Of a stretch of 64,000 nucleotides of DNA, positions 1-64,000 are shown piece by piece. The position numbers and the translations under genes were made by a program. Within the stretch, counting starts at the first letter, position 1; every line of letters starts with the position of its first letter. The DNA is from Candidatus Woesearchaeota archaeon. GTDB taxonomy: Archaea > Nanobdellota > Nanobdellia > Woesearchaeales > SKIA01. The notes under the pieces were generated by a model that ran no database searches, had not been told where the DNA came from, and worked only from the letters and a program-made list of their open reading frames with translations. The stretch spans positions 96,001 through 160,000 of the forward strand of contig JBJKRI010000006.1 of NCBI GenBank assembly GCA_046704725.1, read 5' to 3'.

Positions 1-327
1 GATGCTGGCGTTCGCGAGGACGTGCGCACCGCCCAGGCTCACGTTCGCGAGCAGGGCGTACGTGCCTTCGAGCGGGAGGTATATCGTTCCCTGGTAGTCC
101 CCGCCGGCGCTCGCCGTGAGCGGGACGCCCGTGATGCTGCTATCCGGCCAGGTGACGGTGAGCTCTGTTGGCACGCTGATGACGCGCACGCCATTGATGT
201 CGGTGTGCACGCTCACCGGGACGGTCGCTCCGGGGATGGCATTGTGCGTGACGTTGAGTGTGACCGTCGCGTTGGGTACGGCGGCGATGAGCGGCAGCAA
301 TACGAGGAGGAGGTAGAGGCGCTTCAT
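1..327 (-). CDS. Secreted/surface protein, partial (runs off the window start)
   Basis: Manual translation from ATG at 327: MKRLYLLLVLLPLIAAVPNATVTLNVTHN..., a signal peptide plus NxT/S sequons. Overlaps the stop of the upstream recombinase-like gene (ATGA). Confidence 0.7.
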   Translation of the reverse strand, partial: MKRLYLLLVLLPLIAAVPNATVTLNVTHNAIPGATVPVSVHTDINGVRVISVPTELTVTWPDSSITGVPLTASAGGDYQGTIYLPLEGTYALLANVSLGGAHVLANASI

Positions 328-827
328 CGGAGCATCCTCCGGTACGCGTCCTGCGTGCCTTGCGTGACGTCGTCGGCGATCTGCGCGAGCCGCAGCTCTC
401 CCAGGCCGGTCTGCGCCCGGATGGCCGGGAGGGGGACGTGCTGTTCGAGGGCGTGCGCGATGTGCGTGTAGCGCAGTATCTGTGGGGTGGCGTGCTCGAG
501 GGTGCCGTCGACTCGCAGCAGGTATTTCTTGACGATCTGCTGGACGCGCTTGGGCACCATCTGGGGGGTCTGGCGCGAGGGAAACGCGTAGGCGCTGTCG
601 TGGCTGCGGAAGTAGTCCTTGAGGTTGCGCGTGAGCTCCTCGCTCACGATGCAGTGGCGTCCGCCGACGACGATGCTGCCTTGTTGGACGTCTTTCTTGC
701 GTATGGCGACGAGTTCGGAGACGGTGCAGCCGGTCTGGTACTGCACCTCGATCATGAGGGCGTCTCGGGGGGCTCTCGCTAGCTTGCGGAGTCGTTGGAG
801 CTGTTCATGCGAAAGGTGCTCGACCAC
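324..827 (-). CDS. Tyrosine recombinase (Xer-like) catalytic-domain protein with degenerate active site
   Basis: Box I-like QTGCTVSELVAIRKKDV and Box II-like TPQILRYTHIAHALE; catalytic Arg, two His and Tyr are substituted. Confidence 0.8.
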   Translation of the reverse strand: MVEHLSHEQLQRLRKLARAPRDALMIEVQYQTGCTVSELVAIRKKDVQQGSIVVGGRHCIVSEELTRNLKDYFRSHDSAYAFPSRQTPQMVPKRVQQIVKKYLLRVDGTLEHATPQILRYTHIAHALEQHVPLPAIRAQTGLGELRLAQIADDVTQGTQDAYRRMLR

Positions 828-898
828 TACCAGTTTCCCTTTCCTAAAATCCTGAGAAACTCCTATTTAACGCTACCGGCACTACGCAGAAATGGTCT

Positions 899-1819
899 TT
901 ACGGATAGACGCTCATCCGGGTCTTGTAGATGACCTCGGGGACCCGCTCGAGCACGAAGGTGCTGCGGCCGTCCTGCGGGAAGATCTTGATCTCGAACTC
1001 GTCGTTCTCGTGCAGGACGTGGGATTGCTTGAGCTTGAAGTAGATGAAGACGGTCTCGCCGTACTCGAGCGCCGTGTCGGGCACGCCGGTGAGCGTGACG
1101 ATGCAATAGCTCGTCTCCGGACGGAGCTTGGCGAACGTGCACGGACCCTCTATCTGGTCGGTGATATGGATGGTGTTCGCGTCGAGCTGGTTGGCGGTGG
1201 TCGTGCCGTTGTCATCGATCTGGATGTATCCATAGACGGTGCCGTTGCCCCAGATGGGCAGGTCCTGGATATCGACCTTCGCGCCCGTGCTCGCGAGCGA
1301 CTTATTGAGGGGGATCTCGTCGGACAGGCCCGTCTCGCTCATGTTGACGATGAAATAGTAGGAGGAGCCGTTGTTGTAGAGCTGTATCTGGTCATTGATG
1401 CCGTCGCCGTCGAGGTCGCCGAACGGGATCCACCCGCTCGTGGTCGAGACGGGCACGCTGATGCTGAAGTTCTTGGTGACCGTCGCTGGATTCGATAACG
1501 ACGCGGAGTACGAGCCCGTGTCGGTGAAAAACGACAGGTACGTCGTCTTGAAGTTGATCGGGCCCGAAGCGGGCTCCGGACGCGTAAGGATCTGCACGTC
1601 ATTCGCCGTCTTCGCGCTGGTGTTCGCGTTCATGAAGACGTGCGTGATCTGCACCCCGTTGACGAGGCGGCTCTGGGACTGGGAGCCGACGATAAGCGCT
1701 TTCTGCTGCAACACGCCAGCGGTGCTGATGATGACGCCAGCGGCGACGGCGGCGACGAGAATGGTAGCGATAAAAATGATGAGGGTGCCAATACCCATTA
1801 TCGCTCTGCTGTTCATCAT
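899..1819 (-). CDS. Archaellin (ArlB/FlaB-type) with a large internal insertion
   Basis: Class III signal and hydrophobic helix SRA-IMGIGTLIIFIATILVAAVAAGVII, then LQQKAL; C-terminal LEYGE...EIKIFPQDG...VYP. Confidence 0.9.
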   Translation of the reverse strand: MMNSRAIMGIGTLIIFIATILVAAVAAGVIISTAGVLQQKALIVGSQSQSRLVNGVQITHVFMNANTSAKTANDVQILTRPEPASGPINFKTTYLSFFTDTGSYSASLSNPATVTKNFSISVPVSTTSGWIPFGDLDGDGINDQIQLYNNGSSYYFIVNMSETGLSDEIPLNKSLASTGAKVDIQDLPIWGNGTVYGYIQIDDNGTTTANQLDANTIHITDQIEGPCTFAKLRPETSYCIVTLTGVPDTALEYGETVFIYFKLKQSHVLHENDEFEIKIFPQDGRSTFVLERVPEVIYKTRMSVYP

Positions 1820-1862
1820 GGAGTCCCTACCATGGGATTGCTACTTCTTTTCCACCCGTGAC

Positions 1863-1871
1863 TTATATAAA
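1863..1871 (-). promoter_or_regulatory. TATA box of the archaellin promoter
   Basis: TTTATATAA on the minus strand preceded by purine-rich GAAACA (BRE-like), about 45 bp upstream of the ATG. Confidence 0.6.
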
Positions 1872-2059
1872 TGTTTCGTAGCGCCCGAAAACGCGGAAAA
1901 ACGCGTTTGGAGGCCGAGAAAGCGCGCGAGGCACGGGATGGACGGACGCGGAAAGAGCCTTCCGACACGCCGAAAAACCGTGGTCGTGCAACGACTGCCG
2001 CACCCGAAACCCCATCTCCCATGGCCCGAGTCCGGAAAGACGAGGTAATAAATGTTTGG

Positions 2060-2467
2060 TCAGCCGACGGCTTTTCTCACGAGCGCGGCGATCCGCTTCT
2101 CCTCGGCCGCGCCGAGCTTTTCCAGGGCGAAAGCGGTCGGCCACATGTCGCCATCATCGAGCGTGGCCTTGTCGTTGAAACCGAGGGTCGCGTAGCGCGC
2201 CTTGAACTTGGCCCGGTCCTGGAAGAAGCACAAGACGTTGCCGTCCTTGGAGTACGCGGGCATGCCGTACCAGGTCCTCGGCACGAGCGACGGCGCATTG
2301 GACATGACGATCTCGTGTATCCTCTTGGCCATGGAACGGTCCGGCTCTGCCATCTTCGCGATCTTCTGAAGCACCGCGGCCTCGCCCTCCGTCTTCTCCT
2401 TCAGCTCCTTGACGCGCTCGCGCATCGCTGCGCGCTCCTCCTTGGTGAAACCCTCGCTCTTGGCCAT
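2060..2467 (-). CDS. DUF1801/YdhG-like protein
   Basis: [14 protein letters not shown]...[19 protein letters not shown] motifs. Confidence 0.8.
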
Positions 2468-2543
2468 GCTGCGGGCGTGGGAAAGCAGGTATTTAAGCGA
2501 TGCGTGCGGGCAGATTTAAGAGTGGCGGGGGGTTCCGGGAAGC

Positions 2544-3500
2544 ATGAGCTGGCAGGAGCAACCGTCACGCGAGCACGCCTTCTCCGTCAAGGAATCGTTC
2601 GCCGCCCACTACAAGGAATTGCTGGGGGATGGGTACGGGGATTTCATCTCATGTAGCATGCGCTACCTGCGGCGGGCGATACGCGTGAACACGCTCAAGG
2701 CATCTGTCAGTGCGGTACGCTCACGTCTGGAAAAAGCGGGCTGGGAATTGACGCCCGTGCCATGGTGCCCCGAGGCGTTCTGGATCAGCGGGGACCGATT
2801 GGACATCGGCAACCTGCTCGAGCACCAGCTCGGCTACGTCTACGTCCAAGACCCTGCGAGCATGCTGCCGCCCATCGTGCTTGCTCCGGAAGCCGGTGAG
2901 CGCGTACTCGACATGTGCGCGTCCCCCGGGAGCAAGACATCGCAGGCCGCGGCGATGATGAAAAACGAGGGCATCATCGTGGCCAACGACGTGCAAGGAT
3001 CGCGCCTCGCGCCATTAGGGATCAACCTGCAGCGGCTCGGCGTGGTGAACGCCGTCTTGACCAAGCGGGACGGACGCGGTTTCACGAAGATGGAGTTCGA
3101 CCGCATCATGGTGGACGCCCCCTGCAGCGGCACGGGGACGATCAGGCGCTCGCCGAAATCGATCACCATGTGGAACCCCAAACAGGTGGACAAGCTCGGA
3201 CGATTGCAGGAACAGCTCTTGGACGCGGCGTGGAAAGCGTTGAAGCACGGCGGCGTCATGACGTACAGCACCTGCACGCTCGAGCCGCGCGAGAACGAGG
3301 TCGTGCTCTCGCGCTTTCTCTCCGCGCATCCCGACGCGGCTTGCGTCCCGATCGAGCTGGACATCGACCGCGAGAAGAACTGGGAGACCGACCCGGAGAG
3401 CGGCGAAGCGTTGCATCCCGGCGTGAAGAACGCGCTTCGCATACACCCGACGACGAACGACACCGAAGGCTTCTTCGTCGCGCGCATCGAGAAAGAATAG
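2544..3500 (+). CDS. NOL1/NOP2/RsmB-family RNA m5C methyltransferase
   Basis: IRVNTLK, QDPASM, VLDMCASPGSKT, DAPCSG, YSTCT, GFFVA motifs. Confidence 0.95.
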   Translation: MSWQEQPSREHAFSVKESFAAHYKELLGDGYGDFISCSMRYLRRAIRVNTLKASVSAVRSRLEKAGWELTPVPWCPEAFWISGDRLDIGNLLEHQLGYVYVQDPASMLPPIVLAPEAGERVLDMCASPGSKTSQAAAMMKNEGIIVANDVQGSRLAPLGINLQRLGVVNAVLTKRDGRGFTKMEFDRIMVDAPCSGTGTIRRSPKSITMWNPKQVDKLGRLQEQLLDAAWKALKHGGVMTYSTCTLEPRENEVVLSRFLSAHPDAACVPIELDIDREKNWETDPESGEALHPGVKNALRIHPTTNDTEGFFVARIEKE

Positions 3501-3548
3501 ACGACGGGACCACGCATGTTTATATAGGCGTTTTTTGCGTGGAACACC

Positions 3549-6209
3549 ATGCGAGGTGAGCCGTTCTATCAGCAGAAGATAGAAACGGTCCTCGCGCACT
3601 TCGGCACGGACGCCGACACGGGGCTCGATGAGAAGGGAGCGGCGGAGCTGCTGCGCATCCACGGGCCGAACACGATCGTCGAGCAGGAGAAAGAAGCGTG
3701 GTGGCGCATTCTCGCGCAACAGTTCTCGGGCATCCTCATCTACATCCTGATCGCCGCCGCACTGATATCAGGGTTGTTCGGGGAATGGGTGGATACCGGA
3801 GCGATCCTCGTCATCCTCATCGTCAACGGCATCATCGGCTACTGGCAGGAGCGCAAGGCGCAGGACAGCATCGAGGCGCTCAAGAAACTCGCGAGCAACA
3901 AGGCGACGGTGGTGCGCGGGGGAAAGACCGTACAGGTCGACGCCTCCGCATTGGTGCCGGGAGACCTGTTGCTGCTGGAGACCGGGGACCGGATACCGGC
4001 GGACGCGCGCATCGTCGAAGCGCACAGCCTGCAATTGCTCGAAGGCACCTTGACCGGCGAGAGCGCGCCCGTGAGCAAGAACGCCGAGACGATCGAGGGA
4101 GAGGCGTCGCTCGCCGAACGGACCGACATGGTCTACTCGGGGACGATCGTCACGAAAGGACGCGGAAGAGCGGTCATCACCGGGACGGGCATGAAGACGG
4201 AGATCGGGCGCATCGCGAACCTCATCCAGGAGACGAAGATCGAGCAGACGCCACTGCAGCGAGACCTGGATGTATTAGGCGGGAAGCTCGGCAAGCTCAT
4301 CCTCGGCATCTGCGCGGCCATCTTCGTCATCATCGTGGTATCGGACGGCGCGTTCACGCTTCGCGCCTTGCAGCCGCCGTTCATGCTCGCTGTTTCGCTC
4401 GCTGTGGCAGCGATACCCGAGGGACTGCCGATCGTCGTGACCATCGCGCTCGCGTTCGGCACGAAACGCATGGTTCGCAAGAACGCGCTCATCAAGCGCC
4501 TGGCGAGCGTGGAGACGCTCGGCAGCACGGACGTCATCTGCACGGACAAGACCGGGACCTTGACGAAGAACGAGATGACCGTCACACGCATCTGGCACGG
4601 GGGCAACACGATACCCGTGACGGGCACGGGCTACGGGCCCGACGGGGAGATCAAGGGCTTTTTGCCGCGTGTCGCCTTCGAGATATCGGCGTTGTGCAAC
4701 GACGCCAAGCTCACGCACTCGGACGAGGGATACGGCGTGATCGGCGACCCGACCGAAGGATGCTTGTTGACATTGTGCCGGAAGGCGAGCCTGGGCGAGG
4801 AGGAGCTGCGCGAGCGGCATAGACGGGCGGGGGAAGTGCCGTTCTCGAGCGAGCGAAAACGCATGAGCACGGTCAACGACTTCGACGGGAACCGATTGTT
4901 GCTGACGAAGGGAGCGCCGGACGTGGTGCTCGAGCACTGCACGCGCATACTCGACGGGGAGAACGAACGCGCGATAACCGACGCGGACAAGGCGGCGATA
5001 GTATCGGCGAACGAGGCCTTCGCCAAGGACGCATTGCGGGTATTGGCGCTCGCGTTCCGCTCGGTGCCCATCAAGCCCGACTACGATGAGAAGGACGAGA
5101 ACGGCTTGTGCTTCGTGTGCCTGACGGGCATGATCGACCCGCCGCGTCCGGAGGCGATCAGCGCGGTGCAGAAATGCAAGGACGCGGGCATCCGGGTTGT
5201 GATGATCACAGGAGACCACCAGGGGACGGCCGTCGCCATCGCCAAGGAGCTCGGCATCGAGGGACGGGCGGTGAACGGACAAGAGCTCGACGACATCGAC
5301 CTGGACAAGGAGGTGGAAGGCATCGGGGTGTACGCGCGCGTGAACCCCGAGCACAAGATGCGCATCGTGGACGCGCTGAAAAAGCGCGGGCACATCGTGG
5401 CCATGACGGGCGACGGCGTGAACGACGCCCCCGCGTTGAAACGCGCGGACATCGGCGTGGCCATGGGCATCACGGGAACGGACGTGGCGAAAGAGAGCGC
5501 CTCGATGATCCTCACCGACGATAACTTCACGAGCGTGGTCGCCGCCGTGGAAGAGGGCAGGAACATCTACGCGAACATCAAGAAGTTCGTGAACTATCTT
5601 CTGAGCAGCAACTTCGGAGAAGTGCTCGCGATATTCCTGGCCATCATGCTGTTCCGGCATGACGGCGAGGTCGTGTGGCCATTGACGGCCACGATGATAC
5701 TCTTGATGAACCTCGTGACGGACTCGCTTCCGGCACTCGCCCTGGGCGTGGACCCCGGCGATCCGAAAGCCATGACGCGGCCGCCGCGAGACCCGAAGAT
5801 ACGTATCATCAACCTCAACATGGGGACGAACATCGCGCTCATCGGCGTGCTCGTCGCCGGAGCGACGCTCTTCATGTTCAACTGGTCCTTGCAGCGCACG
5901 GGAAGCCTCGCGCACGCGCAGACCATGGCGTTGACGACGATCGTGCTGCTTGAGATCGTGCGTATAGCGATGATACGCGCGCAGTACAAGACGCCCGCAT
6001 TCAGTAACAAGTATCTCTTGTACGCGATCGGGATCGTGCTCGCCATACAAGCATTGACCGTTTACACGCCGTTCATGAACTTCGTGTTCGGCACCGTGCC
6101 GTTGTCGCTGGCGGACCTCGGGCTCGTGGCGTTGACGTGCGCGGCGACCTATGTCGTGGGCATGGTCATCGGACTGGTCGTGCGGCGCGTGACCGGACAG
6201 CGGGACTGA
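3549..6209 (+). CDS. Cation-transporting P-type ATPase (type IIA, Ca2+-like)
   Basis: TGES, PEGL, DKTGTLT, KGAPD, MITGD, TGDGVNDAPAL motifs and multiple TM helices. Confidence 0.97.
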   Translation: MRGEPFYQQKIETVLAHFGTDADTGLDEKGAAELLRIHGPNTIVEQEKEAWWRILAQQFSGILIYILIAAALISGLFGEWVDTGAILVILIVNGIIGYWQERKAQDSIEALKKLASNKATVVRGGKTVQVDASALVPGDLLLLETGDRIPADARIVEAHSLQLLEGTLTGESAPVSKNAETIEGEASLAERTDMVYSGTIVTKGRGRAVITGTGMKTEIGRIANLIQETKIEQTPLQRDLDVLGGKLGKLILGICAAIFVIIVVSDGAFTLRALQPPFMLAVSLAVAAIPEGLPIVVTIALAFGTKRMVRKNALIKRLASVETLGSTDVICTDKTGTLTKNEMTVTRIWHGGNTIPVTGTGYGPDGEIKGFLPRVAFEISALCNDAKLTHSDEGYGVIGDPTEGCLLTLCRKASLGEEELRERHRRAGEVPFSSERKRMSTVNDFDGNRLLLTKGAPDVVLEHCTRILDGENERAITDADKAAIVSANEAFAKDALRVLALAFRSVPIKPDYDEKDENGLCFVCLTGMIDPPRPEAISAVQKCKDAGIRVVMITGDHQGTAVAIAKELGIEGRAVNGQELDDIDLDKEVEGIGVYARVNPEHKMRIVDALKKRGHIVAMTGDGVNDAPALKRADIGVAMGITGTDVAKESASMILTDDNFTSVVAAVEEGRNIYANIKKFVNYLLSSNFGEVLAIFLAIMLFRHDGEVVWPLTATMILLMNLVTDSLPALALGVDPGDPKAMTRPPRDPKIRIINLNMGTNIALIGVLVAGATLFMFNWSLQRTGSLAHAQTMALTTIVLLEIVRIAMIRAQYKTPAFSNKYLLYAIGIVLAIQALTVYTPFMNFVFGTVPLSLADLGLVALTCAATYVVGMVIGLVVRRVTGQRD

Positions 6210-6210
6210 A

Positions 6211-6477
6211 TCACGCCTTGTTCTGCGCCTCGATGCGCTTGTTCCCCTCGACGAAATAGTGCTTGGTCGCGAATTCCTTCAGGAGACGGGCACAGTTGCG
6301 CACATTGTCCTCCGGGCGCCGGTGGTATCGGGACAGATAACGGGCCATCGAGTTGTAGATGCCGCCCTCGTCGAGAACCGCATGGCACGGCATGGCGTCG
6401 AAGCGCACGACAGACTTATTGATGCTGATCGCGTAGGAGACGAGCCGCTCGCACCACTCCTTATCGGTCGGGGGCAT
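6211..6477 (-). CDS. Doc/Fic-family toxin, apparently C-terminally truncated
   Basis: Fic motif HYFVEGNKR with a stop only 7 residues later. Confidence 0.7.
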   Translation of the reverse strand: MPPTDKEWCERLVSYAISINKSVVRFDAMPCHAVLDEGGIYNSMARYLSRYHRRPEDNVRNCARLLKEFATKHYFVEGNKRIEAQNKA

Positions 6478-6481
6478 GCGC

Positions 6482-6589
6482 CTACAGCTTGGCGAGCTCT
6501 TCCATCAGCCGGCGGTTGCGCCTGATGAGCTTCTGGACCGCGTTGGAGACGCGGGTGGCACTGAGTTCGTGATCGAGCTCCGACGGCAT
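6482..6589 (-). CDS. Small putative antitoxin of the Doc module (35 aa)
   Basis: MPSELDHELSATRVSNAVQKLIRRNRRLMEELAKL, 4 bp upstream of the Doc gene; C-terminal helix resembles Doc-antitoxin tails. Confidence 0.55.
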   Translation of the reverse strand: MPSELDHELSATRVSNAVQKLIRRNRRLMEELAKL

Positions 6590-6715
6590 CCGGGTCTCCC
6601 GTCGAGAGCCGTTAATAAATCTTCTGTTGGTCATAGACAGCCTCCGCACCCAAGGATAGGAAGGCGAATGCACATAAAAGGCTTGCGCGAGAAAGTCCTG
6701 TGAGCGGGCGGGGAG

Positions 6716-6820
6716 TCAGCCGTAGCGCTCGACGACGCCCTCGGAGACGATCCCGACCGTGCCGTCGGTGACTTTCAAGGCGGACTGGTCGTCCAGGGCG
6801 TAGACGATGCCGGGGATGCG
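6716..6820 (-). pseudogene. C-terminal remnant of a peptidase S51 (peptidase E-like) gene
   Basis: Minus strand reads ...YALDDQSALKVTDGTVGIVSEGVVERYG-stop, resembling the YAIDDxxAIKVxxGxVxVxSEG tail of S51 proteins; upstream frame is not protein-like. Confidence 0.5.
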
Positions 6821-7062
6821 TTTGTGGCTTCCTTCAGGACGGCGTCGCGGGCCTTGGGGGAATGGGGGCTGTCGAGGTGGGGGCATGGAAATCGACGAGG
6901 GAGAGGCCTTCCCCCGGCTCCGCCTCGCTGTCGCCGTACAAGAGGGTGGAGACGGAAGGGACGGGGTGGTGAGGAGGAGACGCATGATACGCTGGGAGAA
7001 GAGAGGTATTGGGGAAAGCTTCAAGAACCTGCGCGAGGATACGCTCGCGGAGGGAAGGACAC

Positions 7063-7239
7063 GTGACGACATGGGAATATACGATGGTTGAAGGCGCATT
7101 CGATGCGATCAGGGAGAAGAACTCGTTGATATCCAAGCTGGACGCTGCAGGACAAGAAGGCTGGGAACTCGTCTGCACAGAGCGCAAAGCGGGTTCCATC
7201 GTCTTGATACAGGCGATACTGAAGAGGAAGAAGGAGTAG
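7063..7239 (+). CDS. DUF4177-like small protein
   Basis: GTG start; WEY...KLDAAGQEGWELV...LKRKK signature. Confidence 0.75.
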   Translation: MTTWEYTMVEGAFDAIREKNSLISKLDAAGQEGWELVCTERKAGSIVLIQAILKRKKE

Positions 7240-7373
7240 GGAAAGAGGAGTGAGGGGGCGAGCGGCAAAGCAGAGTCGACTCTATGCAAAGAAGTATACA
7301 GCCCAGATGATAGCCAATCCGACTATCCACACAGTGAAGTAAGCGGACCATAAAGGCAATTCAATGTATCGAG

Positions 7374-8102
7374 TCATATACGAACCACCTCCACATCAGG
7401 ATATTGACTCTTCAATGCATCCTTCCATTCAGAGTACATCCGAGGATGCGCTTGAACGCGGAAAAGAACCACGATCAGAAAATCGAAGTGCTTGGCGTAT
7501 CGCATTGCCTTATCAGCTATAGTCTGTAAATCCTTGCTAAGGGTTGGTCCCTTCACTTCAATAGCGATATCTTCAATCACAATGTCTGGTCGCGACCTTC
7601 CTCGTTGCACTTCAACTTTACTGTTGGGGAAATGCGTTCTGAGATAACCTTGTAGTTCTCCCTGATATCCTTCTTCGGTTTTCCAACGTCGGCTTGGTTC
7701 GAACTCCTTGATTGCCTTCAACACTCTTCGCGGCAAGGATCGCGCTTCGTCTTCGTCTTGCCATTGGGCAATCTGTGCTTTCGTTCCCCATCTTTCACCC
7801 ACGAACGGAGAGTTATACAGAGAAAGTCCTTTCTCCTTCATTTTCGTGACATATCGCTTTCGTTCCGCAGCTTCCTTCGCCGAGCGTTTCATCAATTCAG
7901 CACTCTCCCTCTCAGATCTCACATATTCAACGTGTTTACCATACACGAAAACCATGCAAATAGACCAAAAAATGGAAACAATTGTCGCAATCAACCACAT
8001 GTTGCGTGCAACCCACAAGAATACCTGTTTCAATATGTACCAGAGAAATGCAAGAATAAGTATCCCTGCAACGAGCAACCAAGAGTAGTTGTCATCAGGC
8101 AT
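7374..8102 (-). CDS. Membrane-anchored PD-(D/E)XK nuclease-like protein
   Basis: Two N-terminal TM helices; EEGYQGEL helix followed by RPDIVIEDIAIEVK; AT-rich. Confidence 0.75.
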   Translation of the reverse strand: MPDDNYSWLLVAGILILAFLWYILKQVFLWVARNMWLIATIVSIFWSICMVFVYGKHVEYVRSERESAELMKRSAKEAAERKRYVTKMKEKGLSLYNSPFVGERWGTKAQIAQWQDEDEARSLPRRVLKAIKEFEPSRRWKTEEGYQGELQGYLRTHFPNSKVEVQRGRSRPDIVIEDIAIEVKGPTLSKDLQTIADKAMRYAKHFDFLIVVLFRVQAHPRMYSEWKDALKSQYPDVEVVRI

Positions 8103-8198
8103 CTGTCGTTAGCAAAGCACTGCCTCGCTATTTCAATCTATCGCGTAATCTTCTAAACGGCCCAAATAACATTCTATAATCACTTCACACTGAGCGCA

Positions 8199-8735
8199 TC
8201 AATGCGCAAACATGAGACTATAATCGTCCCAGGGATTGTTCAACGTGCCGTTGGCCTTGTGGAGCCGATAGAGGAACTTGAGATACTTCGAGAGGACGTG
8301 CTTTCGCGGCAGGTCCTCCCGGCCGAACTTCGATTCCCACCATTCGAAGAGCTCCCTGTTTCCCTTTGAGGAGTTGCAGGACTTGCAGCAGAGGACGAGA
8401 TTGTGGCCCTTGTCGGACATGAACTTCCCGATGATGCTCCGCGGGATGATGTGCTCATAGGTGAGGTCTTCAGTAGAGCCGCAATAGATGCATTCATGGT
8501 TATCGTTCTTGATGGCGATCTTCTCGTCCCGAAGATAGTCGCTCATGCTCTTCTTGCCGGAATCAAGTATCTTGTACTGGTGGACGATAAGGCCGAAATG
8601 CTTGTTGAGGACGCTGCGCTTGCTCGAATCCTCGCCTTTGGACCTGAGGATTGCACGGGCGATGACGGCGGCGTACTGGAAGAGGATCCAGTCCTTGACG
8701 GTCTTGATGCCGACGTACGGAGGTTTCTTCGCCAT
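8199..8735 (-). CDS. HNH endonuclease
   Basis: CIYCG...EHIIP...NLVLCCKSCNSSKG; start taken at MAKKPP. Confidence 0.88.
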   Translation of the reverse strand: MAKKPPYVGIKTVKDWILFQYAAVIARAILRSKGEDSSKRSVLNKHFGLIVHQYKILDSGKKSMSDYLRDEKIAIKNDNHECIYCGSTEDLTYEHIIPRSIIGKFMSDKGHNLVLCCKSCNSSKGNRELFEWWESKFGREDLPRKHVLSKYLKFLYRLHKANGTLNNPWDDYSLMFAH

Positions 8736-8889
8736 TTCGAACGGCCTGACAGTCGTCTTGGAACATCGTATATAACGATTCTGAAAGAATCGGGGAAGAA
8801 GTATAGAGAGTATATTGCGGAGAAATATAATCTCACCTTGATAACTATGAAACAACAATAGGCTCGAATAGCCCGTGACTAATTAGAAA

Positions 8890-9570
8890 ATGCTGTCACC
8901 AGATTTTACTGAAGACCTGTTAGCATTTGTCACGCTGTCTTCAATGACCAATACTTGTAATTATAGCAAGATGCCCAAATTCATCTCAAGGCAACAAGAG
9001 AGTAAGGTGGGTTGGGACGCTCAGCTAGGCCTGCTATTTTTTCAATTCAAACTAACCAAAGAACTGCTGCGGCGTCCATGCAAACAGTTGCGCACACCAT
9101 ACTTCAAAATAGACATCTACCCCAAGAATCGATTTCATCAACACAACATTCTTTGTAAATGGGCGCACAATTTCCCGTTCACATTCTATTGCACACTAGA
9201 AACGACAGAGTACCAACAACTAGACCGTTGGTATCACTTGAGGAGAATACTTCCACACACTGCGCTATTCAAGCCACTAGACATAGGAGCAATCTCAGGC
9301 ACTGGATCTCACAAAATTGTATACTCGCCAAATACTCCACACTGCGCATATTTCATGTCAGAACCGAAATCTCTTGAAAGGTACTCATTCGAATTCATAA
9401 TTAGGCAACCGCACATACAGAACACAGCGTTAAGCAGCGTGATAGACATTTTGAAAGAAATCGTTCCTAATTCTATACCGACAGACAATAAGCTAAGCTT
9501 TACAAGCGTAAGAGAGATTGTACGCAAGACCTTGGGTTTGGAGATGCTAGCAGTAGAAATCAAGAGATAA
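8890..9570 (+). CDS. Hypothetical protein, probable restriction-endonuclease-like fold
   Basis: QQESKVGWDAQLGLLFFQFK resembles an E..D..QxK catalytic arrangement; AT-rich. Confidence 0.55.
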   Translation: MLSPDFTEDLLAFVTLSSMTNTCNYSKMPKFISRQQESKVGWDAQLGLLFFQFKLTKELLRRPCKQLRTPYFKIDIYPKNRFHQHNILCKWAHNFPFTFYCTLETTEYQQLDRWYHLRRILPHTALFKPLDIGAISGTGSHKIVYSPNTPHCAYFMSEPKSLERYSFEFIIRQPHIQNTALSSVIDILKEIVPNSIPTDNKLSFTSVREIVRKTLGLEMLAVEIKR

Positions 9571-9638
9571 TCGCGCAAATAGTACAATATATACAAACAT
9601 TAAATAAGCAGAATTTCTCCGCCATTCACTTACAGAAA

Positions 9639-11747
9639 ATGACTAAAAAGTATCTACAACTGACTCCCCATAAGGGAGAATTCCCGAGACCCGTCCCCAG
9701 AAGCACACAGAAACACTATAGATTGGAAGCTGAGATTCGTACAATGCTAACACCTTTTGTTACGACTTCTGATCACAAAATTGCCGTCGGTCGGCGACGA
9801 TACTTTATGATTGAATTTGGAGACTACTACACTAGCAATGATGCACAGAAGGCTTTGAAATTCTTTAAAGCGCGTCAAGAGAGGGTGCTTAGTGACTTTT
9901 CAGTCATCGCTTCCGTAGATCAAGACGATGTTTTACGATGGACCGAAGGAACAATATTCAAATACGTCCGAGGAGTTGTGAAAGGCGTTTCTGAAGTTAC
10001 CGACAACTCTAAGATAGGAAAATCCCTCGTCGAACAACTTGAGTCAATACCAACTGGATCTGAACTAGAAGTGACAATACTATTGTATGAGGGAGGATCA
10101 ACCCTCATATCGGATATCATTTCTAGAATCAAGGAACTAGATTCGGCGTGTTCAGTCATTTCTACTTACGACGAAATACGTGCATTATCAGTGCGAACGA
10201 AAATACCTTGCATCACTACAATTTCAGAATGGGAAGATGTCCAAAAGGTATTCGGCACAGCTCTGACCCAAGACCGCCAATCAAATTTCGCGTTCTTTCC
10301 TGTCGAAGGAACGACCAAACTTAACACCACGTATCCTACAGCAACGGCAACAATCGTAGATACAGGCGTAAACTTCTCTGTACTCAATTTGCGTGGAAAA
10401 AGTTCAGATAAGGACGGCCACGGCACTGCTGTGGCTGCACTGGTCGCATTCGGAGATACGCTTCGATTAGAAGAAGCAGTGCAAACTGTGGAGGTACACG
10501 AAATTAACACGAAAATCGGAGAAAACAATGACATTGTTGGTGGAGTCCTTCAATCACTCAGAGAATCAAAAGACGGAAGTGTAATCTGCATGGCGCAAAA
10601 CGCTTGGGAAATGGACTTCGGTCTCCGGCGTTCGCTCAGTGAGCGTCTCGACAGAATAGTACAAAGTAAAAATGTGTTGTTTATCAACTCAGCAGGAAAT
10701 ATTGGAAACGACGATGTGCTTGACAATGCTTCAGACGAAAATGTACACGTGCGAAACTTTGACGTGTTCTTCCCGGCGGAGATGAGACAGTCCCTTGTCA
10801 TAGGCTGCGCAGAAGTTAGCGAAAAAACACCTGCTGCAGACACCAGATATGGGATTAACCCTGCGTTTGTTGAAAGGGCACGCGATGAGTTCCTATATCT
10901 CAAACCTGAGATATGCGTGACTGGAGCGTACGCAACAGCACGCGAACGAAGGCAAGCGGCGACTCCAGAACATATGTTAATAAGCATCAATCATGAGGGC
11001 AAGCGAGTGGGAGTGATAGGTTCAAGCTACGCTACAGCGATTATGACCAACATCGCCGCAAAACTTGTGAACAGAATAAAGAACAGATTCCGCAACTCTG
11101 AAACGTGGAAAGCTATACTTATCAATCGGTCGAAATTAGAATACTTCCCTTCACGCGGGAATGATCGCTGGCCACTATTTGTGACAAGGCCAACCGATAA
11201 CCCAGAACAAATATCAGACGGAATCTATCTTGGGTTCGAAGGAAAAATTAAGCCCTCTCAGCAGTTCATTCACAGAAATAAACACAACTACGTGATTGGG
11301 GAGGAAGTCAAATTCTACGTTCCCAAAGGCATCAAGAGCGTTCGAATCGTACTTTGTCATTCAAACGATTCCGCATGGCAGAGGATAGATGCTCCAGCAG
11401 TCGCGTTTGTCACAAAAATAACAACTGCGCGACATAATAAGAAGTCAAAATACAGCACATTTGCGAAGCCTACACATACCCATTATGGAGAGTACCAAGT
11501 AAGAGCAGAAGACGAAGAACAAGAATGGACCCTAACGCTCAAAGCTTGGAGTTACAGAGTTCCCGAAGATGAGAAGGAACAGGTGCAAGTAAGATACGGA
11601 ATCAGCATCAAATTGATTCCTCGACAGATAAGTGAGCTCGACAAACTCTATGATATCATAGAGTCAAAACTTGGCATCTCAAGCGATACGGAGAAAACCC
11701 CAGTAGAGCATTTGACAGAGGTGTCAGATACACCTACTCCTGCATAG
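9639..11747 (+). CDS. Cytoplasmic S8 (subtilase) serine peptidase, defence-associated type
   Basis: IVDTGV (Asp), DGHGTAVAAL (His), NSAGN (oxyanion Asn), GSSYATA (Ser); no signal peptide; C-terminal ...QVRYGISIKL as in IetS-like proteases. Confidence 0.85.
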   Translation: MTKKYLQLTPHKGEFPRPVPRSTQKHYRLEAEIRTMLTPFVTTSDHKIAVGRRRYFMIEFGDYYTSNDAQKALKFFKARQERVLSDFSVIASVDQDDVLRWTEGTIFKYVRGVVKGVSEVTDNSKIGKSLVEQLESIPTGSELEVTILLYEGGSTLISDIISRIKELDSACSVISTYDEIRALSVRTKIPCITTISEWEDVQKVFGTALTQDRQSNFAFFPVEGTTKLNTTYPTATATIVDTGVNFSVLNLRGKSSDKDGHGTAVAALVAFGDTLRLEEAVQTVEVHEINTKIGENNDIVGGVLQSLRESKDGSVICMAQNAWEMDFGLRRSLSERLDRIVQSKNVLFINSAGNIGNDDVLDNASDENVHVRNFDVFFPAEMRQSLVIGCAEVSEKTPAADTRYGINPAFVERARDEFLYLKPEICVTGAYATARERRQAATPEHMLISINHEGKRVGVIGSSYATAIMTNIAAKLVNRIKNRFRNSETWKAILINRSKLEYFPSRGNDRWPLFVTRPTDNPEQISDGIYLGFEGKIKPSQQFIHRNKHNYVIGEEVKFYVPKGIKSVRIVLCHSNDSAWQRIDAPAVAFVTKITTARHNKKSKYSTFAKPTHTHYGEYQVRAEDEEQEWTLTLKAWSYRVPEDEKEQVQVRYGISIKLIPRQISELDKLYDIIESKLGISSDTEKTPVEHLTEVSDTPTPA

Positions 11748-11750
11748 CGT

Positions 11751-12860
11751 TCACCGCTCCCCCACATACCCGCCTTCAACGCCGTTCTTCGACAGCACCA
11801 ATTGCCACAATCCAATCTTCCGCGCCCGGAACGCCCCGGCAGATGTAAGAAGATAGAACCGCCACATCCGGTAGAACCGTTCCGAGTACGCCTTTTTCAG
11901 TCCGTCCCAAGCAGCGACGAAGCTCTTCTCCCAAGCCAATAACGTCCGATCATAGTACTGCCCGAAGGAGTGCCAGTCCTCCAACACGAACTCCTTCTCG
12001 AAAGCGGCTATCTGCGTGGGCGACGGCAAGTGCCCGTTCGGGAAGATGTACTTGTCCGTCCAGGGATTCGTCGCCACCGACGACTTGTTCGCGCCGATCG
12101 TGTGCAACAAGAACAATCCGTCGTCGGAAAGGCACCGCGCAGCCGTCCTGAAGTACGCAGCGTAGTTCTTGCGGCCGACGTGCTCGAACATGCCGACAGA
12201 CACGATCCTATCGAAGGTCTCGTGCAGGTCCCGATAGTCCTGCACGCGTATCTTGACGGGCAAGCCAGCGACCATCCTCTTGGCGAGCTTGGCCTGCTCC
12301 TTGGAGATGGTCACGCCAACGACGGACACGCCATGTTCCGAAGCGAGATGCTTGGCAAGGCCTCCCCAGCCGCAGCCGATGTCGAGCACGCGCATGCCCT
12401 TCTCGAGCTTCAGTTTGCGCGCGATCAGGTCCATCTTCGCTTTCTGCGCGAGGTCGAGCGTGTCGACATCCTTCCAATAGCCGCACGAGTACTGCATGAA
12501 GGGGTCGAGCATGGCGGTGAACAGGTCGTTGCCGCGGTCGTAGTGCTCCTTCCCCACCTGCAACGAGCGGCGCTTGGTCTGCCGGTTGAACACGGCGGCC
12601 TTCACGTAGTGCCACGCCAGGGAGAACGTCACCGGCACTTTCCGCGTCAAATTCGCGCGCATCGCGCGAAAGGAGAGTTCATCCAGGGCGGAGCAATCCC
12701 ACCAGCCGTCCATGTAGGACTCGCCCAGCGCCAAGACCCCGCCAGAAAGCACCCTCTTGTAGAAGCGCTCATCGTGCACGACGAGATCCCACGGCCGCTT
12801 CCCATCCGTCCTGATATCTGCCAAGGACAGTATCCGCGAGACCTCTTGCTGGGCTGTCAC
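11751..12860 (-). CDS. cfa: Cyclopropane-fatty-acyl-phospholipid synthase
   Basis: LGESYMDGWWDC, EHYDRGNDLF, MQYSCGYW, VLDIGCGWGG, DRIVSVGMFEHVG, KYIFPNG, RMWRFYL; GTG start at 12860 chosen by length. Confidence 0.93.
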   Translation of the reverse strand: MTAQQEVSRILSLADIRTDGKRPWDLVVHDERFYKRVLSGGVLALGESYMDGWWDCSALDELSFRAMRANLTRKVPVTFSLAWHYVKAAVFNRQTKRRSLQVGKEHYDRGNDLFTAMLDPFMQYSCGYWKDVDTLDLAQKAKMDLIARKLKLEKGMRVLDIGCGWGGLAKHLASEHGVSVVGVTISKEQAKLAKRMVAGLPVKIRVQDYRDLHETFDRIVSVGMFEHVGRKNYAAYFRTAARCLSDDGLFLLHTIGANKSSVATNPWTDKYIFPNGHLPSPTQIAAFEKEFVLEDWHSFGQYYDRTLLAWEKSFVAAWDGLKKAYSERFYRMWRFYLLTSAGAFRARKIGLWQLVLSKNGVEGGYVGER

Positions 12861-12948
12861 AAGAGGACCCAAAGAGGCGAGCATAAATGTCTTTTCCTCT
12901 GTGCTTGACGTCCACAAGCGCGTTAAAGAAGGACCGCTTCGACCACGC

Positions 12949-13122
12949 ATGACCCGCCTGACTCCTGCAAAAAAGAAGGCCCTCGAAGGCCGCAAGCAGC
13001 AGGAGATCGAGCGGGCGGTCGAGGAGCTGCGCAAGCTCTACGGCAGCCAGCCGGGCACCAAGACGCTCACGAGGGAGGAGCGCAACGCCCTCGCCCTCAA
13101 GGAATACCCGCCGCCGGAGTAG
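12949..13122 (+). CDS. Orphan antitoxin-like small protein
   Basis: ERAVEELRKLYGSQPGTKTLTREERNALA aligns with the C-terminus of the RHH antitoxin at 13640-13888. Confidence 0.6.
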   Translation: MTRLTPAKKKALEGRKQQEIERAVEELRKLYGSQPGTKTLTREERNALALKEYPPPE

Positions 13123-13126
13123 TCAT

Positions 13127-13178
13127 TCCGGAAATCCTTCGGGAATCCCGGAAGAAGTCACAGGACAGCCACGGACGC
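13127..13178 (+). repeat. 52-bp intergenic hairpin repeat, copy 1
   Basis: TCCGGAAATCCTTCGGGAATCCCGGAAGAAGTCACAGGACAGCCACGGACGC. Confidence 0.9.
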
Positions 13179-13211
13179 CCCGCATAAGAGGAGCGGCGGC
13201 TTCGACAGAGT

Positions 13212-13604
13212 ATGGACCTGTATCTCGACACGAACATCATCATGGACTTCCTGCTGCAGCGCGATTCCGCCGCGTACCGCGTGTTGATGGAGGGGTTCGC
13301 CTGCAAGCATCGATTCATCATCTGCGATCTCGTTCTTGCCGAGCTCAAGTTCCAAGGGCTCGGAACGGAAGGCGAATCATTCATCACTCTCAGCGCGGCC
13401 ACGCGCAAGCTCCGCGTCGAAGCCATCACTATTGATGACCGCCAGCACGCGAAGCGATGGGTGCGCGAGGGCCTCACCCATCGCAACGATGCGTTGCACG
13501 CCGCGATCGCGAACAGGAAGTGCGAAGGACGGATACTCACGAAGAACATCAAGGACTTCCGCCGCGTCCCGCACAGCAAGCCGATACACCCTGATAACAT
13601 ATGA
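13212..13604 (+). CDS. vapC: PIN-domain toxin (VapC family)
   Basis: LYLDTNII, LAEL, DALHAAIA, ILTKNIKDF. Confidence 0.9.
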   Translation: MDLYLDTNIIMDFLLQRDSAAYRVLMEGFACKHRFIICDLVLAELKFQGLGTEGESFITLSAATRKLRVEAITIDDRQHAKRWVREGLTHRNDALHAAIANRKCEGRILTKNIKDFRRVPHSKPIHPDNI

Positions 13605-13639
13605 TAACATTTATAATGCGCAATCGCTTGCTCCAGCGC

Positions 13640-13888
13640 ATGGCAAGTCCGCTCGTCGGAATACGAATGCAGCCGGAGCTCCTCGATCGCGCCAGGAGGA
13701 TCAGCGAGGAAGAGGGCTTCCAGAGCCTGCAGGAATTCGTACGCGAATCCGTGCGGGCCCGCGTGGAAGCATTCGAACGACAGCAAGCCATCGAAGTCCT
13801 CAAGAAGCTCGCCGGCTCCGCAAAGCGATACACCCCCAGGACGAAAGAGGAACTCTCCCGCCTCGCCGGACGGCTCTACGGCATCTGA
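13640..13888 (+). CDS. Ribbon-helix-helix antitoxin (VapB/CopG-like), downstream of its toxin
   Basis: LVGIRMQPELL...EEGFQSLQEFVRESVR RHH pattern. Confidence 0.8.
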   Translation: MASPLVGIRMQPELLDRARRISEEEGFQSLQEFVRESVRARVEAFERQQAIEVLKKLAGSAKRYTPRTKEELSRLAGRLYGI

Positions 13889-13889
13889 A

Positions 13890-13941
13890 TCCGGAAATCT
13901 TCCGAAAGAACCGGAAGAAGTCACAGGACACCTATGCGCAC
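13890..13941 (+). repeat. 52-bp intergenic hairpin repeat, copy 2 (diverged)
   Basis: TCCGGAAATCTTCCGAAAGAACCGGAAGAAGTCACAGGACACCTATGCGCAC. Confidence 0.85.
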
Positions 13942-14013
13942 AAGGCATACCAACACCCGACCCGTATCCCTCGCATGGAAAAGGATATAAGTTCTATAAC
14001 ATTCATAGGTTCC

Positions 14014-14226
14014 ATGGCGACCACCATCTCCATCTCCGAGGAGCTCAAGGAGAAGATCAGGCTGCTCGGCAAGGGCGGCGAGACGTACGAGGAGATCATC
14101 AGGCGGATGTACGAGGTCACAAAACAGCACATCCTGCTGCACTACGTCTACGACCAGAGCGACTCGGTCAGCGTGAAAGAGGCGCTGGAGGACGCGGAGC
14201 GACGATGGCCAGAGTCATCATCGTAG
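14014..14226 (+). CDS. Antitoxin (archaeal RHH-like)
   Basis: MATTISISEELKEKIRLLGKGGETYEEIIRR; overlaps the downstream toxin; TATA-like GATATAAG upstream. Confidence 0.8.
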   Translation: MATTISISEELKEKIRLLGKGGETYEEIIRRMYEVTKQHILLHYVYDQSDSVSVKEALEDAERRWPESSS

Positions 14227-14543
14227 AGTCGCTGCGCAGGGAGATCCTCAAGGGTTTCGGGGCGGAGTCCAAAGCGATCTTCAGACGGATGCTGGAGTTC
14301 GGGGACCGCCCGACGGCCGGCAAGGCTCTCGCGAGCGTCGGCGGCATCCTCATCAAGGAGATCAAGCACAAGACGTTCCGTTTCTATTGCATCGGCGACG
14401 CGCACGTCTGGAAGTTCGCCACCACCGACGAGCTCGCCGCCCTGCTCATCAAGTTCGTCGCCATGTCCAAGAAGAAGGACCAGCAAGCGCAGATAGAGCG
14501 GATCAAGGACGTGCTGCGCTCGTTCGGCTTCGACGGCTTCTGA
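14205..14543 (+). CDS. RelE/ParE-superfamily toxin (divergent)
   Basis: PTAGKAL...IKEIKHKTFRFY...KKKDQQ pattern; coupled to the antitoxin. Confidence 0.65.
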   Translation: MARVIIVESLRREILKGFGAESKAIFRRMLEFGDRPTAGKALASVGGILIKEIKHKTFRFYCIGDAHVWKFATTDELAALLIKFVAMSKKKDQQAQIERIKDVLRSFGFDGF

Positions 14544-14544
14544 A

Positions 14545-14596
14545 TCCGGAAATCCTCTAGGAATCCCGGAAGAAGTCACAGGACACCCACGGACGC
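14545..14596 (+). repeat. 52-bp intergenic hairpin repeat, copy 3
   Basis: TCCGGAAATCCTCTAGGAATCCCGGAAGAAGTCACAGGACACCCACGGACGC; 48/52 identical to copy 1. Confidence 0.9.
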
Positions 14597-14643
14597 AAGG
14601 GATATGGGGAAAGGACACCTTCAAATAGCTGGAGGTACTCGCA

Positions 14644-14835
14644 ATGCTCGTGGACGAGAAGGAACTCGAAAGACGGTTCGCGGAGCTGGAGCGACGGCTG
14701 CGCCGCGTCGAGGAGGACCTGGATGATTCCACCCTCAGCGCTGCCGACGTGAAGGCGATCCGTGACGCCGAAGAGGACGAGAGGCATGGGCGACTCGTCG
14801 ATGCGAACGAGTTGGCACGCGAGTTGGGGTTGTGA
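14644..14835 (+). CDS. RelB-like antitoxin
   Basis: Acidic coiled coil ending AIRDAEEDERHGRLVDANELARELGL; GGAGG RBS; GTGA overlap with relE. Confidence 0.8.
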   Translation: MLVDEKELERRFAELERRLRRVEEDLDDSTLSAADVKAIRDAEEDERHGRLVDANELARELGL

Positions 14836-15086
14836 GGGACGTACTGCTCACCCGACAAGCGCACCAGTTCTTGGACAGTCTTCAACGCAAGGACGCTCGA
14901 CGCGTCCTGGAAAAGGTGCTATCGCTCGGGGAAGAGCCATACCCGAAAGGATGTAGGCAGCTCGAGGATAGCGACGCGATGCGGATACGTGTCGGGCCCT
15001 TCCGCGTTCTCTATCATGTGCGACAGAGGAGCGTGCGTGTGGACAGCATCGACAAGCGTAGCAGGGTCTACAAGAGGGGACGATGA
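14832..15086 (+). CDS. relE: RelE/StbE toxin
   Basis: PYPKGCRQL...RIRVGPFRVLY...IDKRSRVY. Confidence 0.9.
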   Translation: MRDVLLTRQAHQFLDSLQRKDARRVLEKVLSLGEEPYPKGCRQLEDSDAMRIRVGPFRVLYHVRQRSVRVDSIDKRSRVYKRGR

Positions 15087-15355
15087 CGGCCAAAAGAAAA
15101 GGCACGGGACCGCTCCCCGAACCCCGGCTCGCAATGACTGTCGAAAGCATCCTGCGGGCGGCACAGGACCCGCTATCGCTGGAAGACCTCTCCGGACGCG
15201 TGGCAGAGATTCCGCGAAAAGAGCTGGACGCGCTCTTGGGACGGCTGGAGGAGGACGGCAAGATCGCGCGGCTCGAGGAAGGCATCGTCTGGATCTTCGA
15301 GGATGATGCGAGCGACAAGCTCAAGCGCACACTGCGGGACTCGAGATCTGCATGA
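15083..15355 (+). CDS. Small winged-helix-like protein coupled to relE
   Basis: ATGA overlap; LSLEDL...LDALLGRLEEDGKI...IVWIF wHTH-like pattern. Confidence 0.65.
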   Translation: MTAKRKGTGPLPEPRLAMTVESILRAAQDPLSLEDLSGRVAEIPRKELDALLGRLEEDGKIARLEEGIVWIFEDDASDKLKRTLRDSRSA

Positions 15356-15425
15356 AGCGCATGCAGGTCCGCTGGGCAAAAGACGCGCACGCAGAACTCG
15401 CAACACCGCACACACCCCAGACCAA

Positions 15426-15806
15426 CTACTTCTCGTTGAGCCGGACGGCCGACAAGACAATCGCCTTGAGCGCTGATGCGTCGACGCGTCCCTCGGAGAA
15501 ATCGATGGCGCGCGCGCTCTTGCTGGAAAGACGCGCATTGAAGAGCCCCTTCGGGTCCTTGAGCGAAGCGCCCTTGGGGAAGGTCAGGCGCACCGCGCCC
15601 TTGAGCGTGTCCGCCACGCAGACGATGCCGTCGTGCGACCAGACGGGGACGCCCTGGGGCTTGGAGGGCATCTTCCACTTCACCTCCTCGACCAGGGAGG
15701 GGGACGCCCGCAGGACGATCGCGCGAAGCTCCGCGAGCTTTTTCCCGCGCCAGTCCTTCGTCTTCGCGATGATGGCGTCTATCTCCCGAGCGGCGCTTGT
15801 CGCCAT
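15426..15806 (-). CDS. DUF1801/YdhG-like protein
   Basis: DWRGKKLAELR...EEVKW...GVPVWSHDG...LTFPKGASLKDPKGLFN. Confidence 0.85.
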   Translation of the reverse strand: MATSAAREIDAIIAKTKDWRGKKLAELRAIVLRASPSLVEEVKWKMPSKPQGVPVWSHDGIVCVADTLKGAVRLTFPKGASLKDPKGLFNARLSSKSARAIDFSEGRVDASALKAIVLSAVRLNEK

Positions 15807-15891
15807 ACCCGCACAGGCCCGTGCAGCGATATAAATCGTTCGGACCCCGGTCCTCCAGAAATCTTTTATAGCGCCCGTCCGCCGCGACACC

Positions 15892-16518
15892 ATGGTGCGT
15901 TGGAGCCGTTGGGGGATAGGCATCGCCGCATTGCTCGTGCTCTCCGTGCTCGTCAACCTCTTCATGCTCACCATGATCCATCCCGCCAAGGCGGCTCCGG
16001 ACCTCATCGGAAAAGACGTGCCGACCCTCGGTAGCGCCACCGCACCGGTCACCATCACGGAGTTCGGCGACTACCTCTGCCCGCAGTGCAGGCAGTTCAG
16101 CACGTCAGTCTATCCGCAGCTCAAACAGTACATCGCGTCGGGCAATCTCCGCTTCAGATACATCGTCTCGCCGTTGACCAACGAGTATCCGCGCGCACTG
16201 CCGGCGGCGATGGCGGCGTACTGCGTGGGAAAGCAGCAAGGAAGCACGGGATACTTCCGGATGCACGACCTGCTCTACAACACGACGGACTTCTCCGACA
16301 AAGCCCTGCAAGCGGACGCAGAAAGCCTCGGCGTCAACAGCACGCAGTGGCAGGACTGCTACACGAACACGACAGCGCGCAACGCGTTATTGCAGAACGC
16401 CGACACGCTGGCAGCCACCCATAACGTGCGGCAGCTCCCGACGTTCTTCATCAACGGCCAACGCCTTGTCGGGCCGCAACCGCTCTCGGTGTTCGCCGCG
16501 GCGATAAACGCGAAATAA
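15892..16518 (+). CDS. DsbA-family thioredoxin-fold protein
   Basis: N-terminal TM; GSATAPVTITEFGDYLCPQC; cis-Pro loop LPTFFING. Confidence 0.9.
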   Translation: MVRWSRWGIGIAALLVLSVLVNLFMLTMIHPAKAAPDLIGKDVPTLGSATAPVTITEFGDYLCPQCRQFSTSVYPQLKQYIASGNLRFRYIVSPLTNEYPRALPAAMAAYCVGKQQGSTGYFRMHDLLYNTTDFSDKALQADAESLGVNSTQWQDCYTNTTARNALLQNADTLAATHNVRQLPTFFINGQRLVGPQPLSVFAAAINAK

Positions 16519-16564
16519 TAGAGAAAAAGCGCTGCGCTAGCGTCCCTTCAACACAGAGCGGATC

Positions 16565-16693
16565 TCAGCGAGACTTCTTCTTGCCCTTGGCCTGCTTCTT
16601 GTCGGCCTTCTTCGGCGCTTTCGCCGCGTCCTTGGCCGTCTTTTCCATGTCCTCGCTCGCCCAATCCTTGTCCCACGATTCGTCGTCCATCAT
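16565..16693 (-). CDS. Small protein with acidic N-half and Lys/Ala-rich tail
   Basis: MMDDESWDKDWASEDMEKTAKDAAKAPKKADKKQAKGKKKSR; TTAAA upstream on the minus strand. Confidence 0.4.
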   Translation of the reverse strand: MMDDESWDKDWASEDMEKTAKDAAKAPKKADKKQAKGKKKSR

Positions 16694-16768
16694 GCAAGGG
16701 CACATGCCGACCGAGGATTTAATCCTCGCTACACGAAACGGCAGCGGAAAAAGCCTTTTAAACAATCC

Positions 16769-17977
16769 GTGGCAGGGAACGGCATGATCCTGCGCCTGCG
16801 CCCGAGATTGACCACGAGCCTCGAGCTCGCGGTCACCGGCATGCTGTTGGGCATCGCGGTTAGCCTGAACAGCACGGTTTGGAGCGTGTACCTCAACACC
16901 ATCTTGCACGACGCCGCACTCACAGGAACCATCGCCGCCGCCACGACCGGATTGTACGTCGTCTTGCTCTTCGCGCTCACGCCCATCCTGCGACGCGCCT
17001 CCGAGCGGCTGCTCCTCACGCTCAGCGCGGCGGGCATCGCCGCCGGCTACCTGGGATACGCGCTCACGGATTCCCTCTGGCCATTCCTTGCCGCAGCCGC
17101 TGCGGTCGCGTTCTTCCAGGTGATGCGCGCGGAGAGCTACAGCGTGCTCGTGCGCGACAACGCCGACGGGGGGGACGTGCCCCAAGCGGAAGGCATGCGG
17201 TACGCCATCAACAACGCGGGCTGGCTGCTCGCGCCACTGCTCGGCGGTTTCGTCGCCGCGGCCCTCGGGCTGCGCATGGTGTTCCTGGTCGGCGCGATAT
17301 TCAGCATCATCGCCATGATGCAGTTCCGCATGGTCCCCACACAGAACGTGCCGCACGACGACAACGACCTCAGCTACCGACGACTCCTCAAGGACCTGCG
17401 CACGTTCGCCAAGGACCCCGCGCTGCGGCGCGCATACATCATGAACGGCGGCGTGTCGACGTGGTGGGGAGTGATCTACACGTACGGGCCGCTCTACATC
17501 CTCCACCAAGGGCTTCCAGTGTACTGGGTCGGCATCTTCCTCGCGGCGATCACCATCCCGCTCATCGTGCTCGAGTACACGGTCGGGCGGCTCACCAAGA
17601 GATACGGCTACCGCTTCTTCCTCGTGCTCGGGCACGCGTGGATCGCTGCGTGCGCGATCGCCGTCGCCATCCTCACACCGTACACCTGGGCGACGCTGAC
17701 GATTCTCGTCCTCGCGTCCGTGGGGGCGAGCATGCTCGAAGGGACCAGGGAATCCTATTTCTACGCGGTCGTGCCCCAAAAAGACGAGGAACGGCACCTC
17801 GGGACGTGGCTTTCCGGGCAGAGCCTGATGAGCACGCTCGGCAAGTTCGCGTTCGCCGGAGCGATCCTCATCGCGTCGTATGCGGGGGGCTTTCTCATCA
17901 CCGCAGCGCTCATGGTCGCGGCCGCGCTCGTCGCGTCGCGCATCACGGTTCAGATACCTGAAAGGAAACCGGCATGA
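16769..17977 (+). CDS. MFS transporter
   Basis: About 12 TM segments; APLLGGFV, VGRLTKRYGYR motif A-like; true start may be ATG at 16784. Confidence 0.85.
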   Translation: MAGNGMILRLRPRLTTSLELAVTGMLLGIAVSLNSTVWSVYLNTILHDAALTGTIAAATTGLYVVLLFALTPILRRASERLLLTLSAAGIAAGYLGYALTDSLWPFLAAAAAVAFFQVMRAESYSVLVRDNADGGDVPQAEGMRYAINNAGWLLAPLLGGFVAAALGLRMVFLVGAIFSIIAMMQFRMVPTQNVPHDDNDLSYRRLLKDLRTFAKDPALRRAYIMNGGVSTWWGVIYTYGPLYILHQGLPVYWVGIFLAAITIPLIVLEYTVGRLTKRYGYRFFLVLGHAWIAACAIAVAILTPYTWATLTILVLASVGASMLEGTRESYFYAVVPQKDEERHLGTWLSGQSLMSTLGKFAFAGAILIASYAGGFLITAALMVAAALVASRITVQIPERKPA

Positions 17978-18552
17978 CCGAGGCAGAACGTTTGTCCGCG
18001 CTCCTGACGAAACGGCTCAGCGACACAAGATACGGCGAAGCGCTCGCGCTCATCAAGAAGAACGCCAGAGGGCGCATCTGGCTGGTCGGCGGAGCGGTGA
18101 GCCGGCTGCTCGCCAGCGAGCTCTACGGGGGGAGCACAGCGACGCACGACTTCGACTTCCTCGTGGAGGAAGAGACCATCAAGCCCACGGTCCCGGACGG
18201 CTGGACGATGGAACGCAAGAAGCACGGCAACCCCACATTCACCAGGGAGGACGTTGAGGTCGACCTGTTTCCCTTGGCCACGCACGACCACATCCGCCGC
18301 AACGGTCTTGAGCCGACCATAGAGCACTTCCTCGAAGGAACGCCCTTCACCATACAGGCGCTGGCGTATGACGTCGACGAGAAGCGATTGATCGGCGATG
18401 CGGGAATCACCGCCCTCCTGACCAAGAGACTCGCCGTCAACAATCTGGAGCAGGCGCGCGAGATCGCCAAACACAAGGGCGTCACCATCGATGAGCGCAT
18501 GGGCCGGAAAGCCGAGAGCATGGGATTCTCCTTCGCACCGTGCGGAGAGTGA
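17974..18552 (+). CDS. Class II nucleotidyltransferase head-domain protein (CCA/poly(A) polymerase-like)
   Basis: IWLVGGAVSRLL...THDFDFLV; PFTIQALAYD at the RRDFTINA-equivalent position. Confidence 0.75.
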   Translation: MTEAERLSALLTKRLSDTRYGEALALIKKNARGRIWLVGGAVSRLLASELYGGSTATHDFDFLVEEETIKPTVPDGWTMERKKHGNPTFTREDVEVDLFPLATHDHIRRNGLEPTIEHFLEGTPFTIQALAYDVDEKRLIGDAGITALLTKRLAVNNLEQAREIAKHKGVTIDERMGRKAESMGFSFAPCGE

Positions 18553-19638
18553 TCAGACGCCCCAGGTGTAGCGCCTGTTGAACAGGAAGTTCACAAGGAA
18601 CATGAGCACGATGGCCACCAGGTTCCACACCAACAGCAATCCGATGCCGAGAAGCGACGTCAAGAGATAGACGATGCCGACGGTGCCGACGAGCGTCACC
18701 AGGCTCGCCCCCTGGAACAGGAGGAACCGGTTCCACAAGCGATGCTTTGTGCGTCCGGGAAAGGTGAAGAGGTTGTTGCCGATGAAGTTCGAGACGATGG
18801 CGGTCTCGGTCGCGATCGCCGAGGCGAATACGAAGTACAACCCAACAGAATGCAGCACCCAGAGGATGAAGGTGTTGATGACCGTTCCCACAGCACCGAC
18901 GAGGCCGAAGGTGATGAGCTGCCGCAGCCCGGGACGCAAGCCCACAACACCGACGGCTCCGCGCAACGCTTCGGACAGCGACATCTTGCTCTTTCCCGCG
19001 CGTCGCGGACGGAAAGCGACGGGTACCTCGGCGACGCTCGCCCCGGAACGCAGCGCGGCGTCGAGCAACGCCACCTGGAAGACGTAGCCCTCGGCGGTGA
19101 TGGACGACAGATCAATCCGTCGCAAGACCGACGCGCGTATCGCGCGGAAACCCGCGGTGCAATCACGGACCGGAAGGCGCAGGACCAATCGCGCGTAAGC
19201 ATTGGCTCCCCTGCTCAGCCAGCGGCGGTACAGGCCCCACTCCTCGGGCACGCTCCCGTCGGGCACGTAGCGCGAGCCGATGACGAAATCGGCGTCCGCA
19301 GACAAGAGACGGAATATGTCTGCGGGGTCGTGGCTGAAGTCAGCGTCCATCTCCATCACCACGTCAGGAGAGAGTTCGGAGAGCGCGAAGGACATGCCGT
19401 CGCGGTACGCCGCGCCGAGACCGTTCTTCTGGGGCCGCTCCAAGAGGTGCAGGAACGTATCGTCTTTCATGCGCTCGCGCACGACGCCCGCGGTCCCGTC
19501 CGGGCTGTGGTCGTCCACGACAAGGATGTGCACAGCCGTCCCCTCGTGCTCGCGCGATTCCTCGCGGATGCGCTCGATGAGAGGCGCGATGTTCGCGGCC
19601 TCGTTATAGGTGGGGATGATGATGCAGGCGATTCGCAC
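18553..19638 (-). CDS. Polyprenol-phosphate mannose synthase-like GT2 fused to a GtrA domain
   Basis: IIPTYNE, VVDDHSPDGT, MDADFSHDP, GSRY, DCTAGFRA; C-terminal 4-TM GtrA (FGLVGAVGT, SNFIGNNLFTF). Confidence 0.92.
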   Translation of the reverse strand: MRIACIIIPTYNEAANIAPLIERIREESREHEGTAVHILVVDDHSPDGTAGVVRERMKDDTFLHLLERPQKNGLGAAYRDGMSFALSELSPDVVMEMDADFSHDPADIFRLLSADADFVIGSRYVPDGSVPEEWGLYRRWLSRGANAYARLVLRLPVRDCTAGFRAIRASVLRRIDLSSITAEGYVFQVALLDAALRSGASVAEVPVAFRPRRAGKSKMSLSEALRGAVGVVGLRPGLRQLITFGLVGAVGTVINTFILWVLHSVGLYFVFASAIATETAIVSNFIGNNLFTFPGRTKHRLWNRFLLFQGASLVTLVGTVGIVYLLTSLLGIGLLLVWNLVAIVLMFLVNFLFNRRYTWGV

Positions 19639-19807
19639 CCTCTGGCCGCGCTCCTCACCACTTATAAATGCTGCTGTGCTTTTTCGGCGATGCCAAAAAA
19701 CACGCTATTGCACCCTATTTGCCACAACGTCGCTGTATCCGGAGTATTTCATGCACAAGAATTTTAAACGAGCACCCTATAGAACAACGTATAGGGAGGG
19801 GTATCAA

Positions 19808-19960
19808 ATGGAAAAAGGATCTAAAATGTTTGTAGGATGGGCTGCCATCGTCGATGGCGTGCTCATCGCACTGAACCAGCTGCTCACCTGGCCTGGCGGA
19901 CTGCAGTACCTGTGGGCCGTCATCGCAGTGATACTGGGCATCTGGGTACTCGTGGCCTAA
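19808..19960 (+). CDS. Small 2-TM membrane protein
   Basis: GGAGG RBS, upstream TTTTAAA, hydrophobic 50 aa. Confidence 0.6.
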   Translation: MEKGSKMFVGWAAIVDGVLIALNQLLTWPGGLQYLWAVIAVILGIWVLVA

Positions 19961-20508
19961 GCATCTTTTTTCTCTCTCTTTTTCTTATACACATACAACA
20001 CCAACGCCCAGAACGTGCCGAGCAACGCCCCGGCAAGGACGTCGGAGAAATAATGCACTCGCAAGACCATTCGGCTCACCGCTACAGCAGCAGCGAGCAC
20101 GGCCGCCAATGGCCAGTACCGCTTGTCGTAAGCCAAGGCCGCCGACACGTAGAGCGCGGCCGACACGGTCGAGTGCCCTGAAGGAAAAGAATAGCCCCAC
20201 GCGTGGACGAGCATGCCCGCCGGACGGGGACGCGCCACGACGAACTTCACGATCACCGAAGACAAGAACGCGAGAGCGACAGCACCACCGATACGGACCG
20301 CATGGAAGCGAGAGCGCAGCGACAATAGCGCCGACAAGACGATGACGACATACGGACCGCCGAGCGCGGTGACCGCCTGCACGAGAAAAGAAGCGGAGGC
20401 GGGCAGCCACGAGAAGACCCAGGCATCGACGGATCGCGTCAGGCCCACGACGACGAGCACCGATACCGCCACAAAACCGGCCAATAACGCCCAGAGACTC
20501 TTCCGCAT
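19957..20508 (-). CDS. PAP2-family phosphatase
   Basis: KFVVARPRP, YSFPSGHS, SRMVLRVHYFSDVLAG. Confidence 0.92.
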   Translation of the reverse strand: MRKSLWALLAGFVAVSVLVVVGLTRSVDAWVFSWLPASASFLVQAVTALGGPYVVIVLSALLSLRSRFHAVRIGGAVALAFLSSVIVKFVVARPRPAGMLVHAWGYSFPSGHSTVSAALYVSAALAYDKRYWPLAAVLAAAVAVSRMVLRVHYFSDVLAGALLGTFWALVLYVYKKKREKKDA

Positions 20509-20539
20509 CAGCCGACCACGCACCGCTCACTCATAAAAC

Positions 20540-21073
20540 CTATGCGAGCAAGAACAACGACTCGTCCTGCGACTTGGGATAGTAGCAGTTGAACGGCCCG
20601 AGCGTGCCGATATAGCTCTCGAGCTCGTTCCGAGAGCGCGTCACGCCCTGCGAGACGAGGATCATGTACTGGATATTGTCCACGGTCACGACCACGGTCG
20701 TGGAGGGGTACATGCGCATGAGCGCGTACTGCTGCGAAGGCGTGGGCACGCACATCCGCTCGGGGCCCACGGCGTGCACGGTGCTCTGGATGCGGTTGAC
20801 GAACCACTGGTAAGAGCTGTCAGGGTACTGGAAGGACGGATAGTAGTTGTACGACGGGTATGAAGGATAGTGATAGCTGTACGACGGATAGGAGGGATAG
20901 CCATACGAGGGACAGCCGTAGTAAGAGGGATAGCAGGGATACGTCGGGTGCGGGTACAAGACGATGACGCTGCCACCCGTCTGGGACGCGAGCAGGTGCC
21001 CGACAATCGGCTCGTACGCCCCGACAAGGCCGATGCAGAGCACGGCCGCGACCACCAATCCCCAGTACCGCAT
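20540..21073 (-). CDS. Secreted hypothetical protein with a Tyr/Pro/Ser-rich tract
   Basis: Signal-like MRYWGLVVAAVLCIGLVGA; repeated YPSY motif. Confidence 0.65.
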   Translation of the reverse strand: MRYWGLVVAAVLCIGLVGAYEPIVGHLLASQTGGSVIVLYPHPTYPCYPSYYGCPSYGYPSYPSYSYHYPSYPSYNYYPSFQYPDSSYQWFVNRIQSTVHAVGPERMCVPTPSQQYALMRMYPSTTVVVTVDNIQYMILVSQGVTRSRNELESYIGTLGPFNCYYPKSQDESLFLLA

Positions 21074-21141
21074 GAGGGACAGGAAGCCCTCGGGGCTTTT
21101 CAAGGTTATCCCCCGCCGATGCGGACAACGAAAAGGTTTAT

Positions 21142-23646
21142 ATGGGGTCAGACACGGAAAAACAGGTAATGCAGCAGCAGAAGCTCAATCTCGGCCTCGC
21201 TCTTACCATCACCGCTGTTCTGCTCGTCATCATCGCCGTGCCGTTCATCTACAGGGGCGGCATCTCGGGCAAGGCGGTCCTGCTGCAGCCGCAAGCCCCG
21301 AGCGTGGCAGTGGGCAACAGCGTGACGGTCAACGTCAGCACGGACGGCATCACGAACCTGTCGGGCATCCAGTTCAGCGTCGCCTACGACCCGAACGTGC
21401 TACGCCTGGACTCCGTCGACCAAGGGACCTTCCTGGACGAGAACGGCGCATCCAGCACCTTCTTCGACAACGGGAGCAACAGCACGGCCGGCGAGCGCAA
21501 CGACATCGTCATCGTGCGATTGGAGAACACCGGCGTCTCCGGAGCGGGAACGCTCGCGCTGCTCCACTTCACCGCTGTCCAAGCCGGAACCGCGAGCGTG
21601 AACTTCACGAAGGTATTGCTGTCGGACAACAACAGCAACCAGATCAACACGAATTACGTCAACACGAGCGTCTCGGTCACCAGCAACGACAAGACGCCGC
21701 CCGTCGTGAGCATGGACCAGCCGCCGAACGGAATCGTCGTCAGCGGCAACCAGGAATTCAACGCGACGGCGACAGACAACGTCGGCGTCACGAAGGTCGA
21801 GTTCCTCGTGGACGGCACGATCATCGCGACCGACGCGACCGTTCCCTACGGCATCACCTGGGACACGAGCACCGTGCTCGACGGCAGCCACACCCTCACA
21901 GTCAAGGCCTTCGACGCTGGAGGCAACCAGGCCAACGCGACGCGCACGGTGACAGTAGACAACACGCCTCCGACGGTCAGCGTCTCCTCGCCGGTGAGCG
22001 GAGCGCAGCTCAGCGGCATGGCGACCTTCACGGCGAGCGCGACGGACGCGAGCGGCGTGAAAAGCGTACAATTCCTCGTCGACGGAGTCCCGGTAGGCAC
22101 GGACACGACAGCACCATACTCAATCATCTGGAACACGTCCGGAGCGTCAAACGGCTGGCACGACATCACCGCGAAGGCGACCGACCAGCTGAACAACGTG
22201 GGAACGAGCGGACCGGTCAGCGTGAACATCAGCAACACGGTCGTGGACAACACACCGCCGACCATCACTCTCACGACTCCCGCCAATGGCGCCACGGTCA
22301 GCGGCTCCGTAGGCATCACGGCCAGCGCGAGCGACAACGTCGGGGTGAAAGACGTCACCTTCAGCGTGGACGGCATCGATATCGCCACCGACAACAACAG
22401 CCCCTACGCGACGAGCTGGAACTCCGGGACGGTGACCAACGGGAATCATCTCATCGTCGCGACGGCGACAGACCTCGCAGGCAACAACGCATCCAAGAAC
22501 GTCACCGTCAACGTCAGCAACACCGGCGTGGACACGACGAAGCCAAGCATCTTCTTCACGAGCCCCGCGAACGGCGCTGACGTGAGCGGAACAGTCACCC
22601 TGACCGCGTCAGCGACCGACAACGTCGGCGTGACCAGCGTCGTCTTCAAGGTCGCCGGCAAACAGGTCGGCTCGACGCTCACGAGCGCACCGTACACGGT
22701 CCAATGGGATTCCAGCACGGTCGGCTACGGTTCCTACGGCGTGACCGCGACCGCGAGCGACGCGGCGGGCAACACCGCCACCGCATCCATCAGCCTCGTC
22801 AAGCCCAGCCCCAACACCGGCAGCAGCGGAGGCGGAGGAGGAGGAGGAGGAGGCGCCTACGTGCCGCCGCCCACCACAACGAGCTCCTCGGGAAGCACGA
22901 GCACCACGACGACGACCACCCAGCCGCCGACGGTCGTGCTCTACTCGGGCACCGGCAGCGAGGACCTCTCGTCCGCACGCGTGCAGCTCAACACCAATAT
23001 CAACGACACGTCCCTGCAGGTCACGTATGACACAAGCGGAGACCTGCCGGCGATGCCGAGCGGCGTCGACGCCTACAGGCGAGTCTCCATCCTTCCCCAA
23101 GGATTCACCTACACAAACATCGACAGCGCGATCGTCCGCTTCAAGGTCCCACGCTCCTGGCTGGACGCGCAGAGCCTCAACGCGAGCGCGGTCTCGCTGT
23201 ACGTGCTGCAGAACGGCCAGTGGCAACCGCTCTCCACAGCCATCGAGAACCAGGACCAGAACAACGTCTACTACACGGTCAAGAACGCGCAGATCGGGGT
23301 CCTGACCATCGGCGGACAGACAGCGGTCCAACAGAACGCAACACCGACGACGGCCCCCTCGCAGACTGAGGCGCCGACCACGATCCCCACGCAGAAGAAG
23401 GGGATGGCCTGGCAGACGCTCCTCGAGCTCGCCATCGGACTGGTGGGACTGCTCGTGCTGGGCACCTACTTCATGGGGCGCCGCTACCAGCACGCGAAGG
23501 CAGAGATCGCGAAGGCCCCGAAGAACGCGCTCGGATCCTACGTCCAGCAGACACGCAACGAAGGGTTCACGGACGATCAGATCCGCACGGCGCTCTCGCA
23601 GAAAGGCTGGCCGAAAGAGAAGATCGACGACGCGATGAAACGATAG
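21142..23646 (+). CDS. Surface protein: cohesin-like domain, four Ig-like repeats, PGF-pre-PGF-like domain, TM anchor and cytoplasmic tail
   Basis: GIQFSVAYDPNVL...GTLALLHF (cohesin); repeated D.TPP.V....P..G..VSG....A.A.DNVGV; FKVPRSWL; tail IRTALSQKGWPKEKID. Confidence 0.88.
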   Translation: MGSDTEKQVMQQQKLNLGLALTITAVLLVIIAVPFIYRGGISGKAVLLQPQAPSVAVGNSVTVNVSTDGITNLSGIQFSVAYDPNVLRLDSVDQGTFLDENGASSTFFDNGSNSTAGERNDIVIVRLENTGVSGAGTLALLHFTAVQAGTASVNFTKVLLSDNNSNQINTNYVNTSVSVTSNDKTPPVVSMDQPPNGIVVSGNQEFNATATDNVGVTKVEFLVDGTIIATDATVPYGITWDTSTVLDGSHTLTVKAFDAGGNQANATRTVTVDNTPPTVSVSSPVSGAQLSGMATFTASATDASGVKSVQFLVDGVPVGTDTTAPYSIIWNTSGASNGWHDITAKATDQLNNVGTSGPVSVNISNTVVDNTPPTITLTTPANGATVSGSVGITASASDNVGVKDVTFSVDGIDIATDNNSPYATSWNSGTVTNGNHLIVATATDLAGNNASKNVTVNVSNTGVDTTKPSIFFTSPANGADVSGTVTLTASATDNVGVTSVVFKVAGKQVGSTLTSAPYTVQWDSSTVGYGSYGVTATASDAAGNTATASISLVKPSPNTGSSGGGGGGGGGAYVPPPTTTSSSGSTSTTTTTTQPPTVVLYSGTGSEDLSSARVQLNTNINDTSLQVTYDTSGDLPAMPSGVDAYRRVSILPQGFTYTNIDSAIVRFKVPRSWLDAQSLNASAVSLYVLQNGQWQPLSTAIENQDQNNVYYTVKNAQIGVLTIGGQTAVQQNATPTTAPSQTEAPTTIPTQKKGMAWQTLLELAIGLVGLLVLGTYFMGRRYQHAKAEIAKAPKNALGSYVQQTRNEGFTDDQIRTALSQKGWPKEKIDDAMKR

Positions 23647-23677
23647 GGCTATAAGCGGTCTTATCCATACAATTCCA

Positions 23678-24208
23678 ATGGAGAAACTGTTCATCGACGC
23701 CGACACGCTGTACGGGCAGAGCCTCTTGCTCGCCAGGACGGTGAAGGACAGCGAGTACCGGCCGACGGTCATCATCGCGCTGTGGCGCGGAGGGACCCCT
23801 GTGGGAGTGGTGGTGGACGAGGCCTTCCGGTATTGGGGTATGCGGGCACGATCGTACCCGCTCCTCGTATCCGCCTACCGCGGCAGCAGCAGGAACGAGA
23901 GAGCGAGCGTGTTCGGCGTCGGTCCAGTCCTGGATGCCATCGAGAAGACGGACCGCGTCCTCATCGTCGACGACGTGTACGACACGGGATTGAGCGCGGA
24001 GCGCGTGCGCGCGCTCTTCCAGGACAGGGCGGCGGAAGTACGCGTCGCGACCGTGTACGACAAGCCGCAGAACCACACCGGATTGCCGGGACCTGACTTC
24101 ACCGTCGAGACGACGGACGCGTGGATCGTCTTTCCCCACGAGCTCGAAGAACTCACCGTAGAAGAGATAGAGAAGAAAGGGAATGCGTGGCCGCGGCTCC
24201 TGAACTGA
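23678..24208 (+). CDS. Type I (purine) phosphoribosyltransferase
   Basis: IIALWRGG, VLIVDDVYDTGLS PRPP loop, WIVFPHE. Confidence 0.9.
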   Translation: MEKLFIDADTLYGQSLLLARTVKDSEYRPTVIIALWRGGTPVGVVVDEAFRYWGMRARSYPLLVSAYRGSSRNERASVFGVGPVLDAIEKTDRVLIVDDVYDTGLSAERVRALFQDRAAEVRVATVYDKPQNHTGLPGPDFTVETTDAWIVFPHELEELTVEEIEKKGNAWPRLLN

Positions 24209-24913
24209 TCACTTCCACAGCCAGCCGAACAATCCCTTGTCCTGCTGCTCGTTCGCCGCGACAGTCATCACGCGAAGCTGCTCCTGCTGCAACACCTGGA
24301 ACTGCTGCTGCAGCCCAGTGATGCAACCACAGGTCGTGGCGGCCTGCTCCATCTGCTGCAAGCGTTCCTGGTTGGATATCCGCAACTGCTCGAGCTGCCT
24401 CGCCGCCTGCTCGTCACCGCCGGCGAAGAAACGCGCGAAGCCGCTGCGCTGCGCGATGCGCTGCTCGAGCTGGTTCATCTCCTGCAGGCTCGCGTTGTAC
24501 TGGCGCGCCATCAAGGATATCGCGTCGCCGCATCCGCACAGCGAGTTATTGAGGCCGACCATGCTCTGCACCGCGGCGTGCGCCTCGAGCTTCGTCTGCA
24601 CCTGCACACCTTGCCCGGTCAGGTTCACCTGATTGCCGATGCGAGCGCGCTCCTGCTCCCATTCCTGCTCCATGTGCAGGAGTTGCGTACGGTTCTGGTA
24701 CCAGGTCCCGTTCCAGGTATAATTGAACGTGCGGTTCTGGTCCTGCGTGCGATTCATGTCGGGCGTGCCCGTATCCATCGACGGATCACGCACCTGCGCA
24801 CGATCCTGCACCTGGACCTGGTCCGGCGCCAAAGCAGGCTCTAGCACGAGCGCCGCAAGAAGGACGAGCACCACCGCACCTACCAACACGTATGCATCAC
24901 GCATGTCGACCAC
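24209..24913 (-). CDS. Secreted Gln-rich coiled-coil hypothetical protein
   Basis: N-terminal TM, Q-rich helices, FFAGGD and terminal KGLFGWL. Confidence 0.7.
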   Translation of the reverse strand: MVDMRDAYVLVGAVVLVLLAALVLEPALAPDQVQVQDRAQVRDPSMDTGTPDMNRTQDQNRTFNYTWNGTWYQNRTQLLHMEQEWEQERARIGNQVNLTGQGVQVQTKLEAHAAVQSMVGLNNSLCGCGDAISLMARQYNASLQEMNQLEQRIAQRSGFARFFAGGDEQAARQLEQLRISNQERLQQMEQAATTCGCITGLQQQFQVLQQEQLRVMTVAANEQQDKGLFGWLWK

Positions 24914-24945
24914 CCCAATCTGCCGGTACTATGCGTTTTTCGCTC

Positions 24946-25287
24946 TTAAGCGCTCGCTCCAGAAACGTGTAGCGATGCGCAGTCGACGCAATCCTTCCAC
25001 GCACATGGGGACGAGCTCGTATGCTCCTGCGCCCAGTCGATGACGGGCTGCGCCGCGCGCAGCAACGACATTCCGGCGAGCGTGACGAAATACCGCTCCT
25101 CGAAGGTCCGGCACAATCCCTCATCGCACAAGAAACGCAATTCAGCGGAGAGCACGCGGTTCGTGATGGCAGAAAACGAGCGCTGCAGGTCGCAGAAACG
25201 CTGGGGAAAGGTACATTCGCGCAGGACGCGATACGACCATTTCCTGCCGAGGATGGAGAACACGTACTCAGGACTGCACGCGATCAT
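24946..25287 (-). CDS. HxlR-family transcriptional regulator
   Basis: CSPE...ILGRKWS...RFCDLQR...ITNRVLSAELR; Cys-rich tail. Confidence 0.85.
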   Translation of the reverse strand: MIACSPEYVFSILGRKWSYRVLRECTFPQRFCDLQRSFSAITNRVLSAELRFLCDEGLCRTFEERYFVTLAGMSLLRAAQPVIDWAQEHTSSSPCAWKDCVDCASLHVSGASA

Positions 25288-25350
25288 GGTATCCCTGAAG
25301 ATACCAGCGCTATATAATCCTGTGAATCATCGGTACATCCGTCCAGAGGG

Positions 25351-27720
25351 ATGAACATGCGATGGGGAATGAGCGTCATAGCGCTGTGCGCGATGCTCCT
25401 GCTCGGAGCCGCCGGCGCGCAGAACGGGACCGTCAACGAGACCGAGAGCCTTCCAGGATTGAACGCTTCGGTGAACCAGAGCGCACCAGGAGAGGCCAAC
25501 GGCACGGGAAGCGTCAACCAGACCGGGACGAACCAGACCAACGATACGACAGAACAGACCCATGAAGGAACAGGCGGCCAAGGGAAGGGCGGAGCCAGCA
25601 GCGAGGCAGCGACGGGAAGCGCACCAGGCATCAGTGAGGTGACGGTGCCCAGCGCGTTGTTGCCGGGTGGCAACGACACGCTCTCCGCACGGGTCACGAG
25701 TTCGGGAACGACCGAGGACGTGACCGCGACGCTCACGGCATACACGTGTGGCGAGCCGACGACGACCTGCGGCGGCGCGAACGCGTGCCCCGAAGAATCG
25801 TGGACCGCGCTGAGCACCAAGCAAGTGCCGATGCAACGCGGCGCGGACGCCGCTCCCGGTGGGGAGGAGAGCGATGAGGGTGGAAACAACCTCGCGTATC
25901 CCGTGGTCTTCAGCGAGGGTATCGGCCTTGGCGGCGTGACGATGCCGGAGACCGGTCTGCGCACGCCGAGCAATGGGAGCGGCGACTGGACGGGACCGTT
26001 CCTGTGCTGCGATGCGAGCGGGACCTCGTGCGTCGACCGCAACAGCGACGGCACCATAGACGCCTTGGACTACAGCACGGTCGCGTGCACGCAAGGCATC
26101 GCGTGGTACCCGCAGAACACGGTGAGCAGCTGGCAAGCCACCGTCATCGAAGGAGATGACGAATCCGTCCGGGCGGACTGGGGCGACAACCTCATCCGGC
26201 AGACCTGGAACACGCACAACACGATACGCATCGAGACCGTGCTCGAGCAGGACCGGCCCGAGAACATGACGGCCTACACGATGGCATTGCTCTATGGGGA
26301 GCGGACCACGGAGATGCAAGGGACGAACACCCAGACATACAACTCCACCGAAGCCACGGTATACACGCCGTGCGCGCACCTGATCATCGAGAAGCTGAGC
26401 GGGACGGAACCTGACGGCGAGCACGGCGAGCCGTTGTCGCCGGCCGCCGTCGACCTCGCGACGTGGGAGAGCTACGGCATTGACGGGCCCGGAGGGTTCT
26501 CCGCGGAGGTGAACGTGGCGGGCAAGCTCGTGTACGGCTATAACCTCGGCATCAGGGACATGGAACTGCCGTACGACAAGTACGGCTGGTGGCGCGTGAC
26601 CTTCGCGCTCGACAAGACGGCGACCGTGAACGGGAGCACCGTGCAATGCCGCACGGACATCAGCGAGCTCGCTCCCGAGGACCTGATCGGCGGGACGGAG
26701 GACGGCGAGAGCCAGACGAGCTACTACCAGCCCCAGCTCTCCAGCGACGGGAGCCGGACATGGATCGACATCTACATCCTGAGCGGCCGTGACGGCGGCA
26801 CGAGCACGCCGCACACCATCAGCGGGGGGCACACGCTCACCGCAGCCGCGCTCGTGGCAGACGAGAACGCCACCGAGAACGTGACGGAGAACGTGACGGA
26901 GAACGAGACCGAAGAGCGCGACGACGACTACTGGACGGCCTCCGGACTGCTCGAGGCGTTCGACGGCGAGTCGCTCCCCGCGGGAGCGTGGATCGGCGTG
27001 CACGTGGAGAGCCTGGACAGCGAGGGGAAGACGACGGAGATCGACGGACCGTCCGTGGACGTCCACCACGCGTACACCGTGGACATCACGGAGACCGCAC
27101 CTGATCCGGTCAACGGGAACGCGCCCGTGACGGTGAAAGGCGTGCTCAAGAACTCCTGCTCCCCTGAGGACCTCTCCGGGGAGACGGTGACGGTGAACGG
27201 GAACGCCGCACCCATCTCCACGGAGAGCTGGGAGACGACATTGACCGCGCCGTCGAGCGGGACACTGCCGGTGACCGTCTCTTACACGAGCGACCGGGGC
27301 GACGTCTTCACCGACACGGCGAGCGTGAGCGTGCTCGCGAGCACCGTCACGACCGGAGGCGGAGGGGGCGGCGGGACGTACCACAGCAGCAGCGGACTGA
27401 CCTGCTTCACGGGCTACACGCGCGACGCGAGCGGCGAGTGCGTGCCCATAGAACAACCGAGCGCGACGCCCGAACAGCAGAACACCGTGCAAGAGAACGT
27501 GCAGGAACGCACGGAGGAGAACGCCCAGAACCAAGAAGGGCAGACCGGAAGCACGGGACCGACAGGCAGCACCGGAAGCACGGGACCGACAGGGAACACC
27601 GGACCGACGGGGATGGTGAGCGCGAGCGGCCCGAGCACCGGAGCATGGTTCGCCATCGGGGCGGGCGTAATCGTGATCGTCGGCCTCGGGGGGACGTTCC
27701 TCTACCTGCGGCGGCGCTGA
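25351..27720 (+). CDS. Large secreted, C-terminally anchored surface protein
   Basis: Signal peptide, acidic core, poly-Gly linker, G-x-T repeat stalk, TM plus RRR. Confidence 0.85.
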   Translation: MNMRWGMSVIALCAMLLLGAAGAQNGTVNETESLPGLNASVNQSAPGEANGTGSVNQTGTNQTNDTTEQTHEGTGGQGKGGASSEAATGSAPGISEVTVPSALLPGGNDTLSARVTSSGTTEDVTATLTAYTCGEPTTTCGGANACPEESWTALSTKQVPMQRGADAAPGGEESDEGGNNLAYPVVFSEGIGLGGVTMPETGLRTPSNGSGDWTGPFLCCDASGTSCVDRNSDGTIDALDYSTVACTQGIAWYPQNTVSSWQATVIEGDDESVRADWGDNLIRQTWNTHNTIRIETVLEQDRPENMTAYTMALLYGERTTEMQGTNTQTYNSTEATVYTPCAHLIIEKLSGTEPDGEHGEPLSPAAVDLATWESYGIDGPGGFSAEVNVAGKLVYGYNLGIRDMELPYDKYGWWRVTFALDKTATVNGSTVQCRTDISELAPEDLIGGTEDGESQTSYYQPQLSSDGSRTWIDIYILSGRDGGTSTPHTISGGHTLTAAALVADENATENVTENVTENETEERDDDYWTASGLLEAFDGESLPAGAWIGVHVESLDSEGKTTEIDGPSVDVHHAYTVDITETAPDPVNGNAPVTVKGVLKNSCSPEDLSGETVTVNGNAAPISTESWETTLTAPSSGTLPVTVSYTSDRGDVFTDTASVSVLASTVTTGGGGGGGTYHSSSGLTCFTGYTRDASGECVPIEQPSATPEQQNTVQENVQERTEENAQNQEGQTGSTGPTGSTGSTGPTGNTGPTGMVSASGPSTGAWFAIGAGVIVIVGLGGTFLYLRRR

Positions 27721-28202
27721 GCGCGGCGTCCGCTGCCATGCTCATAGAGGGCGTAGCGAACGGGATTCTTCGCGGCGTAGCGACGATGCTCCTCCTCCGC
27801 CGGGAAGAACGTGGTGCGCTCGAGGATGTCGGTGGCGATCGGCGCCTTCCATAATGAGTGCATGCGCCTTTTCTCCTCTTCCGCGACGAGCCTCTCCTGA
27901 GAGGTCGACCAATAAATCGCGGTGCGGTATTGCGGGCCGCGGTCGGTGAACTGCCCGCCGTCATCGAGCGGGTCGATGTGGCTGAAGAACGACGCCACCA
28001 ATTCACGGTACGAGACCCCCTGCGGATCGTAGGTGACGCGCACGGCCTCGCGATGCTCCGTGGTGCCGGTGCTCACGCGCTCGTAGGACGCATCCAGAGC
28101 ATTCCCGCCGGCGTAGCCCGGCATGACATCCCCCACGCCATCCAGTTCGCGGAACGCTTTTTCGACGCACCAGAAGCACCCGCCCGCGAAGACCGCATCC
28201 AT
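27702..28202 (-). CDS. msrA: Peptide-methionine (S)-S-oxide reductase
   Basis: FAGGCFWC, GYAGG, HREAV, GQFTDRGPQYRTAI, AEEEH. Confidence 0.93.
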   Translation of the reverse strand: MDAVFAGGCFWCVEKAFRELDGVGDVMPGYAGGNALDASYERVSTGTTEHREAVRVTYDPQGVSYRELVASFFSHIDPLDDGGQFTDRGPQYRTAIYWSTSQERLVAEEEKRRMHSLWKAPIATDILERTTFFPAEEEHRRYAAKNPVRYALYEHGSGRRAQRRRR

Positions 28203-28270
28203 GGAGACAACAAGAGGCGACGGCTTATGAATGCTCCTGTTCATTGGAAAAATGAGAAAGGAAAAAAAGC

Positions 28271-28465
28271 CTACTTCGAGACGAAGTAGATGCCCCACAA
28301 CGCGCTCAAGCCCACGATCGTGTAGACGATGCGCGACAACGCCGACATGGCCCCGAAGATCGCCGCCACCAGGTCGAAGTCGAACAAGCCGATGAGCCCC
28401 CAGTTCAGACCGCCGATGATCAGCAGTACCAGCGCGATCCAATCAATCGCATTCATATCCGCCAT
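28271..28465 (-). CDS. DUF378 small membrane protein
   Basis: LLIIGGLNWGLIGLFDFDLVAAIFG...RIVYTIVGLSAL. Confidence 0.9.
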   Translation of the reverse strand: MADMNAIDWIALVLLIIGGLNWGLIGLFDFDLVAAIFGAMSALSRIVYTIVGLSALWGIYFVSK

Positions 28466-28631
28466 AGGTCGTTCCCCCGTGCGCACCGCGCACAACCCCG
28501 TACATGTCGTCAGAGATTATAAAGGCCGTGTTTTCGCGGCGCACCCCGGAAAACAGGTCGCGCTCGAGGGAGAATACGTTTTTATCCGTCGAAGACATGT
28601 CGCTGATGGGCGAGAGCCTGGGGTGGTGCGG

Positions 28632-29039
28632 ATGATCGAGGACGACGCGCGACGGGAGGAGCAGGACCGGCGAGACATCGACGTGTTCGGGCGCTGGCTG
28701 CAGGACATGGGCATAGGCGATGAGCGCACGCCGCGCATGGAGGAAGCGGAGACCGCGACCGAATACATCGCGCGCCTGGAGGTACCGGGCATGGAACGGA
28801 AAGACATCACTGTGCGGCCGCACGACGACGGCATGGAGGTCATCGCCGAGCGCAGGAACGAGGAGGAACACACCGAGAAAGGCGTGACGCGCACGTCGAT
28901 GGAGCGGCGCCGATTCGTACGCTACTGGAGACTGCCCGCGGGCGTGGATCCACGCAAGGCCAACGCCAAGCTCAAGAACGGCATCTTGGAGATACGCATC
29001 CCTAAAGCATCCCGGAAGGGCATCGAGGTGGATGGATGA
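28632..29039 (+). CDS. Small heat shock protein Hsp20
   Basis: LEVPGMERKDI, LPAGVDP..ANAKLKNGILEIRIPK, IEV tail. Confidence 0.92.
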   Translation: MIEDDARREEQDRRDIDVFGRWLQDMGIGDERTPRMEEAETATEYIARLEVPGMERKDITVRPHDDGMEVIAERRNEEEHTEKGVTRTSMERRRFVRYWRLPAGVDPRKANAKLKNGILEIRIPKASRKGIEVDG

Positions 29040-29353
29040 CCACGAAGGAAGCGGGAGACGCGCTGCGCGACCTGCAGAACTGGGTGGCGGTCTTCGCCGA
29101 GGAGTACGACCTGCCCGACGAGATGATCAAGCAACTGCGGAAACGCATCGAGAAAGTGGCTTTGGCGCTCGAGGACGGCGAGCCAGAGGCGCCCGTCGAG
29201 GAGGAGCGCGTCGTCGAGCAAGAAGCGCTGTCGCAAGACGACGAGGAAGCCCTCGAAGAGGAATTGGCGGACGACGAGATCCACGACACGGAAGAGGGCG
29301 CGGTGCGCGGCTACTGGCAAGAACGCCAGCGCGCCTGGGAACGGGGCGGCTAG
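29036..29353 (+). CDS. Acidic hypothetical protein with EELADDEI...EEGxVRGY motif
   Basis: ATGA overlap with hsp20; motif shared with ORFs at 59247 and 60280. Confidence 0.7.
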   Translation: MTTKEAGDALRDLQNWVAVFAEEYDLPDEMIKQLRKRIEKVALALEDGEPEAPVEEERVVEQEALSQDDEEALEEELADDEIHDTEEGAVRGYWQERQRAWERGG

Positions 29354-30354
29354 AACTGGATCGCCACGCCGGACGTGACGAGCCCGGAGCCGAAGGAGAC
29401 CACGATCGCTTTGGAGCCCGTGCCGATGGCACCCTGTTCTCTCATCTGCGCCAAGAGGATGGGACAGGTGGCTGCGGACATGTTGCCGTACCACTCGATA
29501 TTGTCTCCTACGCGCGAAGGATCGATACCGGTCTTGCGGATGACCCCCTCGGTGATGCGCTTGTTCGCCTGGTGCGGCACGAGATAGATGTCGTCCAAGG
29601 ACCAGCCGAGAGTGTCGATCAGCTCTTGCGTCACTACCGCCATGCTCGGAACGGCATTCTTGAGCACCTTCGCACCCTCTTGCATGCGCAGAAGCCCACG
29701 GATATCACGCGTGATGTATTCGTGACGTGAATCGAACGGCTCGCTCCTGGTCGTGTACGCAAGGATTCCGCGATCGGTATCCTCAGGGACGACCACGGCC
29801 GCGCCTGCTCCATCACCGAACAAGGTCGCATTGATATCCCGACCGAGATAATCAGTGACTCCTGAGAGCCGTTCTGCTCCGATGACGAGGTACGGTCCTC
29901 GTCCGCGGATGATGGCGGACGCTGCCTGGTCGAGCGCCATCGGCCAGCCAGCACACGCCTTTCCGACATCATATGTCTCTCGCACTTTTGTGGCGCCGAT
30001 ACGTTTCTGCACCAAGACAGCAGCGGAGGGGTATTGCTGCGTCTGGGTAACCGTAGCGACAAGGATTCCGTATAGGTCTTGCGCGGACATGCCTGCATCG
30101 TCGAGCGCTGCGGCACCGGCCCGCGCGGCAAGTTCTTCGAGAGGTTGATTTCGTGCGATGCGACGTTCACGGATACCTGTCCTGCGCAGGATCCCCTCTT
30201 CTGTGAGAATCGCTTTCTTGAACCCATCACGGTTCCGGAGAGAGTTTCCGTTCCGATCGAAGTAGAACCACGGCTCGCCGTCCGCGAAATATTTGTTGTC
30301 CCTGATCTCGTCGGGAAGATAATATCCTGTCCCCGCGATCGCTGCGTTCACCAT
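29350..30354 (-). CDS. fabH: 3-oxoacyl-ACP synthase III (FabH/KAS III family)
   Basis: RTGIRERR, KACAG (Cys), LFGDGAGA, VPHQAN (His), YGNMSAAT (Asn), FGSGL. Confidence 0.92.
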   Translation of the reverse strand: MVNAAIAGTGYYLPDEIRDNKYFADGEPWFYFDRNGNSLRNRDGFKKAILTEEGILRRTGIRERRIARNQPLEELAARAGAAALDDAGMSAQDLYGILVATVTQTQQYPSAAVLVQKRIGATKVRETYDVGKACAGWPMALDQAASAIIRGRGPYLVIGAERLSGVTDYLGRDINATLFGDGAGAAVVVPEDTDRGILAYTTRSEPFDSRHEYITRDIRGLLRMQEGAKVLKNAVPSMAVVTQELIDTLGWSLDDIYLVPHQANKRITEGVIRKTGIDPSRVGDNIEWYGNMSAATCPILLAQMREQGAIGTGSKAIVVSFGSGLVTSGVAIQF

Positions 30355-30447
30355 CTCTCGGGTGTATCGCAGTCATTCATAAACCTTGTCCGCACGGGCA
30401 AAGTGTAGCGCACCTTTTTAAAGGGCGGTTCCCGGAACGGGCCCAGA

Positions 30448-30993
30448 ATGGAATCGCAGCAGTTCACCACGACCCTTTTCGGAAAGACCGTCTCGTTCGC
30501 GTACTCAGACAAGGCGCTCGGCTACGTCATCCTCACGCTCCGGCTCATCATGGGCTATGTCATGCTTTCGGCGGGCCTGGAGAAGCTGCTGAGCGGGAAC
30601 TGGACCGCTGCGGGATACCTCTCGCACCTGCCGGCGGGCAATCCATTCATACCCATATTCGCGCCCATGGCCGGCAGCGGCCTGGTGAACTTCCTCGTCA
30701 TCTGGGGAGAGATCCTCATCGGCATCGCGCTCATCATCGGCATCGCCGTGCGCTTCGCGTCGTTCTGGGGAGCGATCATGCTGCTCTTGTTCTGGGCGAC
30801 GAGCCTGACGGGCGGCCTTCTCGCGGGACTGCCCTTGGCGAACGGTTTCGTCGTGGACGACCACCTGGTCTACGCGCTCTTGTTCTGGGGCCTCGGAGCC
30901 TTCGGGGCGGGCAGGGTATTAGGCGTGGACGGCTGGCTGCACAGCACGGGATTCGTGCAGCGCCACCCCTGGATCGAGTGGTTGCTCGGCTAG
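30448..30993 (+). CDS. DoxX/DoxD-family membrane protein
   Basis: LRLIMG...AGLEK, WGEILIGIALIIG, GAGRVLGVD. Confidence 0.88.
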   Translation: MESQQFTTTLFGKTVSFAYSDKALGYVILTLRLIMGYVMLSAGLEKLLSGNWTAAGYLSHLPAGNPFIPIFAPMAGSGLVNFLVIWGEILIGIALIIGIAVRFASFWGAIMLLLFWATSLTGGLLAGLPLANGFVVDDHLVYALLFWGLGAFGAGRVLGVDGWLHSTGFVQRHPWIEWLLG

Positions 30994-30999
30994 AATCGT

Positions 31000-32055
31000 C
31001 TAGAGCGGCAGCAGGACGCGGTGCCTGAACTCGAACATGCAACGCACCTCGACGAGCCACTTCAGGAGGCCGACGAGGTGGCTGGAGATGTTGCGGTTGC
31101 CGATCGGGACGACGCCCCAGTGATGCCCGAGCGCGACGCCGAGAAGCGTCGTCTTAGGTGCGTGGAAATGCAGCAACGGCAGCTTCTTGATGGAGCGGGC
31201 GATGTTCTTTCCCACGAGGCGTCCCTCGAGCATGGCGTTGTGGCCCGTGGCCAGAGCGAAACCCTTCGCGACGTCCCCGCAGAAATAGACGCGCTTGTCC
31301 GCCTTGGAGCGCAAGGTGTCGTCGGCCTCGCGCAGTTTTTCTGGCACGAAGTCGTTGTGCGGCCGGATTCCCGCGCACAGGATGCGCACGTCGGCGTCGA
31401 TGCGGGAACCGTCGGCGAGGACGACGCAGGTGTCCGTGCATTCCTTGCAGAGCTTGCCGAGATGGAAGTGCACGTGGTCCTTCTGAAGGTGCTTTTTCGC
31501 GACTTGCTGCGCCTTGTTGTTGACGCCGTGCAATACGTGCGGGTCGGCGTCGATGATATCGATGCGCTTTGTCGTGTCCTCGGCGAGGACGCTCGCGAGC
31601 TCGACGCCCGTGTAGCCGCCGCCGATGATGGCAACGCGCTTGGCCTTCTCCAAAGCCGGGCGGAGCCGCTCGACATCCTCGAAGGTCTTGGCAGGATAGG
31701 CGTTCTTGGCGAGCGATTCGTTGCCGAAGGTGTTGGAGACCGAGCCCGTGGCGATGACGAGATAATCATACGGCAGGGGGCCCTTGTCGGTCACCACCTG
31801 CTTTTCGGTGATGCGCTCCACGCGCGCCTGCAAGAAGACGTCGTGGTAGTAGTTTCTCAAGGAGAAGCGCACGCGGCGCTCCATGTAGGGATCGGTCAGG
31901 CAGAGATGCAACGCCGGGACGTACTCGAAATAGGGATGCTCGTCGACGAGGGTGATCTTCGCGTCGATGCGCGCGTGCTGCAGCTCGAGCAGGGCTGACA
32001 GGCCGGCGAAGCCGGCCCCGATAATGACGATATGGGGTCTCACCTCAGGTGGCAC
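31000..32055 (-). CDS. NAD(P)/FAD-dependent oxidoreductase (NDH-2/AIF-like)
   Basis: IIGAGFAG, YDYLVIATGS, IIGGGYTGVELA, VYFCGD. Confidence 0.9.
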   Translation of the reverse strand: MPPEVRPHIVIIGAGFAGLSALLELQHARIDAKITLVDEHPYFEYVPALHLCLTDPYMERRVRFSLRNYYHDVFLQARVERITEKQVVTDKGPLPYDYLVIATGSVSNTFGNESLAKNAYPAKTFEDVERLRPALEKAKRVAIIGGGYTGVELASVLAEDTTKRIDIIDADPHVLHGVNNKAQQVAKKHLQKDHVHFHLGKLCKECTDTCVVLADGSRIDADVRILCAGIRPHNDFVPEKLREADDTLRSKADKRVYFCGDVAKGFALATGHNAMLEGRLVGKNIARSIKKLPLLHFHAPKTTLLGVALGHHWGVVPIGNRNISSHLVGLLKWLVEVRCMFEFRHRVLLPL

Positions 32056-32099
32056 ACCGCATAGGACGATTTATAAATGTACTGGCGCATTCCGGACGC

Positions 32100-32768
32100 A
32101 TGCCGACACGAAAGCCTGAAAAGAAGGTGCATCAAAGGACTCCCGTGCGAAAACGCTACGTCACGGCCATCGGCATCGCCGTGCTCTCGGCGCTCGCCAC
32201 GCTTCTCGCGTACGAGGCGTTGCCGGCGACGATCACCATGCACTGGAGCGCTTCTGGCGTCGCGAACGGTTTTGCTCCCAAGTGGCAGATATTCTTTGCG
32301 CCCGCGCTGTCCGCGGTGCTCACCGCGATACTCTGGGCGCTGCCCTACATCGACCCGCAAGGGCGCACCAAGCGCTCCGAGGCGTACGCGAACCTTGTGG
32401 TCGCCATCGCGTTTTTCATGCTGGTGGTGCAAGCGGCCATCCTCGCCAAGAACCTCGGCAGCGCGCTGCCCATGCAAGCGCTCATCAGCGTTCCGCTCGG
32501 CATCCTCTTCATCGTGATGGGCATCTACTTGCCGCGCGTGCCGCGCAACTGGTTCATGGGCATCCGCACGCCCTGGACGCTGTCGAGCGACACCGTCTGG
32601 AAGAAGACCCACCACCTAGGCGGGCGACTGTTCATCGCGTCCGGCGTAATCATGCTCTTGGGAATCATCTTCCCGTCGGCGGCCCTCGCATTCATCCTCG
32701 TGGCCGCAATAGGGACGCTCTTGACGTGCGTCGCGTACAGCTATTTCGCGTGGCGCGCCGAACACTGA
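32100..32768 (+). CDS. SdpI/DUF1648 immunity-like membrane protein
   Basis: LPATITMHW...ANGF, NWFMGIRTPWTLSSDTVWKKTH. Confidence 0.9.
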   Translation: MPTRKPEKKVHQRTPVRKRYVTAIGIAVLSALATLLAYEALPATITMHWSASGVANGFAPKWQIFFAPALSAVLTAILWALPYIDPQGRTKRSEAYANLVVAIAFFMLVVQAAILAKNLGSALPMQALISVPLGILFIVMGIYLPRVPRNWFMGIRTPWTLSSDTVWKKTHHLGGRLFIASGVIMLLGIIFPSAALAFILVAAIGTLLTCVAYSYFAWRAEH

Positions 32769-32771
32769 GAA

Positions 32772-32854
32772 CGCCACAGCCCGGATTTGAACCGGGGATT
32801 CCTTACGGAACAGGATTAGCAATCCTGCGCAATACCAGGCTATGCGACTGTGGC
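32772..32854 (-). tRNA. tRNA-Ser(GCT)
   Basis: Acceptor GCCACAG/CTGTGGC, anticodon arm CAGGA-TTGCTAA-TCCTG, long variable arm, GGTTCAAATCC T-arm, discriminator G, no encoded CCA. Confidence 0.96.
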
Positions 32855-32888
32855 AGCGGATTGGCGAGTCCAAGACGCCTTTTAAACG

Positions 32889-33950
32889 TTATTCTTTGCC
32901 TTCCTCACGGGCATAGATGACATTGACCAGCGCGTTCCCTTTCGTCACAGCGATGTAGAACCCCTCGAGATGCTCGGGATTGAGGCTGGAGACGTTCGCC
33001 AGGAATTCGTCGGGGCGATCGTTGTGGGGGAGGAGGTAGAACGCCACCGCGCGTTCCATATCAAGGAGCGGGATGGGGAGCTTCGTTTTGCCCACGTGCA
33101 GGGGGATCAGGAGGTACCATGGGGCGTCGACCGCTTCGGTATACTTCCGGTTGAAATCCGCCTGCACCTGATGGACCGCCTCGTGCGCCTGTATGCCGAC
33201 CGCCTCGCGGCGCAAGGCGACCAACGTGCGGTCGTAGCTCGCTATCGCCTCTTTTCGCAGCCGTTCCTGATCGCTCTGGAGAGGGTTGAGAGTGAAATAC
33301 CGTCGAACGGTGTCGACCCTTGTGACCAACGGGCGCTTGTAGGCGACCGCCCCGCCGAAGGAGAGCCCCCCCGACAGCTCGGGATCGAGGAAGAAGCGTT
33401 GAGAATGTTCGAACGAGAATGTCGGTATCCCTTCCTCCAGGGTTCGTTCGGGCTCGAAGCGCCCGCCTGACAGGAGGAAGTACGCGCTCCCGAGCACAGC
33501 GTCCTGAGGGGCGTAGGAGACGTGCAGTGCGCCGCAGTCGTCGGTGAGACGAACGCCGAGATAGCTCGTGGACACGTCATGGCACCAGCGCTCGCCCGTC
33601 ATCGCGTTCACCTGGACGCTGTTCCCTGCCTGGCCCACGAGGTACGCGAGCGGTGTACGGGCTCCATGGACGCGCAACCCATCGTCCGCGAGGCGCACCC
33701 CCTGCACAGCCGTCTCTGTGGCGAGGATCGTGCCGATCGTCCTCGCGTCGAGATGGCCCGAAGCGGCAGCATAGACGCTCTTGATGGCTGTATTGACCAG
33801 CGCATTGAGCCCGAAGCGCTCCGCCCGCTGCCAGCCGACGGTGGCCGGCGCGAAGGCGGTCAGCGCGTGTGTCTCCTGCTTTTGTGCCGCGAGCGGGGAC
33901 GCCAGGGAGAGTCCGGCGACGAGGGAGAGCAACGTACGGCGTACATTCAT
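32889..33950 (-). CDS. Secreted hypothetical protein with HExxH (paralog A)
   Basis: Signal peptide ending PLAAQ; AHEAVH; downstream RPDEF. Confidence 0.75.
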   Translation of the reverse strand: MNVRRTLLSLVAGLSLASPLAAQKQETHALTAFAPATVGWQRAERFGLNALVNTAIKSVYAAASGHLDARTIGTILATETAVQGVRLADDGLRVHGARTPLAYLVGQAGNSVQVNAMTGERWCHDVSTSYLGVRLTDDCGALHVSYAPQDAVLGSAYFLLSGGRFEPERTLEEGIPTFSFEHSQRFFLDPELSGGLSFGGAVAYKRPLVTRVDTVRRYFTLNPLQSDQERLRKEAIASYDRTLVALRREAVGIQAHEAVHQVQADFNRKYTEAVDAPWYLLIPLHVGKTKLPIPLLDMERAVAFYLLPHNDRPDEFLANVSSLNPEHLEGFYIAVTKGNALVNVIYAREEGKE

Positions 33951-34040
33951 TACCCGTTAGTGGTATATTTTAGTATTTAAATCCTCTGCTCTGGGGGATT
34001 CCTGCATAACCCTTAAAACGCGCCGGACGGCCCAGAAGGC

Positions 34041-34589
34041 ATGCGCGCACTACTGCTCACATTGCTGCTCGTGGCCGGCTGCACGGCGGCCGCGCAGACC
34101 CAGAGCACGCACGTCGTGCTCGACACGAACAAGGGCGTCATCGAGATCGCCCTGTACAACGCGACGGCGCCGCAGACGGTGAGCAACTTCCTGCGCTACG
34201 TCGACGAAGGCTTCTACGACGGGACGATTTTCCACCGCGTCATACCGGGCTTCGTCATACAGGGAGGCGGCTACACCGCTGAGGGCGTCAAGAAGGGCAC
34301 GCACGCTCCCATCGCATTGGAGGCGGGCGACAAGAACCTGCGAGGAACCATCGCCATGGCCCGCACGACAGACCCGAACAGCGCGACGAGCCAATTCTTC
34401 ATCAACCTCAAGGACAACTCCCAGCTCGACCCCGCACCGGGGAATCCGGGCTATGCCGTATTCGGGAAAGTGGTGAAGGGCATGGACGTAGTGGACGCCA
34501 TCGCGCAGGTTCCGACGGGAAGCCACGGCGACCACCAGGACTGGCCGACGACGCCGGTGGTCATCGAGCACGCCTACGTGAAGAAATAG
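34041..34589 (+). CDS. ppiA: Cyclophilin-type peptidyl-prolyl isomerase, exported
   Basis: FHRVIPGFVIQGGG, IAMART, SATSQFFIN, GYAVFGKV; lipobox-like LVAGC. Confidence 0.93.
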   Translation: MRALLLTLLLVAGCTAAAQTQSTHVVLDTNKGVIEIALYNATAPQTVSNFLRYVDEGFYDGTIFHRVIPGFVIQGGGYTAEGVKKGTHAPIALEAGDKNLRGTIAMARTTDPNSATSQFFINLKDNSQLDPAPGNPGYAVFGKVVKGMDVVDAIAQVPTGSHGDHQDWPTTPVVIEHAYVKK

Positions 34590-34625
34590 CATAAGGCTTA
34601 AAGGGACGGCAGGGCAAAGGAGCCC

Positions 34626-34985
34626 ATGGCAAGGGTCAGTCTCATCCATCGTTTCGGGCACCAGCTCACCGCAGAAGGCATCGCGGACGTCCTCGAGGAC
34701 GTCGCCAGGACATACCGGTCGAAGAGCCCGGGATCGGCGACGGTCCATCTCGAAAGGCGCGACGGCCCCGACGGGCCAGTCGCTCTGGAACGGCTGCGCA
34801 CAAGCGCGGAAAATAGAGACTTTGTCCGGTACGAGCTCCCCGGGTTGGAGGCAATAGCTGTCGTCGGCGACCGCGACGTGGGCTTCATCGCGGATATGAA
34901 GTACGCGGGAGCCCGAGCCGTCATCGCACGCTACGGCGAGAGATACCTGCTCTCCCGCGGCGTCAGCAAGGTGAGAGCCGCCTGA
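34626..34985 (+). CDS. Hypothetical protein
   Basis: Fills the gap between flanking genes, with TTAAA upstream. Confidence 0.55.
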   Translation: MARVSLIHRFGHQLTAEGIADVLEDVARTYRSKSPGSATVHLERRDGPDGPVALERLRTSAENRDFVRYELPGLEAIAVVGDRDVGFIADMKYAGARAVIARYGERYLLSRGVSKVRAA

Positions 34986-35018
34986 AACCCTTATAAGGAT
35001 AGAAGACACAGGCCCCTG

Positions 35019-36914
35019 ATGCGCTGGTTGCTCCTCCTATTCGTGCTGGCACTGTTCGCGGTGCCGATGGCGCACGCCGAGCAATACATCTTCGACTCGA
35101 CGCTGTACGCGGCGCAGAACCTCGACGTGAACATCGCCGTGCAGAACAATATCACCTTGCAGGGGGACGTGCAATCGCTCACGGCGGAGCTCTTCTACTA
35201 TCCCAAGCCGTTCGGCGGGCAGACCGTGACGTCATTGACGACGACGCCGAACGCGCAGAGCACGAGCGACTCGCTCTTGTACCGCTGGGTCGCGCCGAGG
35301 AACCAAGTATCGCTGCTCATGAACAGCACGGTGCACAGCACCTTCTGGCGGCCGGCCCTCACTCACCCCATCCCCTTCCCCTACAAGACGGTGCCCGCCG
35401 CGGAGCAGCCATACCTGCAGAGCGAGCCCATCATCCAGATCACCCCGCAGATCCGGCAGCAGGCCGCGGCGATCGTCGGCAGCGAGACGGACGCGGTCAA
35501 GGTGACCTACCTGCTCGGCAAATGGGTGAAGGACCACGTGCGCTACGACCTCAACAGCGTCACGGCCAAAGCGACGGAGACGAGCCAATGGGTGCTCGAC
35601 AACAGGGAGGGCGTGTGCGACGAACTCACCAGCCTGTTCATCGCCATGGCACGCGCAGAAGGCATCCCCGCGCGCTTCATGTCAGGCGTCGCCTACACCA
35701 ACCTGCCATCATTGAACAGCAACTGGGGCCCGCACGGCTGGGCTGAGGTGTGGTATCCGGGCGTGGGCTGGGTGCCCTACGACGTGACCTACGGCGAGTA
35801 CGGCTACGTCGACGCGACGCACATCAGCTTCCAGGCCACGGCGGACGCCAAGACCGACGCTGCGGAGTACCGCATGCTCTCCCGCGGAGGCGATTTCAAC
35901 GCAGGACCGATCGCGCGCGACGTCACCCTGCTCGACAGGGGACAGGCGCGCCCGTCGGACATCAGCGTCCAGATCGCGCCCGCGCTCAAGGACGTGGGCT
36001 TCGGTGGCTGGAACCGCATCGACGTGACCGTGCATAATCTGCAGAACGAATACATATCCACAGAGCTCTACTTGGCTCGGACGGCGCATTTGAGCACGTC
36101 GGACTACAGCCAGAGCATATTGCTCGCTCCGGGAGAGCAGAGGACATTGCATTGGCTCGTCCAGGTGGACCCGTCATTGCGTGCCGGCTACGTCTACACG
36201 TTCCCCGTGGCCGTGAGCTCGAACACCGACCAGACATACGAGACGAACTTCACGGCACGCAGCGGCGGCGTCCTCGCGACAGAGCAGCAAGTGAGCGTGC
36301 CGACAGAAGCGACGGGCTCGCAACCGTTGCTCGGAAACCTGTCGTGCAAGTATCCTGAATCCGTCCTGCACGGACAGACCTTCACCGTCAACTGCACGTT
36401 CCCGCGGGCAGTGAAACTCTGCCTGACCAGCTGCGTGACGGGGACGAGCGTGAGCCAGAACTACACCTTCACCAGCGTCGGCGTGCACACCATCGTCGTG
36501 TCCGCCGAGGAAGGCGTGCGCAAGCAACAGCAGATACTCTCCGTGTCGGTCATGGACCAGCCGCACATCAACATCAGCGTGGAAGGGCCCAGCGAGGTGA
36601 ACGTATCGGGCAACGCGACGCTCGTCGTGCACGTCGCGCGGGACAGCTTCTCCACCCTAGGAGACGTGAAGCTCACCCTCGAGCATCCATTGCTGGGACA
36701 GAGCTGGGACCTCGGGACGCTCGACAGACCAGTCACGCTCGACATCGCGTTCTCGGGAGACCAGCTCACGGCGGGAACGAACACCCTGCGATTGGTCGCA
36801 AGCTACGACGGCAAGACAACCACGGACGCCGTCGAGGTGACGCCCGTGCCGCACACATTGTGGGAGCGCATCACGCTCTGGCTGAACAGCATCGTGGCGG
36901 CCCTCGGCCTCTGA
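35019..36914 (+). CDS. Secreted transglutaminase-like domain protein
   Basis: GVCDE (Cys), PHGWAEV (His), WVPYDVT (Asp); signal peptide; Ig-like C-terminal domains. Confidence 0.9.
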   Translation: MRWLLLLFVLALFAVPMAHAEQYIFDSTLYAAQNLDVNIAVQNNITLQGDVQSLTAELFYYPKPFGGQTVTSLTTTPNAQSTSDSLLYRWVAPRNQVSLLMNSTVHSTFWRPALTHPIPFPYKTVPAAEQPYLQSEPIIQITPQIRQQAAAIVGSETDAVKVTYLLGKWVKDHVRYDLNSVTAKATETSQWVLDNREGVCDELTSLFIAMARAEGIPARFMSGVAYTNLPSLNSNWGPHGWAEVWYPGVGWVPYDVTYGEYGYVDATHISFQATADAKTDAAEYRMLSRGGDFNAGPIARDVTLLDRGQARPSDISVQIAPALKDVGFGGWNRIDVTVHNLQNEYISTELYLARTAHLSTSDYSQSILLAPGEQRTLHWLVQVDPSLRAGYVYTFPVAVSSNTDQTYETNFTARSGGVLATEQQVSVPTEATGSQPLLGNLSCKYPESVLHGQTFTVNCTFPRAVKLCLTSCVTGTSVSQNYTFTSVGVHTIVVSAEEGVRKQQQILSVSVMDQPHINISVEGPSEVNVSGNATLVVHVARDSFSTLGDVKLTLEHPLLGQSWDLGTLDRPVTLDIAFSGDQLTAGTNTLRLVASYDGKTTTDAVEVTPVPHTLWERITLWLNSIVAALGL

Positions 36915-36956
36915 GCACAGACGTTTTATAAGGAAAGGCGCGCTCTTCTACCGTAC

Positions 36957-38804
36957 ATGAAAAAGACAGAGATACTCGTGCCCGACACGAGCGTGATCGC
37001 CGAAGGGCTTGTCACGACATACATCAAGGAGGGGAAGCTCTCCCCGAAACGCATCATCATCGCCGAAGCCGTGCTCAACGAGCTCGAGCACCAGGCCAAC
37101 CAAGGACGCGAGACCGGGAAGATCGGCCTCGAAGAGATAAAAAAGCTCCAGAAAGGAACGGGAAAGAAATACACTCTCGAGTACAAGGGCAAGCGCCCCG
37201 GAGAGTTCGAGATCAAGTTCAGCAGCTCCGGAGCGGTGGACAACCTCATCCGGCAGATAGCGCGCGAGGAGAAAGGCACGCTGATGACAGCGGACAAGGT
37301 GCAGGCCTCCGTGGCAGAAGCGATGGGCATACCCGTCGAGTTCGTGCGCTTCCACTTCGACGAGAAAGCCATCAAGGACCCGTTGAAAAAGCACTTCGAC
37401 AGCAAGACGATGAGCGTGCACTACAAGGAAGGCTCGCCCACCATCGCCAAGCGCGGAAAGCCGGGGGAGTGGCGCTTCGTCGAGCTCAAGGAGACGCCCG
37501 AACGAAAGCAGATGGAGACATTGGCGAAAGACATCGTCGAGGCCGCGCAGAAACGGCGGGACAGCTTCGTCGAGATAGAACGGCAGGGGAGCACGATACT
37601 CCAGCTCGGGCAGTACAGGGTGGTGATCGCGAAACCGCCATTCGCCTCGGCATGGGAAGTGACCGCCGTACGGCCCGTCGCACACCTGTCCCTCAAGGAC
37701 TACGACTTCCCCGAGAAGTTCCGGAAACGCCTCGAGGAGAAGGCCGAGGGCATCCTCGTGGCGGGCGCTCCCGGAGAGGGCAAGAGCACGTTCGCCCAGG
37801 CGCTCGGGGAGTTCTACGCGGGAAAGCAACGCATCGTCAAGACCATCGAGGCGCCGCGAGACCTGGTACTGCCAAAAAGCATCACGCAGTACAGCGCGTC
37901 GCACGGCTCGCCGGAGGAACTGCGCGACGTCCTCTTGCTGAACAGGCCCGACTACACCATCTACGACGAGATACGCAACACCCAGGACTTCCTGCTCTTC
38001 GCGGACATGCGCATGAGTGGTGTCGGCATGATTGGCGTGGTCCACGCGACAAGCCCTGTGGATTCCGTCTCACGCTTCATCAACCGCGTGGAGCTCGGCA
38101 TGATACCGAACATCATCGACACGGTCGTCTTCATCAAGGCGGGCGGCGTCGCCAAGGTCTACTCGCTCGAGATCAAAGTGAAAGTGCCCGCGGGCATGAC
38201 AGAAGAGGACCTCGCACGACCGGTGGTCGTGGTGACGGACTTCTACACGGGAACGCCGGAGTACGAGATATACAGCTACGGCGACCAGACGACAGTGGTG
38301 CCCGTGCAATCGCAGAAAAAGGGCCAGAGCGCCGTCCTGCGCTTCGCAGAGCAAGGACTGCGCGACTACTTCTCGCAATACACGGACAGGGCCGAGGTCG
38401 AGGTACTCTCGGAGCACAAGGTACGCGTGTACGTGCCCGAATCACGGATAGCCGCGCTCATCGGCAAGGGAGGCGGCAACATCCAGGAAGTGGAGAAGGA
38501 ATTAGGACTGTCCGTGGACGTCGCGTCATTGTCGGACTACAGCGGCAAGAGCTCCGCGAAGACGCAGTCCAAGAGCCCGGGCTCGCGGCAGATCGAATGG
38601 GAGGCCTTCGTGGACCGCAAGAACATCATCGTCGAGCTCCCCAACGATTTCGCCGACAAGGAAATCGACCTCTATGACCGCGGTGACTACGTCGCGACGA
38701 TGACCGCGTCGAAGAAGGCGCAGATCAAGATATCGCTCTCGTCGCCGATCGGAAGACGGCTGTCGAAAGTGATCGAGCGAGACAGACTGGAGATACAGGC
38801 GTGA
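36957..38804 (+). CDS. PINA-type ATPase (PIN + P-loop ATPase + KH)
   Basis: VPDTSVI PIN, GAPGEGKST, RPDYTIYDEIR, KH GxxG (IGKGG). Confidence 0.92.
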   Translation: MKKTEILVPDTSVIAEGLVTTYIKEGKLSPKRIIIAEAVLNELEHQANQGRETGKIGLEEIKKLQKGTGKKYTLEYKGKRPGEFEIKFSSSGAVDNLIRQIAREEKGTLMTADKVQASVAEAMGIPVEFVRFHFDEKAIKDPLKKHFDSKTMSVHYKEGSPTIAKRGKPGEWRFVELKETPERKQMETLAKDIVEAAQKRRDSFVEIERQGSTILQLGQYRVVIAKPPFASAWEVTAVRPVAHLSLKDYDFPEKFRKRLEEKAEGILVAGAPGEGKSTFAQALGEFYAGKQRIVKTIEAPRDLVLPKSITQYSASHGSPEELRDVLLLNRPDYTIYDEIRNTQDFLLFADMRMSGVGMIGVVHATSPVDSVSRFINRVELGMIPNIIDTVVFIKAGGVAKVYSLEIKVKVPAGMTEEDLARPVVVVTDFYTGTPEYEIYSYGDQTTVVPVQSQKKGQSAVLRFAEQGLRDYFSQYTDRAEVEVLSEHKVRVYVPESRIAALIGKGGGNIQEVEKELGLSVDVASLSDYSGKSSAKTQSKSPGSRQIEWEAFVDRKNIIVELPNDFADKEIDLYDRGDYVATMTASKKAQIKISLSSPIGRRLSKVIERDRLEIQA

Positions 38805-38854
38805 TTTCTGACGCAGGCCGAATAGCATAAAAAGAAAGCCGCACGCTTTTCTGC

Positions 38855-39847
38855 ATGGAATACATCCTGCCACCGCGCCTCAAGAAAGGCGCCCACATCC
38901 GCGTCATCGCTCCTGCTCGCAGCATCGCCGTCATCGGCGAGGAACAGGCGCAGAAGACGAAAGCGCGTCTCGAAGCGCTGGGCTATCAAGTGAGCTTCTC
39001 CAAGCACTCCCATGAGAACTTCGCCTTCAACAGCGGACAGGTGGACGGGCGCGTAGAAGACCTGCACGAGGCGTTCGAGGATGACGATGTCGACGCGATC
39101 CTCACCGTCACCGGAGGGTTCAACAGCAACCAGCTGCTCGACAGGATAGACTACACACTCATCAAGGCGCATCCGAAGATCCTGTGCGGCTATTCGGACA
39201 TCACCGCGTTGACCAACGCCATCACGGCGAAGACGGGGATCGTCACGTACAGCGGACCGCACTTCTCCTCGTTCGGCATGGAGAAGGGGAACGAGTACAC
39301 GATCGAGCACTTCAGGCGTGCGTTGGAAACAAGCGAACCCTATGTCGTGGAGCCGTCGGAGGAGTGGAGCGACGACCTCTGGTTCTTGGACCAGGAGGAC
39401 CGCATGTTCATCCCGAATCCAGGTCCTGTCGCCATCAATCCGGGGAAAGCGAAGGGACGCCTTGTCGGCGGCAATCTCTGCACGTTCATCCTCCTGCACG
39501 GCACGAAATACATGCCGTCCTTGCAAGACACCATTCTTTTCATCGAGGAGGACGCGTCATTCGGAGAAGACACAGCGATGTTCGTGGACCGTCACCTGCA
39601 ATCCATCATCCAGCAGCCCGGATTCACGGGCGTGAAGGGCATCATCTTCGGACGGCCGCAGAAAGGCACGAACATGGACGAGAAGGCGTTCCGCACCATC
39701 GTGGGCATGAAGCCCGAACTCAAGGAAATGCCAATCGCCTATGGCTTTGACTTCGGGCACACGTGCCCGATGACCACCTTGCCGGTCGGCGGGGACGCCG
39801 AACTGACCGTTGCGGATACCGTCGAGCTGCGCATCACGAGGCATTAG
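38855..39847 (+). CDS. S66 peptidase (LD-carboxypeptidase/MccF-like)
   Basis: CGYSDIT (Ser), GGNL, LFIEE (Glu), DFGHT (His). Confidence 0.92.
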   Translation: MEYILPPRLKKGAHIRVIAPARSIAVIGEEQAQKTKARLEALGYQVSFSKHSHENFAFNSGQVDGRVEDLHEAFEDDDVDAILTVTGGFNSNQLLDRIDYTLIKAHPKILCGYSDITALTNAITAKTGIVTYSGPHFSSFGMEKGNEYTIEHFRRALETSEPYVVEPSEEWSDDLWFLDQEDRMFIPNPGPVAINPGKAKGRLVGGNLCTFILLHGTKYMPSLQDTILFIEEDASFGEDTAMFVDRHLQSIIQQPGFTGVKGIIFGRPQKGTNMDEKAFRTIVGMKPELKEMPIAYGFDFGHTCPMTTLPVGGDAELTVADTVELRITRH

Positions 39848-39857
39848 GCCGCACAGC

Positions 39858-39865
39858 TTTATATA
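39858..39865 (+). promoter_or_regulatory. TATA box of the split-archaellin operon
   Basis: TTTATATA ending 26 bp before ATG 39891, consistent with a leaderless transcript. Confidence 0.6.
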
Positions 39866-39890
39866 TTCGGTTCCCCCGAAAAGGTCAGCG

Positions 39891-40166
39891 ATGCGCGCAG
39901 CGACACTCCTCATCATCATACTTGCCCTCCCGTTCGCCACGGCCATGACAGGCTACTGCACAGGGCACTACGTCGAGAAGGGACCGAACTGGGTGGACGG
40001 CCTCGTGCAGAAGGGCGACGTGTACGAGTACTACTGCGAACTACCCAGCACAGTGTCAGGCGACGATACATTCAACCTCCACCTGCAGTACAGCAACGCC
40101 GAGCTCACACAGCAATTCCTCGCGCCGCGCGTGGTCTATGGAACGACACTGGTGATATTCCCATGA
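39891..40166 (+). CDS. Signal peptide plus archaellin C-terminal-half-like domain
   Basis: Sec-type signal, then GLVQKGDVYEYYCELP...DDTFNLHL...APRVVYGTTLVIFP, parallel to the archaellin C-terminus. Confidence 0.7.
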   Translation: MRAATLLIIILALPFATAMTGYCTGHYVEKGPNWVDGLVQKGDVYEYYCELPSTVSGDDTFNLHLQYSNAELTQQFLAPRVVYGTTLVIFP

Positions 40167-40489
40167 ACGGCATAGAGCTCCTCGTTCTCCTGATAGCCGC
40201 GATCGGCATCACGGCGGTCGTCGTGCTCGTCTACGTGCAGGACGTGCACAGCTACCAGCTCAGCAGCAACCCGATACCCAAAGAATCGGATGTGCGCGTG
40301 GTCAACGTTATCGCGCAGAACATCAGCAACGGCAGCTTCAAACAGGTACGCATCAGCGTGACGACGACCGGAAAACTCGCACTGAACACGACACTCATCA
40401 CGCTGCAGACGGCGAACGGCTCTGCCGACCTGCAATGGCGCAACGGCACGCTCAAGCGGAACGTGACGACGGGGTTCTACACGCAATGA
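40163..40489 (+). CDS. Archaellin N-terminal-half-like protein
   Basis: NG-IELLVLLIAAIGITAVVV helix, VRVVNVIA, LALNTTLITLQTANGSADL; ATGA overlaps on both sides. Confidence 0.65.
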   Translation: MNGIELLVLLIAAIGITAVVVLVYVQDVHSYQLSSNPIPKESDVRVVNVIAQNISNGSFKQVRISVTTTGKLALNTTLITLQTANGSADLQWRNGTLKRNVTTGFYTQ

Positions 40490-42402
40490 AGCCATTGCTC
40501 ATTCTCCTCGCGCTGCTCGCCGCCATCCCCGTAGCGACAGCATTACAGACGACGCTCACAGTGACCGGATGCACCGCGACCATCTGCAACACGACAGAGC
40601 TCAACGCGTGGAACAACGTCTCGGGCATGAACATCAGCAAGAACGGCGCGGGGAACGTGAGCATGAGCCAGTTCGCGGGGAACAACCTGAGCACCATCAC
40701 GAACGTCTCGTTCCTCCTCTCGCACGACGGCGACTCGTCCATATCCGGCTCGTGGACCATCACGTTCTGGAACGAGACCAGCCAAGCGGCGTACTGCAGC
40801 ATGACCACGCCACTGGTGACAGCGTGGACGGTCGTGAACCTCACACCGACCGGCTGCGCATGGACGCCGGCGAAGCTCGCCGACCTGGGCGTGAACTTCG
40901 CGAACGGGGACACGGGAAAGCCCGCCACCGCGTATGTGGACTACTTCGACAGCACCGTGGTCTACTCTCCACCGCCCGTGCAGGACACGTTCGTGCGATA
41001 CACCTACGTGAGCCGGAGCGCGGCGACGATCGCCTGGGACACGAACAACGCCGCGAACAGCACCGTAGAGTACGGGACGACCACAGCGCTAGGGACCACG
41101 CTCACCAACACGAGCCTCACGACAAACCACAGCGCCACCATCAGCGGCCTAGCGGCGAACACCCTCTATTACTACAACGTGACCAGCTGCGACGGCAACA
41201 CCTGCAACACCTCCGGGCCGTACAACCTCACCACCTACCAAACTCTCCAAGTGGCGACGTGCAGCGGCGTGACCTGCTCGGTGTCCGGCGTGAACAGCTA
41301 CGACAATATCACGAGCGCGACGGGAACGAGCACGAACAACTACACGGCGAACTACACCGCCCTGGGACAATCCACGGCGACAATACAGAACATGACGTAC
41401 CGCATCGACTATAGCACGCAGAGCGCGACGGTCACATTGCTCTTCGAGAACGCCTCGAGCGGCACGCAATGGTGCAGCGCGACGCTGCCCGCGCAGGCGA
41501 GCATGACCTACGCCGAGGTCACACCGACAGGCTGCGCATGGACGCCGGCACGGCTCGACCAGCTATCGGTCGTCCAGGGCTACGGCGCGACGGACACGAG
41601 CAGCTTCGACTTCACGGCGGCGCTCGTGGATTACGTCTTCTTGCCGCAGATCAGCGGCGTGCGGAACGGGACGCTCAGCCTCAGTCAAAAACAAGTGAAC
41701 TGGACGACGCTCAACGCCGCGAACGGGACCATACAGTGGGGGAACACGACAGCGCTGGGCAACACCCTGACGAACACCACCTTTACGACCACACACCAAG
41801 CGACCATCACCGGGCTCTTGACGAGCACGACATACTACTACAACATCACGAGCTGCACGACGGACGGCTGCGAGACAGTCGGGCCCTACAGCTTCACCAC
41901 GCCAGCAGACCTCACACCCATCATCAGCAACGTGCAAGCGACGAACATCACCGACACCGGAGCGACCATCACTTGGACGACGAGCGCGGCGGCGAACAGC
42001 AGCGTGGACTACGGGAACACGAGCGCGTTAGGGACGAACGTCACGAACGCGACGCAGACGACGACGCATAGCATCGCCATTACCGGACTGAACACCACGA
42101 CGACCTACTATTACAACGTGACCAGCTGCAACAGCTTCGGCTGCAAAAGCGCGGGCACCTACAGCTTCATCACCGCGCCGCCCAAGAAGACATGCACCTA
42201 TATCTACACGCAGAAAGGCAGCGACTGGAAGCAAGGCATGCTCTCCAAAGGGGACGTGGTGCGCATTACCTGCCGGCTGCCGACGGCCATCCGGCCAAGA
42301 CAGGACCTCACTATCAAGCTGCTCTTCGAGAAGATCGAGTCCAGCCTGATGGTCCAGACGCCACGATTGTTCGTGCACGATCCGGAGGCGGTGTACCCAT
42401 GA
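40486..42402 (+). CDS. Secreted FN3-repeat adhesin ending in an archaellin C-terminal-half-like domain
   Basis: Sec signal; two TPTGCAWTPA domains; three FN3 repeats (ATIxWxT...YG.T.ALG...H...I.GL...T.YYYNVTSC); C-terminus GMLSKGDVVRITCRLP...TPRLFVHDPEAVYP. Confidence 0.85.
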   Translation: MKPLLILLALLAAIPVATALQTTLTVTGCTATICNTTELNAWNNVSGMNISKNGAGNVSMSQFAGNNLSTITNVSFLLSHDGDSSISGSWTITFWNETSQAAYCSMTTPLVTAWTVVNLTPTGCAWTPAKLADLGVNFANGDTGKPATAYVDYFDSTVVYSPPPVQDTFVRYTYVSRSAATIAWDTNNAANSTVEYGTTTALGTTLTNTSLTTNHSATISGLAANTLYYYNVTSCDGNTCNTSGPYNLTTYQTLQVATCSGVTCSVSGVNSYDNITSATGTSTNNYTANYTALGQSTATIQNMTYRIDYSTQSATVTLLFENASSGTQWCSATLPAQASMTYAEVTPTGCAWTPARLDQLSVVQGYGATDTSSFDFTAALVDYVFLPQISGVRNGTLSLSQKQVNWTTLNAANGTIQWGNTTALGNTLTNTTFTTTHQATITGLLTSTTYYYNITSCTTDGCETVGPYSFTTPADLTPIISNVQATNITDTGATITWTTSAAANSSVDYGNTSALGTNVTNATQTTTHSIAITGLNTTTTYYYNVTSCNSFGCKSAGTYSFITAPPKKTCTYIYTQKGSDWKQGMLSKGDVVRITCRLPTAIRPRQDLTIKLLFEKIESSLMVQTPRLFVHDPEAVYP

Positions 42403-42683
42403 GGAGCCAGGCAGCGCTCATATTGTTCATCGCGGGGATGCTCGTCGCGGCGCTCGCTGTCGGAGCGATCGTCCAGGTCGTGCGCAACCAACCGACCACG
42501 GCCGACGTCACGGCGCCGGCGAGCAGCCCGACCATACAGCAAGTCGGGGTCTGGAGCGTCTCGAACCAGAGCGCGCAATACGTGACGATCGACGTGGCCG
42601 GCTCGAACACGCCCGTCGCGCTCAACAGCACGCTCGTGACGTTGAGCATGCAGTCCGGCACGGCGAGCTACACCCTCTCCTAG
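42399..42683 (+). CDS. Archaellin N-terminal-half-like protein with class III signal
   Basis: MRS-QAALILFIAGMLVAALAVGAIVQ; GSNTPVALNSTLVTLSMQSGTASY. Confidence 0.75.
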   Translation: MRSQAALILFIAGMLVAALAVGAIVQVVRNQPTTADVTAPASSPTIQQVGVWSVSNQSAQYVTIDVAGSNTPVALNSTLVTLSMQSGTASYTLS

Positions 42684-42721
42684 GCACAACCCTTTTTAAC
42701 CACTGAGCATCACGGAGCGGT

Positions 42722-43999
42722 ATGCAGGACATCAACGCCATCAGGGAGCGCACGGACGAGGTCCGCGCGAGCATCCAGGCGCGGCACAAGGACGTATTGC
42801 CGCTCGTGGACAAGGCATTGAGCCTGGACGCGGAATGGCGACGGGTCAAGGGAGACTTGGACGAGCTGCGGCACGACCGCAACACCGTCTCGGCCGCCAT
42901 CAACACGGCGAAGAAAGAGGGCAAGGACGCGAAAGACCTGCTCAAGAAAGCCAAGGAGATACCCGCCCTGCTCAAGGCGCTCGAGGAGAAAGAGAGCGGC
43001 CTGCGAGAGGAGCTCGACAAGACGCTCAAGGCGATACCCAACTTCCTCGACCCGCAGACACCCATCGGGGAATCGGAGAAGGACAACGTCGTGAAAGAGA
43101 CGCACGGCGGGACGCCCATGCCGGACTTCGAGCCCAAGAGCCACGTGGAGATCTGCGAGGAACTCGGGATAGCGGATTTCGACGCCGCACGGCGCACTAG
43201 CGGCAACGGCTTTTTCTTCCTCAAAGGGGATCTGGCGCTGCTCGACCAGGCGTTGCAACGCTACGCCCTGGACATCATGGTGGGAGAAGGCTTCACGCCT
43301 GTGGTCCCGCCCTACATGATCCGGCGCGACATCGTGGACGGCGTGGTGGACATCGCGTTCTTCGAGGAGAGCATCTACAAGATAGAGGACGAGGACGCGT
43401 ACCTCATCGGGACCAGCGAGCATCCATTGGTGGGCATGCTGACCGGACAGGACGTGGACAGCAGGGAACTGCCCATCACGTTGTGCGGCATCAGCCCGTG
43501 CTTCAGGCGGGAGCTGGGCGCGCACGGCATCGACGAGAAAGGACTGTTCCGCACGCACCAGTTCCAGAAGATCGAGCAGATCGTCGTGTGCCATCCAGAG
43601 CAGAGCGACGAATGGTTCGACAAGCTCCTCGACATCACCAAGAAGATCTTCACCGGACTGGAGCTGCCGTGGCACGAACTGGTCATGTGCTCGGGAGACC
43701 TCGGAGACCTCAAGACGAGGCAGAGCGACCTCGAGGTGTGGAGCCCGCGGCGGCAAGGATATTTCGAGGTGGGAAGCTGCAGCAACCTGACGGACGCGCA
43801 GGCGCGACGGCTCAACATCAGGATCGTGCATCCGGACGGCCAGCGCGAGTATGCGCACACCCTCAATAACACCGCGCTCGCGACGAGCAGGGCCATGGTC
43901 GCCATCCTCGAGAACCACCAGCGAGCGGACGGCACGGTCACCATACCCAAGGTCCTGCGCCCGTATATGGGCAACAAGAGCGTGCTCGGGAAAGCCTAG
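42722..43999 (+). CDS. serS: Serine--tRNA ligase
   Basis: N-terminal coiled coil, GTSEHP, FRRE, GLFRTHQFQKIEQ, EVGSCSN, HTLNNT. Confidence 0.97.
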   Translation: MQDINAIRERTDEVRASIQARHKDVLPLVDKALSLDAEWRRVKGDLDELRHDRNTVSAAINTAKKEGKDAKDLLKKAKEIPALLKALEEKESGLREELDKTLKAIPNFLDPQTPIGESEKDNVVKETHGGTPMPDFEPKSHVEICEELGIADFDAARRTSGNGFFFLKGDLALLDQALQRYALDIMVGEGFTPVVPPYMIRRDIVDGVVDIAFFEESIYKIEDEDAYLIGTSEHPLVGMLTGQDVDSRELPITLCGISPCFRRELGAHGIDEKGLFRTHQFQKIEQIVVCHPEQSDEWFDKLLDITKKIFTGLELPWHELVMCSGDLGDLKTRQSDLEVWSPRRQGYFEVGSCSNLTDAQARRLNIRIVHPDGQREYAHTLNNTALATSRAMVAILENHQRADGTVTIPKVLRPYMGNKSVLGKA

Positions 44000-44038
44000 C
44001 CTGATAGGCATTAAATACTCGGCTGTCTCACGGCGCAC

Positions 44039-44662
44039 GTGGCGCGCGTACGATACTACACGTTCTGGCTGGCAGGAATCCTCGTCGTGGTCTTCGGGCT
44101 GCAGCAGATCGTGCCGTACCGCTTCGCCTGGCACGTCGGAGCGATCGAGCCGCAGTTCTTCATCTCGTTGTTCTCGCACGCATCGGTCGCGCACCTCTTG
44201 GGGAACCTGTTCGCCCTGCTCATCTTCGGCGGCATCCTCGAAGGGGTGATCGGGAGCACACGCCTCGCGTGGGTGCTCATCGCCGCCGGCGTCGCGGGAA
44301 ACCTCGCGGGGATCGGGACGTACTATAGCGTGCTCGGAGCCTCAGGAGCGATCTTCGGCGCCATCGGCACGCTCATCGTGCTAAGACCGCTCATGGTGAT
44401 CTGGCTGGACTTCCTGCCGTTGCCGATGATCGTGCTGGGCATCGGCTACGCCGTCGTGGAGACCATCGGAGCCATCGCGAACGCGGACCACACGGGGCAC
44501 CTCGCGCACCTCGCAGGATTCGCTGTGGGCGTCGTCTTCGGGCTCGCCTGGAGAAAGCAGTTCCCCGCGCCGCGACGGCTCAAGAGGTATCGCGACAGGA
44601 CGCGCGACAAGCAGATCGACGCGCAGCTCGACGAGTACGAGAAGCGCTATATGGGGGGTTGA
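44039..44662 (+). CDS. Rhomboid intramembrane serine protease
   Basis: HLLGN, GASGAIFG, AHLAG. Confidence 0.92.
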   Translation: MARVRYYTFWLAGILVVVFGLQQIVPYRFAWHVGAIEPQFFISLFSHASVAHLLGNLFALLIFGGILEGVIGSTRLAWVLIAAGVAGNLAGIGTYYSVLGASGAIFGAIGTLIVLRPLMVIWLDFLPLPMIVLGIGYAVVETIGAIANADHTGHLAHLAGFAVGVVFGLAWRKQFPAPRRLKRYRDRTRDKQIDAQLDEYEKRYMGG

Positions 44663-45420
44663 TCCTTCTTCTCCTTCCGGCGGCTACGGATCCACAGCAC
44701 CATCACGACAAGGCCGATGAGGACGACCATGCCGGCGCCGACATAATTCGGTCCGGGAACCTTCGCGGCCACTGGAGCGGGCTTCGGAGCGCTCTTCGAA
44801 GAGGCACTCTGATCGGGAGCCGTGGTGTTCTGCGAGGCGGTCGGTGACGGCGCGGGCGCCGTCGCGTTCGATGAGCCGGTCTTGCTCGCCGCGGAGGTCG
44901 ACGCAGGAACATTCGAAGAAGCGTTCGATACGTTCACCACGGCCGGCGGGACGGTCACATTCGTGGTGTTCGTCGTGTTCTGCACGGTCTGGTTCGGGCA
45001 GTCGGCCGGGCATTGCTCGCCCGGGTCGCAATAGCCGTCGCCGCACCACGGCGCGGAGGGCTGGCAGACATTGTGGACGCACGCACCGCCGCACTTCGTC
45101 GTCGCTGTGCACTTCTGGCCGAAGCCGACGCAATCGTTGCCGCACTTGTTCGTGATGGTCGCGTTGATCTGGTAGATGTGCGGATAGTACTGGACGCGGT
45201 CTTCGCTGATCGACTGCAAACAGACCACATAGATATCCTTGTTGTCGCACTGTCCCGGACGCAGGAGGAGCGAGTAGTACGGACCGGTGAGATAAAGCGC
45301 GCTGTTGTCGCCGGCGACGGTCACGTTGAAATGCTCTCCACCGATGGTGACGCCGTTGTCCGCGTAGAAGGTGGTGGCCGCGACGAGCAGCAACGGCAGG
45401 AGGAGGAGCACGGTGCGCAT
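44647..45420 (-). CDS. Cys-rich secreted protein with C-terminal TM anchor
   Basis: Signal; CGDGYCDPGEQCPADC; S/T/P stalk; TM followed by RSRRKEKK. Confidence 0.8.
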   Translation of the reverse strand: MRTVLLLLPLLLVAATTFYADNGVTIGGEHFNVTVAGDNSALYLTGPYYSLLLRPGQCDNKDIYVVCLQSISEDRVQYYPHIYQINATITNKCGNDCVGFGQKCTATTKCGGACVHNVCQPSAPWCGDGYCDPGEQCPADCPNQTVQNTTNTTNVTVPPAVVNVSNASSNVPASTSAASKTGSSNATAPAPSPTASQNTTAPDQSASSKSAPKPAPVAAKVPGPNYVGAGMVVLIGLVVMVLWIRSRRKEKKDQPPI

Positions 45421-45453
45421 ACCGCATAACCAGGGTGATGCGCTTATAAGCGT

Positions 45454-45744
45454 TTAGTTGAGCCGATGACCGCAGTGCCCGCAGAAGTTCGCCTTCGGGC
45501 TGTTGAGCGAGCCGCATACGAAACAGCGCTGCTTGCCCTCGACGTGCGGCGCCTTGGTGTGATAGGTATGGCCCTGCGCGACCGCGGGGGTGTCCTTGCG
45601 CCCGCGATAGAGACTGCCGATCCCCCAGAGGATGAAGACGACCCCGACGATGACGAACAATCGCAATGAGGACATGAGAAGGGAGACGACCACGACGACC
45701 GCTCCCACACCGAGCCAGACGAAAGGCGGGATGGAATCTGCCAC
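45454..45744 (-). CDS. 2-TM protein with zinc ribbon
   Basis: CFVCGSLNSPKANFCGHCG. Confidence 0.8.
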   Translation of the reverse strand: MADSIPPFVWLGVGAVVVVVSLLMSSLRLFVIVGVVFILWGIGSLYRGRKDTPAVAQGHTYHTKAPHVEGKQRCFVCGSLNSPKANFCGHCGHRLN

Positions 45745-45776
45745 ACGATGAGACCGCGCGACAAGGGATTTAAGCC

Positions 45777-46829
45777 TTACGGGTTCCCGATATAGGGTCC
45801 CATCGTGCTGCGCGCGATGAACTCATCCGGATCCTCCCAGTACAGCCCGATGGAGAGGACCGCGGAGGCTGTGTACTGCAGGTCGGGCATCCAATCGCTC
45901 TCCTGACCGAGGAACGCTCGCAATGCATCGCGTGGCGGCCACAAGGGCGGAGGCGACGCGTGGGAGAACCGCCGCTCCTGCGCATGGAACCCGAGGAGCC
46001 ATTCCTTGTTCACGGCGAAATGCGAGAGCTCGTGCATGAGCGTGTACCCCCGCAATCGTTGGACGTTCTGCGCGGAGTACTGGGTCACCAGCAGATCGCG
46101 CTGCACCTCGGGGCTGTTGAGATTCATCCGCCAGATCACAGCGAACTGATGTTGATAGGCGGCGCACAACCCAGAGAGATCGCGCAGGCCGATGGTCCCG
46201 AGCGTGTAATCCCCCTGGACCGGCGCCGTGCTCCGCATCGGCTCCATGAAATGGGATGTCTTGGTGAACCAGAAGGTCGGCACGCCCGTGCTCAGCGATT
46301 CCTTGTAGGCGGGGCGCTCGCCGGCGACCAACCGCCAAGCGGTCCCCTCGATGGCCTCGCGGGAGAGATGCACAGAGATGTCGCCGCAGTCGTCGACGAA
46401 ACGGGCGTACAGGTAATGCACAGTCACGCCGGCGCAGGCCCGCCGGCCGTGGATGCTATTGTCGATGGCAGCGCCGAGGACCTCCTGGCTCCCCGTGTAC
46501 AGGGGGCCGAAGGTCGAGCCGTCCATGACGGCCTGCTGCTGCAAGAAGATGCCGGCGCTCCGCAGCGCCTCAGGAACGAGCAAGCGCTTCGCGGCATGCA
46601 GGAAGGACTGTCCCTCGAGGCTCGCGCGATACGCGTCGACGATCGTCCGGAGCGCCGTGAGCGCGACGAGATTGTTGAAGCGGAAACCCTCGGGGTGCGC
46701 CGGTCGGTAGACGGACAATGCAGGAGGGGCTTCAGACGGCAATTGCTGCGCGGCGAGCGGCGCCGCCGAGAAGACCGTCGCTGCGAGGCCGGCCGCGAGC
46801 GCGCGCCAGCGCAAGCCCCCTTTACCCAT
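45777..46829 (-). CDS. Secreted hypothetical protein with HExxH (paralog B)
   Basis: Signal ending PLAAQ; MHELSH; DPDEF; colinear similarity with 32889-33950. Confidence 0.75.
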   Translation of the reverse strand: MGKGGLRWRALAAGLAATVFSAAPLAAQQLPSEAPPALSVYRPAHPEGFRFNNLVALTALRTIVDAYRASLEGQSFLHAAKRLLVPEALRSAGIFLQQQAVMDGSTFGPLYTGSQEVLGAAIDNSIHGRRACAGVTVHYLYARFVDDCGDISVHLSREAIEGTAWRLVAGERPAYKESLSTGVPTFWFTKTSHFMEPMRSTAPVQGDYTLGTIGLRDLSGLCAAYQHQFAVIWRMNLNSPEVQRDLLVTQYSAQNVQRLRGYTLMHELSHFAVNKEWLLGFHAQERRFSHASPPPLWPPRDALRAFLGQESDWMPDLQYTASAVLSIGLYWEDPDEFIARSTMGPYIGNP

Positions 46830-46933
46830 GCCGCAGACCGAGAAGCGGAGGTATATATTCCTTATCGAAGAGTAGGGTCTCACTGGACGCGCAGGCAGAC
46901 GCTTTATAAACAATCGTCCGCGAAAAGCCAAGA

Positions 46934-48913
46934 ATGGACGACGTCGACCATCTCGCCATCCTCTCGACGGTGCGGGAACTGCCCTTCCATGTGGGCAAGA
47001 GCACGCTCGTGGACATCCTCTCCGGAGCGGTGACCAAGAAGATGGTGGTGAACGACACCTACATGGAGCTCCAGGGCTACGGCAGCCTCGAAGGAGCGTC
47101 CAAGGACGCGATCGCCACGATGGTGGACAAGCTCGTGCGCAACGGCCTGCTCCGCATCGAGAGCCCCGAGGACAAGCCCTACTGGAAGCTCCTCGCGCTG
47201 ACCGCGCGTGGAGCGAAAGAGCTCAAGGAACCGAGCTTCCAGGACGCGGCCTACACAGGCCATTTCGAGACGGACGCGATGGATGCGGATAGCAAAGCGC
47301 TCATGGAGCAGTTCTCGTTCTTCCTCGAACGATATAACGACGAGCAGCGCCACGCCATCGTGTGCCCCGCGAGACGGGTGCGGTGCGTGGCCGGGGCGGG
47401 GAGCGGCAAGACCGCCGTCTTGACTGCGCGCGCGCAGTTCCTCACGCGCTTCCGCGGCGTCGCGCCGGAAGACGTGCTGGCCATCACCTTCACCAGGAAA
47501 GCGCGCAAGGAGTTGCAGGAGCGGCTCGGCACGCCCGTGCATGCCACGACGTTCAACGCGTTCTGCGAACGATTGCTCCGGAAAAATGGTCAGGGAAAAC
47601 CATTGGTCATGTACAAGCAGAGGATCCAGCTCTTCCGGGAAGCGATTGCTGGGATGGGCATCGAACCGGCAGCGCTCGTGCACGAATACTTCACGCCAGC
47701 ACAACGAAAAGAGCACCAGAAGGACGAGCTCCTCCGAAGGCTCATGAGCGACGTGTACGGCATCCTCGACCACTACGCGAACGAGGACGCCGACATCCCC
47801 ACGACCGGGGCGTCCCCGCTCGCCACCACACTGCTGCGCGTCGCACGACGCATCGCGCAAGCGATGGACGAGAAAGGCGTGCGCGACTACAGCGGGCAAC
47901 TGCGCGACGCGCTCTCATTCTTACGGAAGAGGCCGGAAGCGATTCCACGCTACGAGCACGTCCTCGTGGACGAGTACCAGGACGTGAACACCGCACAACA
48001 AGCGCTCCTCGAACTGCTCTCTCCGAAGCACCTGTTCGTCGTGGGGGACCCGCGACAGAGCATCTTCGGCTGGCGAGGAAGCCAGGTCGGATTCATCACC
48101 GAATTTGACGCGGACGTGACCGTGCAGCTGCGAAAGAACTACCGATCCGCGCGACGCGTCATCGAGCTCATGAACGCGACCATCGCGCCCATGGGACTGC
48201 CTGACCTCGCGACGACCACGGAAGAGGAAGGAGCATTGCAAGTCCTCTTCTACAAGAACGAGGACGAAGAACGCGCAGGTGTGGCGTCGCTCTTGGCGGC
48301 GGCGAACCACGACGACGTCTTCGTGCTCGCGCGGACGAACAGGCAGCTCGAGGAGCTCTCGGCGCTGCTCTCAAGGAACGGCGTTGCGCACACGCTGCGC
48401 CATGAGGAGGACGAGACGGACGCGACGGGCATCACACTGTCCACGGTGCACGCCATCAAGGGGCTCGAGGCGCGCGCGGTCATCGTCATGGGGTGCGCGG
48501 AACGGCACTTCCCCTGCAAGGTATCGGACCATCCGGTCATGGACCTCATCAAGGACCCATCCTTCGACAAGGAAGAGGAGGAACTGCGATTGCTGTACGT
48601 CGCCTTGTCGCGCGCGAAAGAGACCCTCGTTCTGACGCACGCGGGCGCCCAGAGCCGGTTCCTCGAAAAACCGCTCGCCCCCAAGCGGCACGGCCGCGAC
48701 GACGGTGCGTACGAGAGGCTGCGGCGCTGGCGAGCGCAGCAAGCGGCGAGCAAGGGATTGCCAGCGTACTGCATCTGCACGGACAAGACCTTGCGCGAGC
48801 TCACAGAGCTCCGCCCGCGCACCGCAGGAGAGCTCGAACAGGTGCACGGTATGGGACCTGCGCGCGTGGCGGAGTACGGCGACGCCCTGCTCGCGGAACT
48901 CCAAAAGCTTTAG
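46934..48913 (+). CDS. UvrD/Rep-like SF1 helicase with N-terminal RQC-like winged helix and C-terminal HRDC
   Basis: AGAGSGKT, VDEYQD, VGDPRQSIF, NYRS, STVHAIKGLE, YVALSRAK; N-terminal VGKSTLVDILSG; C-terminal LRRWR...PAYCICTDKTL. Confidence 0.92.
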   Translation: MDDVDHLAILSTVRELPFHVGKSTLVDILSGAVTKKMVVNDTYMELQGYGSLEGASKDAIATMVDKLVRNGLLRIESPEDKPYWKLLALTARGAKELKEPSFQDAAYTGHFETDAMDADSKALMEQFSFFLERYNDEQRHAIVCPARRVRCVAGAGSGKTAVLTARAQFLTRFRGVAPEDVLAITFTRKARKELQERLGTPVHATTFNAFCERLLRKNGQGKPLVMYKQRIQLFREAIAGMGIEPAALVHEYFTPAQRKEHQKDELLRRLMSDVYGILDHYANEDADIPTTGASPLATTLLRVARRIAQAMDEKGVRDYSGQLRDALSFLRKRPEAIPRYEHVLVDEYQDVNTAQQALLELLSPKHLFVVGDPRQSIFGWRGSQVGFITEFDADVTVQLRKNYRSARRVIELMNATIAPMGLPDLATTTEEEGALQVLFYKNEDEERAGVASLLAAANHDDVFVLARTNRQLEELSALLSRNGVAHTLRHEEDETDATGITLSTVHAIKGLEARAVIVMGCAERHFPCKVSDHPVMDLIKDPSFDKEEEELRLLYVALSRAKETLVLTHAGAQSRFLEKPLAPKRHGRDDGAYERLRRWRAQQAASKGLPAYCICTDKTLRELTELRPRTAGELEQVHGMGPARVAEYGDALLAELQKL

Positions 48914-48937
48914 TACCCTCCTGCACGGGAAAGGTCC

Positions 48938-49150
48938 ATGCCCAAGCGCGCGACAGCAGCACTCATCCTCGGCATCCTCGCTCTCGTGACCGGACCGGTC
49001 ACGGGAGTCCCCGCCATCATCCTCGGTGTTCGGGCGAAGCGAGCCGACGAGGGAGCGCTCGCGTACGCGGGGCTCGTGCTCGGCTGGATCGGCACGCTGT
49101 GGATACTCCTGCTCGCAGCCACATTCCTTTTCGCCTGGAGCAAGGCGTAA
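48938..49150 (+). CDS. DUF4190-like membrane protein
   Basis: AALILGIL...AIILG...LAYAGLVLGWIG. Confidence 0.75.
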   Translation: MPKRATAALILGILALVTGPVTGVPAIILGVRAKRADEGALAYAGLVLGWIGTLWILLLAATFLFAWSKA

Positions 49151-49183
49151 GCGATTTAAAGAGCGCCCTGTCGCTCACCGAAC

Positions 49184-49585
49184 ATGCAGTGGAAACGGCT
49201 ACGCGAGCCCGTAGTAATAATCCCCCTGGGATACGTCATCACCCTCGGGGCGTTCCTCGCGCCGTCGTACCAGCGGCAAGTGAAAGCATCGCTGAAGGAT
49301 ACCTTGACCAACGACGTGCAGCATGCCCAGCAAGTGACCGGGGCGCTCGAGCGACGCCTTAATGATTCGCGCATCCCCATCGAGCACCGGGCACGGGCCG
49401 CGCCCTACGTGCAGAGCGCCGACTCATCGTTCAGATCGCTCGCCGAACGATTGCAGAGACCGTCGACGGACAGCATCAGCACCTACCAGGCCGAGGCGCT
49501 GCAGGCGTGCGACAACGCGCGGCGCGCCGAAAGACTGCTGCAGGACACGATATACTCCGGCTGCGCAACGCGCTCAGGGCTCTAG
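49184..49585 (+). CDS. Hypothetical membrane-anchored helical protein
   Basis: N-terminal TM; TTTAAA about 28 bp upstream. Confidence 0.55.
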   Translation: MQWKRLREPVVIIPLGYVITLGAFLAPSYQRQVKASLKDTLTNDVQHAQQVTGALERRLNDSRIPIEHRARAAPYVQSADSSFRSLAERLQRPSTDSISTYQAEALQACDNARRAERLLQDTIYSGCATRSGL

Positions 49586-52500
49586 GACTGCTGCTCGAAG
49601 GACGGCGCCTGATCCATCGCATGCTCCCAACCCTCATTCGGAGGGCTCTTGGGCGGGCGGTGCGCGCGGTATTCGTGCCAAGCGTACGCGCCGATCGCGA
49701 TGACGGCGATGGCGAGGAGGACCCAACCGATCCAGCCGTTGCCGCCGCTCGGCGGGGGCGGCGTCGCCGTCGTGTTCGTGACGTTCTTCGGCGGCGTCGA
49801 GTTGGACGCGTTCGGATTCTGCTCGGGCGGTGGGGTGCCGGGCTTGGTCGGGGGCTGTTGTGTGATCGTGGAGTTCGTCGAGGGCTGCGTGGTCGGCGTG
49901 TTCGAGGCGGCGAACGATACCGCGAACGGGCTGAAGCCCGGCGTGCGCGCCTCGTAGGTGACCGACGTACTGTTCTGCGAGACGACTCCCGTGGGCAATT
50001 GCTGCCAGCCGTTCACGTAGTGCAAGAGGACGACGCCATAGACAGAGTAGCCGTGCGACGTGATCCAGCTCTTCGGGACGGAGAAGCGGATGGTCGCGTC
50101 ACCGACGAGCGAGCTGTCGGGCAGTCCTGTCGTATTGATGTCGAAGTACTGGTAGACCGGCCGTCCCACAGGATGCGGAGCGGACGTCTGGCCGATGGTC
50201 ATGCTCGCGTAGGCGAGGGTCTCGTTCACCTGGAAAGCGATGCGCATCACCGAAACGTTGGACGCGGGGACGGTCCACGTGTTCGAGCCGCCCGCCGAGA
50301 GCAATCCCCAGGTCTGGGTGGCGACCTTGGACACGGCCGAGGGAAGCGTGACGTAGCCACCACCGCCACCGCCACCGCCGCCACCAGTGGATGAGGTGCA
50401 GGATTGCGTCTGCGTGTCGGTCGTGTTCCCGCCGCCATAGCAGGTGCGGGTGCCCGTGCGCGACTGCGAGCTCGACGAGCACGCGCTCCAACTGCCGTAG
50501 GTGTACGTCGTGGTGCACGCCGCGGGCGTGATGGAGACATTGTTCGTCGGTCCGAGCGTGCTGTTGAGGTTGCCGCCATCGTCCTTGACGACGACCACGT
50601 AGATGTAGTTCGTGCCCGTCGTCGCGTTCGTATCCGTGTAGGAGGCGCTGGTGGACGTGTTGAGGGCTGCGCTCGTGTTGCTCGTGTTGAGCGCGCTCAC
50701 GTTCGTCGTGCGATAGATGTAATAGACGTTGCCGTGCGTCTCGGCGTTGCCTGCCGTGTCATTCGTCACGGCGGTCCAGGTGAGGGCGACGCTGCCGTCG
50801 GTATTCGTCGTCGCGTTCAGCGACGTGGGCGAGGACGGCGCGATCGTGTCGTTCGCCGTCACGTTCTGCGCCGTGAAGGTCGTGTTCTCATGGCCCAGAG
50901 AATTGACCGTCGTGACCGCGTACCAGTACGTCGTGTTGCTCACGGTCGTGTTGTCCGTGTAATCCAGTCCGCTGACGGTGGCGAGCGCCGACAGGCCCGA
51001 GAGGTTGGAGAACGAGGAGGCCTTGCGGTAGACCTTGTAGGAGACAGCGTCGGTCACGTTCGTCCAGTTGAGCTCGACGTTGCCGTCATGGTCCGTGTCG
51101 GCGACGGTGAAGACGGTCTGGTTAGGCACCGACAGGTTCACCGCGGTGAAGGTCTGCGTCGCCGAGGAGACCGCGTTTCCCGCCTCGTCGACGGCCGATA
51201 CGCTCCAATCGTAGAGGCCGGCCGCGAGGGTCCTGTTGAGGACCATGGTGCCGTTGGCCATCTGCCCCGTGCCGTTGGCCGTGCCGTTGACGTAGAGCGT
51301 ATAGTTGATGGTCGAGGCGAGGTTGTCGGTGAGCGTGAAGTTGAAGCCGACCGACGTGGATGTGTTGGAGCCGTTCGCCGGAGCGTTGATCGTGATGCTC
51401 GGCGCGGTCGTGTCCACCGTCACGGCCGTGGCGGACGTGTTGATCGCGTTGCCCGCATCGTCGGTCGCCTGGAGGACGAGAGAGTGGTTGCCCTGCGCGA
51501 GCGTCGGTGTGAGGTTTTCTGCCACGCCCGAGGACGCGTTCCCGCTGAGCGAGGCGGAACCGTCCACGAATAGCGTGTAGTTGATCGGGTCCGCGATATT
51601 GTCTGAGACGTTTATCCTCACGGTCGGCGTGGTGGTGTTCACGGACACGCCGCTCGACGGTGAGAGGATGGCCGCTGTCGGTGCGGTGCTGTCGACATGA
51701 AGCGTGAGGGATGTGCTGTTCACGCTGTTGCCGGCGTCGTCAGTGGCCTGCACGACGACGTTGTGCGTACCGTCCGCCAAGGAGGAGAGGTTCACGCTCT
51801 TCGCCGTGTTGTTGGTCGCGTTGCCGGTGGCGCTCGACGAGCCGTCCACGAATACCGTGTAATTGATGCTCGACGAATAGTCGTCAGTGAGCGTGAAGGT
51901 GATCTGCGGGGTGCTATCATTGGTCCATGAATCGTTCGCCGGCGCGGATATCGTGGATGTCGGTGGTGCTGTCGCGTTGAGCGTGATGTTGATGTCCTGA
52001 CTGCTGTTGAGCACGACCGAGCTGTTGTTCGCGAGCGTCGCGAGGACCGATATGGGATAGACACCGGAGGCGTTCGCCGAGACGGTGAGGTTGAACGACT
52101 CGGTCGCGTTCGACGCGATGGCGACGCTATTCCGCGTCGTGCTTCCGTTGAGCCAGGCAGAGACCCCGGGGGGAGCGTCCACGCTGAAGTTGTATGTCTC
52201 GCTCGTGTTCATGGTGTTGTTCGCGGAGAAGAGCATGCTCGTGTTCGCGTCGACGAGCGCGGAGAGGTTGTCAGTCGTCTGGTTCGCATACACCAGGGTG
52301 TAGGTCGTGCTGCCCGCGGTATAGCTGCTGAAGCCGAAAGAAGCGGGTACCTGCCATGTGCTTGACATGGCCGTGGTGGACAGCAATTGGACGCCCGGGG
52401 AGTTGCTGATGTCCGTGCAGTTGGTGCCATTATCGGCGCAGTGATAGAGCTTGTCGCCCGGATAGGGTATCTGCAGCTCGATGCTCTGCGCGCCGAGCTT

Positions 52501-55500
52501 CTGCGCGAGCGTCGACCAGGCGCTGTGGCCGATGCCGATGAGCGTGGAGTTGCCCTGCGCCTGCGCGATGAGGTCTCCGCTGAGGTCGAGGAGCGACGTG
52601 TCAGTGAGGTCGACGTCCTCGAAGGTGATGGACCAGTTGGTGCTCGCATTCGCGTTCGGGTTGCGCAGCGTCAGGTTCACGTCAACGTAGTTCTGCCCGA
52701 AGGTTAGGGTGCTGTTCGTATTGTACGACGTCCCGTTCACGATGATGGAGAGGTTGCCGAGATAGCTCGATGGGGTGCCGTTCGGCGTGAAGTTGAACAT
52801 GACCGCGGTGCTCGCGGCCGACGACGCCGTCGTGAAGTTGATGCACGCGGACAGACCAGTGTTATTCGCGTAGTCGATGTTCTGGATCCGGTAGAAGTAC
52901 GTGCTGTTCGGCGTGAGGGAGTAGTTGAGGGTCTTCTGGCCGAGGAAGAGCTGGTGCCAGGGCCGGAAGACGTCGTTCGCCACGTTCTGCGGGCCGAGGT
53001 CCACGATCGTACTATTGAGCGTCGAGCACGTGGAATCGTTCTTGTAGAAGAGGATGGAGCCGTTCGTCGGCTCGCTCGACACCCAGCGCACGACCGCGCC
53101 GTTGGTGAACTGGTTGCCGTTGCTCGTCTGGATCGTCGGGCGCGTCACGTCCGCGGAGACGTTGTACGAGCCCTTGCACTGCGGCGCGAGCTCGCAGTCA
53201 GGGTCGGCGCAGTTCACCAGGCCATTGCCGTTCTCGTCACCGGGAGCGATGCAGTCCTCGACGGGCATGAAGTTCCCCTGGCCGAGGAGCGCGAACGTGG
53301 CGCCGCACGAACTCGGGTTCTGGAAGCAATCGACGGGCTTGACGTCCATGGTTCCAGGAGTATAGTAGACATTGCTGATAGCGTCGTACGCGGAGAGGTT
53401 GCTCACGTTGCTCCAACTGCCGTTGATGACCGCTCCCATGAAACGCATGTTGCCGGTGGGATTCCCGAGGGAGGATTGCGCGATCATCACCGCGGCAGCG
53501 GACTGCTGCGGTGAGCACTCGACGGGAGTGGATTGGGACTGATTCGGGCCGGTCGACATGGTGGCTGGAGAGAGCGCCGCGTCACGCACGACCCAGGTGC
53601 CGTTATAGCAGGCGTAGAAGAGCTTCTCCTGACCGGATTCGTTGACCTGGGTGTAGTTCCCGTACTTGAGCATGTACTCGAAACCGGTGTAATTGACGCT
53701 GTTGACCGTGACGTTGCATCCCGTCGAAGCATTCGCGTCGGTATCGATGAGGTACATGAACTTCATGTCCGTGATATTGCCGCCGCACGCCTTGAGGTCG
53801 GTGAGATTGTGCATCATCATCCCGACTCCCATGCCGTACGTGCTAATCGCGATGCCGAAGCCACCGATGCTCACGTTCGAGGACGCATTATCGGGCGGAT
53901 CCGCCTTGAGGCGCAGAATCTTCCCCATCCCCTCGCCGAGCTTCATCTTGAGCGCCTGTGTGCCGGTGAGCCCTTGGTATGGACCAGTAAGGGTGTTGAG
54001 GTTCCCACCACAGCTCAATGCGTTCGCGCACTGCGGGTCGGCGCAGTCGACAAGGCCGTTGCCGTTGTCGTCGACACCGTTGAAGCAGATCTCCGTGTTC
54101 GGCGCGCTCTGACAGACCGACCAGGTGCTGTTCCAGTTCCAGCCCGCCGCGGCGCACGTCGTGTTGGTGTAACAGTCGGCAGGGTTCGCGGCGCACGTGG
54201 TCTTGAGCCCCTTGATGTCGCACCAGCCGCCCGGGTTGAACGTGTCGTTGTACCACTGGCAACCGCCCCAGTCCTTCCCGCCGTTCGCGTTGCTGTTGGC
54301 GCACTGGTCCTGCGTGAAGCAGCTGCCGCACGCCGCGTCACAACTGCCGCCAGTGATCTGCGAGGGATTGAACTGTTCGGTGCACATGCCCGTGCTGCCG
54401 TTGGGCAGGCTCACGCTCGACTGCCACTGACAGTCGCCGATGCCGTTGTTCGCGTTATCGTTGCACGACGTGCTGTTCTTGATGACGAAGCATCCGGCGG
54501 TGGAGTTGAAGGCCTTGAAGTCCGGGTTGCACAGCCCGTCGGTCGAGTTGAAGGCCTGCCAGACGCACTTGTAGTTCTTCGTGTTGTTCACGCACGACGA
54601 CGCGTTCGTGTGGTCGAATAGGTAACACGCGCCCTGGTCGGGCGGCGGGCCGTTGACGAGGAAAGACGAGTAGTTCTGCGAACCGACGCCGCCGAAGTTC
54701 GTGAGGAAGTCGATCGGGTTCGCCGTGTGCTGGCTGACGTTGAAGGTGTTGGTCTCGAAGTTGAGCTTCGGCGTGATGTTGCCGAAGGCCGCGGTCTTGT
54801 TCACGACGAGCGTGATGCCCTGCTCCTTCGGGTCCGTGGCCGAACAGTTGTAATAGATGAAGGTGTCGTTCGCGCTGATGCTCGTGTTCGCATAGAAGCT
54901 GATGCCGTTCGAGTCGGAGCCGTTTGGATTGTGCTGGGTGAAGAGCGTCTTGTTGCTGTCGGGGAAGTACCAGATCTGGTAGTCAGAGCCGGGATAGCAG
55001 CTCTCGTTGTTCGGGTTGCAGCCGGTGCTCTGGTTGTTGTCGATGTCGAACTCCACGACGAAGGCGACGCTCTTGTTCGTGCCGTCGCAGACGCTCATGT
55101 TGCTGCTGACGGCGAACGGCCCGCTGATGTGCCAGGCCATGTAGTCACCCTGCTGCTCGGTCCAGACGGCAGCAGTATCATAGTTGACGTCGCCCTTGCC
55201 GTTGCACGCGTCCGTCCCGTTGCTCGAGTGCGTGTTGCAGCAGTTCTCACCGGGCGTGGTGAAGCTGCCCGCGTACTGCGGGTTACGATAGCAGCCGGGA
55301 CCGCGCGCGACGTACGGCGCGCCGGGGAAGGTGAAGTTCGCGGCGGCAGCGAGGAACTTCGCCGACTGCGCGTGGCTCCACAAGGGACTATAGTTGCTCT
55401 GCGGACCTTGTCCGCCGGGCGCGGTATTGATCGTGATGCTGCGCGAGTCGTTGGTCAGGTTCGTCCCGTTCTCATCCTTGAGTGTAGCGTTGACGCTCGT

Positions 55501-56256
55501 CGTGCCGTTGAGGGCCGCGGTGGCGTTCATACTATAGAACAGCGAATTGTTGCCCGTGATATTGAAGGTCCACCGCAACTCCCCGTTCGTGTGGTTGTCG
55601 ACCGTAGGGGTCGGCGAGGATGACGTGTAATTGAGGTATGTCGGCGCATAATCGAGGTACAAGGTGAGGTTGCTGGCGTTCTGCGTCTGCAGGTTGGTGA
55701 CGTTGACGCTGATGTCGACGGTGTCGTTCACGTTCACGCTCGTCGGCATGGAGATCAGGACCTGGTATGACGGGCCGGTCGTTGTGATATTGAGGGGGAT
55801 CGTGACGTTCTTCAGCGAGACGTTGGATGAGTTACGAACATCAGCGTACGCTTGCGTGTTCCCGTTCTGCAGGGCGGTGTAGTTGGCCGCGACGATGAAG
55901 GATTGATTCGGTTGGAGGTTGAGGATGTTCCAGAGAATGTACTGACTGGAGTTCTGCGTGCTGTTGCCGTATGTGCCGTTGCTCGCGGTGAAGTTGAGGT
56001 AGCTCGTGTCCGTCATCTCCATGACGGTGAAGTTCGTGTAGTTGACGCTGTCGTTGTTGGTGAGGTTCAGGATGTAGCTGACTGTAGTACTGGGATGCGC
56101 AGGACCAGATATCTGGTACATGTGGAATTGGACGGCGCTCACAGCACCAATGCTCGCCAGAAGAAGGAGTACAGCGATAAATGCAGTCTGCGCGTTGCTT
56201 CGCTTGCTCTTCACTTTTCCCTCCGCTCCCGGAACGTGTAGCGCCCTCGCCTTCAT
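49582..56256 (-). CDS. Giant (2224 aa) surface glycoprotein with Cys-rich, Ig-like, FN3, TSP1-like and PGF-pre-PGF domains
   Basis: Signal; very dense NxS/T sequons; DxNGNGLVxCADPxC twice; WSACS..SQSRT; poly-Gly; FSVPKSW...TPGFSPFAV; C-terminal TM. Confidence 0.92.
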   Translation of the reverse strand: MKARALHVPGAEGKVKSKRSNAQTAFIAVLLLLASIGAVSAVQFHMYQISGPAHPSTTVSYILNLTNNDSVNYTNFTVMEMTDTSYLNFTASNGTYGNSTQNSSQYILWNILNLQPNQSFIVAANYTALQNGNTQAYADVRNSSNVSLKNVTIPLNITTTGPSYQVLISMPTSVNVNDTVDISVNVTNLQTQNASNLTLYLDYAPTYLNYTSSSPTPTVDNHTNGELRWTFNITGNNSLFYSMNATAALNGTTSVNATLKDENGTNLTNDSRSITINTAPGGQGPQSNYSPLWSHAQSAKFLAAAANFTFPGAPYVARGPGCYRNPQYAGSFTTPGENCCNTHSSNGTDACNGKGDVNYDTAAVWTEQQGDYMAWHISGPFAVSSNMSVCDGTNKSVAFVVEFDIDNNQSTGCNPNNESCYPGSDYQIWYFPDSNKTLFTQHNPNGSDSNGISFYANTSISANDTFIYYNCSATDPKEQGITLVVNKTAAFGNITPKLNFETNTFNVSQHTANPIDFLTNFGGVGSQNYSSFLVNGPPPDQGACYLFDHTNASSCVNNTKNYKCVWQAFNSTDGLCNPDFKAFNSTAGCFVIKNSTSCNDNANNGIGDCQWQSSVSLPNGSTGMCTEQFNPSQITGGSCDAACGSCFTQDQCANSNANGGKDWGGCQWYNDTFNPGGWCDIKGLKTTCAANPADCYTNTTCAAAGWNWNSTWSVCQSAPNTEICFNGVDDNGNGLVDCADPQCANALSCGGNLNTLTGPYQGLTGTQALKMKLGEGMGKILRLKADPPDNASSNVSIGGFGIAISTYGMGVGMMMHNLTDLKACGGNITDMKFMYLIDTDANASTGCNVTVNSVNYTGFEYMLKYGNYTQVNESGQEKLFYACYNGTWVVRDAALSPATMSTGPNQSQSTPVECSPQQSAAAVMIAQSSLGNPTGNMRFMGAVINGSWSNVSNLSAYDAISNVYYTPGTMDVKPVDCFQNPSSCGATFALLGQGNFMPVEDCIAPGDENGNGLVNCADPDCELAPQCKGSYNVSADVTRPTIQTSNGNQFTNGAVVRWVSSEPTNGSILFYKNDSTCSTLNSTIVDLGPQNVANDVFRPWHQLFLGQKTLNYSLTPNSTYFYRIQNIDYANNTGLSACINFTTASSAASTAVMFNFTPNGTPSSYLGNLSIIVNGTSYNTNSTLTFGQNYVDVNLTLRNPNANASTNWSITFEDVDLTDTSLLDLSGDLIAQAQGNSTLIGIGHSAWSTLAQKLGAQSIELQIPYPGDKLYHCADNGTNCTDISNSPGVQLLSTTAMSSTWQVPASFGFSSYTAGSTTYTLVYANQTTDNLSALVDANTSMLFSANNTMNTSETYNFSVDAPPGVSAWLNGSTTRNSVAIASNATESFNLTVSANASGVYPISVLATLANNSSVVLNSSQDINITLNATAPPTSTISAPANDSWTNDSTPQITFTLTDDYSSSINYTVFVDGSSSATGNATNNTAKSVNLSSLADGTHNVVVQATDDAGNSVNSTSLTLHVDSTAPTAAILSPSSGVSVNTTTPTVRINVSDNIADPINYTLFVDGSASLSGNASSGVAENLTPTLAQGNHSLVLQATDDAGNAINTSATAVTVDTTAPSITINAPANGSNTSTSVGFNFTLTDNLASTINYTLYVNGTANGTGQMANGTMVLNRTLAAGLYDWSVSAVDEAGNAVSSATQTFTAVNLSVPNQTVFTVADTDHDGNVELNWTNVTDAVSYKVYRKASSFSNLSGLSALATVSGLDYTDNTTVSNTTYWYAVTTVNSLGHENTTFTAQNVTANDTIAPSSPTSLNATTNTDGSVALTWTAVTNDTAGNAETHGNVYYIYRTTNVSALNTSNTSAALNTSTSASYTDTNATTGTNYIYVVVVKDDGGNLNSTLGPTNNVSITPAACTTTYTYGSWSACSSSSQSRTGTRTCYGGGNTTDTQTQSCTSSTGGGGGGGGGGYVTLPSAVSKVATQTWGLLSAGGSNTWTVPASNVSVMRIAFQVNETLAYASMTIGQTSAPHPVGRPVYQYFDINTTGLPDSSLVGDATIRFSVPKSWITSHGYSVYGVVLLHYVNGWQQLPTGVVSQNSTSVTYEARTPGFSPFAVSFAASNTPTTQPSTNSTITQQPPTKPGTPPPEQNPNASNSTPPKNVTNTTATPPPPSGGNGWIGWVLLAIAVIAIGAYAWHEYRAHRPPKSPPNEGWEHAMDQAPSFEQQS

Positions 56257-56345
56257 TTAAATCACTGTGTGACGACTGGATGTAAGTAAATCGGCAACCC
56301 CGAAAAAATCCAAATTTATATTCTAGTTGTGTTATTAGTATATTG

Positions 56346-56726
56346 ATGCTTTCTCGCACGACACAACGGACACTAATCGTCTTCGCAGCGCTCATCGCAA
56401 CCACATTCGTCATCGCAGCCGCCGGAGCGCAGCTTTCCGCGCAGCACGCGAAGAGCGGCTGCGAATTGACAGGGCCGATCAGTTGCTCAGGCGTGACTGC
56501 CACGAGCGACGGCGTCACCCTGCACCTTGATGCGAAGCAGCAGGTGAGCGCGGTGCGCGTCCAGCTCAGCGGCGGCTGCACCACGCCTGCGAACAGCGTC
56601 TTCCTCAAGAGCGCGAGCGGCGCTTTTGATGCGCACTTCGCGTGCACGAGCGACGCAAGCCACGCCGACATCACCGTCCTGTACGGCACGACGCGGCAGG
56701 TTGAAAGCGGAAGCTACATACAGTAA
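56346..56726 (+). CDS. Small secreted protein
   Basis: N-terminal hydrophobic helix; four Cys; beta-rich. Confidence 0.65.
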   Translation: MLSRTTQRTLIVFAALIATTFVIAAAGAQLSAQHAKSGCELTGPISCSGVTATSDGVTLHLDAKQQVSAVRVQLSGGCTTPANSVFLKSASGAFDAHFACTSDASHADITVLYGTTRQVESGSYIQ

Positions 56727-56775
56727 CCCTCCTGCAGAAGTAACATTTTTTAAGCATCTTGGAGTCCGGCCATAG

Positions 56776-57582
56776 ATGAGTGAGATCCTGTCCACAGAGC
56801 AAGCGCTCAAGCAAATAGTCGAGCGGTACCCTCGCCATATGACAGCACATTCGCTGAGCATGGGGATTGGCGGAGGCGTCGTAGTCAGCTACGTGATCCA
56901 GACCATGCCAGAAACCATACAGCGGCTCTCCCAAATCCCTCACATTCCGTCAGAAGATTTTATCCTGTTGCCAGTCTTAGCGCTCGGCACATACTGGAGC
57001 GTGCGCATGTTCAGATACCTGCCCGCGGGGATATCCTATCTCGTCGACGCAGTAGCTGGCCTATATTCACCGACAGAAGAAGGGGACGTCTATATGATAG
57101 GAGGATCGAAAGATATCGTGGATGTCATGAAGGGAACGTTCAATCCATCGGGCATCACATTCACGAACCGCCCTGTGCTTGGCGACCGAATACTCGGCAA
57201 GAGGCTCCGCCCATTCGAGCGGTTCTCCGATATCGACGAGAAAGGATACTGGTTTTCTAACGAACTCACAGTGACTGACCGCGTAGAATCCGTTCCAGAC
57301 CCCGATCAGCTCAGATGGAGACGAAAGAGGAAATACGTCGCATTGCGCCTCGGTCAGGAAGAGCGACAAGTTCATGTAACATACAGGGCTAGAAACTGTT
57401 GGAACGCGGTGCGCAAAGGGCAGCACGTGCTGGCATTCTTAAGGAACGATCGCAAGGGCTTGCATCTTTATGAGATGGGCCTCCCGGAGGTCTACTTTCC
57501 AAATAGGAGACACCCCGTCATCGTGCTCGATGCGGAGACCCCTACAGAGGTTCCACGTCTCGCCGCACAGAAAGCGACCTGA
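56776..57582 (+). CDS. Hypothetical membrane protein
   Basis: Two hydrophobic segments; TTTTTAAG upstream; somewhat lower GC. Confidence 0.6.
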   Translation: MSEILSTEQALKQIVERYPRHMTAHSLSMGIGGGVVVSYVIQTMPETIQRLSQIPHIPSEDFILLPVLALGTYWSVRMFRYLPAGISYLVDAVAGLYSPTEEGDVYMIGGSKDIVDVMKGTFNPSGITFTNRPVLGDRILGKRLRPFERFSDIDEKGYWFSNELTVTDRVESVPDPDQLRWRRKRKYVALRLGQEERQVHVTYRARNCWNAVRKGQHVLAFLRNDRKGLHLYEMGLPEVYFPNRRHPVIVLDAETPTEVPRLAAQKAT

Positions 57583-57583
57583 G

Positions 57584-57631
57584 CCACTGGACAAACCCAG
57601 AAAGCTCTTATAAGCGATGTCTGTCCAGTGG
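57584..57631. promoter_or_regulatory. Inverted ORB-like repeats flanking the cdc6 TATA box
   Basis: CCACTGGACA (57584-57593) and TGTCCAGTGG (57622-57631) form a perfect 10-bp inverted pair around CTTATAAG. Confidence 0.6.
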
Positions 57632-57637
57632 ACCCCT

Positions 57638-58705
57638 ATGGGATTGTTCAAGGACGTGCTGGACCAATCGAAATCCGTGTTCAAGGACGAGCACGCCCTC
57701 GACTACGAGTTCCTGCCGGGCGTGCTGCCCTACCGCGAGGACGAGCAACAGCACCTGGCGACCTGCATCAAGCCACTGTTCAACGACCGCTCCGGGAGGA
57801 ACCTGCTCATCCACGGGCCGCCCGGCACGGGGAAGACCGCGGCCGCGCGCTACGTGCTGCGCGAGCTCGAGCAAGAGACCGACCGCATCACACCCATCTT
57901 CGTGAACTGCTGGAAGTATAATACGACGTTCAAGGTCCTCGCCGAGATCTGCGACCAGATCGGCTACGCCTTCACGCACAACAAGAAGACGGACGAGCTC
58001 ATGCGCATCGTCGCGCACAACCTGAACAAGACGCGGAGCGTCCTGGTGTTCGACGAGATCGACAAGGCAGAGGACACGGACTTCCTCTACTTTCTCATCG
58101 AAGGGATCGAGCGAAAAGCCATCTTCTTGGTCACGAACTACAAGGAATGGCTCGTCGAGCTCGACGAGCGCGTCAAGAGCCGCTTGACGGCGGAGCTCCT
58201 GGAGTTCCCCTCCTACAACGAGAAAGAAGTGGCGGGCATCCTCGGACGCCGCCTGGAGTACGCCTTCCGCGAAGGCGTCTTCGAGGACGATGCGCTCGCG
58301 CTCGTGGCGAGGCGCACGGCCGCCGCCGGCGACATCCGTGTCGGATTGTACCTGCTCAAGGAGGCAGGCATGCTCGCAGAGGAGAAGTTCGCCGAGCACA
58401 TCACGGCGAAGCACGTGGAGGGCGCGATCGCCAAGCTCGACGAATTCACGATAAAATCGCCGAAGGAGCTGGACCCTGAAGCGAAGCTCGTGCTCGAGCT
58501 GTGCAGGAAAAGCCCGGGATCGCGTATCGGCGACGTGTTCACCAAGTACGAAGCGGCCGGCGGAAAAGGCGTGTACAAGACCTTCCAGCGCAAGGTCCGC
58601 TACCTCGCCGAGAACAAGTTCATCACGCAAGAACGCATCACGGGCGGGCCCGAGGGCACGACGACGATCATCCGCCCCGCGAACCAGTCATTGACGGAGT
58701 TCTGA
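57638..58705 (+). CDS. cdc6: Cdc6/Orc1 replication initiator
   Basis: LDYEFLP..LPYRE, GPPGTGKT, VNCW, VFDEID, GDIR, C-terminal wHTH. Confidence 0.95.
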   Translation: MGLFKDVLDQSKSVFKDEHALDYEFLPGVLPYREDEQQHLATCIKPLFNDRSGRNLLIHGPPGTGKTAAARYVLRELEQETDRITPIFVNCWKYNTTFKVLAEICDQIGYAFTHNKKTDELMRIVAHNLNKTRSVLVFDEIDKAEDTDFLYFLIEGIERKAIFLVTNYKEWLVELDERVKSRLTAELLEFPSYNEKEVAGILGRRLEYAFREGVFEDDALALVARRTAAAGDIRVGLYLLKEAGMLAEEKFAEHITAKHVEGAIAKLDEFTIKSPKELDPEAKLVLELCRKSPGSRIGDVFTKYEAAGGKGVYKTFQRKVRYLAENKFITQERITGGPEGTTTIIRPANQSLTEF

Positions 58706-58760
58706 AGATTCTGGTTCGCATAGGGAAACACAGATAAAGAATACTGTAGTATACCTTGGT

Positions 58761-59018
58761 ATGCCGACCACCATCAAGCTTCGCCAGGAGACGAAACGGC
58801 GGCTCGACACCTTCAGGGAGCACCCGCAGGAAAGCTACGACGTCATCCTCAACAAGCTCGCGGCCATCGCGGAAAACGCTGTGGAGGAACCAGAACTCTC
58901 CACCGAGACGATGCAGGCCATCCGGGAAGCGAGACGGAGGATGCAAGAAGGACGCTACGTGAGCGAAACCGAACTCCGCAAGAGGTTCGGCATTGATCCA
59001 CGAACTACACGTCGATGA
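58761..59018 (+). CDS. Antitoxin
   Basis: MPTTIKLRQETKRRLD...ESYDVIL...AIREARRRMQEGRYVSE. Confidence 0.8.
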   Translation: MPTTIKLRQETKRRLDTFREHPQESYDVILNKLAAIAENAVEEPELSTETMQAIREARRRMQEGRYVSETELRKRFGIDPRTTRR

Positions 59019-59250
59019 GAAAGCCGTACGCACACTAGAAGAACTTCCGAAGAAGATACAAGAACGCATCCTGCGGAAGATCATCGACAGCCTGCGGAAT
59101 CCCGGACGAGCGTACCAACGCCTCGCAGGCTCGGAACTCCATAGGATGCGGGTCGGGGACTATCGCGTGCTCGCGGACATCGACGAGACGACGGTGAGAG
59201 TGCTGGTCATCGGCCACAGACGCAACATCTACGAACGAGAGGATTTATGA
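58993..59250 (+). CDS. relE: RelE/StbE toxin
   Basis: RMRVGDYRVL...IGHRRNIY. Confidence 0.9.
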   Translation: MIHELHVDEKAVRTLEELPKKIQERILRKIIDSLRNPGRAYQRLAGSELHRMRVGDYRVLADIDETTVRVLVIGHRRNIYEREDL

Positions 59251-59417
59251 ACAGGAACATCCCGGCAGGCGACATGCAACCCACTCCGGAAGAAGAGCCC
59301 GAAGAGAAACAACCCGAAGAGACGCAGGATTACGACGAGACGCCCGAGGAGGAACTGGCCGACGACGAGATCGACGAGGCCGAAGAAGGATTCGTGCGCG
59401 GCTACGGAGACGACTGA
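59247..59417 (+). CDS. Acidic microprotein with EELADDEIDEAEEGFVRGY motif
   Basis: Manual translation (56 aa, below the ORF track cutoff); ATGA overlap with relE. Confidence 0.7.
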   Translation: MNRNIPAGDMQPTPEEEPEEKQPEETQDYDETPEEELADDEIDEAEEGFVRGYGDD

Positions 59418-59502
59418 ATCGTAGCGGCCACCATGTAGTGAAGAAAACGCATAACCATTCCTTCAAGATTGCCCTTATTAGTAATAACTCCCTACCAAGC
59501 AC

Positions 59503-60132
59503 ATGCCTCTTCGGGACGAACGTCTGCAGGCGCAATATTCACGCATCCTCTTCACGGTCAAAGATGGGACCCCTGCCCAGAAGGCCGTCGAGCGAGCGGT
59601 CGGCCTGCCAAAGAGCGAGTTCCAGGAACTCTTGGGCACGCTCAAGCAAGCACGCCTGATCGTCCGCCCGCAGCCGGGACATATCGCCATCGGCTGGGAG
59701 CGGATGGCGGAATCATACGCCCAATGGATGGACAAGCTCGTCGAGGAGAGGCTGCAGTTCTGCGAAAGGCACGCGAAAGACATGTATTGCACGTACTACA
59801 AACCGCTGCAGAAATGGATCACGCTGCGCAAATTCGTCCTTGAGGACGAGGGTATGCGCGTCATTCTCCGACGGGCCTTCTCCAACGCCGGAGCGCTCGC
59901 CCAGAGCGAATATTTCACCGTGAACGACCTGTTCCGGCAGCTCGCGACAGAGATCGGGCAATACGAGCGCGTCGCGGAGATCGTCGGGGAGGACACCGTT
60001 CTGCGACGGCTCTCCCGACTGTGCACCATCGCGACCACAGAACCGCTCGCGCTCAGTCTCCTCAGCGATACGGAGGGGGAGAACATCCGGCTCCCGGCCC
60101 CAACGATCGAAACGCGAGCGACACGGGCGTGA
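59503..60132 (+). CDS. Hypothetical protein, possible N-terminal winged helix
   Basis: AVERAVGLPKSEFQELLGTLKQARLI. Confidence 0.6.
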   Translation: MPLRDERLQAQYSRILFTVKDGTPAQKAVERAVGLPKSEFQELLGTLKQARLIVRPQPGHIAIGWERMAESYAQWMDKLVEERLQFCERHAKDMYCTYYKPLQKWITLRKFVLEDEGMRVILRRAFSNAGALAQSEYFTVNDLFRQLATEIGQYERVAEIVGEDTVLRRLSRLCTIATTEPLALSLLSDTEGENIRLPAPTIETRATRA

Positions 60133-60279
60133 GCAATCAACGCGGACGCCTACGAGTGTCCGCAACCGATCCAGCAGGTGAAGAACAATCAATGCGAGGC
60201 ATCGAGAAAAAAGGGTGCGCGGAAAATGCCCCCGAAAGGACATCTCCGCGCGGGTCGCCGGGGGAAAAAGACAGTAGCG

Positions 60280-60510
60280 TTACGCTTCCAGGTATCCCTT
60301 GATGAAGCCCTCCTCCGTCGGGTCGATCCCTTCCGCCTCCAAAAGGGAATCCGTGTCGCTCATCGTGTCGAGATCGTCGAGCTCGACATGCTCCGGGAGT
60401 CCGGGAACCTTATGGACATCCCCTTCCAGGTCGTACGTGACCCAGAAGCCTTGCACAGACCAATCGTCCGACTCCAGTTGCAGCATTTGCATCGTTTGCA
60501 CCTCCGACAA
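60280..60510 (-). CDS. Acidic microprotein with EEGFIKGY motif
   Basis: C-terminus LLEAEGIDPTEEGFIKGYLEA; TTAATAA upstream. Confidence 0.6.
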   Translation of the reverse strand: MSEVQTMQMLQLESDDWSVQGFWVTYDLEGDVHKVPGLPEHVELDDLDTMSDTDSLLEAEGIDPTEEGFIKGYLEA

Positions 60511-60603
60511 GAGCGTGGGGACGCATCCTTATTAACGGCGTGAAGGCCTCCTCTACAACCTTGTTCCACAAGCCTTAAAACCGCATTTCGGGTTCGTCAC
60601 TCG

Positions 60604-61305
60604 ATGGAGTGGACGATAGCCCTGTTATTCGGGCCTCCTTGGTTCTACAAAGAGGCGCTCATCATCCAGGGCATCAGCGTCCTCGCCATCCTGCTCGTCG
60701 CGCTCGCGTCGCACAAATACCGCGCGCACAGCTCGCACCAAGGCAAGTTCGGCGTGCTCGAGCGGGCGCTGCTCATCGTCGCGGCCGCATTGTTCCTGCG
60801 CATCATCCTGGACGCGAGCATCTACTTCGAGCTCGCCGAGACCGTGCATCCAGGCTTCGCGACATTCCCCTCCATATTCTCGGACGAGGCGTTCCTCTTC
60901 ATCGGGGTCCTGCTGTACCGCCTGCTCATATTGCTCGGCTTCGGGACGCTCTACACGCTGTATGAGCCCCAGAAGAAGCGCAACCTGCTCCTCGGAGCTG
61001 CGTTCCTGGTGGTCGTGACGTTCGCGAGCATCGCGCACGTCTACTGGTTCCACATCGTCGCGCTGCTCCTGCTCGCCGCGACCGTGACCGCGCACTTCAA
61101 CAGAGTACGTAAAAGGAACACCGCACCAGCACGCTTCGTGCTCACCAGCTATCTCCTGCTCGCGCTTAGCCAAGTGCTCTTTATCTTCAAGACCCATGAG
61201 CTCTTCTATCTCTTGGGAATCGCGGTGCAGTTCGCCGGATTCGGCGGACTCGTGCTGACACTCTACGCCATACAACGCCATGGGAAAATACAGGTCACGC
61301 GCTGA
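60604..61305 (+). CDS. Polytopic (about 7 TM) membrane protein
   Basis: Seven hydrophobic segments; overlaps the downstream regulator. Confidence 0.75.
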   Translation: MEWTIALLFGPPWFYKEALIIQGISVLAILLVALASHKYRAHSSHQGKFGVLERALLIVAAALFLRIILDASIYFELAETVHPGFATFPSIFSDEAFLFIGVLLYRLLILLGFGTLYTLYEPQKKRNLLLGAAFLVVVTFASIAHVYWFHIVALLLLAATVTAHFNRVRKRNTAPARFVLTSYLLLALSQVLFIFKTHELFYLLGIAVQFAGFGGLVLTLYAIQRHGKIQVTR

Positions 61306-61552
61306 GATCGTCGCAGACATGCTGGCGACGATCCTGAACAAAGGGGGTTCGATAAAACCCACCCGTCTCATGTACGGGTCGAACCTCTCGCACGGACAGA
61401 TGAAAGGCTATCTCGCCGACCTCGAGGAGCGCGGCTTCGTCGAGGAGAAGAAGGAAGGACGGCAAAAACTCATCGCCATCACCGACGCGGGAGCGAAATA
61501 CCTGCAGATGATCCGCGAGGTGCAGGCCTTCGAAGAGAGCTTCGGCATCTGA
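61280..61552 (+). CDS. Archaeal winged-helix transcriptional regulator
   Basis: RSRAEIVADML...PTRLMYGSNLS...YLADLEERGF...ITDAGAKYL. Confidence 0.88.
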   Translation: MGKYRSRAEIVADMLATILNKGGSIKPTRLMYGSNLSHGQMKGYLADLEERGFVEEKKEGRQKLIAITDAGAKYLQMIREVQAFEESFGI

Positions 61553-61582
61553 ATTTATTAAGGACGCTTCCCCGAACAAAGC

Positions 61583-62485
61583 GTGGAAACAGGACGCACC
61601 ATCACCGAATGCCTGCGCACGCTCAACACGCACCGCACGCTCGTGATACCCTCGCTCGTCTATCTCATCGCGGCGTTCATCATCATCGGAGGATTCCTGC
61701 AGCTCTCCGGCGGACTCTCCATACTCCACAGCATACAGCAAGCGACGGACGCGTACACGAACACGCCCGCATTGCAGGCGAACTACAGCACGGTGAGCGA
61801 CTACGTGGGAAACACGATGAGCACGCAAACGATGGAGAAAATCTTCAGCCTGCGCACGCTCTGGTTGGCGCTCACGGCGTTCGCGCTGCTCGTGCTCGTG
61901 GGCGTCACGCAGGGCGCGGTGAGCTACTCCTCAGCGCACGACGCATTGCACGGGAAGCTCCGATGGAAGGATGCGCTGCGGCAGGCGGCAAAGCGTTTCG
62001 GCAGCTACTTCTCGTTCCGTCTCTCCCTGCTCGGGCTCGGGCTCGCCCCGCTCATCCTGGTCGCCGCGGTCCTGTTGGCATTCACCTTGTTGACGCAGAA
62101 CGTGTTGGGGATGGCGCTCATGGCCTTCCTCTTGCTTATCGGTTATCTGGCGTACCTGTTCTTCCTGCAACTGCGCTTCATCTTCGGCGGTCCCGGCGTG
62201 TTCTGGGGCGGGCACCGCGGCATTCCATCATTGAAGGCGAGCTATCGGTTAACGCGCAAGGACCTGCTCGGAGCGTTCATAGTGCTCGTCATCGTCGCCG
62301 TGGCCGCGTTCGTGCAAGGGCAGGTGCAAGGCTCGGCGCGCGGACTGTTCCTGTCGCTGCTGATGACCGCGCAACCGAGCGTCCTGCTCGGAGCTATCCT
62401 TGTCGTGATCCTCGTGCTCGTCGCAGCCGTGGACGCCTTCCAGTACCTCTTCTTGCTGGTCTCGTACAGGGACTTCCCCCGGTAG
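61583..62485 (+). CDS. Polytopic membrane protein
   Basis: Multiple TM segments; SLKASYRLT motif. Confidence 0.75.
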   Translation: METGRTITECLRTLNTHRTLVIPSLVYLIAAFIIIGGFLQLSGGLSILHSIQQATDAYTNTPALQANYSTVSDYVGNTMSTQTMEKIFSLRTLWLALTAFALLVLVGVTQGAVSYSSAHDALHGKLRWKDALRQAAKRFGSYFSFRLSLLGLGLAPLILVAAVLLAFTLLTQNVLGMALMAFLLLIGYLAYLFFLQLRFIFGGPGVFWGGHRGIPSLKASYRLTRKDLLGAFIVLVIVAVAAFVQGQVQGSARGLFLSLLMTAQPSVLLGAILVVILVLVAAVDAFQYLFLLVSYRDFPR

Positions 62486-62522
62486 AAGAACCTTTTTATA
62501 CCCCTCTTCCCAGGGCAAGAGC

Positions 62523-62909
62523 ATGCAAACGCCAGGAGGAGTGCGAGCGGTCTCCATCTTCTATTGGGCGCTGTGCGCTGCGTGCGCGCTCGGCGCAATC
62601 GCGCTCTTCCTCACACGGCAGAGCGACTCGCTGGTCGGAGCGGCGCTCGGACCGGCCCTGATGCAAGCCGGAGCGTTCGTCGCGGTGCTCCTGCTCGTCT
62701 TCGCTGTCCTTTACGGCGCGCTCGCTTGGGGCTTGTGGCGCGCGCGGACGTGGGCGCACAGCATCACACTGATACTCACCGCGGTGCTCGGGCTGTTCTC
62801 CCTGGTGGGAGTCTTGCTCAGCCTGTGGCTAGACGTCGTCGGAGTCATCGTGAACGGCGTCATCTTCTGGTACATGGCGCAGCCGCGCACGCGGAGGACG
62901 TTCGCATGA
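62523..62909 (+). CDS. 4-TM membrane protein (paralog 1)
   Basis: P.GV...AWGLWRARTWA. Confidence 0.7.
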   Translation: MQTPGGVRAVSIFYWALCAACALGAIALFLTRQSDSLVGAALGPALMQAGAFVAVLLLVFAVLYGALAWGLWRARTWAHSITLILTAVLGLFSLVGVLLSLWLDVVGVIVNGVIFWYMAQPRTRRTFA

Positions 62910-63280
62910 AACGACCACCCATGGGCGTGCGACTGGTCACGTTCCTCCTCTTCCTGGACGCGCTGATCGCGGCGATCATCGGCCTGGCCGGCATGTGGGT
63001 CGGCCACCCATTGTTCTTCGTGACGTATGGCACGATGCAGCAGGCCAACCTGCTCGGATTCCTCTTCCTCGGCGCAGCGGCACTAGAGATCGCCGTCGGC
63101 GTGGGCGTGTACCGCCTGCGTGAATGGGCGTGGACGAGCGCCATCGGGCTGTCCCTGTTGGGCATCCTCGTGTCATTGCTCTGGCTGCTCGCGAGCAGCG
63201 CGCTCGGCGGCATCGTGCTGATCGGGTCGCTGCTTGTGCTGTATTACCTGTCGAACGAGCGCAAGCGCTTCACAACATAG
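62906..63280 (+). CDS. 4-TM membrane protein (paralog 2)
   Basis: MKRPPMGV...GVGVYRLREWA; ATGA overlap; tandem paralog of the previous gene. Confidence 0.7.
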   Translation: MKRPPMGVRLVTFLLFLDALIAAIIGLAGMWVGHPLFFVTYGTMQQANLLGFLFLGAAALEIAVGVGVYRLREWAWTSAIGLSLLGILVSLLWLLASSALGGIVLIGSLLVLYYLSNERKRFTT

Positions 63281-63311
63281 GCTTTTTGTAGACAGGGCGC
63301 ATGGTCAAGTC

Positions 63312-64000
63312 ATGCAGCTCACACATCCCGATAAGATTCTTTTCCCGGAATCGGGCATCACGAAACGGGATGTCGCGGAATACTATGCGGGCGTCTCGCA
63401 CTCCATGCTCCCGTTTCTCGTGAAACGTCCCATCGCATTGCGGCGCTATCCGAAGGGCATCAGCGAGGAGGGGTTCTTCCAGAAGGAGGCGAGCGGCATC
63501 CCCGGCATCGGCACGGCAGCGGTACAGCACAGCGAAGGGGTGAAGAACTACGCCGTCCTCACGGGCGCGGAGGACCTCCAACGGTTGGTGGAGGAGGACG
63601 TCATCGAGCTGCACGCTTTCTTGAGCACCACCGCGCACCTGCACGTGCCTGACAGGATGGTCTTCGACCTGGACCCCTCGAAGATGGATGACTTCGGTTC
63701 AGTGCAGGACGGAGCGCGACGATTGAAGGAACTGCTCGAACGGCTCGGCGCGCACCCTCTCGTGAAGACGACGGGCGGCAAGGGACTGCACGTCATCGTC
63801 CCGCTGGTTCCCGAAGAGGACTTCGACGCGGTGCGTGAGTTTTCCAAAGCGCTCGCGAGGCGCATCCTCGAGCACGCACCCGAGCGCTTCACGCTCAAGT
63901 ACCGCAAGAACGCGCGCCATGGAAAAGTGCTGATCGACTGCTGGCGGAACGCGTTCGGACAGACCGCTGTCGCGCCGTACAGCGTTCGGGCTCGCCCGAG
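63312..64000 (+). CDS. LigD-type NHEJ primase-polymerase domain, partial
   Basis: Manual translation MQLTHPDKILFPESGITKRDVAEYY...RYPKG...FFQK...PDRMVFDLDP...KTTGGKGLHV...RNAFGQTAVAPYSVRARP; runs off the window end. Confidence 0.92.
   Translation, partial: MQLTHPDKILFPESGITKRDVAEYYAGVSHSMLPFLVKRPIALRRYPKGISEEGFFQKEASGIPGIGTAAVQHSEGVKNYAVLTGAEDLQRLVEEDVIELHAFLSTTAHLHVPDRMVFDLDPSKMDDFGSVQDGARRLKELLERLGAHPLVKTTGGKGLHVIVPLVPEEDFDAVREFSKALARRILEHAPERFTLKYRKNARHGKVLIDCWRNAFGQTAVAPYSVRARP

Follow-up and report, generated by a model that had tools for sequence, protein, structure and literature searches.

Three toxin-antitoxin (TA) operons that stand in tandem and are separated by a conserved repeat raise the question whether this repeat is a recombination site for cassette capture, an RNA element, or a control region of the operons that it precedes. 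In the window, i.e., the complete stretch of 64,000 nt that was analyzed, the exact 20-mer CCGGAAGAAGTCACAGGACA occurs three times on the + strand, at 13148, 13911, and 14566; the mean of shuffled sequences was 0.01 matches, and three copies were reached in 0 of 100 shuffles. The motif TCCGG starts at 13127, 13890, and 14545 and is separated from the preceding stop codons (TAG at 13120–13122, TGA at 13886–13888, and TGA at 14541–14543) by 4, 1, and 1 nt, in agreement with the earlier note. The identity of 48/52 nt (92.3%) that it had given for the first and third copies was also recovered. The repeat (R) has a length of about 60 nt, and profile matches, all on the + strand, place R1 at 13126–13189 (E 1e-16), R2 at 13889–13951 (E 2e-15), and R3 at 14544–14607 (E 2e-17).

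The proposed layout of four co-oriented units was found, and three of them are verified TA operons, but the "orphan antitoxin" assigned to the first unit gave no match above noise to any Pfam or NCBIfam family. The respective ORF of 57 codons in front of R1 (12949–13122, +) nevertheless looks like a real gene, as its GC contents at the three codon positions (0.66/0.43/0.90) are typical for genes here, including a GC3 of 0.90. The operon behind R1 begins with a VapC-like PIN-domain toxin of 130 aa (13212–13604, +; Pfam PIN, E 7.2e-7, 30.3 bits at a cut-off of 23.6), followed by a gene for a small protein (13601–13888, +), for which an alternative start at 13640 is preceded by TTTATAA 28 nt upstream. 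The PIN part of the suggested vapC-RHH pair was thus verified, whereas the ribbon-helix-helix part relies on a weak match (RHH_1, E 0.053, below the cut-off). Behind R2, a DUF7557/VapB-like antitoxin is encoded at 13975–14226 (+; Pfam DUF7557, E 6.5e-7, 29.1 bits at a cut-off of 25; a weak match to VAPB_antitox, E 0.004), with a length of 83 aa from the ATG at 13975 or 70 aa from the ATG at 14014. Its partner is a toxin of 112 aa (14205–14543, +), and the "divergent RelE" of the earlier note is borne out by its predicted RelE/ParE-type fold (AF2, pLDDT 86.6): all top Foldseek matches of the model were RelE/ParE/HigB proteins, the best being 1wmi_A with E 8e-3. It has 19 homologues with identities of 44–57%, and the family is widespread in MAGs of Woesearchaeota, Pacearchaeota, and Nanoarchaeota, with 119 related loci found.

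The operon behind R3 contains three genes. A coiled-coil-type antitoxin candidate of 63 aa (14644–14835, +) has paralogues at three other repeat copies, each in front of a RelE gene; no family was found for it above noise, and a DNA-binding domain is not recognizable. It is followed by a RelE/ParE toxin of 84 aa (14832–15086, +; Pfam ParE_toxin, E 1e-6) with six paralogues in the genome, and by a 90-aa protein (15083–15355, +), whose gene is present in a single copy. The AF2 model of the latter (topology H-b-H-H-hairpin, pLDDT 72.4) matched the winged-helix DNA-binding domains of NiaR, Z-alpha, MarR, IscR, and CggR in Foldseek. The composition relB-relE-wHTH that had been given for this unit agrees with the ParE_toxin match and with the predicted winged-helix fold.

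Next, the distribution of the repeat was analyzed. The 1.18-Mb archaeal genome contains seven full copies in three arrays (nhmmer E 2e-14 to 9e-18; the next match had an E-value of 0.025). All of them lie 40–100 nt upstream of a TA operon and in the same orientation, namely PIN+RHH, DUF7557+RelE-fold, four relBE-type pairs, and MazE+PemK. The repeat is therefore not a REP element or terminator that follows ordinary genes throughout the genome, one of the conditions under which the earlier note would have given up its reading; all copies stand in front of TA operons. The 5′ half of R is missing from at least six other TA-like operons of the genome, counted as they were noticed and not by a census. 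The family was not found in the relatives searched or in two public collections, which were scanned with the pattern GGAAATC-N12-CGGAA-N4-TCACARGACA without a match. The genes for a CMAS methyltransferase and a DUF1801 protein that flank the array had no orthologues among the congeners searched. The contigs of one sequencing run (X1), with 8% of the sampled words, gave short pieces of low depth when placed at a likeness of 80%, and in addition one joint from 13093 to 16483, with a depth of 2.1 and the side length not given.

The copies share 32–45 of 50 nt (64–90%), irrespective of whether they precede PIN, DUF7557, relBE-type, or MazE operons. Conservation is much higher in R than in the genes that follow it, as amino acid identities are 19–43% for the RelE proteins and 16–40% for the antitoxins, and in DNA-level comparisons of relBE modules R alone could be aligned. 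The stretch from GGAAATC to GACA is free of indels in all seven copies, and its conservation is blocky, with a variable spacer of 8 nt. The box 11-mer occurs at 8 intergenic sites in the whole genome, and seven of these are within R copies.

The two halves of R differ in character. The 3′ 30 nt consist of a CACWGGACA box, 15 nt, and a TATA-like box, and the start codon follows 53 nt from the start of the promoter box. On the + strand, the promoter box CACAGGACA lies at 13159–13167 in R1, 13922–13930 in R2, and 14577–14585 in R3, and the TATA-like boxes, which are weak in all three, are CATAAGA (13183–13189), CATACC (13946–13951), and GATATGG (14601–14607). This modal distance of 53 nt was found for the ATG at 13212 behind R1 and for the in-frame ATG at 13975 behind R2; the leader behind R3 has a GGAGGT 8 nt 5′ of the ATG at 14644. 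A CACWGGACA-N15-TATA-like promoter is present in all four congeners. The pattern CACTGGACA-N13-17-TTWTAA yielded 5, 15, 3, 6, and 10 matches in the genome (G000) and its four congeners, in contrast to 0 for the reversed control in all 13 genomes searched. In G000, 20 of the 26 CACTGGACA sites are outside predicted genes, versus 1 of 9 for the reversed control. A co-oriented gene starts within 150 nt of 16 of the 26 sites, and for 7 of these 16 at 51–54 nt. Judged from its sequence, the 3′ half of R is the leaderless promoter that is standard in this archaeal lineage. A scan for bacterial-type promoters and terminators found none in R, a result of limited meaning for an archaeon.

The 5′ 32 nt of R are the TA-specific part and are private to this genome. 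They contain two direct 12-nt boxes, CCGGAAnTCCTC, which start 20 nt apart. In the window, box A and box B occupy 13128–13139 and 13148–13159 in R1, 13891–13902 and 13911–13922 in R2, and 14546–14557 and 14566–14577 in R3 (all +). Box A overlaps the palindrome TTCCGGAA, and box B abuts CACWGGACA in 7 of the 7 copies, an arrangement of boxes that overlap or abut the promoter as in TA operator-promoters, and the register of both boxes with the promoter is invariant. Boxes A and B agree at 10 of 12 positions in the four C2 copies and at 7–8 of 12 in the window copies; in copy C2c, box A is degenerate and has CGGG instead of CCGG. Because a lineage promoter is combined with a private pair of boxes, R looks like a shared control module and not like an integron site. 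The alternative of a regulatory element, which the earlier note had also named, thus appears to be the better fit, whereas its site-specific cassette capture system was left without support.

The repeats of the Vibrio cholerae integron are species-specific. Archaeal integron cassettes are known as well, and TA systems make up 10.5% of their functionally annotated cassette proteins (Ghaly et al. 2022, PMC9668308). Integron arrays and CALINs share with the array analyzed here the co-oriented small modules, many of them TA systems, and an array-homogeneous repeat right after the stop codon. However, an integron, be it an attC array or a CALIN, was ruled out by missing cores, the lack of a conserved hairpin, and the lack of an IntI. 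As had been noted earlier, RYYYAAC and GTTRRRY ends are both absent from 12900–15400 on both strands and no intI is present; genome-wide, none of the four tyrosine recombinases qualifies. Two of them are XerA-type proteins of 279 and 267 aa with archaeal XerA as the best match, and they reached 190 and 213 bits with the integron-integrase model TIGR02249 (cut-off 265), each in two stretches; an IntI with its extra domain is thus missing. None of the four adjoins any of the three arrays, and the search for a co-occurring HUH/TnpA enzyme gave no match to PF01797 in a genome that is 99.7% complete. R also deviates from integrons in its invariant length in seven copies, while attC sites tolerate length variation, in its position on the 5′ side of the module, and in a putative lineage promoter box within each copy, in place of promoterless cassettes served by a common Pc. 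A REP, MITE, or RAYT repeat was rejected on the basis of seven copies in three arrays, no Y1 transposase, and no inverted terminal copy.

A more general version of this idea is that R, or the imperfect palindrome TTCCGGAAATC-N6-GAATCCCGGAA within it, is a crossover site, possibly of a XerA paralogue, which would shuffle TA cassettes in the manner of integrons or dif modules. The cassette-like array with array-specific repeats that start 1–4 nt past stop codons speaks for it, as do the four tyrosine recombinases of the genome, the other DPANN loci, where TA and defence modules replace one another between repeats that are specific to the array, and the 11-6-11 layout in R1 and R3, where arm complementarity is 9/11 and 8/11. 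However, across the seven copies the values are 9, 8, 7, 6, 6, 6, and 3 of 11, so that five copies do not exceed 7. A site of recombination would also not need a fixed distance to a promoter, and a second R after the last module of each array was sought with scores that were no better than those of shuffles. pdif sites alternate in orientation, whereas all R copies are direct, none alternating, and inversely oriented flanking sites are not found in any array. The dif modules of Acinetobacter plasmids (PMC6449649, PMC13141974) are similar in being discrete, often TA-encoding modules between short recombinase-type sites and reportedly use the host Xer without a dedicated integrase.

The one datable R-associated insertion bears on the same question. 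A unit of R and relBE is located inside cysS, an essential, single-copy synthetase gene, which is cut by it into two intact ORFs, the second of which has its own promoter-like box and start codon. The move of the unit into cysS would suit a recombination site. However, the left junction falls within foreign coding sequence about 90 nt upstream of R, and the insert is not bounded by a second R, as the score at its 3′ end was 31 compared to a shuffle maximum of 34. With the missing attC cores and IntI and the distance of all recombinases from the arrays, we consider a crossover site improbable. The neighbourhoods of cysS are not conserved among the congeners searched. An insert in the form of a bulge-helix-bulge intron was rejected (junction pairing −44.4 versus −39.5 ± 4.0 kcal/mol for shuffles).

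The repeat had been described as a hairpin, and this description did not hold up: its predicted folding is no more stable than that of shuffled sequences (z −1.1 to −1.9), and the pairing is not conserved across the seven-copy family, with 66.7% of cells paired compared to 65.3% in shuffles (68 of 500 shuffles were as high) and 47.6% pairs in the inner helix. These results weigh against the view that the 5′ half of R works at the RNA level within the 3′ UTR of the preceding operon, where a hairpin or a CCUCC element would stop or process read-through transcripts or mask the next Shine-Dalgarno motif. A co-oriented gene ends within 35 nt before 6 of the 7 copies (20 nt for the seventh, C2b), a hairpin of 5+3 bp can be drawn for the window copies, and box A contains CCUCC, while GGAGG is present in three relBE leaders. 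On the other side, R has no U-run or terminator-like site on the + strand, and some genes downstream of it do not have a Shine-Dalgarno motif. In Rfam, nothing except a tRNA reached the gathering threshold in the whole window, and a permissive threshold at 12800–15500 gave no family (best E-value 1.7). An RNA role therefore appears very improbable.

Alternatively, R could be functionless beyond its promoter, with the 5′ half as a passive passenger of local duplication and gene conversion within TA arrays and of occasional transfers from one array to another, so that the similarity would reflect youth or homogenization and not selection. The similarity indeed tracks location and not gene family, the closest pairs being C6a–C6c and C2a–C2b with 45/50 nt each, and for this reason local duplication or conversion could mimic constraint. 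The likeness before R2 and R3 extends 14 nt into the coding ends (13875–13888 versus 14530–14543), where 12 of 14 positions agree, like a ragged conversion tract. R2 looks like a mosaic, as its 3′ part matches a HicBA-like promoter at C2:31458 in 26 of 31 positions (own count), and in two further DPANN MAGs the repeats are found in just one array per genome. However, copies on different contigs still have 32–42 of 50 nt in common, while homologous relBE coding DNA cannot be aligned, and blocky conservation with an invariant length across the variable spacer fits better to site-specific constraint than to uniform conversion tracts. As R is confined to one genome, a phylogenetic footprint is not available. 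A purely passive origin is rather unlikely in our view.

We propose, with about even confidence, that R is an operator-promoter module shared by the TA operons that it precedes and that it has been spread by ordinary recombination. The two boxes would form the operator for one DNA-binding protein, and this protein would co-regulate the TA operons of an array or insulate them from read-through. R copies would have spread with, or between, TA modules by duplication, gene conversion, or illegitimate insertion and would not have needed a dedicated site-specific recombinase. The single-copy winged-helix protein encoded by the third gene of the R3 operon may be the best candidate for the binder, because the relBE-type antitoxins of 62–63 aa do not have a recognizable DNA-binding domain; this is a guess from gene position that draws on a predicted fold.

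In PaaR2-PaaA2-ParE2, a small antitoxin without a DNA-binding domain is accompanied by a third gene, which encodes a DNA-binding regulator. The R3 operon, with a ParE/RelE toxin, a small antitoxin without a recognizable DNA-binding domain, and a candidate regulator gene, is organized similarly to this three-component TA system with a separate regulator (PMC8630535). The likeness is one of organization, and in contrast to that system, one copy of the regulator gene would have to serve seven promoters in three arrays, including those of PIN and MazF modules. A further parallel is provided by reused or duplicated promoters, also called putative mobile promoters (Nijveen, Matus-Garcia & van Passel 2012, PMC3575422). 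In agreement with that work, near-identical promoter-bearing sequences were found here before non-homologous genes of one genome and without a recognizable mobile element. Unlike the cases described there, R occurs exclusively before TA operons that are arranged head-to-tail in arrays, it adds a pair of direct boxes in fixed register, and its promoter is of the archaeal leaderless TATA type.

Array-specific repeats that bound TA modules were found at 9 of 80 other DPANN loci, and one independent array (L131) has the same design as R, i.e., a TATA box preceded by two direct 17-mers. Since the layout recurs with different repeats, such repeats would mediate either regulation or module exchange in these genomes, and the layout alone should not lead to the annotation of a repeat-bounded array as an integron. 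A far-reaching and in our opinion doubtful extension is that a so far undescribed type of cassette system, either independent of integrases or dependent on Xer, exists in DPANN-type archaea, and that its promoter-bearing, array-specific repeats delimit TA and defence modules and serve to capture and shuffle them. Modules could then land in essential genes, contributing a stop codon to the fragment on one side and a promoter with a start codon to that on the other, which would be a route to the split genes of the lineage, with cysS as an example. The split cysS would open the origin of split genes in this group to testing. If the shared operator-promoter module is real, TA operons from four unrelated families would be controlled jointly by a single module. 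A leaderless promoter architecture, CACWGGACA-N15-TATA, would also be defined for the lineage as a whole, and an uncultured archaeon with a small genome would provide a small regulon that can be tested directly.

The exact 20-mer CCGGAAGAAGTCACAGGACA was found on the plus strand of the window at 13148, 13911 and 14566 (mean of 0.01 matches per shuffle; none of 100 shuffles reached three), and thus the three repeat copies of the earlier note, here R1 to R3 of the approximately 60-nt repeat R, are present. Their TCCGG lies 4, 1 and 1 nt past the preceding stop codons, and copies 1 and 3 have 48 of 52 nt in common, both as had been described. Copies 2 and 3 are alike for another 14 nt upstream (12/14 positions), reaching into the final codons of the genes before them. 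The source genome comprises 1.18 Mb on 8 contigs, with 60.5% GC and a completeness score of 99.7%, and its small-subunit rRNA scored 1425 bits with the archaeal model versus 1078 with the bacterial one. A profile built from the three window copies revealed four further copies, on contig C2. With a profile from all seven, E-values ranged from 2e-14 to 9e-18 for these copies, and the best value elsewhere in the genome was 0.025. All seven copies are located 40-100 nt upstream of a toxin-antitoxin (TA) operon in the same orientation. The window copies precede PIN plus RHH, DUF7557 plus a RelE-fold protein, and relBE plus a winged-helix gene; the first group on C2, downstream of a nucleotidyltransferase and HEPN pair, precedes relBE and then MazE plus PemK, and the remaining C2 copies precede two more relBE pairs.

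Searches of other genomes yielded no credible match to CCGGAAGAAGTCACAGGACA in 40 relatives, including four congeners; with 2-3 mismatches allowed, single matches occurred in six of the 40, and the reversed control matched four genomes. The 5′ pattern GGAAATCYTYY-N8-CGGAA had 7 matches in the source genome and one in 120 other genomes of the order, versus five control matches, and the long R pattern had none in the genome and metagenome collections.

Judged from its sequence, the 5′ half of R is specific to TA operons. Its 32 nt contain two direct 12-nt boxes, CCGGAAnTCCTC, which start 20 nt apart; the agreement between them is 10 of 12 positions for the four C2 copies and 7-8 of 12 for the window copies. 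TTCCGGAA overlaps the first box and the promoter box directly adjoins the second, and no indel was present between GGAAATC and GACA in any copy, despite a variable 8-nt spacer. The box 11-mer occurs 8 times in intergenic regions of the genome, 7 of them within R. Two TA-like operons of the window have no 5′ boxes, namely 6211-6673 on the minus strand (Fic/Doc, E 7e-6, with a 63-aa partner) and 58761-59417 on the plus strand (DUF7557 antitoxin, E 1e-8; ParE toxin, E 1e-9; a 56-aa ORF).

The 3′ half, by the same kind of evidence, is not private to R, but is a predicted promoter of the lineage. The motif CACTGGACA-N13-17-TTWTAA had 5 matches in the source genome, 15, 3, 6 and 10 in its four congeners, and 2-4 each in five of eight more distant genomes, and the reversed control had none in all 13 genomes. 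Of 26 CACTGGACA sites in the source genome, 20 are not within predicted genes, versus 1 of 9 for the control, and 16 are followed within 150 nt by the start of a gene in the same orientation, at a distance of 51-54 nt in 7 of these 16. In R1 and R2, the distance from CACAGGACA to an ATG (13212 and, in frame, 13975) is exactly 53 nt; in R3 it is 67 nt, with a GGAGGT leader. The promoter box also occurs at ordinary genes, often starting 2-3 nt past the upstream stop codon, so that the start of the repeat right after a stop reflects this compact genome and is not a cassette trait. The same architecture was seen in all four congeners and several related families, and with the box starting about 53 nt before start codons at 50471, 65089 and other sites genome-wide. 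Two inverted boxes at 57585 and 57630 share a single TTATAAG (57585-57638) and look like a two-way promoter. Partial kin of the 3′ half that have no 5′ boxes are found at C2:31458-31488, where the promoter of a HicBA-like pair is like the 3′ part of R2 at 26 of 31 positions (counted from the printed sequences), and on contig C5 at 190472, 190941 and 191460, where three follow one another at intervals of about 500 nt and one of them heads a sixth relBE-type pair.

All units of the window array are co-oriented, as had been stated, and the gene assignments were upheld in part. The 57-aa ORF at 12949-13122 resembles real genes in its GC content by codon position (0.90 at third positions), but profile searches matched it to no family, and the name "orphan antitoxin" was not confirmed. 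For the proposed vapC and RHH pair, the PIN toxin was recovered (E 7e-7), with only a weak ribbon-helix-helix match for its partner. In the third unit the DUF7557/VapB-like antitoxin stood, and the supposed divergent RelE, a 112-aa protein without a Pfam family, is RelE-type by predicted fold only (pLDDT 86.6): its best structural matches are all RelE/ParE/HigB toxins, the top one, 1wmi_A, being weak but consistent (E 8e-3). The nearest carriers of this toxin family are Woesearchaeota, Pacearchaeota and Nanoarchaeota MAGs. Of the proposed relB-relE-wHTH unit, the ParE/RelE toxin was found (E 1e-6), the 90-aa protein has a predicted winged-helix topology, with winged-helix DNA-binding domains as best fold matches, and the first gene encodes a 63-aa coiled-coil-type protein. 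In run X1, one contig of depth 2.1, which may be spurious, joins 13093 to 16483 with 5 other letters between them; this joint, matched at 80% likeness, bypasses the entire array plus two flanking genes. Upstream of the array, a low-GC island (7100-11750; 41-52% versus about 61%) encodes an HNH endonuclease (8199-8858; Pfam E 1e-9), a 702-aa subtilase-family protein (9639-11747), a 242-aa membrane-anchored protein without a family and a 226-aa protein without assignment. It was probably gained by horizontal transfer and may be defence-related.

One R and relBE unit resides inside the single-copy cysS gene, whose reading frame is intact in relatives (468-524 aa). At this locus (L015, C2:31000-42000), the N fragment (4289-4996) is followed by R (4997-5056), a 62-aa antitoxin and RelE (5098-5543) and the C fragment (5703-6512); a second R (6509-6570) with relBE (6612-7051) follows directly past the cysS stop. 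Homology to CysS ends at residue 208 of the 235-aa N fragment and resumes about 820 nt later in the C fragment, and PF01406 is cleanly cut (profile positions 2-181 and 187-300, respectively). The C fragment also holds the anticodon-binding domains and has its own ATG 25 nt past a TTTTATA box, and each half of the gene is an intact ORF. The last 27 residues of the N fragment are foreign and are read in a frame whose third-position GC is about 80% (our own count); TGA and then R follow. This puts the left junction of the insert about 90 nt upstream of R, and a search for another R copy bounding the insert found none. Splicing as an archaeal intron was rejected, as the junctions do not pair like one. 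Neither a second cysS nor a SepRS above the cut-off was detected in the genome.

The integron-like architecture proposed before had been qualified by the lack of attC ends and of intI, and both absences were confirmed: the array contains neither RYYYAAC nor GTTRRRY, and two XerA-type recombinases score under the integron-integrase cut-off. A Y1 transposase, suggested as a co-occurring enzyme, was not found in the genome. The full-length XerA-type recombinases are encoded at C6:180356-181195 (279 aa) and C4:46113-46916 (267 aa), and a 390-aa integrase at C5:239917-241089. A 167-aa tyrosine recombinase at 324-827 on the minus strand comprises the catalytic domain only and is not IntI (best match archaeal XerA, 67.6 bits, far under the cut-off); it adjoins the end of a gene for a 6531-aa surface protein, 12 kb from the TA array.

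The reading that we regard as the best, and to which we give about an even chance, is that R is an operator-promoter module common to head-to-tail TA operons, with protein-bound 5′ boxes and copies that would have spread by ordinary recombination; the fixed register of R and its blocky conservation favour this reading. A single protein would bind these boxes, and the winged-helix protein encoded as a single copy in the R3 operon is a possible candidate, because the relBE-type antitoxins have no recognised DNA-binding domain. It is very improbable that R acts as RNA at the 3′ end of the upstream operon. The conserved hairpin described earlier was not borne out, as 66.7% of cells pair in the R family versus 65.3% in shuffles; it rests on a palindromic CCGG and a 3-bp inner stem exclusive to the window copies, and single-copy folds were no better than shuffles.

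Conservation is much stronger in R than in the genes downstream of it: R copies are alike at 32-45 of 50 nt, the five relBE-type toxins have 19-43% of residues in common and their antitoxins 16-40%, and in an all-against-all blastn of cassette segments R alone aligned. Similarity among the copies tracks position and not gene family (45/50 for C6a-C6c in the window and 45/50 for C2a-C2b), which favours passive duplication or gene conversion, an explanation that we consider rather unlikely overall. A role of R as a crossover site for a Xer-type enzyme is doubtful; the genome encodes four tyrosine recombinases, none of which adjoins an array. Among described systems, the closest are reused promoters (PMC3575422), integron and CALIN arrays, archaeal ones included (PMC9668308), and dif modules.

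Of 119 relatives found for the 112-aa toxin family, 80 loci were fetched. By our reading, nine of the 80 (L062, L068, L069, L076, L086, L094, L096, L129 and L131) carry two repeat copies on the same strand, one of which starts at most 80 nt past the toxin stop. Each locus has its own direct repeats, 24-170 nt long; a TATA-like box stands at the end of several of them, and that of L131 consists of two direct 17-mers. The copies recur in front of neighbouring small modules, and those lying between copies are HEPN plus nucleotidyltransferase, PIN, or VapB-like plus RelE-like; in two of these MAGs the repeat is confined to the array, with 3 and 2 copies. In the literature searched, no account was found of DPANN archaea with array-specific repeats at the head of TA operons, which does not prove absence. 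RelE has six paralogues in the source genome, and a search of six family-level relatives found none. This makes the TA load lineage-specific, and it is nonetheless placed behind a native-type promoter.

Follow-up and report, generated by a model that had tools for sequence, protein, structure and literature searches.

Predicted archaellin halves encoded by separate, adjacent genes in a Candidatus Woesearchaeota archaeon

Four consecutive genes (A, B, C and D) in the window, the 64,000-nucleotide stretch of DNA analysed here, encode the halves of an archaellin apart, judged from their homology to its N-terminal part (B and D) and its C-terminal part (A and C), and are read from the same alignments as two tandem copies of one two-gene module (A+B and C+D). 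The general view is that an archaellin or a type IV pilin is one chain with the head domain following the helix, and no split archaellin was found in the literature searched. It is proposed, with a probability of about 0.63, that this module makes an archaellin-type subunit from two polypeptides, the halves of which would co-fold after export.

Gene layout and homology of the two halves

The four open reading frames lie at the coordinates given in Table 1, and all three junctions between them are ATGA overlaps. The TTTAWATA consensus has 4 matches in the window compared with 0.28 expected from shuffled sequences, and a search for a second match between positions 39866 and 42800 found none, so TTTATATA is the sole such box of the four-gene stretch. 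Beyond the last gene, the T5 run may be an archaeal terminator. The first-pass annotation had described four ATGA-joined genes behind one TATA-like box, C-halves with Sec-type signals of their own, N-halves with an archaellin-like helix, a break at the archaellin insertion site, and an FN3 passenger joined to a terminal C-half in one gene; the coordinates and overlaps were verified, and each of these points was borne out by the results below.

Table 1. Features of the locus and the reference archaellin, by position in the window, with predicted assignments
Feature	Position	Strand	Description
Gene A	39891..40166	+	91 aa; Sec-type signal at about residues 1-19, then archaellin C-half at about 20-91
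Gene B	40163..40489	+	108 aa; archaellin N-half; start overlaps stop of A (ATGA)
Gene C	40486..42402	+	638 aa; Sec-type signal, passenger and terminal archaellin C-half
C-half domain of gene C	42178..42399	+	Residues 565-638; paralogue of mature A
Gene D	42399..42683	+	94 aa; second N-half, short type; start overlaps stop of C (ATGA)
TATA-like box TTTATATA	39858..39865	+	26 nt upstream of the ATG of gene A
T5 run	42693..42697	+	10 nt past the stop of D, before serS
serS	42722-43999		Next gene downstream of the T5 run
Unsplit archaellin	899..1819	-	306 aa; PF01917 E 1.9e-20; insert between the two halves; reference here

The mature product of gene A is an archaellin C-half alone, with a conserved cysteine pair (C23/C49), and it is related to the end of gene C both directly (28% identity to the last 69 residues, E 5e-10) and through the match of the C-half domain of gene C to a C-half profile (A1, E 4.4e-26). 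When A was used as a query against the 9438 open reading frames of the genome, the matches ranked directly below A and C were further archaellin genes of this genome (E 3.1e-5, 7.7e-4, 9.1e-4 and 9.1e-3), and hhalign placed the C-half on the full-archaellin alignment with a probability of 98.9% (E 2.7e-17). A homologue search with A as single query returned A itself only, PF01917 matched none of 15 C-half proteins at E up to 1e-4, and C-half profiles had no significant match among PDB sequences, solved structures being reached only via the archaellins of close relatives. The Sec-type signals of the C-half proteins, which were read by eye, consist of a basic start and a hydrophobic run, with A-T-A just ahead of the mature part. 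Of 19 C-half proteins with a Sec-type signal, 18 have the cysteine pair, versus none of 18 full archaellins. A tree was built from 71 C-terminal stretches, but with 77 columns the alignment is too short for the question of a single origin of the Sec-type C-halves; on this tree the cysteine-pair trait needs 4 changes, and the backbone is poorly resolved.

In gene B, a hydrophobic helix of the pilin type is joined by a short linker of variable sequence to the first strands of the barrel; the protein contains 6 N-glycosylation sequons and ends in a conserved tail (NGT..(5)..GFYTQ, then the stop). It is 30% identical to D (E 9e-7), which itself matches the N-half profile at E 1.4e-25. An HHpred-type comparison of each half with archaellin profiles had been suggested as a check, and for the N-half hhalign gave a probability of 98.2% (E 3.9e-14). 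The N-half profile also matches solved archaellins directly, with 7 chains at E <0.01, of which 5o4u_A is the best (E 1.6e-8, chain residues 10-110 of 212). In alignment, the hydrophobic helix of the N-halves still resembles that of the genome's archaellins, although the N-halves of the window have lost the conserved second half of this helix, and in type I N-halves (those of the C-then-N arrangement described below) the distal segment has been exchanged for short, variable linkers rich in Pro, Ser, Thr and Gln. The motif of class III (prepilin-peptidase) leaders is a basic residue ahead of a small residue at the cut. In B (MNG...) and in D (MRSQA...) only 3-5 residues precede the helix and the usual K/R-G/A is missing, so that a canonical class III leader is probably lacking, whereas leaders of the prepilin type (RKA, RKG, KKGA, RRG, KKRA and KKA) are kept in the N-halves of another family of the order (f90) and of a metagenome locus (L092).

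Curated family models recognize these proteins poorly, and none of A, B and D passes a cut-off. PF01917 gives B 13.4 bits (cut-off 29.5 bits) and does not match A or D; at E up to 0.1 it finds 5 of 14 N-halves (best 5.6e-4), none over the cut-off. The ESM Atlas model of one N-half homologue (P0081) is poor (pLDDT 0.41), and its nearest feature clusters are archaeal flagellin families (0.86-0.87), a lead only.

On the genome's own 212-aa archaellin, which aligns end to end with 5o4u_A (E 2.5e-19), the N-half covers residues 8-113 and the C-half residues 140-212, and the stretch left uncovered corresponds to the insertion site, where the archaellins of relatives carry a variable insert. The two halves are unlike each other (hhalign probability 0.15%), and are therefore different parts rather than duplicates. 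In solved archaellins the head forms one antiparallel barrel of 9 strands, with insertions in between (PMC6500986), and is described as a twisted barrel with a hydrophobic interior (PMC5517150). Because the N-half retains strands that match 5o4u_A up to residue 110, the cut lies inside this barrel. In these four genes a complete barrel head and a helix do not occur in one polypeptide, as the halves are on separate genes.

Conservation of the gene pair and reuse of the C-half

In the arrangement found in the window (type I), the N-half gene directly follows the C-half gene in 15 of 15 inspected loci, which span three families of the order (two loci each in G000 and G004, and one each in G001, G002, G003, G006, G366, G724, G726, G727, G728, G729 and the metagenome locus L092), with junctions that are overlaps or gaps of at most 25 nt. 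Conservation of the gene order, which the first-pass annotation proposed as a check, thus extends to the C-half-then-N-half pair, but the four-gene arrangement is confined to two loci. The genome itself contains exactly two N-halves and two C-halves, and the cargo-less A+B pair is kept in four of five genomes of its genus. Sequence identities among N-halves and among C-halves co-vary (r 0.60, a value reached in 1 of 5000 permutations, though inflated by relatedness). Two other ways of reading the gene order were considered and set aside: B+C as the true pair, since that N-then-C neighbourhood is confined to the two four-gene loci, and a circularly permuted protein fused by frameshifting, since the junctions vary by locus (4-nt overlap, 20-nt overlap or 25-nt gap).

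When the N-half profile was applied to 401 genomes of the order, it found 9 stand-alone N-halves at E 1.4e-25 or better, compared with 1.5e-16 for the best full archaellin. The split form is rare, being present in 7 of these 401 sampled genomes plus some members of one further-sampled family. On inspection, matches of unusual length elsewhere in the order (L053-L061) turned out to be unsplit archaellins, fragments at a contig edge, or in one case a broken gene. Among searches for related loci, the one with P0085 led to L092, while those with P0017 in genome contigs and P0021 in metagenome contigs found no relative. A different arrangement (type II), in which the N-half gene precedes the C-half gene and the N-half is of the canonical archaellin type, was seen in another family in 5 of 5 inspected loci; from its sequence features it is classed as an independent second fission, by which the head domain would have been split at least twice in this lineage.

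The second C-half gene of the window illustrates a wider use of this domain. Ahead of its C-half, gene C encodes a sequon-rich, FN3-like passenger of ~545 residues, which comprises two unassigned ~140-residue modules and three FN3-like domains, the latter seen as three stretches each of Pur_ac_phosph_N (E 3.6e-18) and fn3 (E 1.7e-8). The protein has 32 sequons and 8 cysteine pairs, and a comparison of gene C with itself by BLAST found no off-diagonal repeat. In a library of 1.84 billion proteins, the same C-half terminates Sec-signal proteins of up to 2746 residues, the passengers of which contain FN3, MG2, Ig-like (Big_7, Big_13), CARDB and LamG (Laminin_G_3) domains, all known from surface proteins. 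The records of these homologues are labelled Candidatus Woesearchaeota; the small proteins bear the name hypothetical in their source records, and matches of the large ones are to passenger domains only.

Assembly after export and alternative explanations

Co-folding of the halves after export is proposed because a solved archaellin has a single 9-stranded barrel and because the linkage of the two genes is strict. The first-pass annotation had suggested that strand complementation of this kind would let an adhesin be plugged into the filament or its tip. Each half would cross the membrane separately, and outside the two would complete one barrel without a covalent link, so that the N-half, with its helix, would retain any protein that carries the C-half. 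In split C-halves, the cysteine pair may hold the first two strands together while the half is still free. By this scheme A+B would form a plain unit and C+D a unit that bears the adhesin-like passenger; as D-type N-halves end ~14 residues early and so have no ...GFYT tail, a strand or two would be missing from the C+D barrel.

The odds that such a subunit is retained in the membrane by its helix or enters a type-IV-filament fibre are about even, with a slight lean to the fibre because the cargo-less A+B pair is conserved and the N-halves of relatives keep prepilin-peptidase-type leaders. The genome encodes an ArlI (723.6 bits, above the 550-bit cut-off), plus an ArlJ-like platform (426 bits) and a FlaK-like protein (63.6 bits) that are both below their own cut-offs; in total it has three pairs of T2SSE and T2SSF proteins (ATPase and platform), including the ArlI/ArlJ-like pair, and one A24 peptidase. 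Tentatively, the C-half might be viewed as a portable tag for export and attachment, the carrier of which would be captured outside the cell by the N-half pilin, and the joined subunit might be lifted into a fibre by a type-IV-filament machine. The product could be an adhesive filament studded with passengers, or a pseudopilus that moves giant adhesins across the envelope, with which host-dependent archaea might grip partner cells. If so, a natural form of protein-fragment complementation would serve as a hand-over from the Sec pathway to a type IV filament.

It is also possible, if somewhat doubtful, that the halves co-fold and do not polymerize, in which case the N-half would be a membrane anchor with a flexible stalk, secreted proteins would be held at the cell surface, and the two halves would act as a non-covalent sorting tag and its receptor. 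This explanation shares the co-folding step with the one preferred here and differs from it in location only. The linkers that replace the distal helix segment in type I N-halves, the passengers of up to 2746 residues, and the N-halves of the window's genus that do not have a basic leader are all consistent with an anchor. However, it is not obvious what a mere anchor would gain from the cargo-less pair kept in most genomes of that genus, the N-halves of family f90 retain prepilin-type leaders, and the N-half helix is still like that of the genome's archaellins.

ArlF and ArlG, the stator proteins of the archaellum, are small and archaellin-like, and consist of a helix at the N-terminus followed by a beta domain. 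This resemblance allows a different explanation, in which the C-half is a self-sufficient domain (for example, one that binds the envelope), the N-half is a small pilin or ArlF/ArlG-like stator, and the two genes are neighbours through co-regulation only. In line with this, two of the 14 N-halves have a weak match to the ArlG model (best E 6.8e-4, with 19.7 bits versus a 110-bit cut-off), and a C-half profile has a twilight match to the soluble domain of FlaG (5tug_A, E 0.18). The ArlG match is limited to residues 3-47, which comprise the helix only, and does not extend over the soluble beta domain, whereas the N-half profile matches archaellins via the strands and no ArlF or ArlG chain of the PDB at E up to 10. 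In addition, the two halves correspond to separate regions of one barrel instead of two copies of a domain, an obligate C-half neighbour is found in 15 of 15 loci with overlaps of stop and start, the module has been duplicated as a unit, and the identities of the halves co-vary, so that separate roles for the two proteins seem unlikely. Decay of archaellin genes, against which the first-pass annotation had argued, or an assembly error is very improbable: one relative (G036:C15) does have an archaellin in pieces with an in-frame TGA, but both open reading frames are intact and adjacent at 25-50% identity in 15 independently assembled loci of three families, the C-half gene comes first, signal peptides and a cysteine pair have been acquired by the C-halves, and the N-halves have a conserved C-terminal end in common.

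Relation to known filament systems

The proposed subunit is closest to the archaellins (ArlB/FlaB, PF01917), as both halves are homologous to those of the same genome and to solved ones, and ArlI and an ArlJ-like platform are encoded alongside. It differs from them in being made of two polypeptides with a break within the barrel at the insert site, in a C-half that is exported by a Sec-type signal and not behind a pilin helix, in the cysteine pair of the split C-half, in N-halves that (in the window) do not have the distal helix segment and seem to be without the usual leader, and in that no piece here scores over the Pfam cut-off for archaellins. In donor-strand complementation fibres, such as chaperone-usher pili and the archaeal threads and bundling pili, an incomplete beta fold is completed by a strand of another polypeptide. 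There, one strand is donated from one identical subunit to another to build the fibre; in the present proposal, a dedicated partner of another kind would supply about half of the barrel.

The first-pass annotation knew of no described equivalent, which agrees with the literature searched as far as a split archaellin is concerned; however, the split type IV pilin of Geobacter (a GSU1496-like truncated pilin plus a GSU1497-like protein, or PilA-N/PilA-C) is an analogue. A filament that contains both proteins was reported (Gu et al. 2021, as cited in PMC9207759). In that system the N-part and the C-part of a filament subunit are encoded by neighbouring genes, sometimes in reversed order (PMC9207759), and adjacency of this kind is found here in all 15 type I loci and all 5 type II loci inspected. 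The Geobacter system is bacterial and is cut between the helix and the beta part, whereas the cut proposed here passes through the beta-barrel, and the kinship of the proteins analysed here is with archaellins and not bacterial PilA, which makes the two analogues and not members of one system. A C-part that serves as the end module of giant proteins is not described in the available part of the source (PMC9207759).

Bacterial type IV pili can carry adhesive modules on a pilin, or on a large non-pilin protein that is held at the tip by minor pilins (PMC10191384). Modular pilins and the PilC/PilY1 tip adhesins thus resemble the C+D pair in that an adhesive module is borne by a pilin or a pilin-held protein (PMC10191384). 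A modular pilin has its module fused to it, whereas here the module belongs to another protein, one with a Sec-type signal, which would be joined by completing the fold of the pilin itself.

If the proposed mechanism is correct, very small archaea have cut the head domain in two and routed its halves via different export signals, a filament subunit is assembled outside the cell from two chains, and one of the halves has been reused as the end module of large surface proteins. This would explain a way to fasten giant adhesin-like proteins, and would give a role to proteins now labelled hypothetical, belonging to a module that is itself unnamed in current family libraries. The small soluble pair would also provide a handle on cell-cell attachment in uncultivated symbionts, and may find use as a natural split-domain tag.

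The four-gene unit as an archaellin in two parts

Genes A to D lie head to tail in a genome of 1.18 Mb (G000; 8 contigs, 60% G+C; the window is G000:C6:96001-160000), with an ATGA overlap at every junction, a TATA-like box (TTTATATA) 26 nt upstream of the ATG of A and a T5 run downstream of the stop of D. The first-pass annotation had described this order, these overlaps and this box, and all of the ORFs are found where it placed them. The consensus TTTAWATA has 4 matches in the 64-kb window against 0.28 expected, and a consensus scan of the window found no further match between this box and serS. Neighbours of the unit encode a PIN/T2SSE-like/KH ATPase, an LD-carboxypeptidase, SerS and a rhomboid protease.

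Gene A is paralogous to the final 69 residues of C (28% identity, E 5e-10) and B to D (30% identity, E 9e-7), and when A was compared with all 9438 ORFs of the genome, A and C were followed by other archaellin genes (E 3.1e-5 to 9.1e-3). In alignments with the full archaellins of this genome and its relatives, the N-halves (B, D) start at the helix and extend to the strand that precedes the variable insert, and the C-halves (A, end of C) start just past that insert and reach the last residue. Against the genome's own 212-aa archaellin, the template for profile comparison, the N-half profile covers residues 8-113 (probability 98.2%, E 3.9e-14) and the C-half profile residues 140-212 (98.9%, E 2.7e-17); the alignment and this tiling bear out the earlier proposal that the break coincides with the archaellin insertion site. 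The template itself aligns over its full length with solved archaellins (5o4u_A, E 2.5e-19; 8rh5_Z, E 2.2e-19). The N-half profile matches 7 solved archaellin chains at E < 0.01 (best 5o4u_A, 1.6e-8, chain residues 10-110 of 212); the C-half profile reached no archaellin directly among solved structures, no piece passed curated family cut-offs, and the two profiles are unrelated to each other (probability 0.15%). Source records label the N-half homologues 'hypothetical protein [Candidatus Woesearchaeota archaeon]'. No description of a 'split archaellin' was found in the literature searched, and none turned up in passages from a survey of archaeal type IV filaments published in 2026 (PMC13705601).

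Unsplit archaellin genes were also encountered. The 306-aa archaellin of the window is very divergent (end branch 3.12 in the tree of C-terminal stretches), and its insert holds a DLDGDG-type run (FG-GAP_3, E 0.077). The inserts of the 500- and 512-aa archaellins show weak metalloprotease-like matches, all below cut-offs (Reprolysin_5, E 4e-4 to 5e-4; Peptidase_M64, E 4.6e-4); the archaellin insert may carry an enzyme domain. In the window's own genome a small GTPase gene (MMR_HSR1, E 4.2e-14) lies directly 3' of tandem archaellin genes, and a similar one follows an archaellin gene in G005. In G036 an archaellin gene is in pieces, with an in-frame TGA within the match; it may be a broken gene or else a case of recoding.

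Coordinates of the split archaellin genes and of other features discussed
Feature	Location	Coordinates	Strand	Description
Gene A	window	39891-40166	+	ORF, 91 aa
Gene B	window	40163-40489	+	ORF, 108 aa
Gene C	window	40486-42402	+	ORF, 638 aa
Gene D	window	42399-42683	+	ORF, 94 aa
Type II pair	L096	2908-4297	-	N-half, then C protein
Type II pair	L099	1471-2872	+	N-half, then C protein
Type II pair	L105	471-1887	-	N-half, then C protein
Type II pair	L109	1540-3016	+	N-half, then C protein
Type II pair	L111	1796-3167	-	N-half, then C protein
Archaellin	window	899-1819	-	306 aa, unsplit
TATA-like box	window	1864-1871		306-aa archaellin gene
Archaellin	L055	1942-3441	-	500 aa, unsplit
Archaellin	L056	824-2359	+	512 aa, unsplit
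Archaellin	L060 (G036:C15)	1571-2104	-	in pieces
GTPase	L011	9790-10419	-	G000:C6:169790-170419
GTPase-like	L008 (G005)	372-1007
PIN-ATPase	window	36957-38804	+	PIN + T2SSE-like ATPase + KH, 615 aa, two genes upstream of unit
PIN-ATPase look-alike	L010 (G001)	6868-8685
PIN-ATPase look-alike	L095 (G006)	4376-6424
PIN-ATPase look-alike	L093 (G366)	1396-3186
Rhomboid-family protease	window	44039-44662	+	directly 3' of serS
Rhomboid-like	L010 (G001)	1187-1801		N-terminal sequence
Rhomboid-like	L009 (G004)	8647-9003		N-terminal sequence
Filament locus	G000:C5	200484-206880
Filament locus	G000:C4	131014-140373

Conservation of the pair and distribution of the C-half

Each of the four remaining genomes of the genus carries the module in the corresponding position beside serS. 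G004 repeats the full set of four genes, G002 and G003 have just the A-B pair, and G001 has only a 686-aa passenger protein with a terminal C-half, plus an N-half. Mature A shares 50, 41 and 38% identity with its three counterparts, and B 39, 33 and 31% with its own. The pair is also present in another genus of the family (G006, where it again adjoins serS and the C-half has no cysteine pair), in another family as a 2515-aa protein followed by a 121-aa N-half (G366), in five more genomes of that family (G724, G726, G727, G728, G729) and in a metagenome locus (L092; a 2611-aa protein, then a 119-aa N-half). At 15 of 15 loci, 10 reached via the C-half and 5 via the N-half, the C-half gene comes first and the N-half gene overlaps its end or starts no more than 25 nt downstream. 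In a 401-genome sample of the order, 7 genomes contain stand-alone N-halves, 9 in all, that match the N-half profile at E 1.4e-25 or below, and the best match after them is a full archaellin (1.5e-16); in a class-wide sample of 401 genomes, stand-alone N-halves occur only in the three sampled genomes of the genus. Other matches of odd frame length were rejected as split halves, since they proved to be complete archaellins, pieces at contig edges or, in one case, a broken gene. Among the first ten pairs, N-half and C-half identities are correlated (r 0.60, a value reached in 1 of 5000 permutations), which can be explained by shared descent alone.

In G006 and G366, too, the pair has serS and the PIN-ATPase gene nearby; in L092 it is adjoined by a fragment of serS. 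The PIN-ATPase look-alikes near the pair were recognized by eye from their N-termini, and their recurrence may be plain synteny. N-terminal sequences resembling that of the rhomboid protease also follow in G001 and G004.

Among 1.84 billion representative proteins, 71 matched a profile of 7 C-halves at E 0.001 or below; they were sorted by local profiles and simple sequence rules. Nineteen, of 91 to 2595 aa, have a Sec-type start and terminate in the C-half, and 18 of these carry the cysteine pair, as do 0 of 18 full archaellins and 16 of 26 fragments or unclear cases, which take in proteins of 2746 and 2400 aa; the other 8 are unrelated repeat proteins. Signal peptides and the class III motif were judged by eye. 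Passenger domains in 15 of these proteins are MG2, FN3/Pur_ac_phosph_N, Big_7, Big_13, CARDB and Laminin_G_3, and none of the 15 matches PF01917. The product of gene C has three FN3-like domains and 8 cysteine pairs. Its sequons number 32, against 6 in B and none in A. A tree of the 71 C-terminal stretches, which are too short to give a number of origins, holds four clusters of Sec-type C-halves.

Proposed assembly of the halves

Gene structure, homology, tiling, linkage and the cysteine-pair signature are observed directly, with signals as read from the sequence, and lead to a proposed working. The archaellin head is described as a single antiparallel barrel of nine strands between which insertions occur (PMC6500986), and as a twisted barrel whose interior is hydrophobic (PMC5517150); archaellins are reported to be highly expressed in situ by Woesearchaeota (PMC11606122). 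Neither half would be able to close such a barrel by itself; once each had been exported on its own, the two would therefore join, and the N-half helix would then keep the C-half protein attached to the surface. In this scheme A+B form a plain unit, and C+D one with an adhesin-like passenger. The nearest parallel is pilin fission in Geobacter, where the break separates the helix from the beta part (PMC5174107; PMC9207759). In function, modular pilins and PilC/PilY1 offer a parallel (PMC10191384).

The joined unit may sit in a fibre or may form a membrane stalk. Three features speak against a fibre: the distal part of the helix has been lost, N-halves of the window's genus lack the leader, and the passengers are large. 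A fibre is favoured by conservation of the cargo-less pair, by prepilin-type leaders in the family of G366 and in L092, and by the presence in the genome of ArlI with an ArlJ-like platform, of two additional ATPase/platform pairs and of an A24 peptidase. Separately, two further type-IV-filament loci of this genome contain pilin-like genes with RRGQ- or RKAQ-type leaders, including pilin-like ORFs of 310 and 904 aa.

A second split in the natural order

The family of G366 also has type II pairs, in the natural order of N-half and then C protein, at 5 of 5 loci inspected (G366, G726, G727, G743, G731), a sixth locus lying at a contig end. Their N-half (124-131 aa) has a canonical archaellin leader and a full helix, and stops just after a G-[YF]-[YF]-T motif. 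The product of the downstream gene (308-366 aa) starts with a hydrophobic, signal-like stretch, followed by an insert that is Cys-rich or of DKDNDG type and by a C-half that lacks the cysteine pair. Pfam gave no match for four such C proteins. The 82-nt spacer of G366 contains a TATA-like run and has stop codons in every frame. The type II split is a second, independently conserved fission, and archaellin genes have therefore been cut at this site, and retained, more than once.
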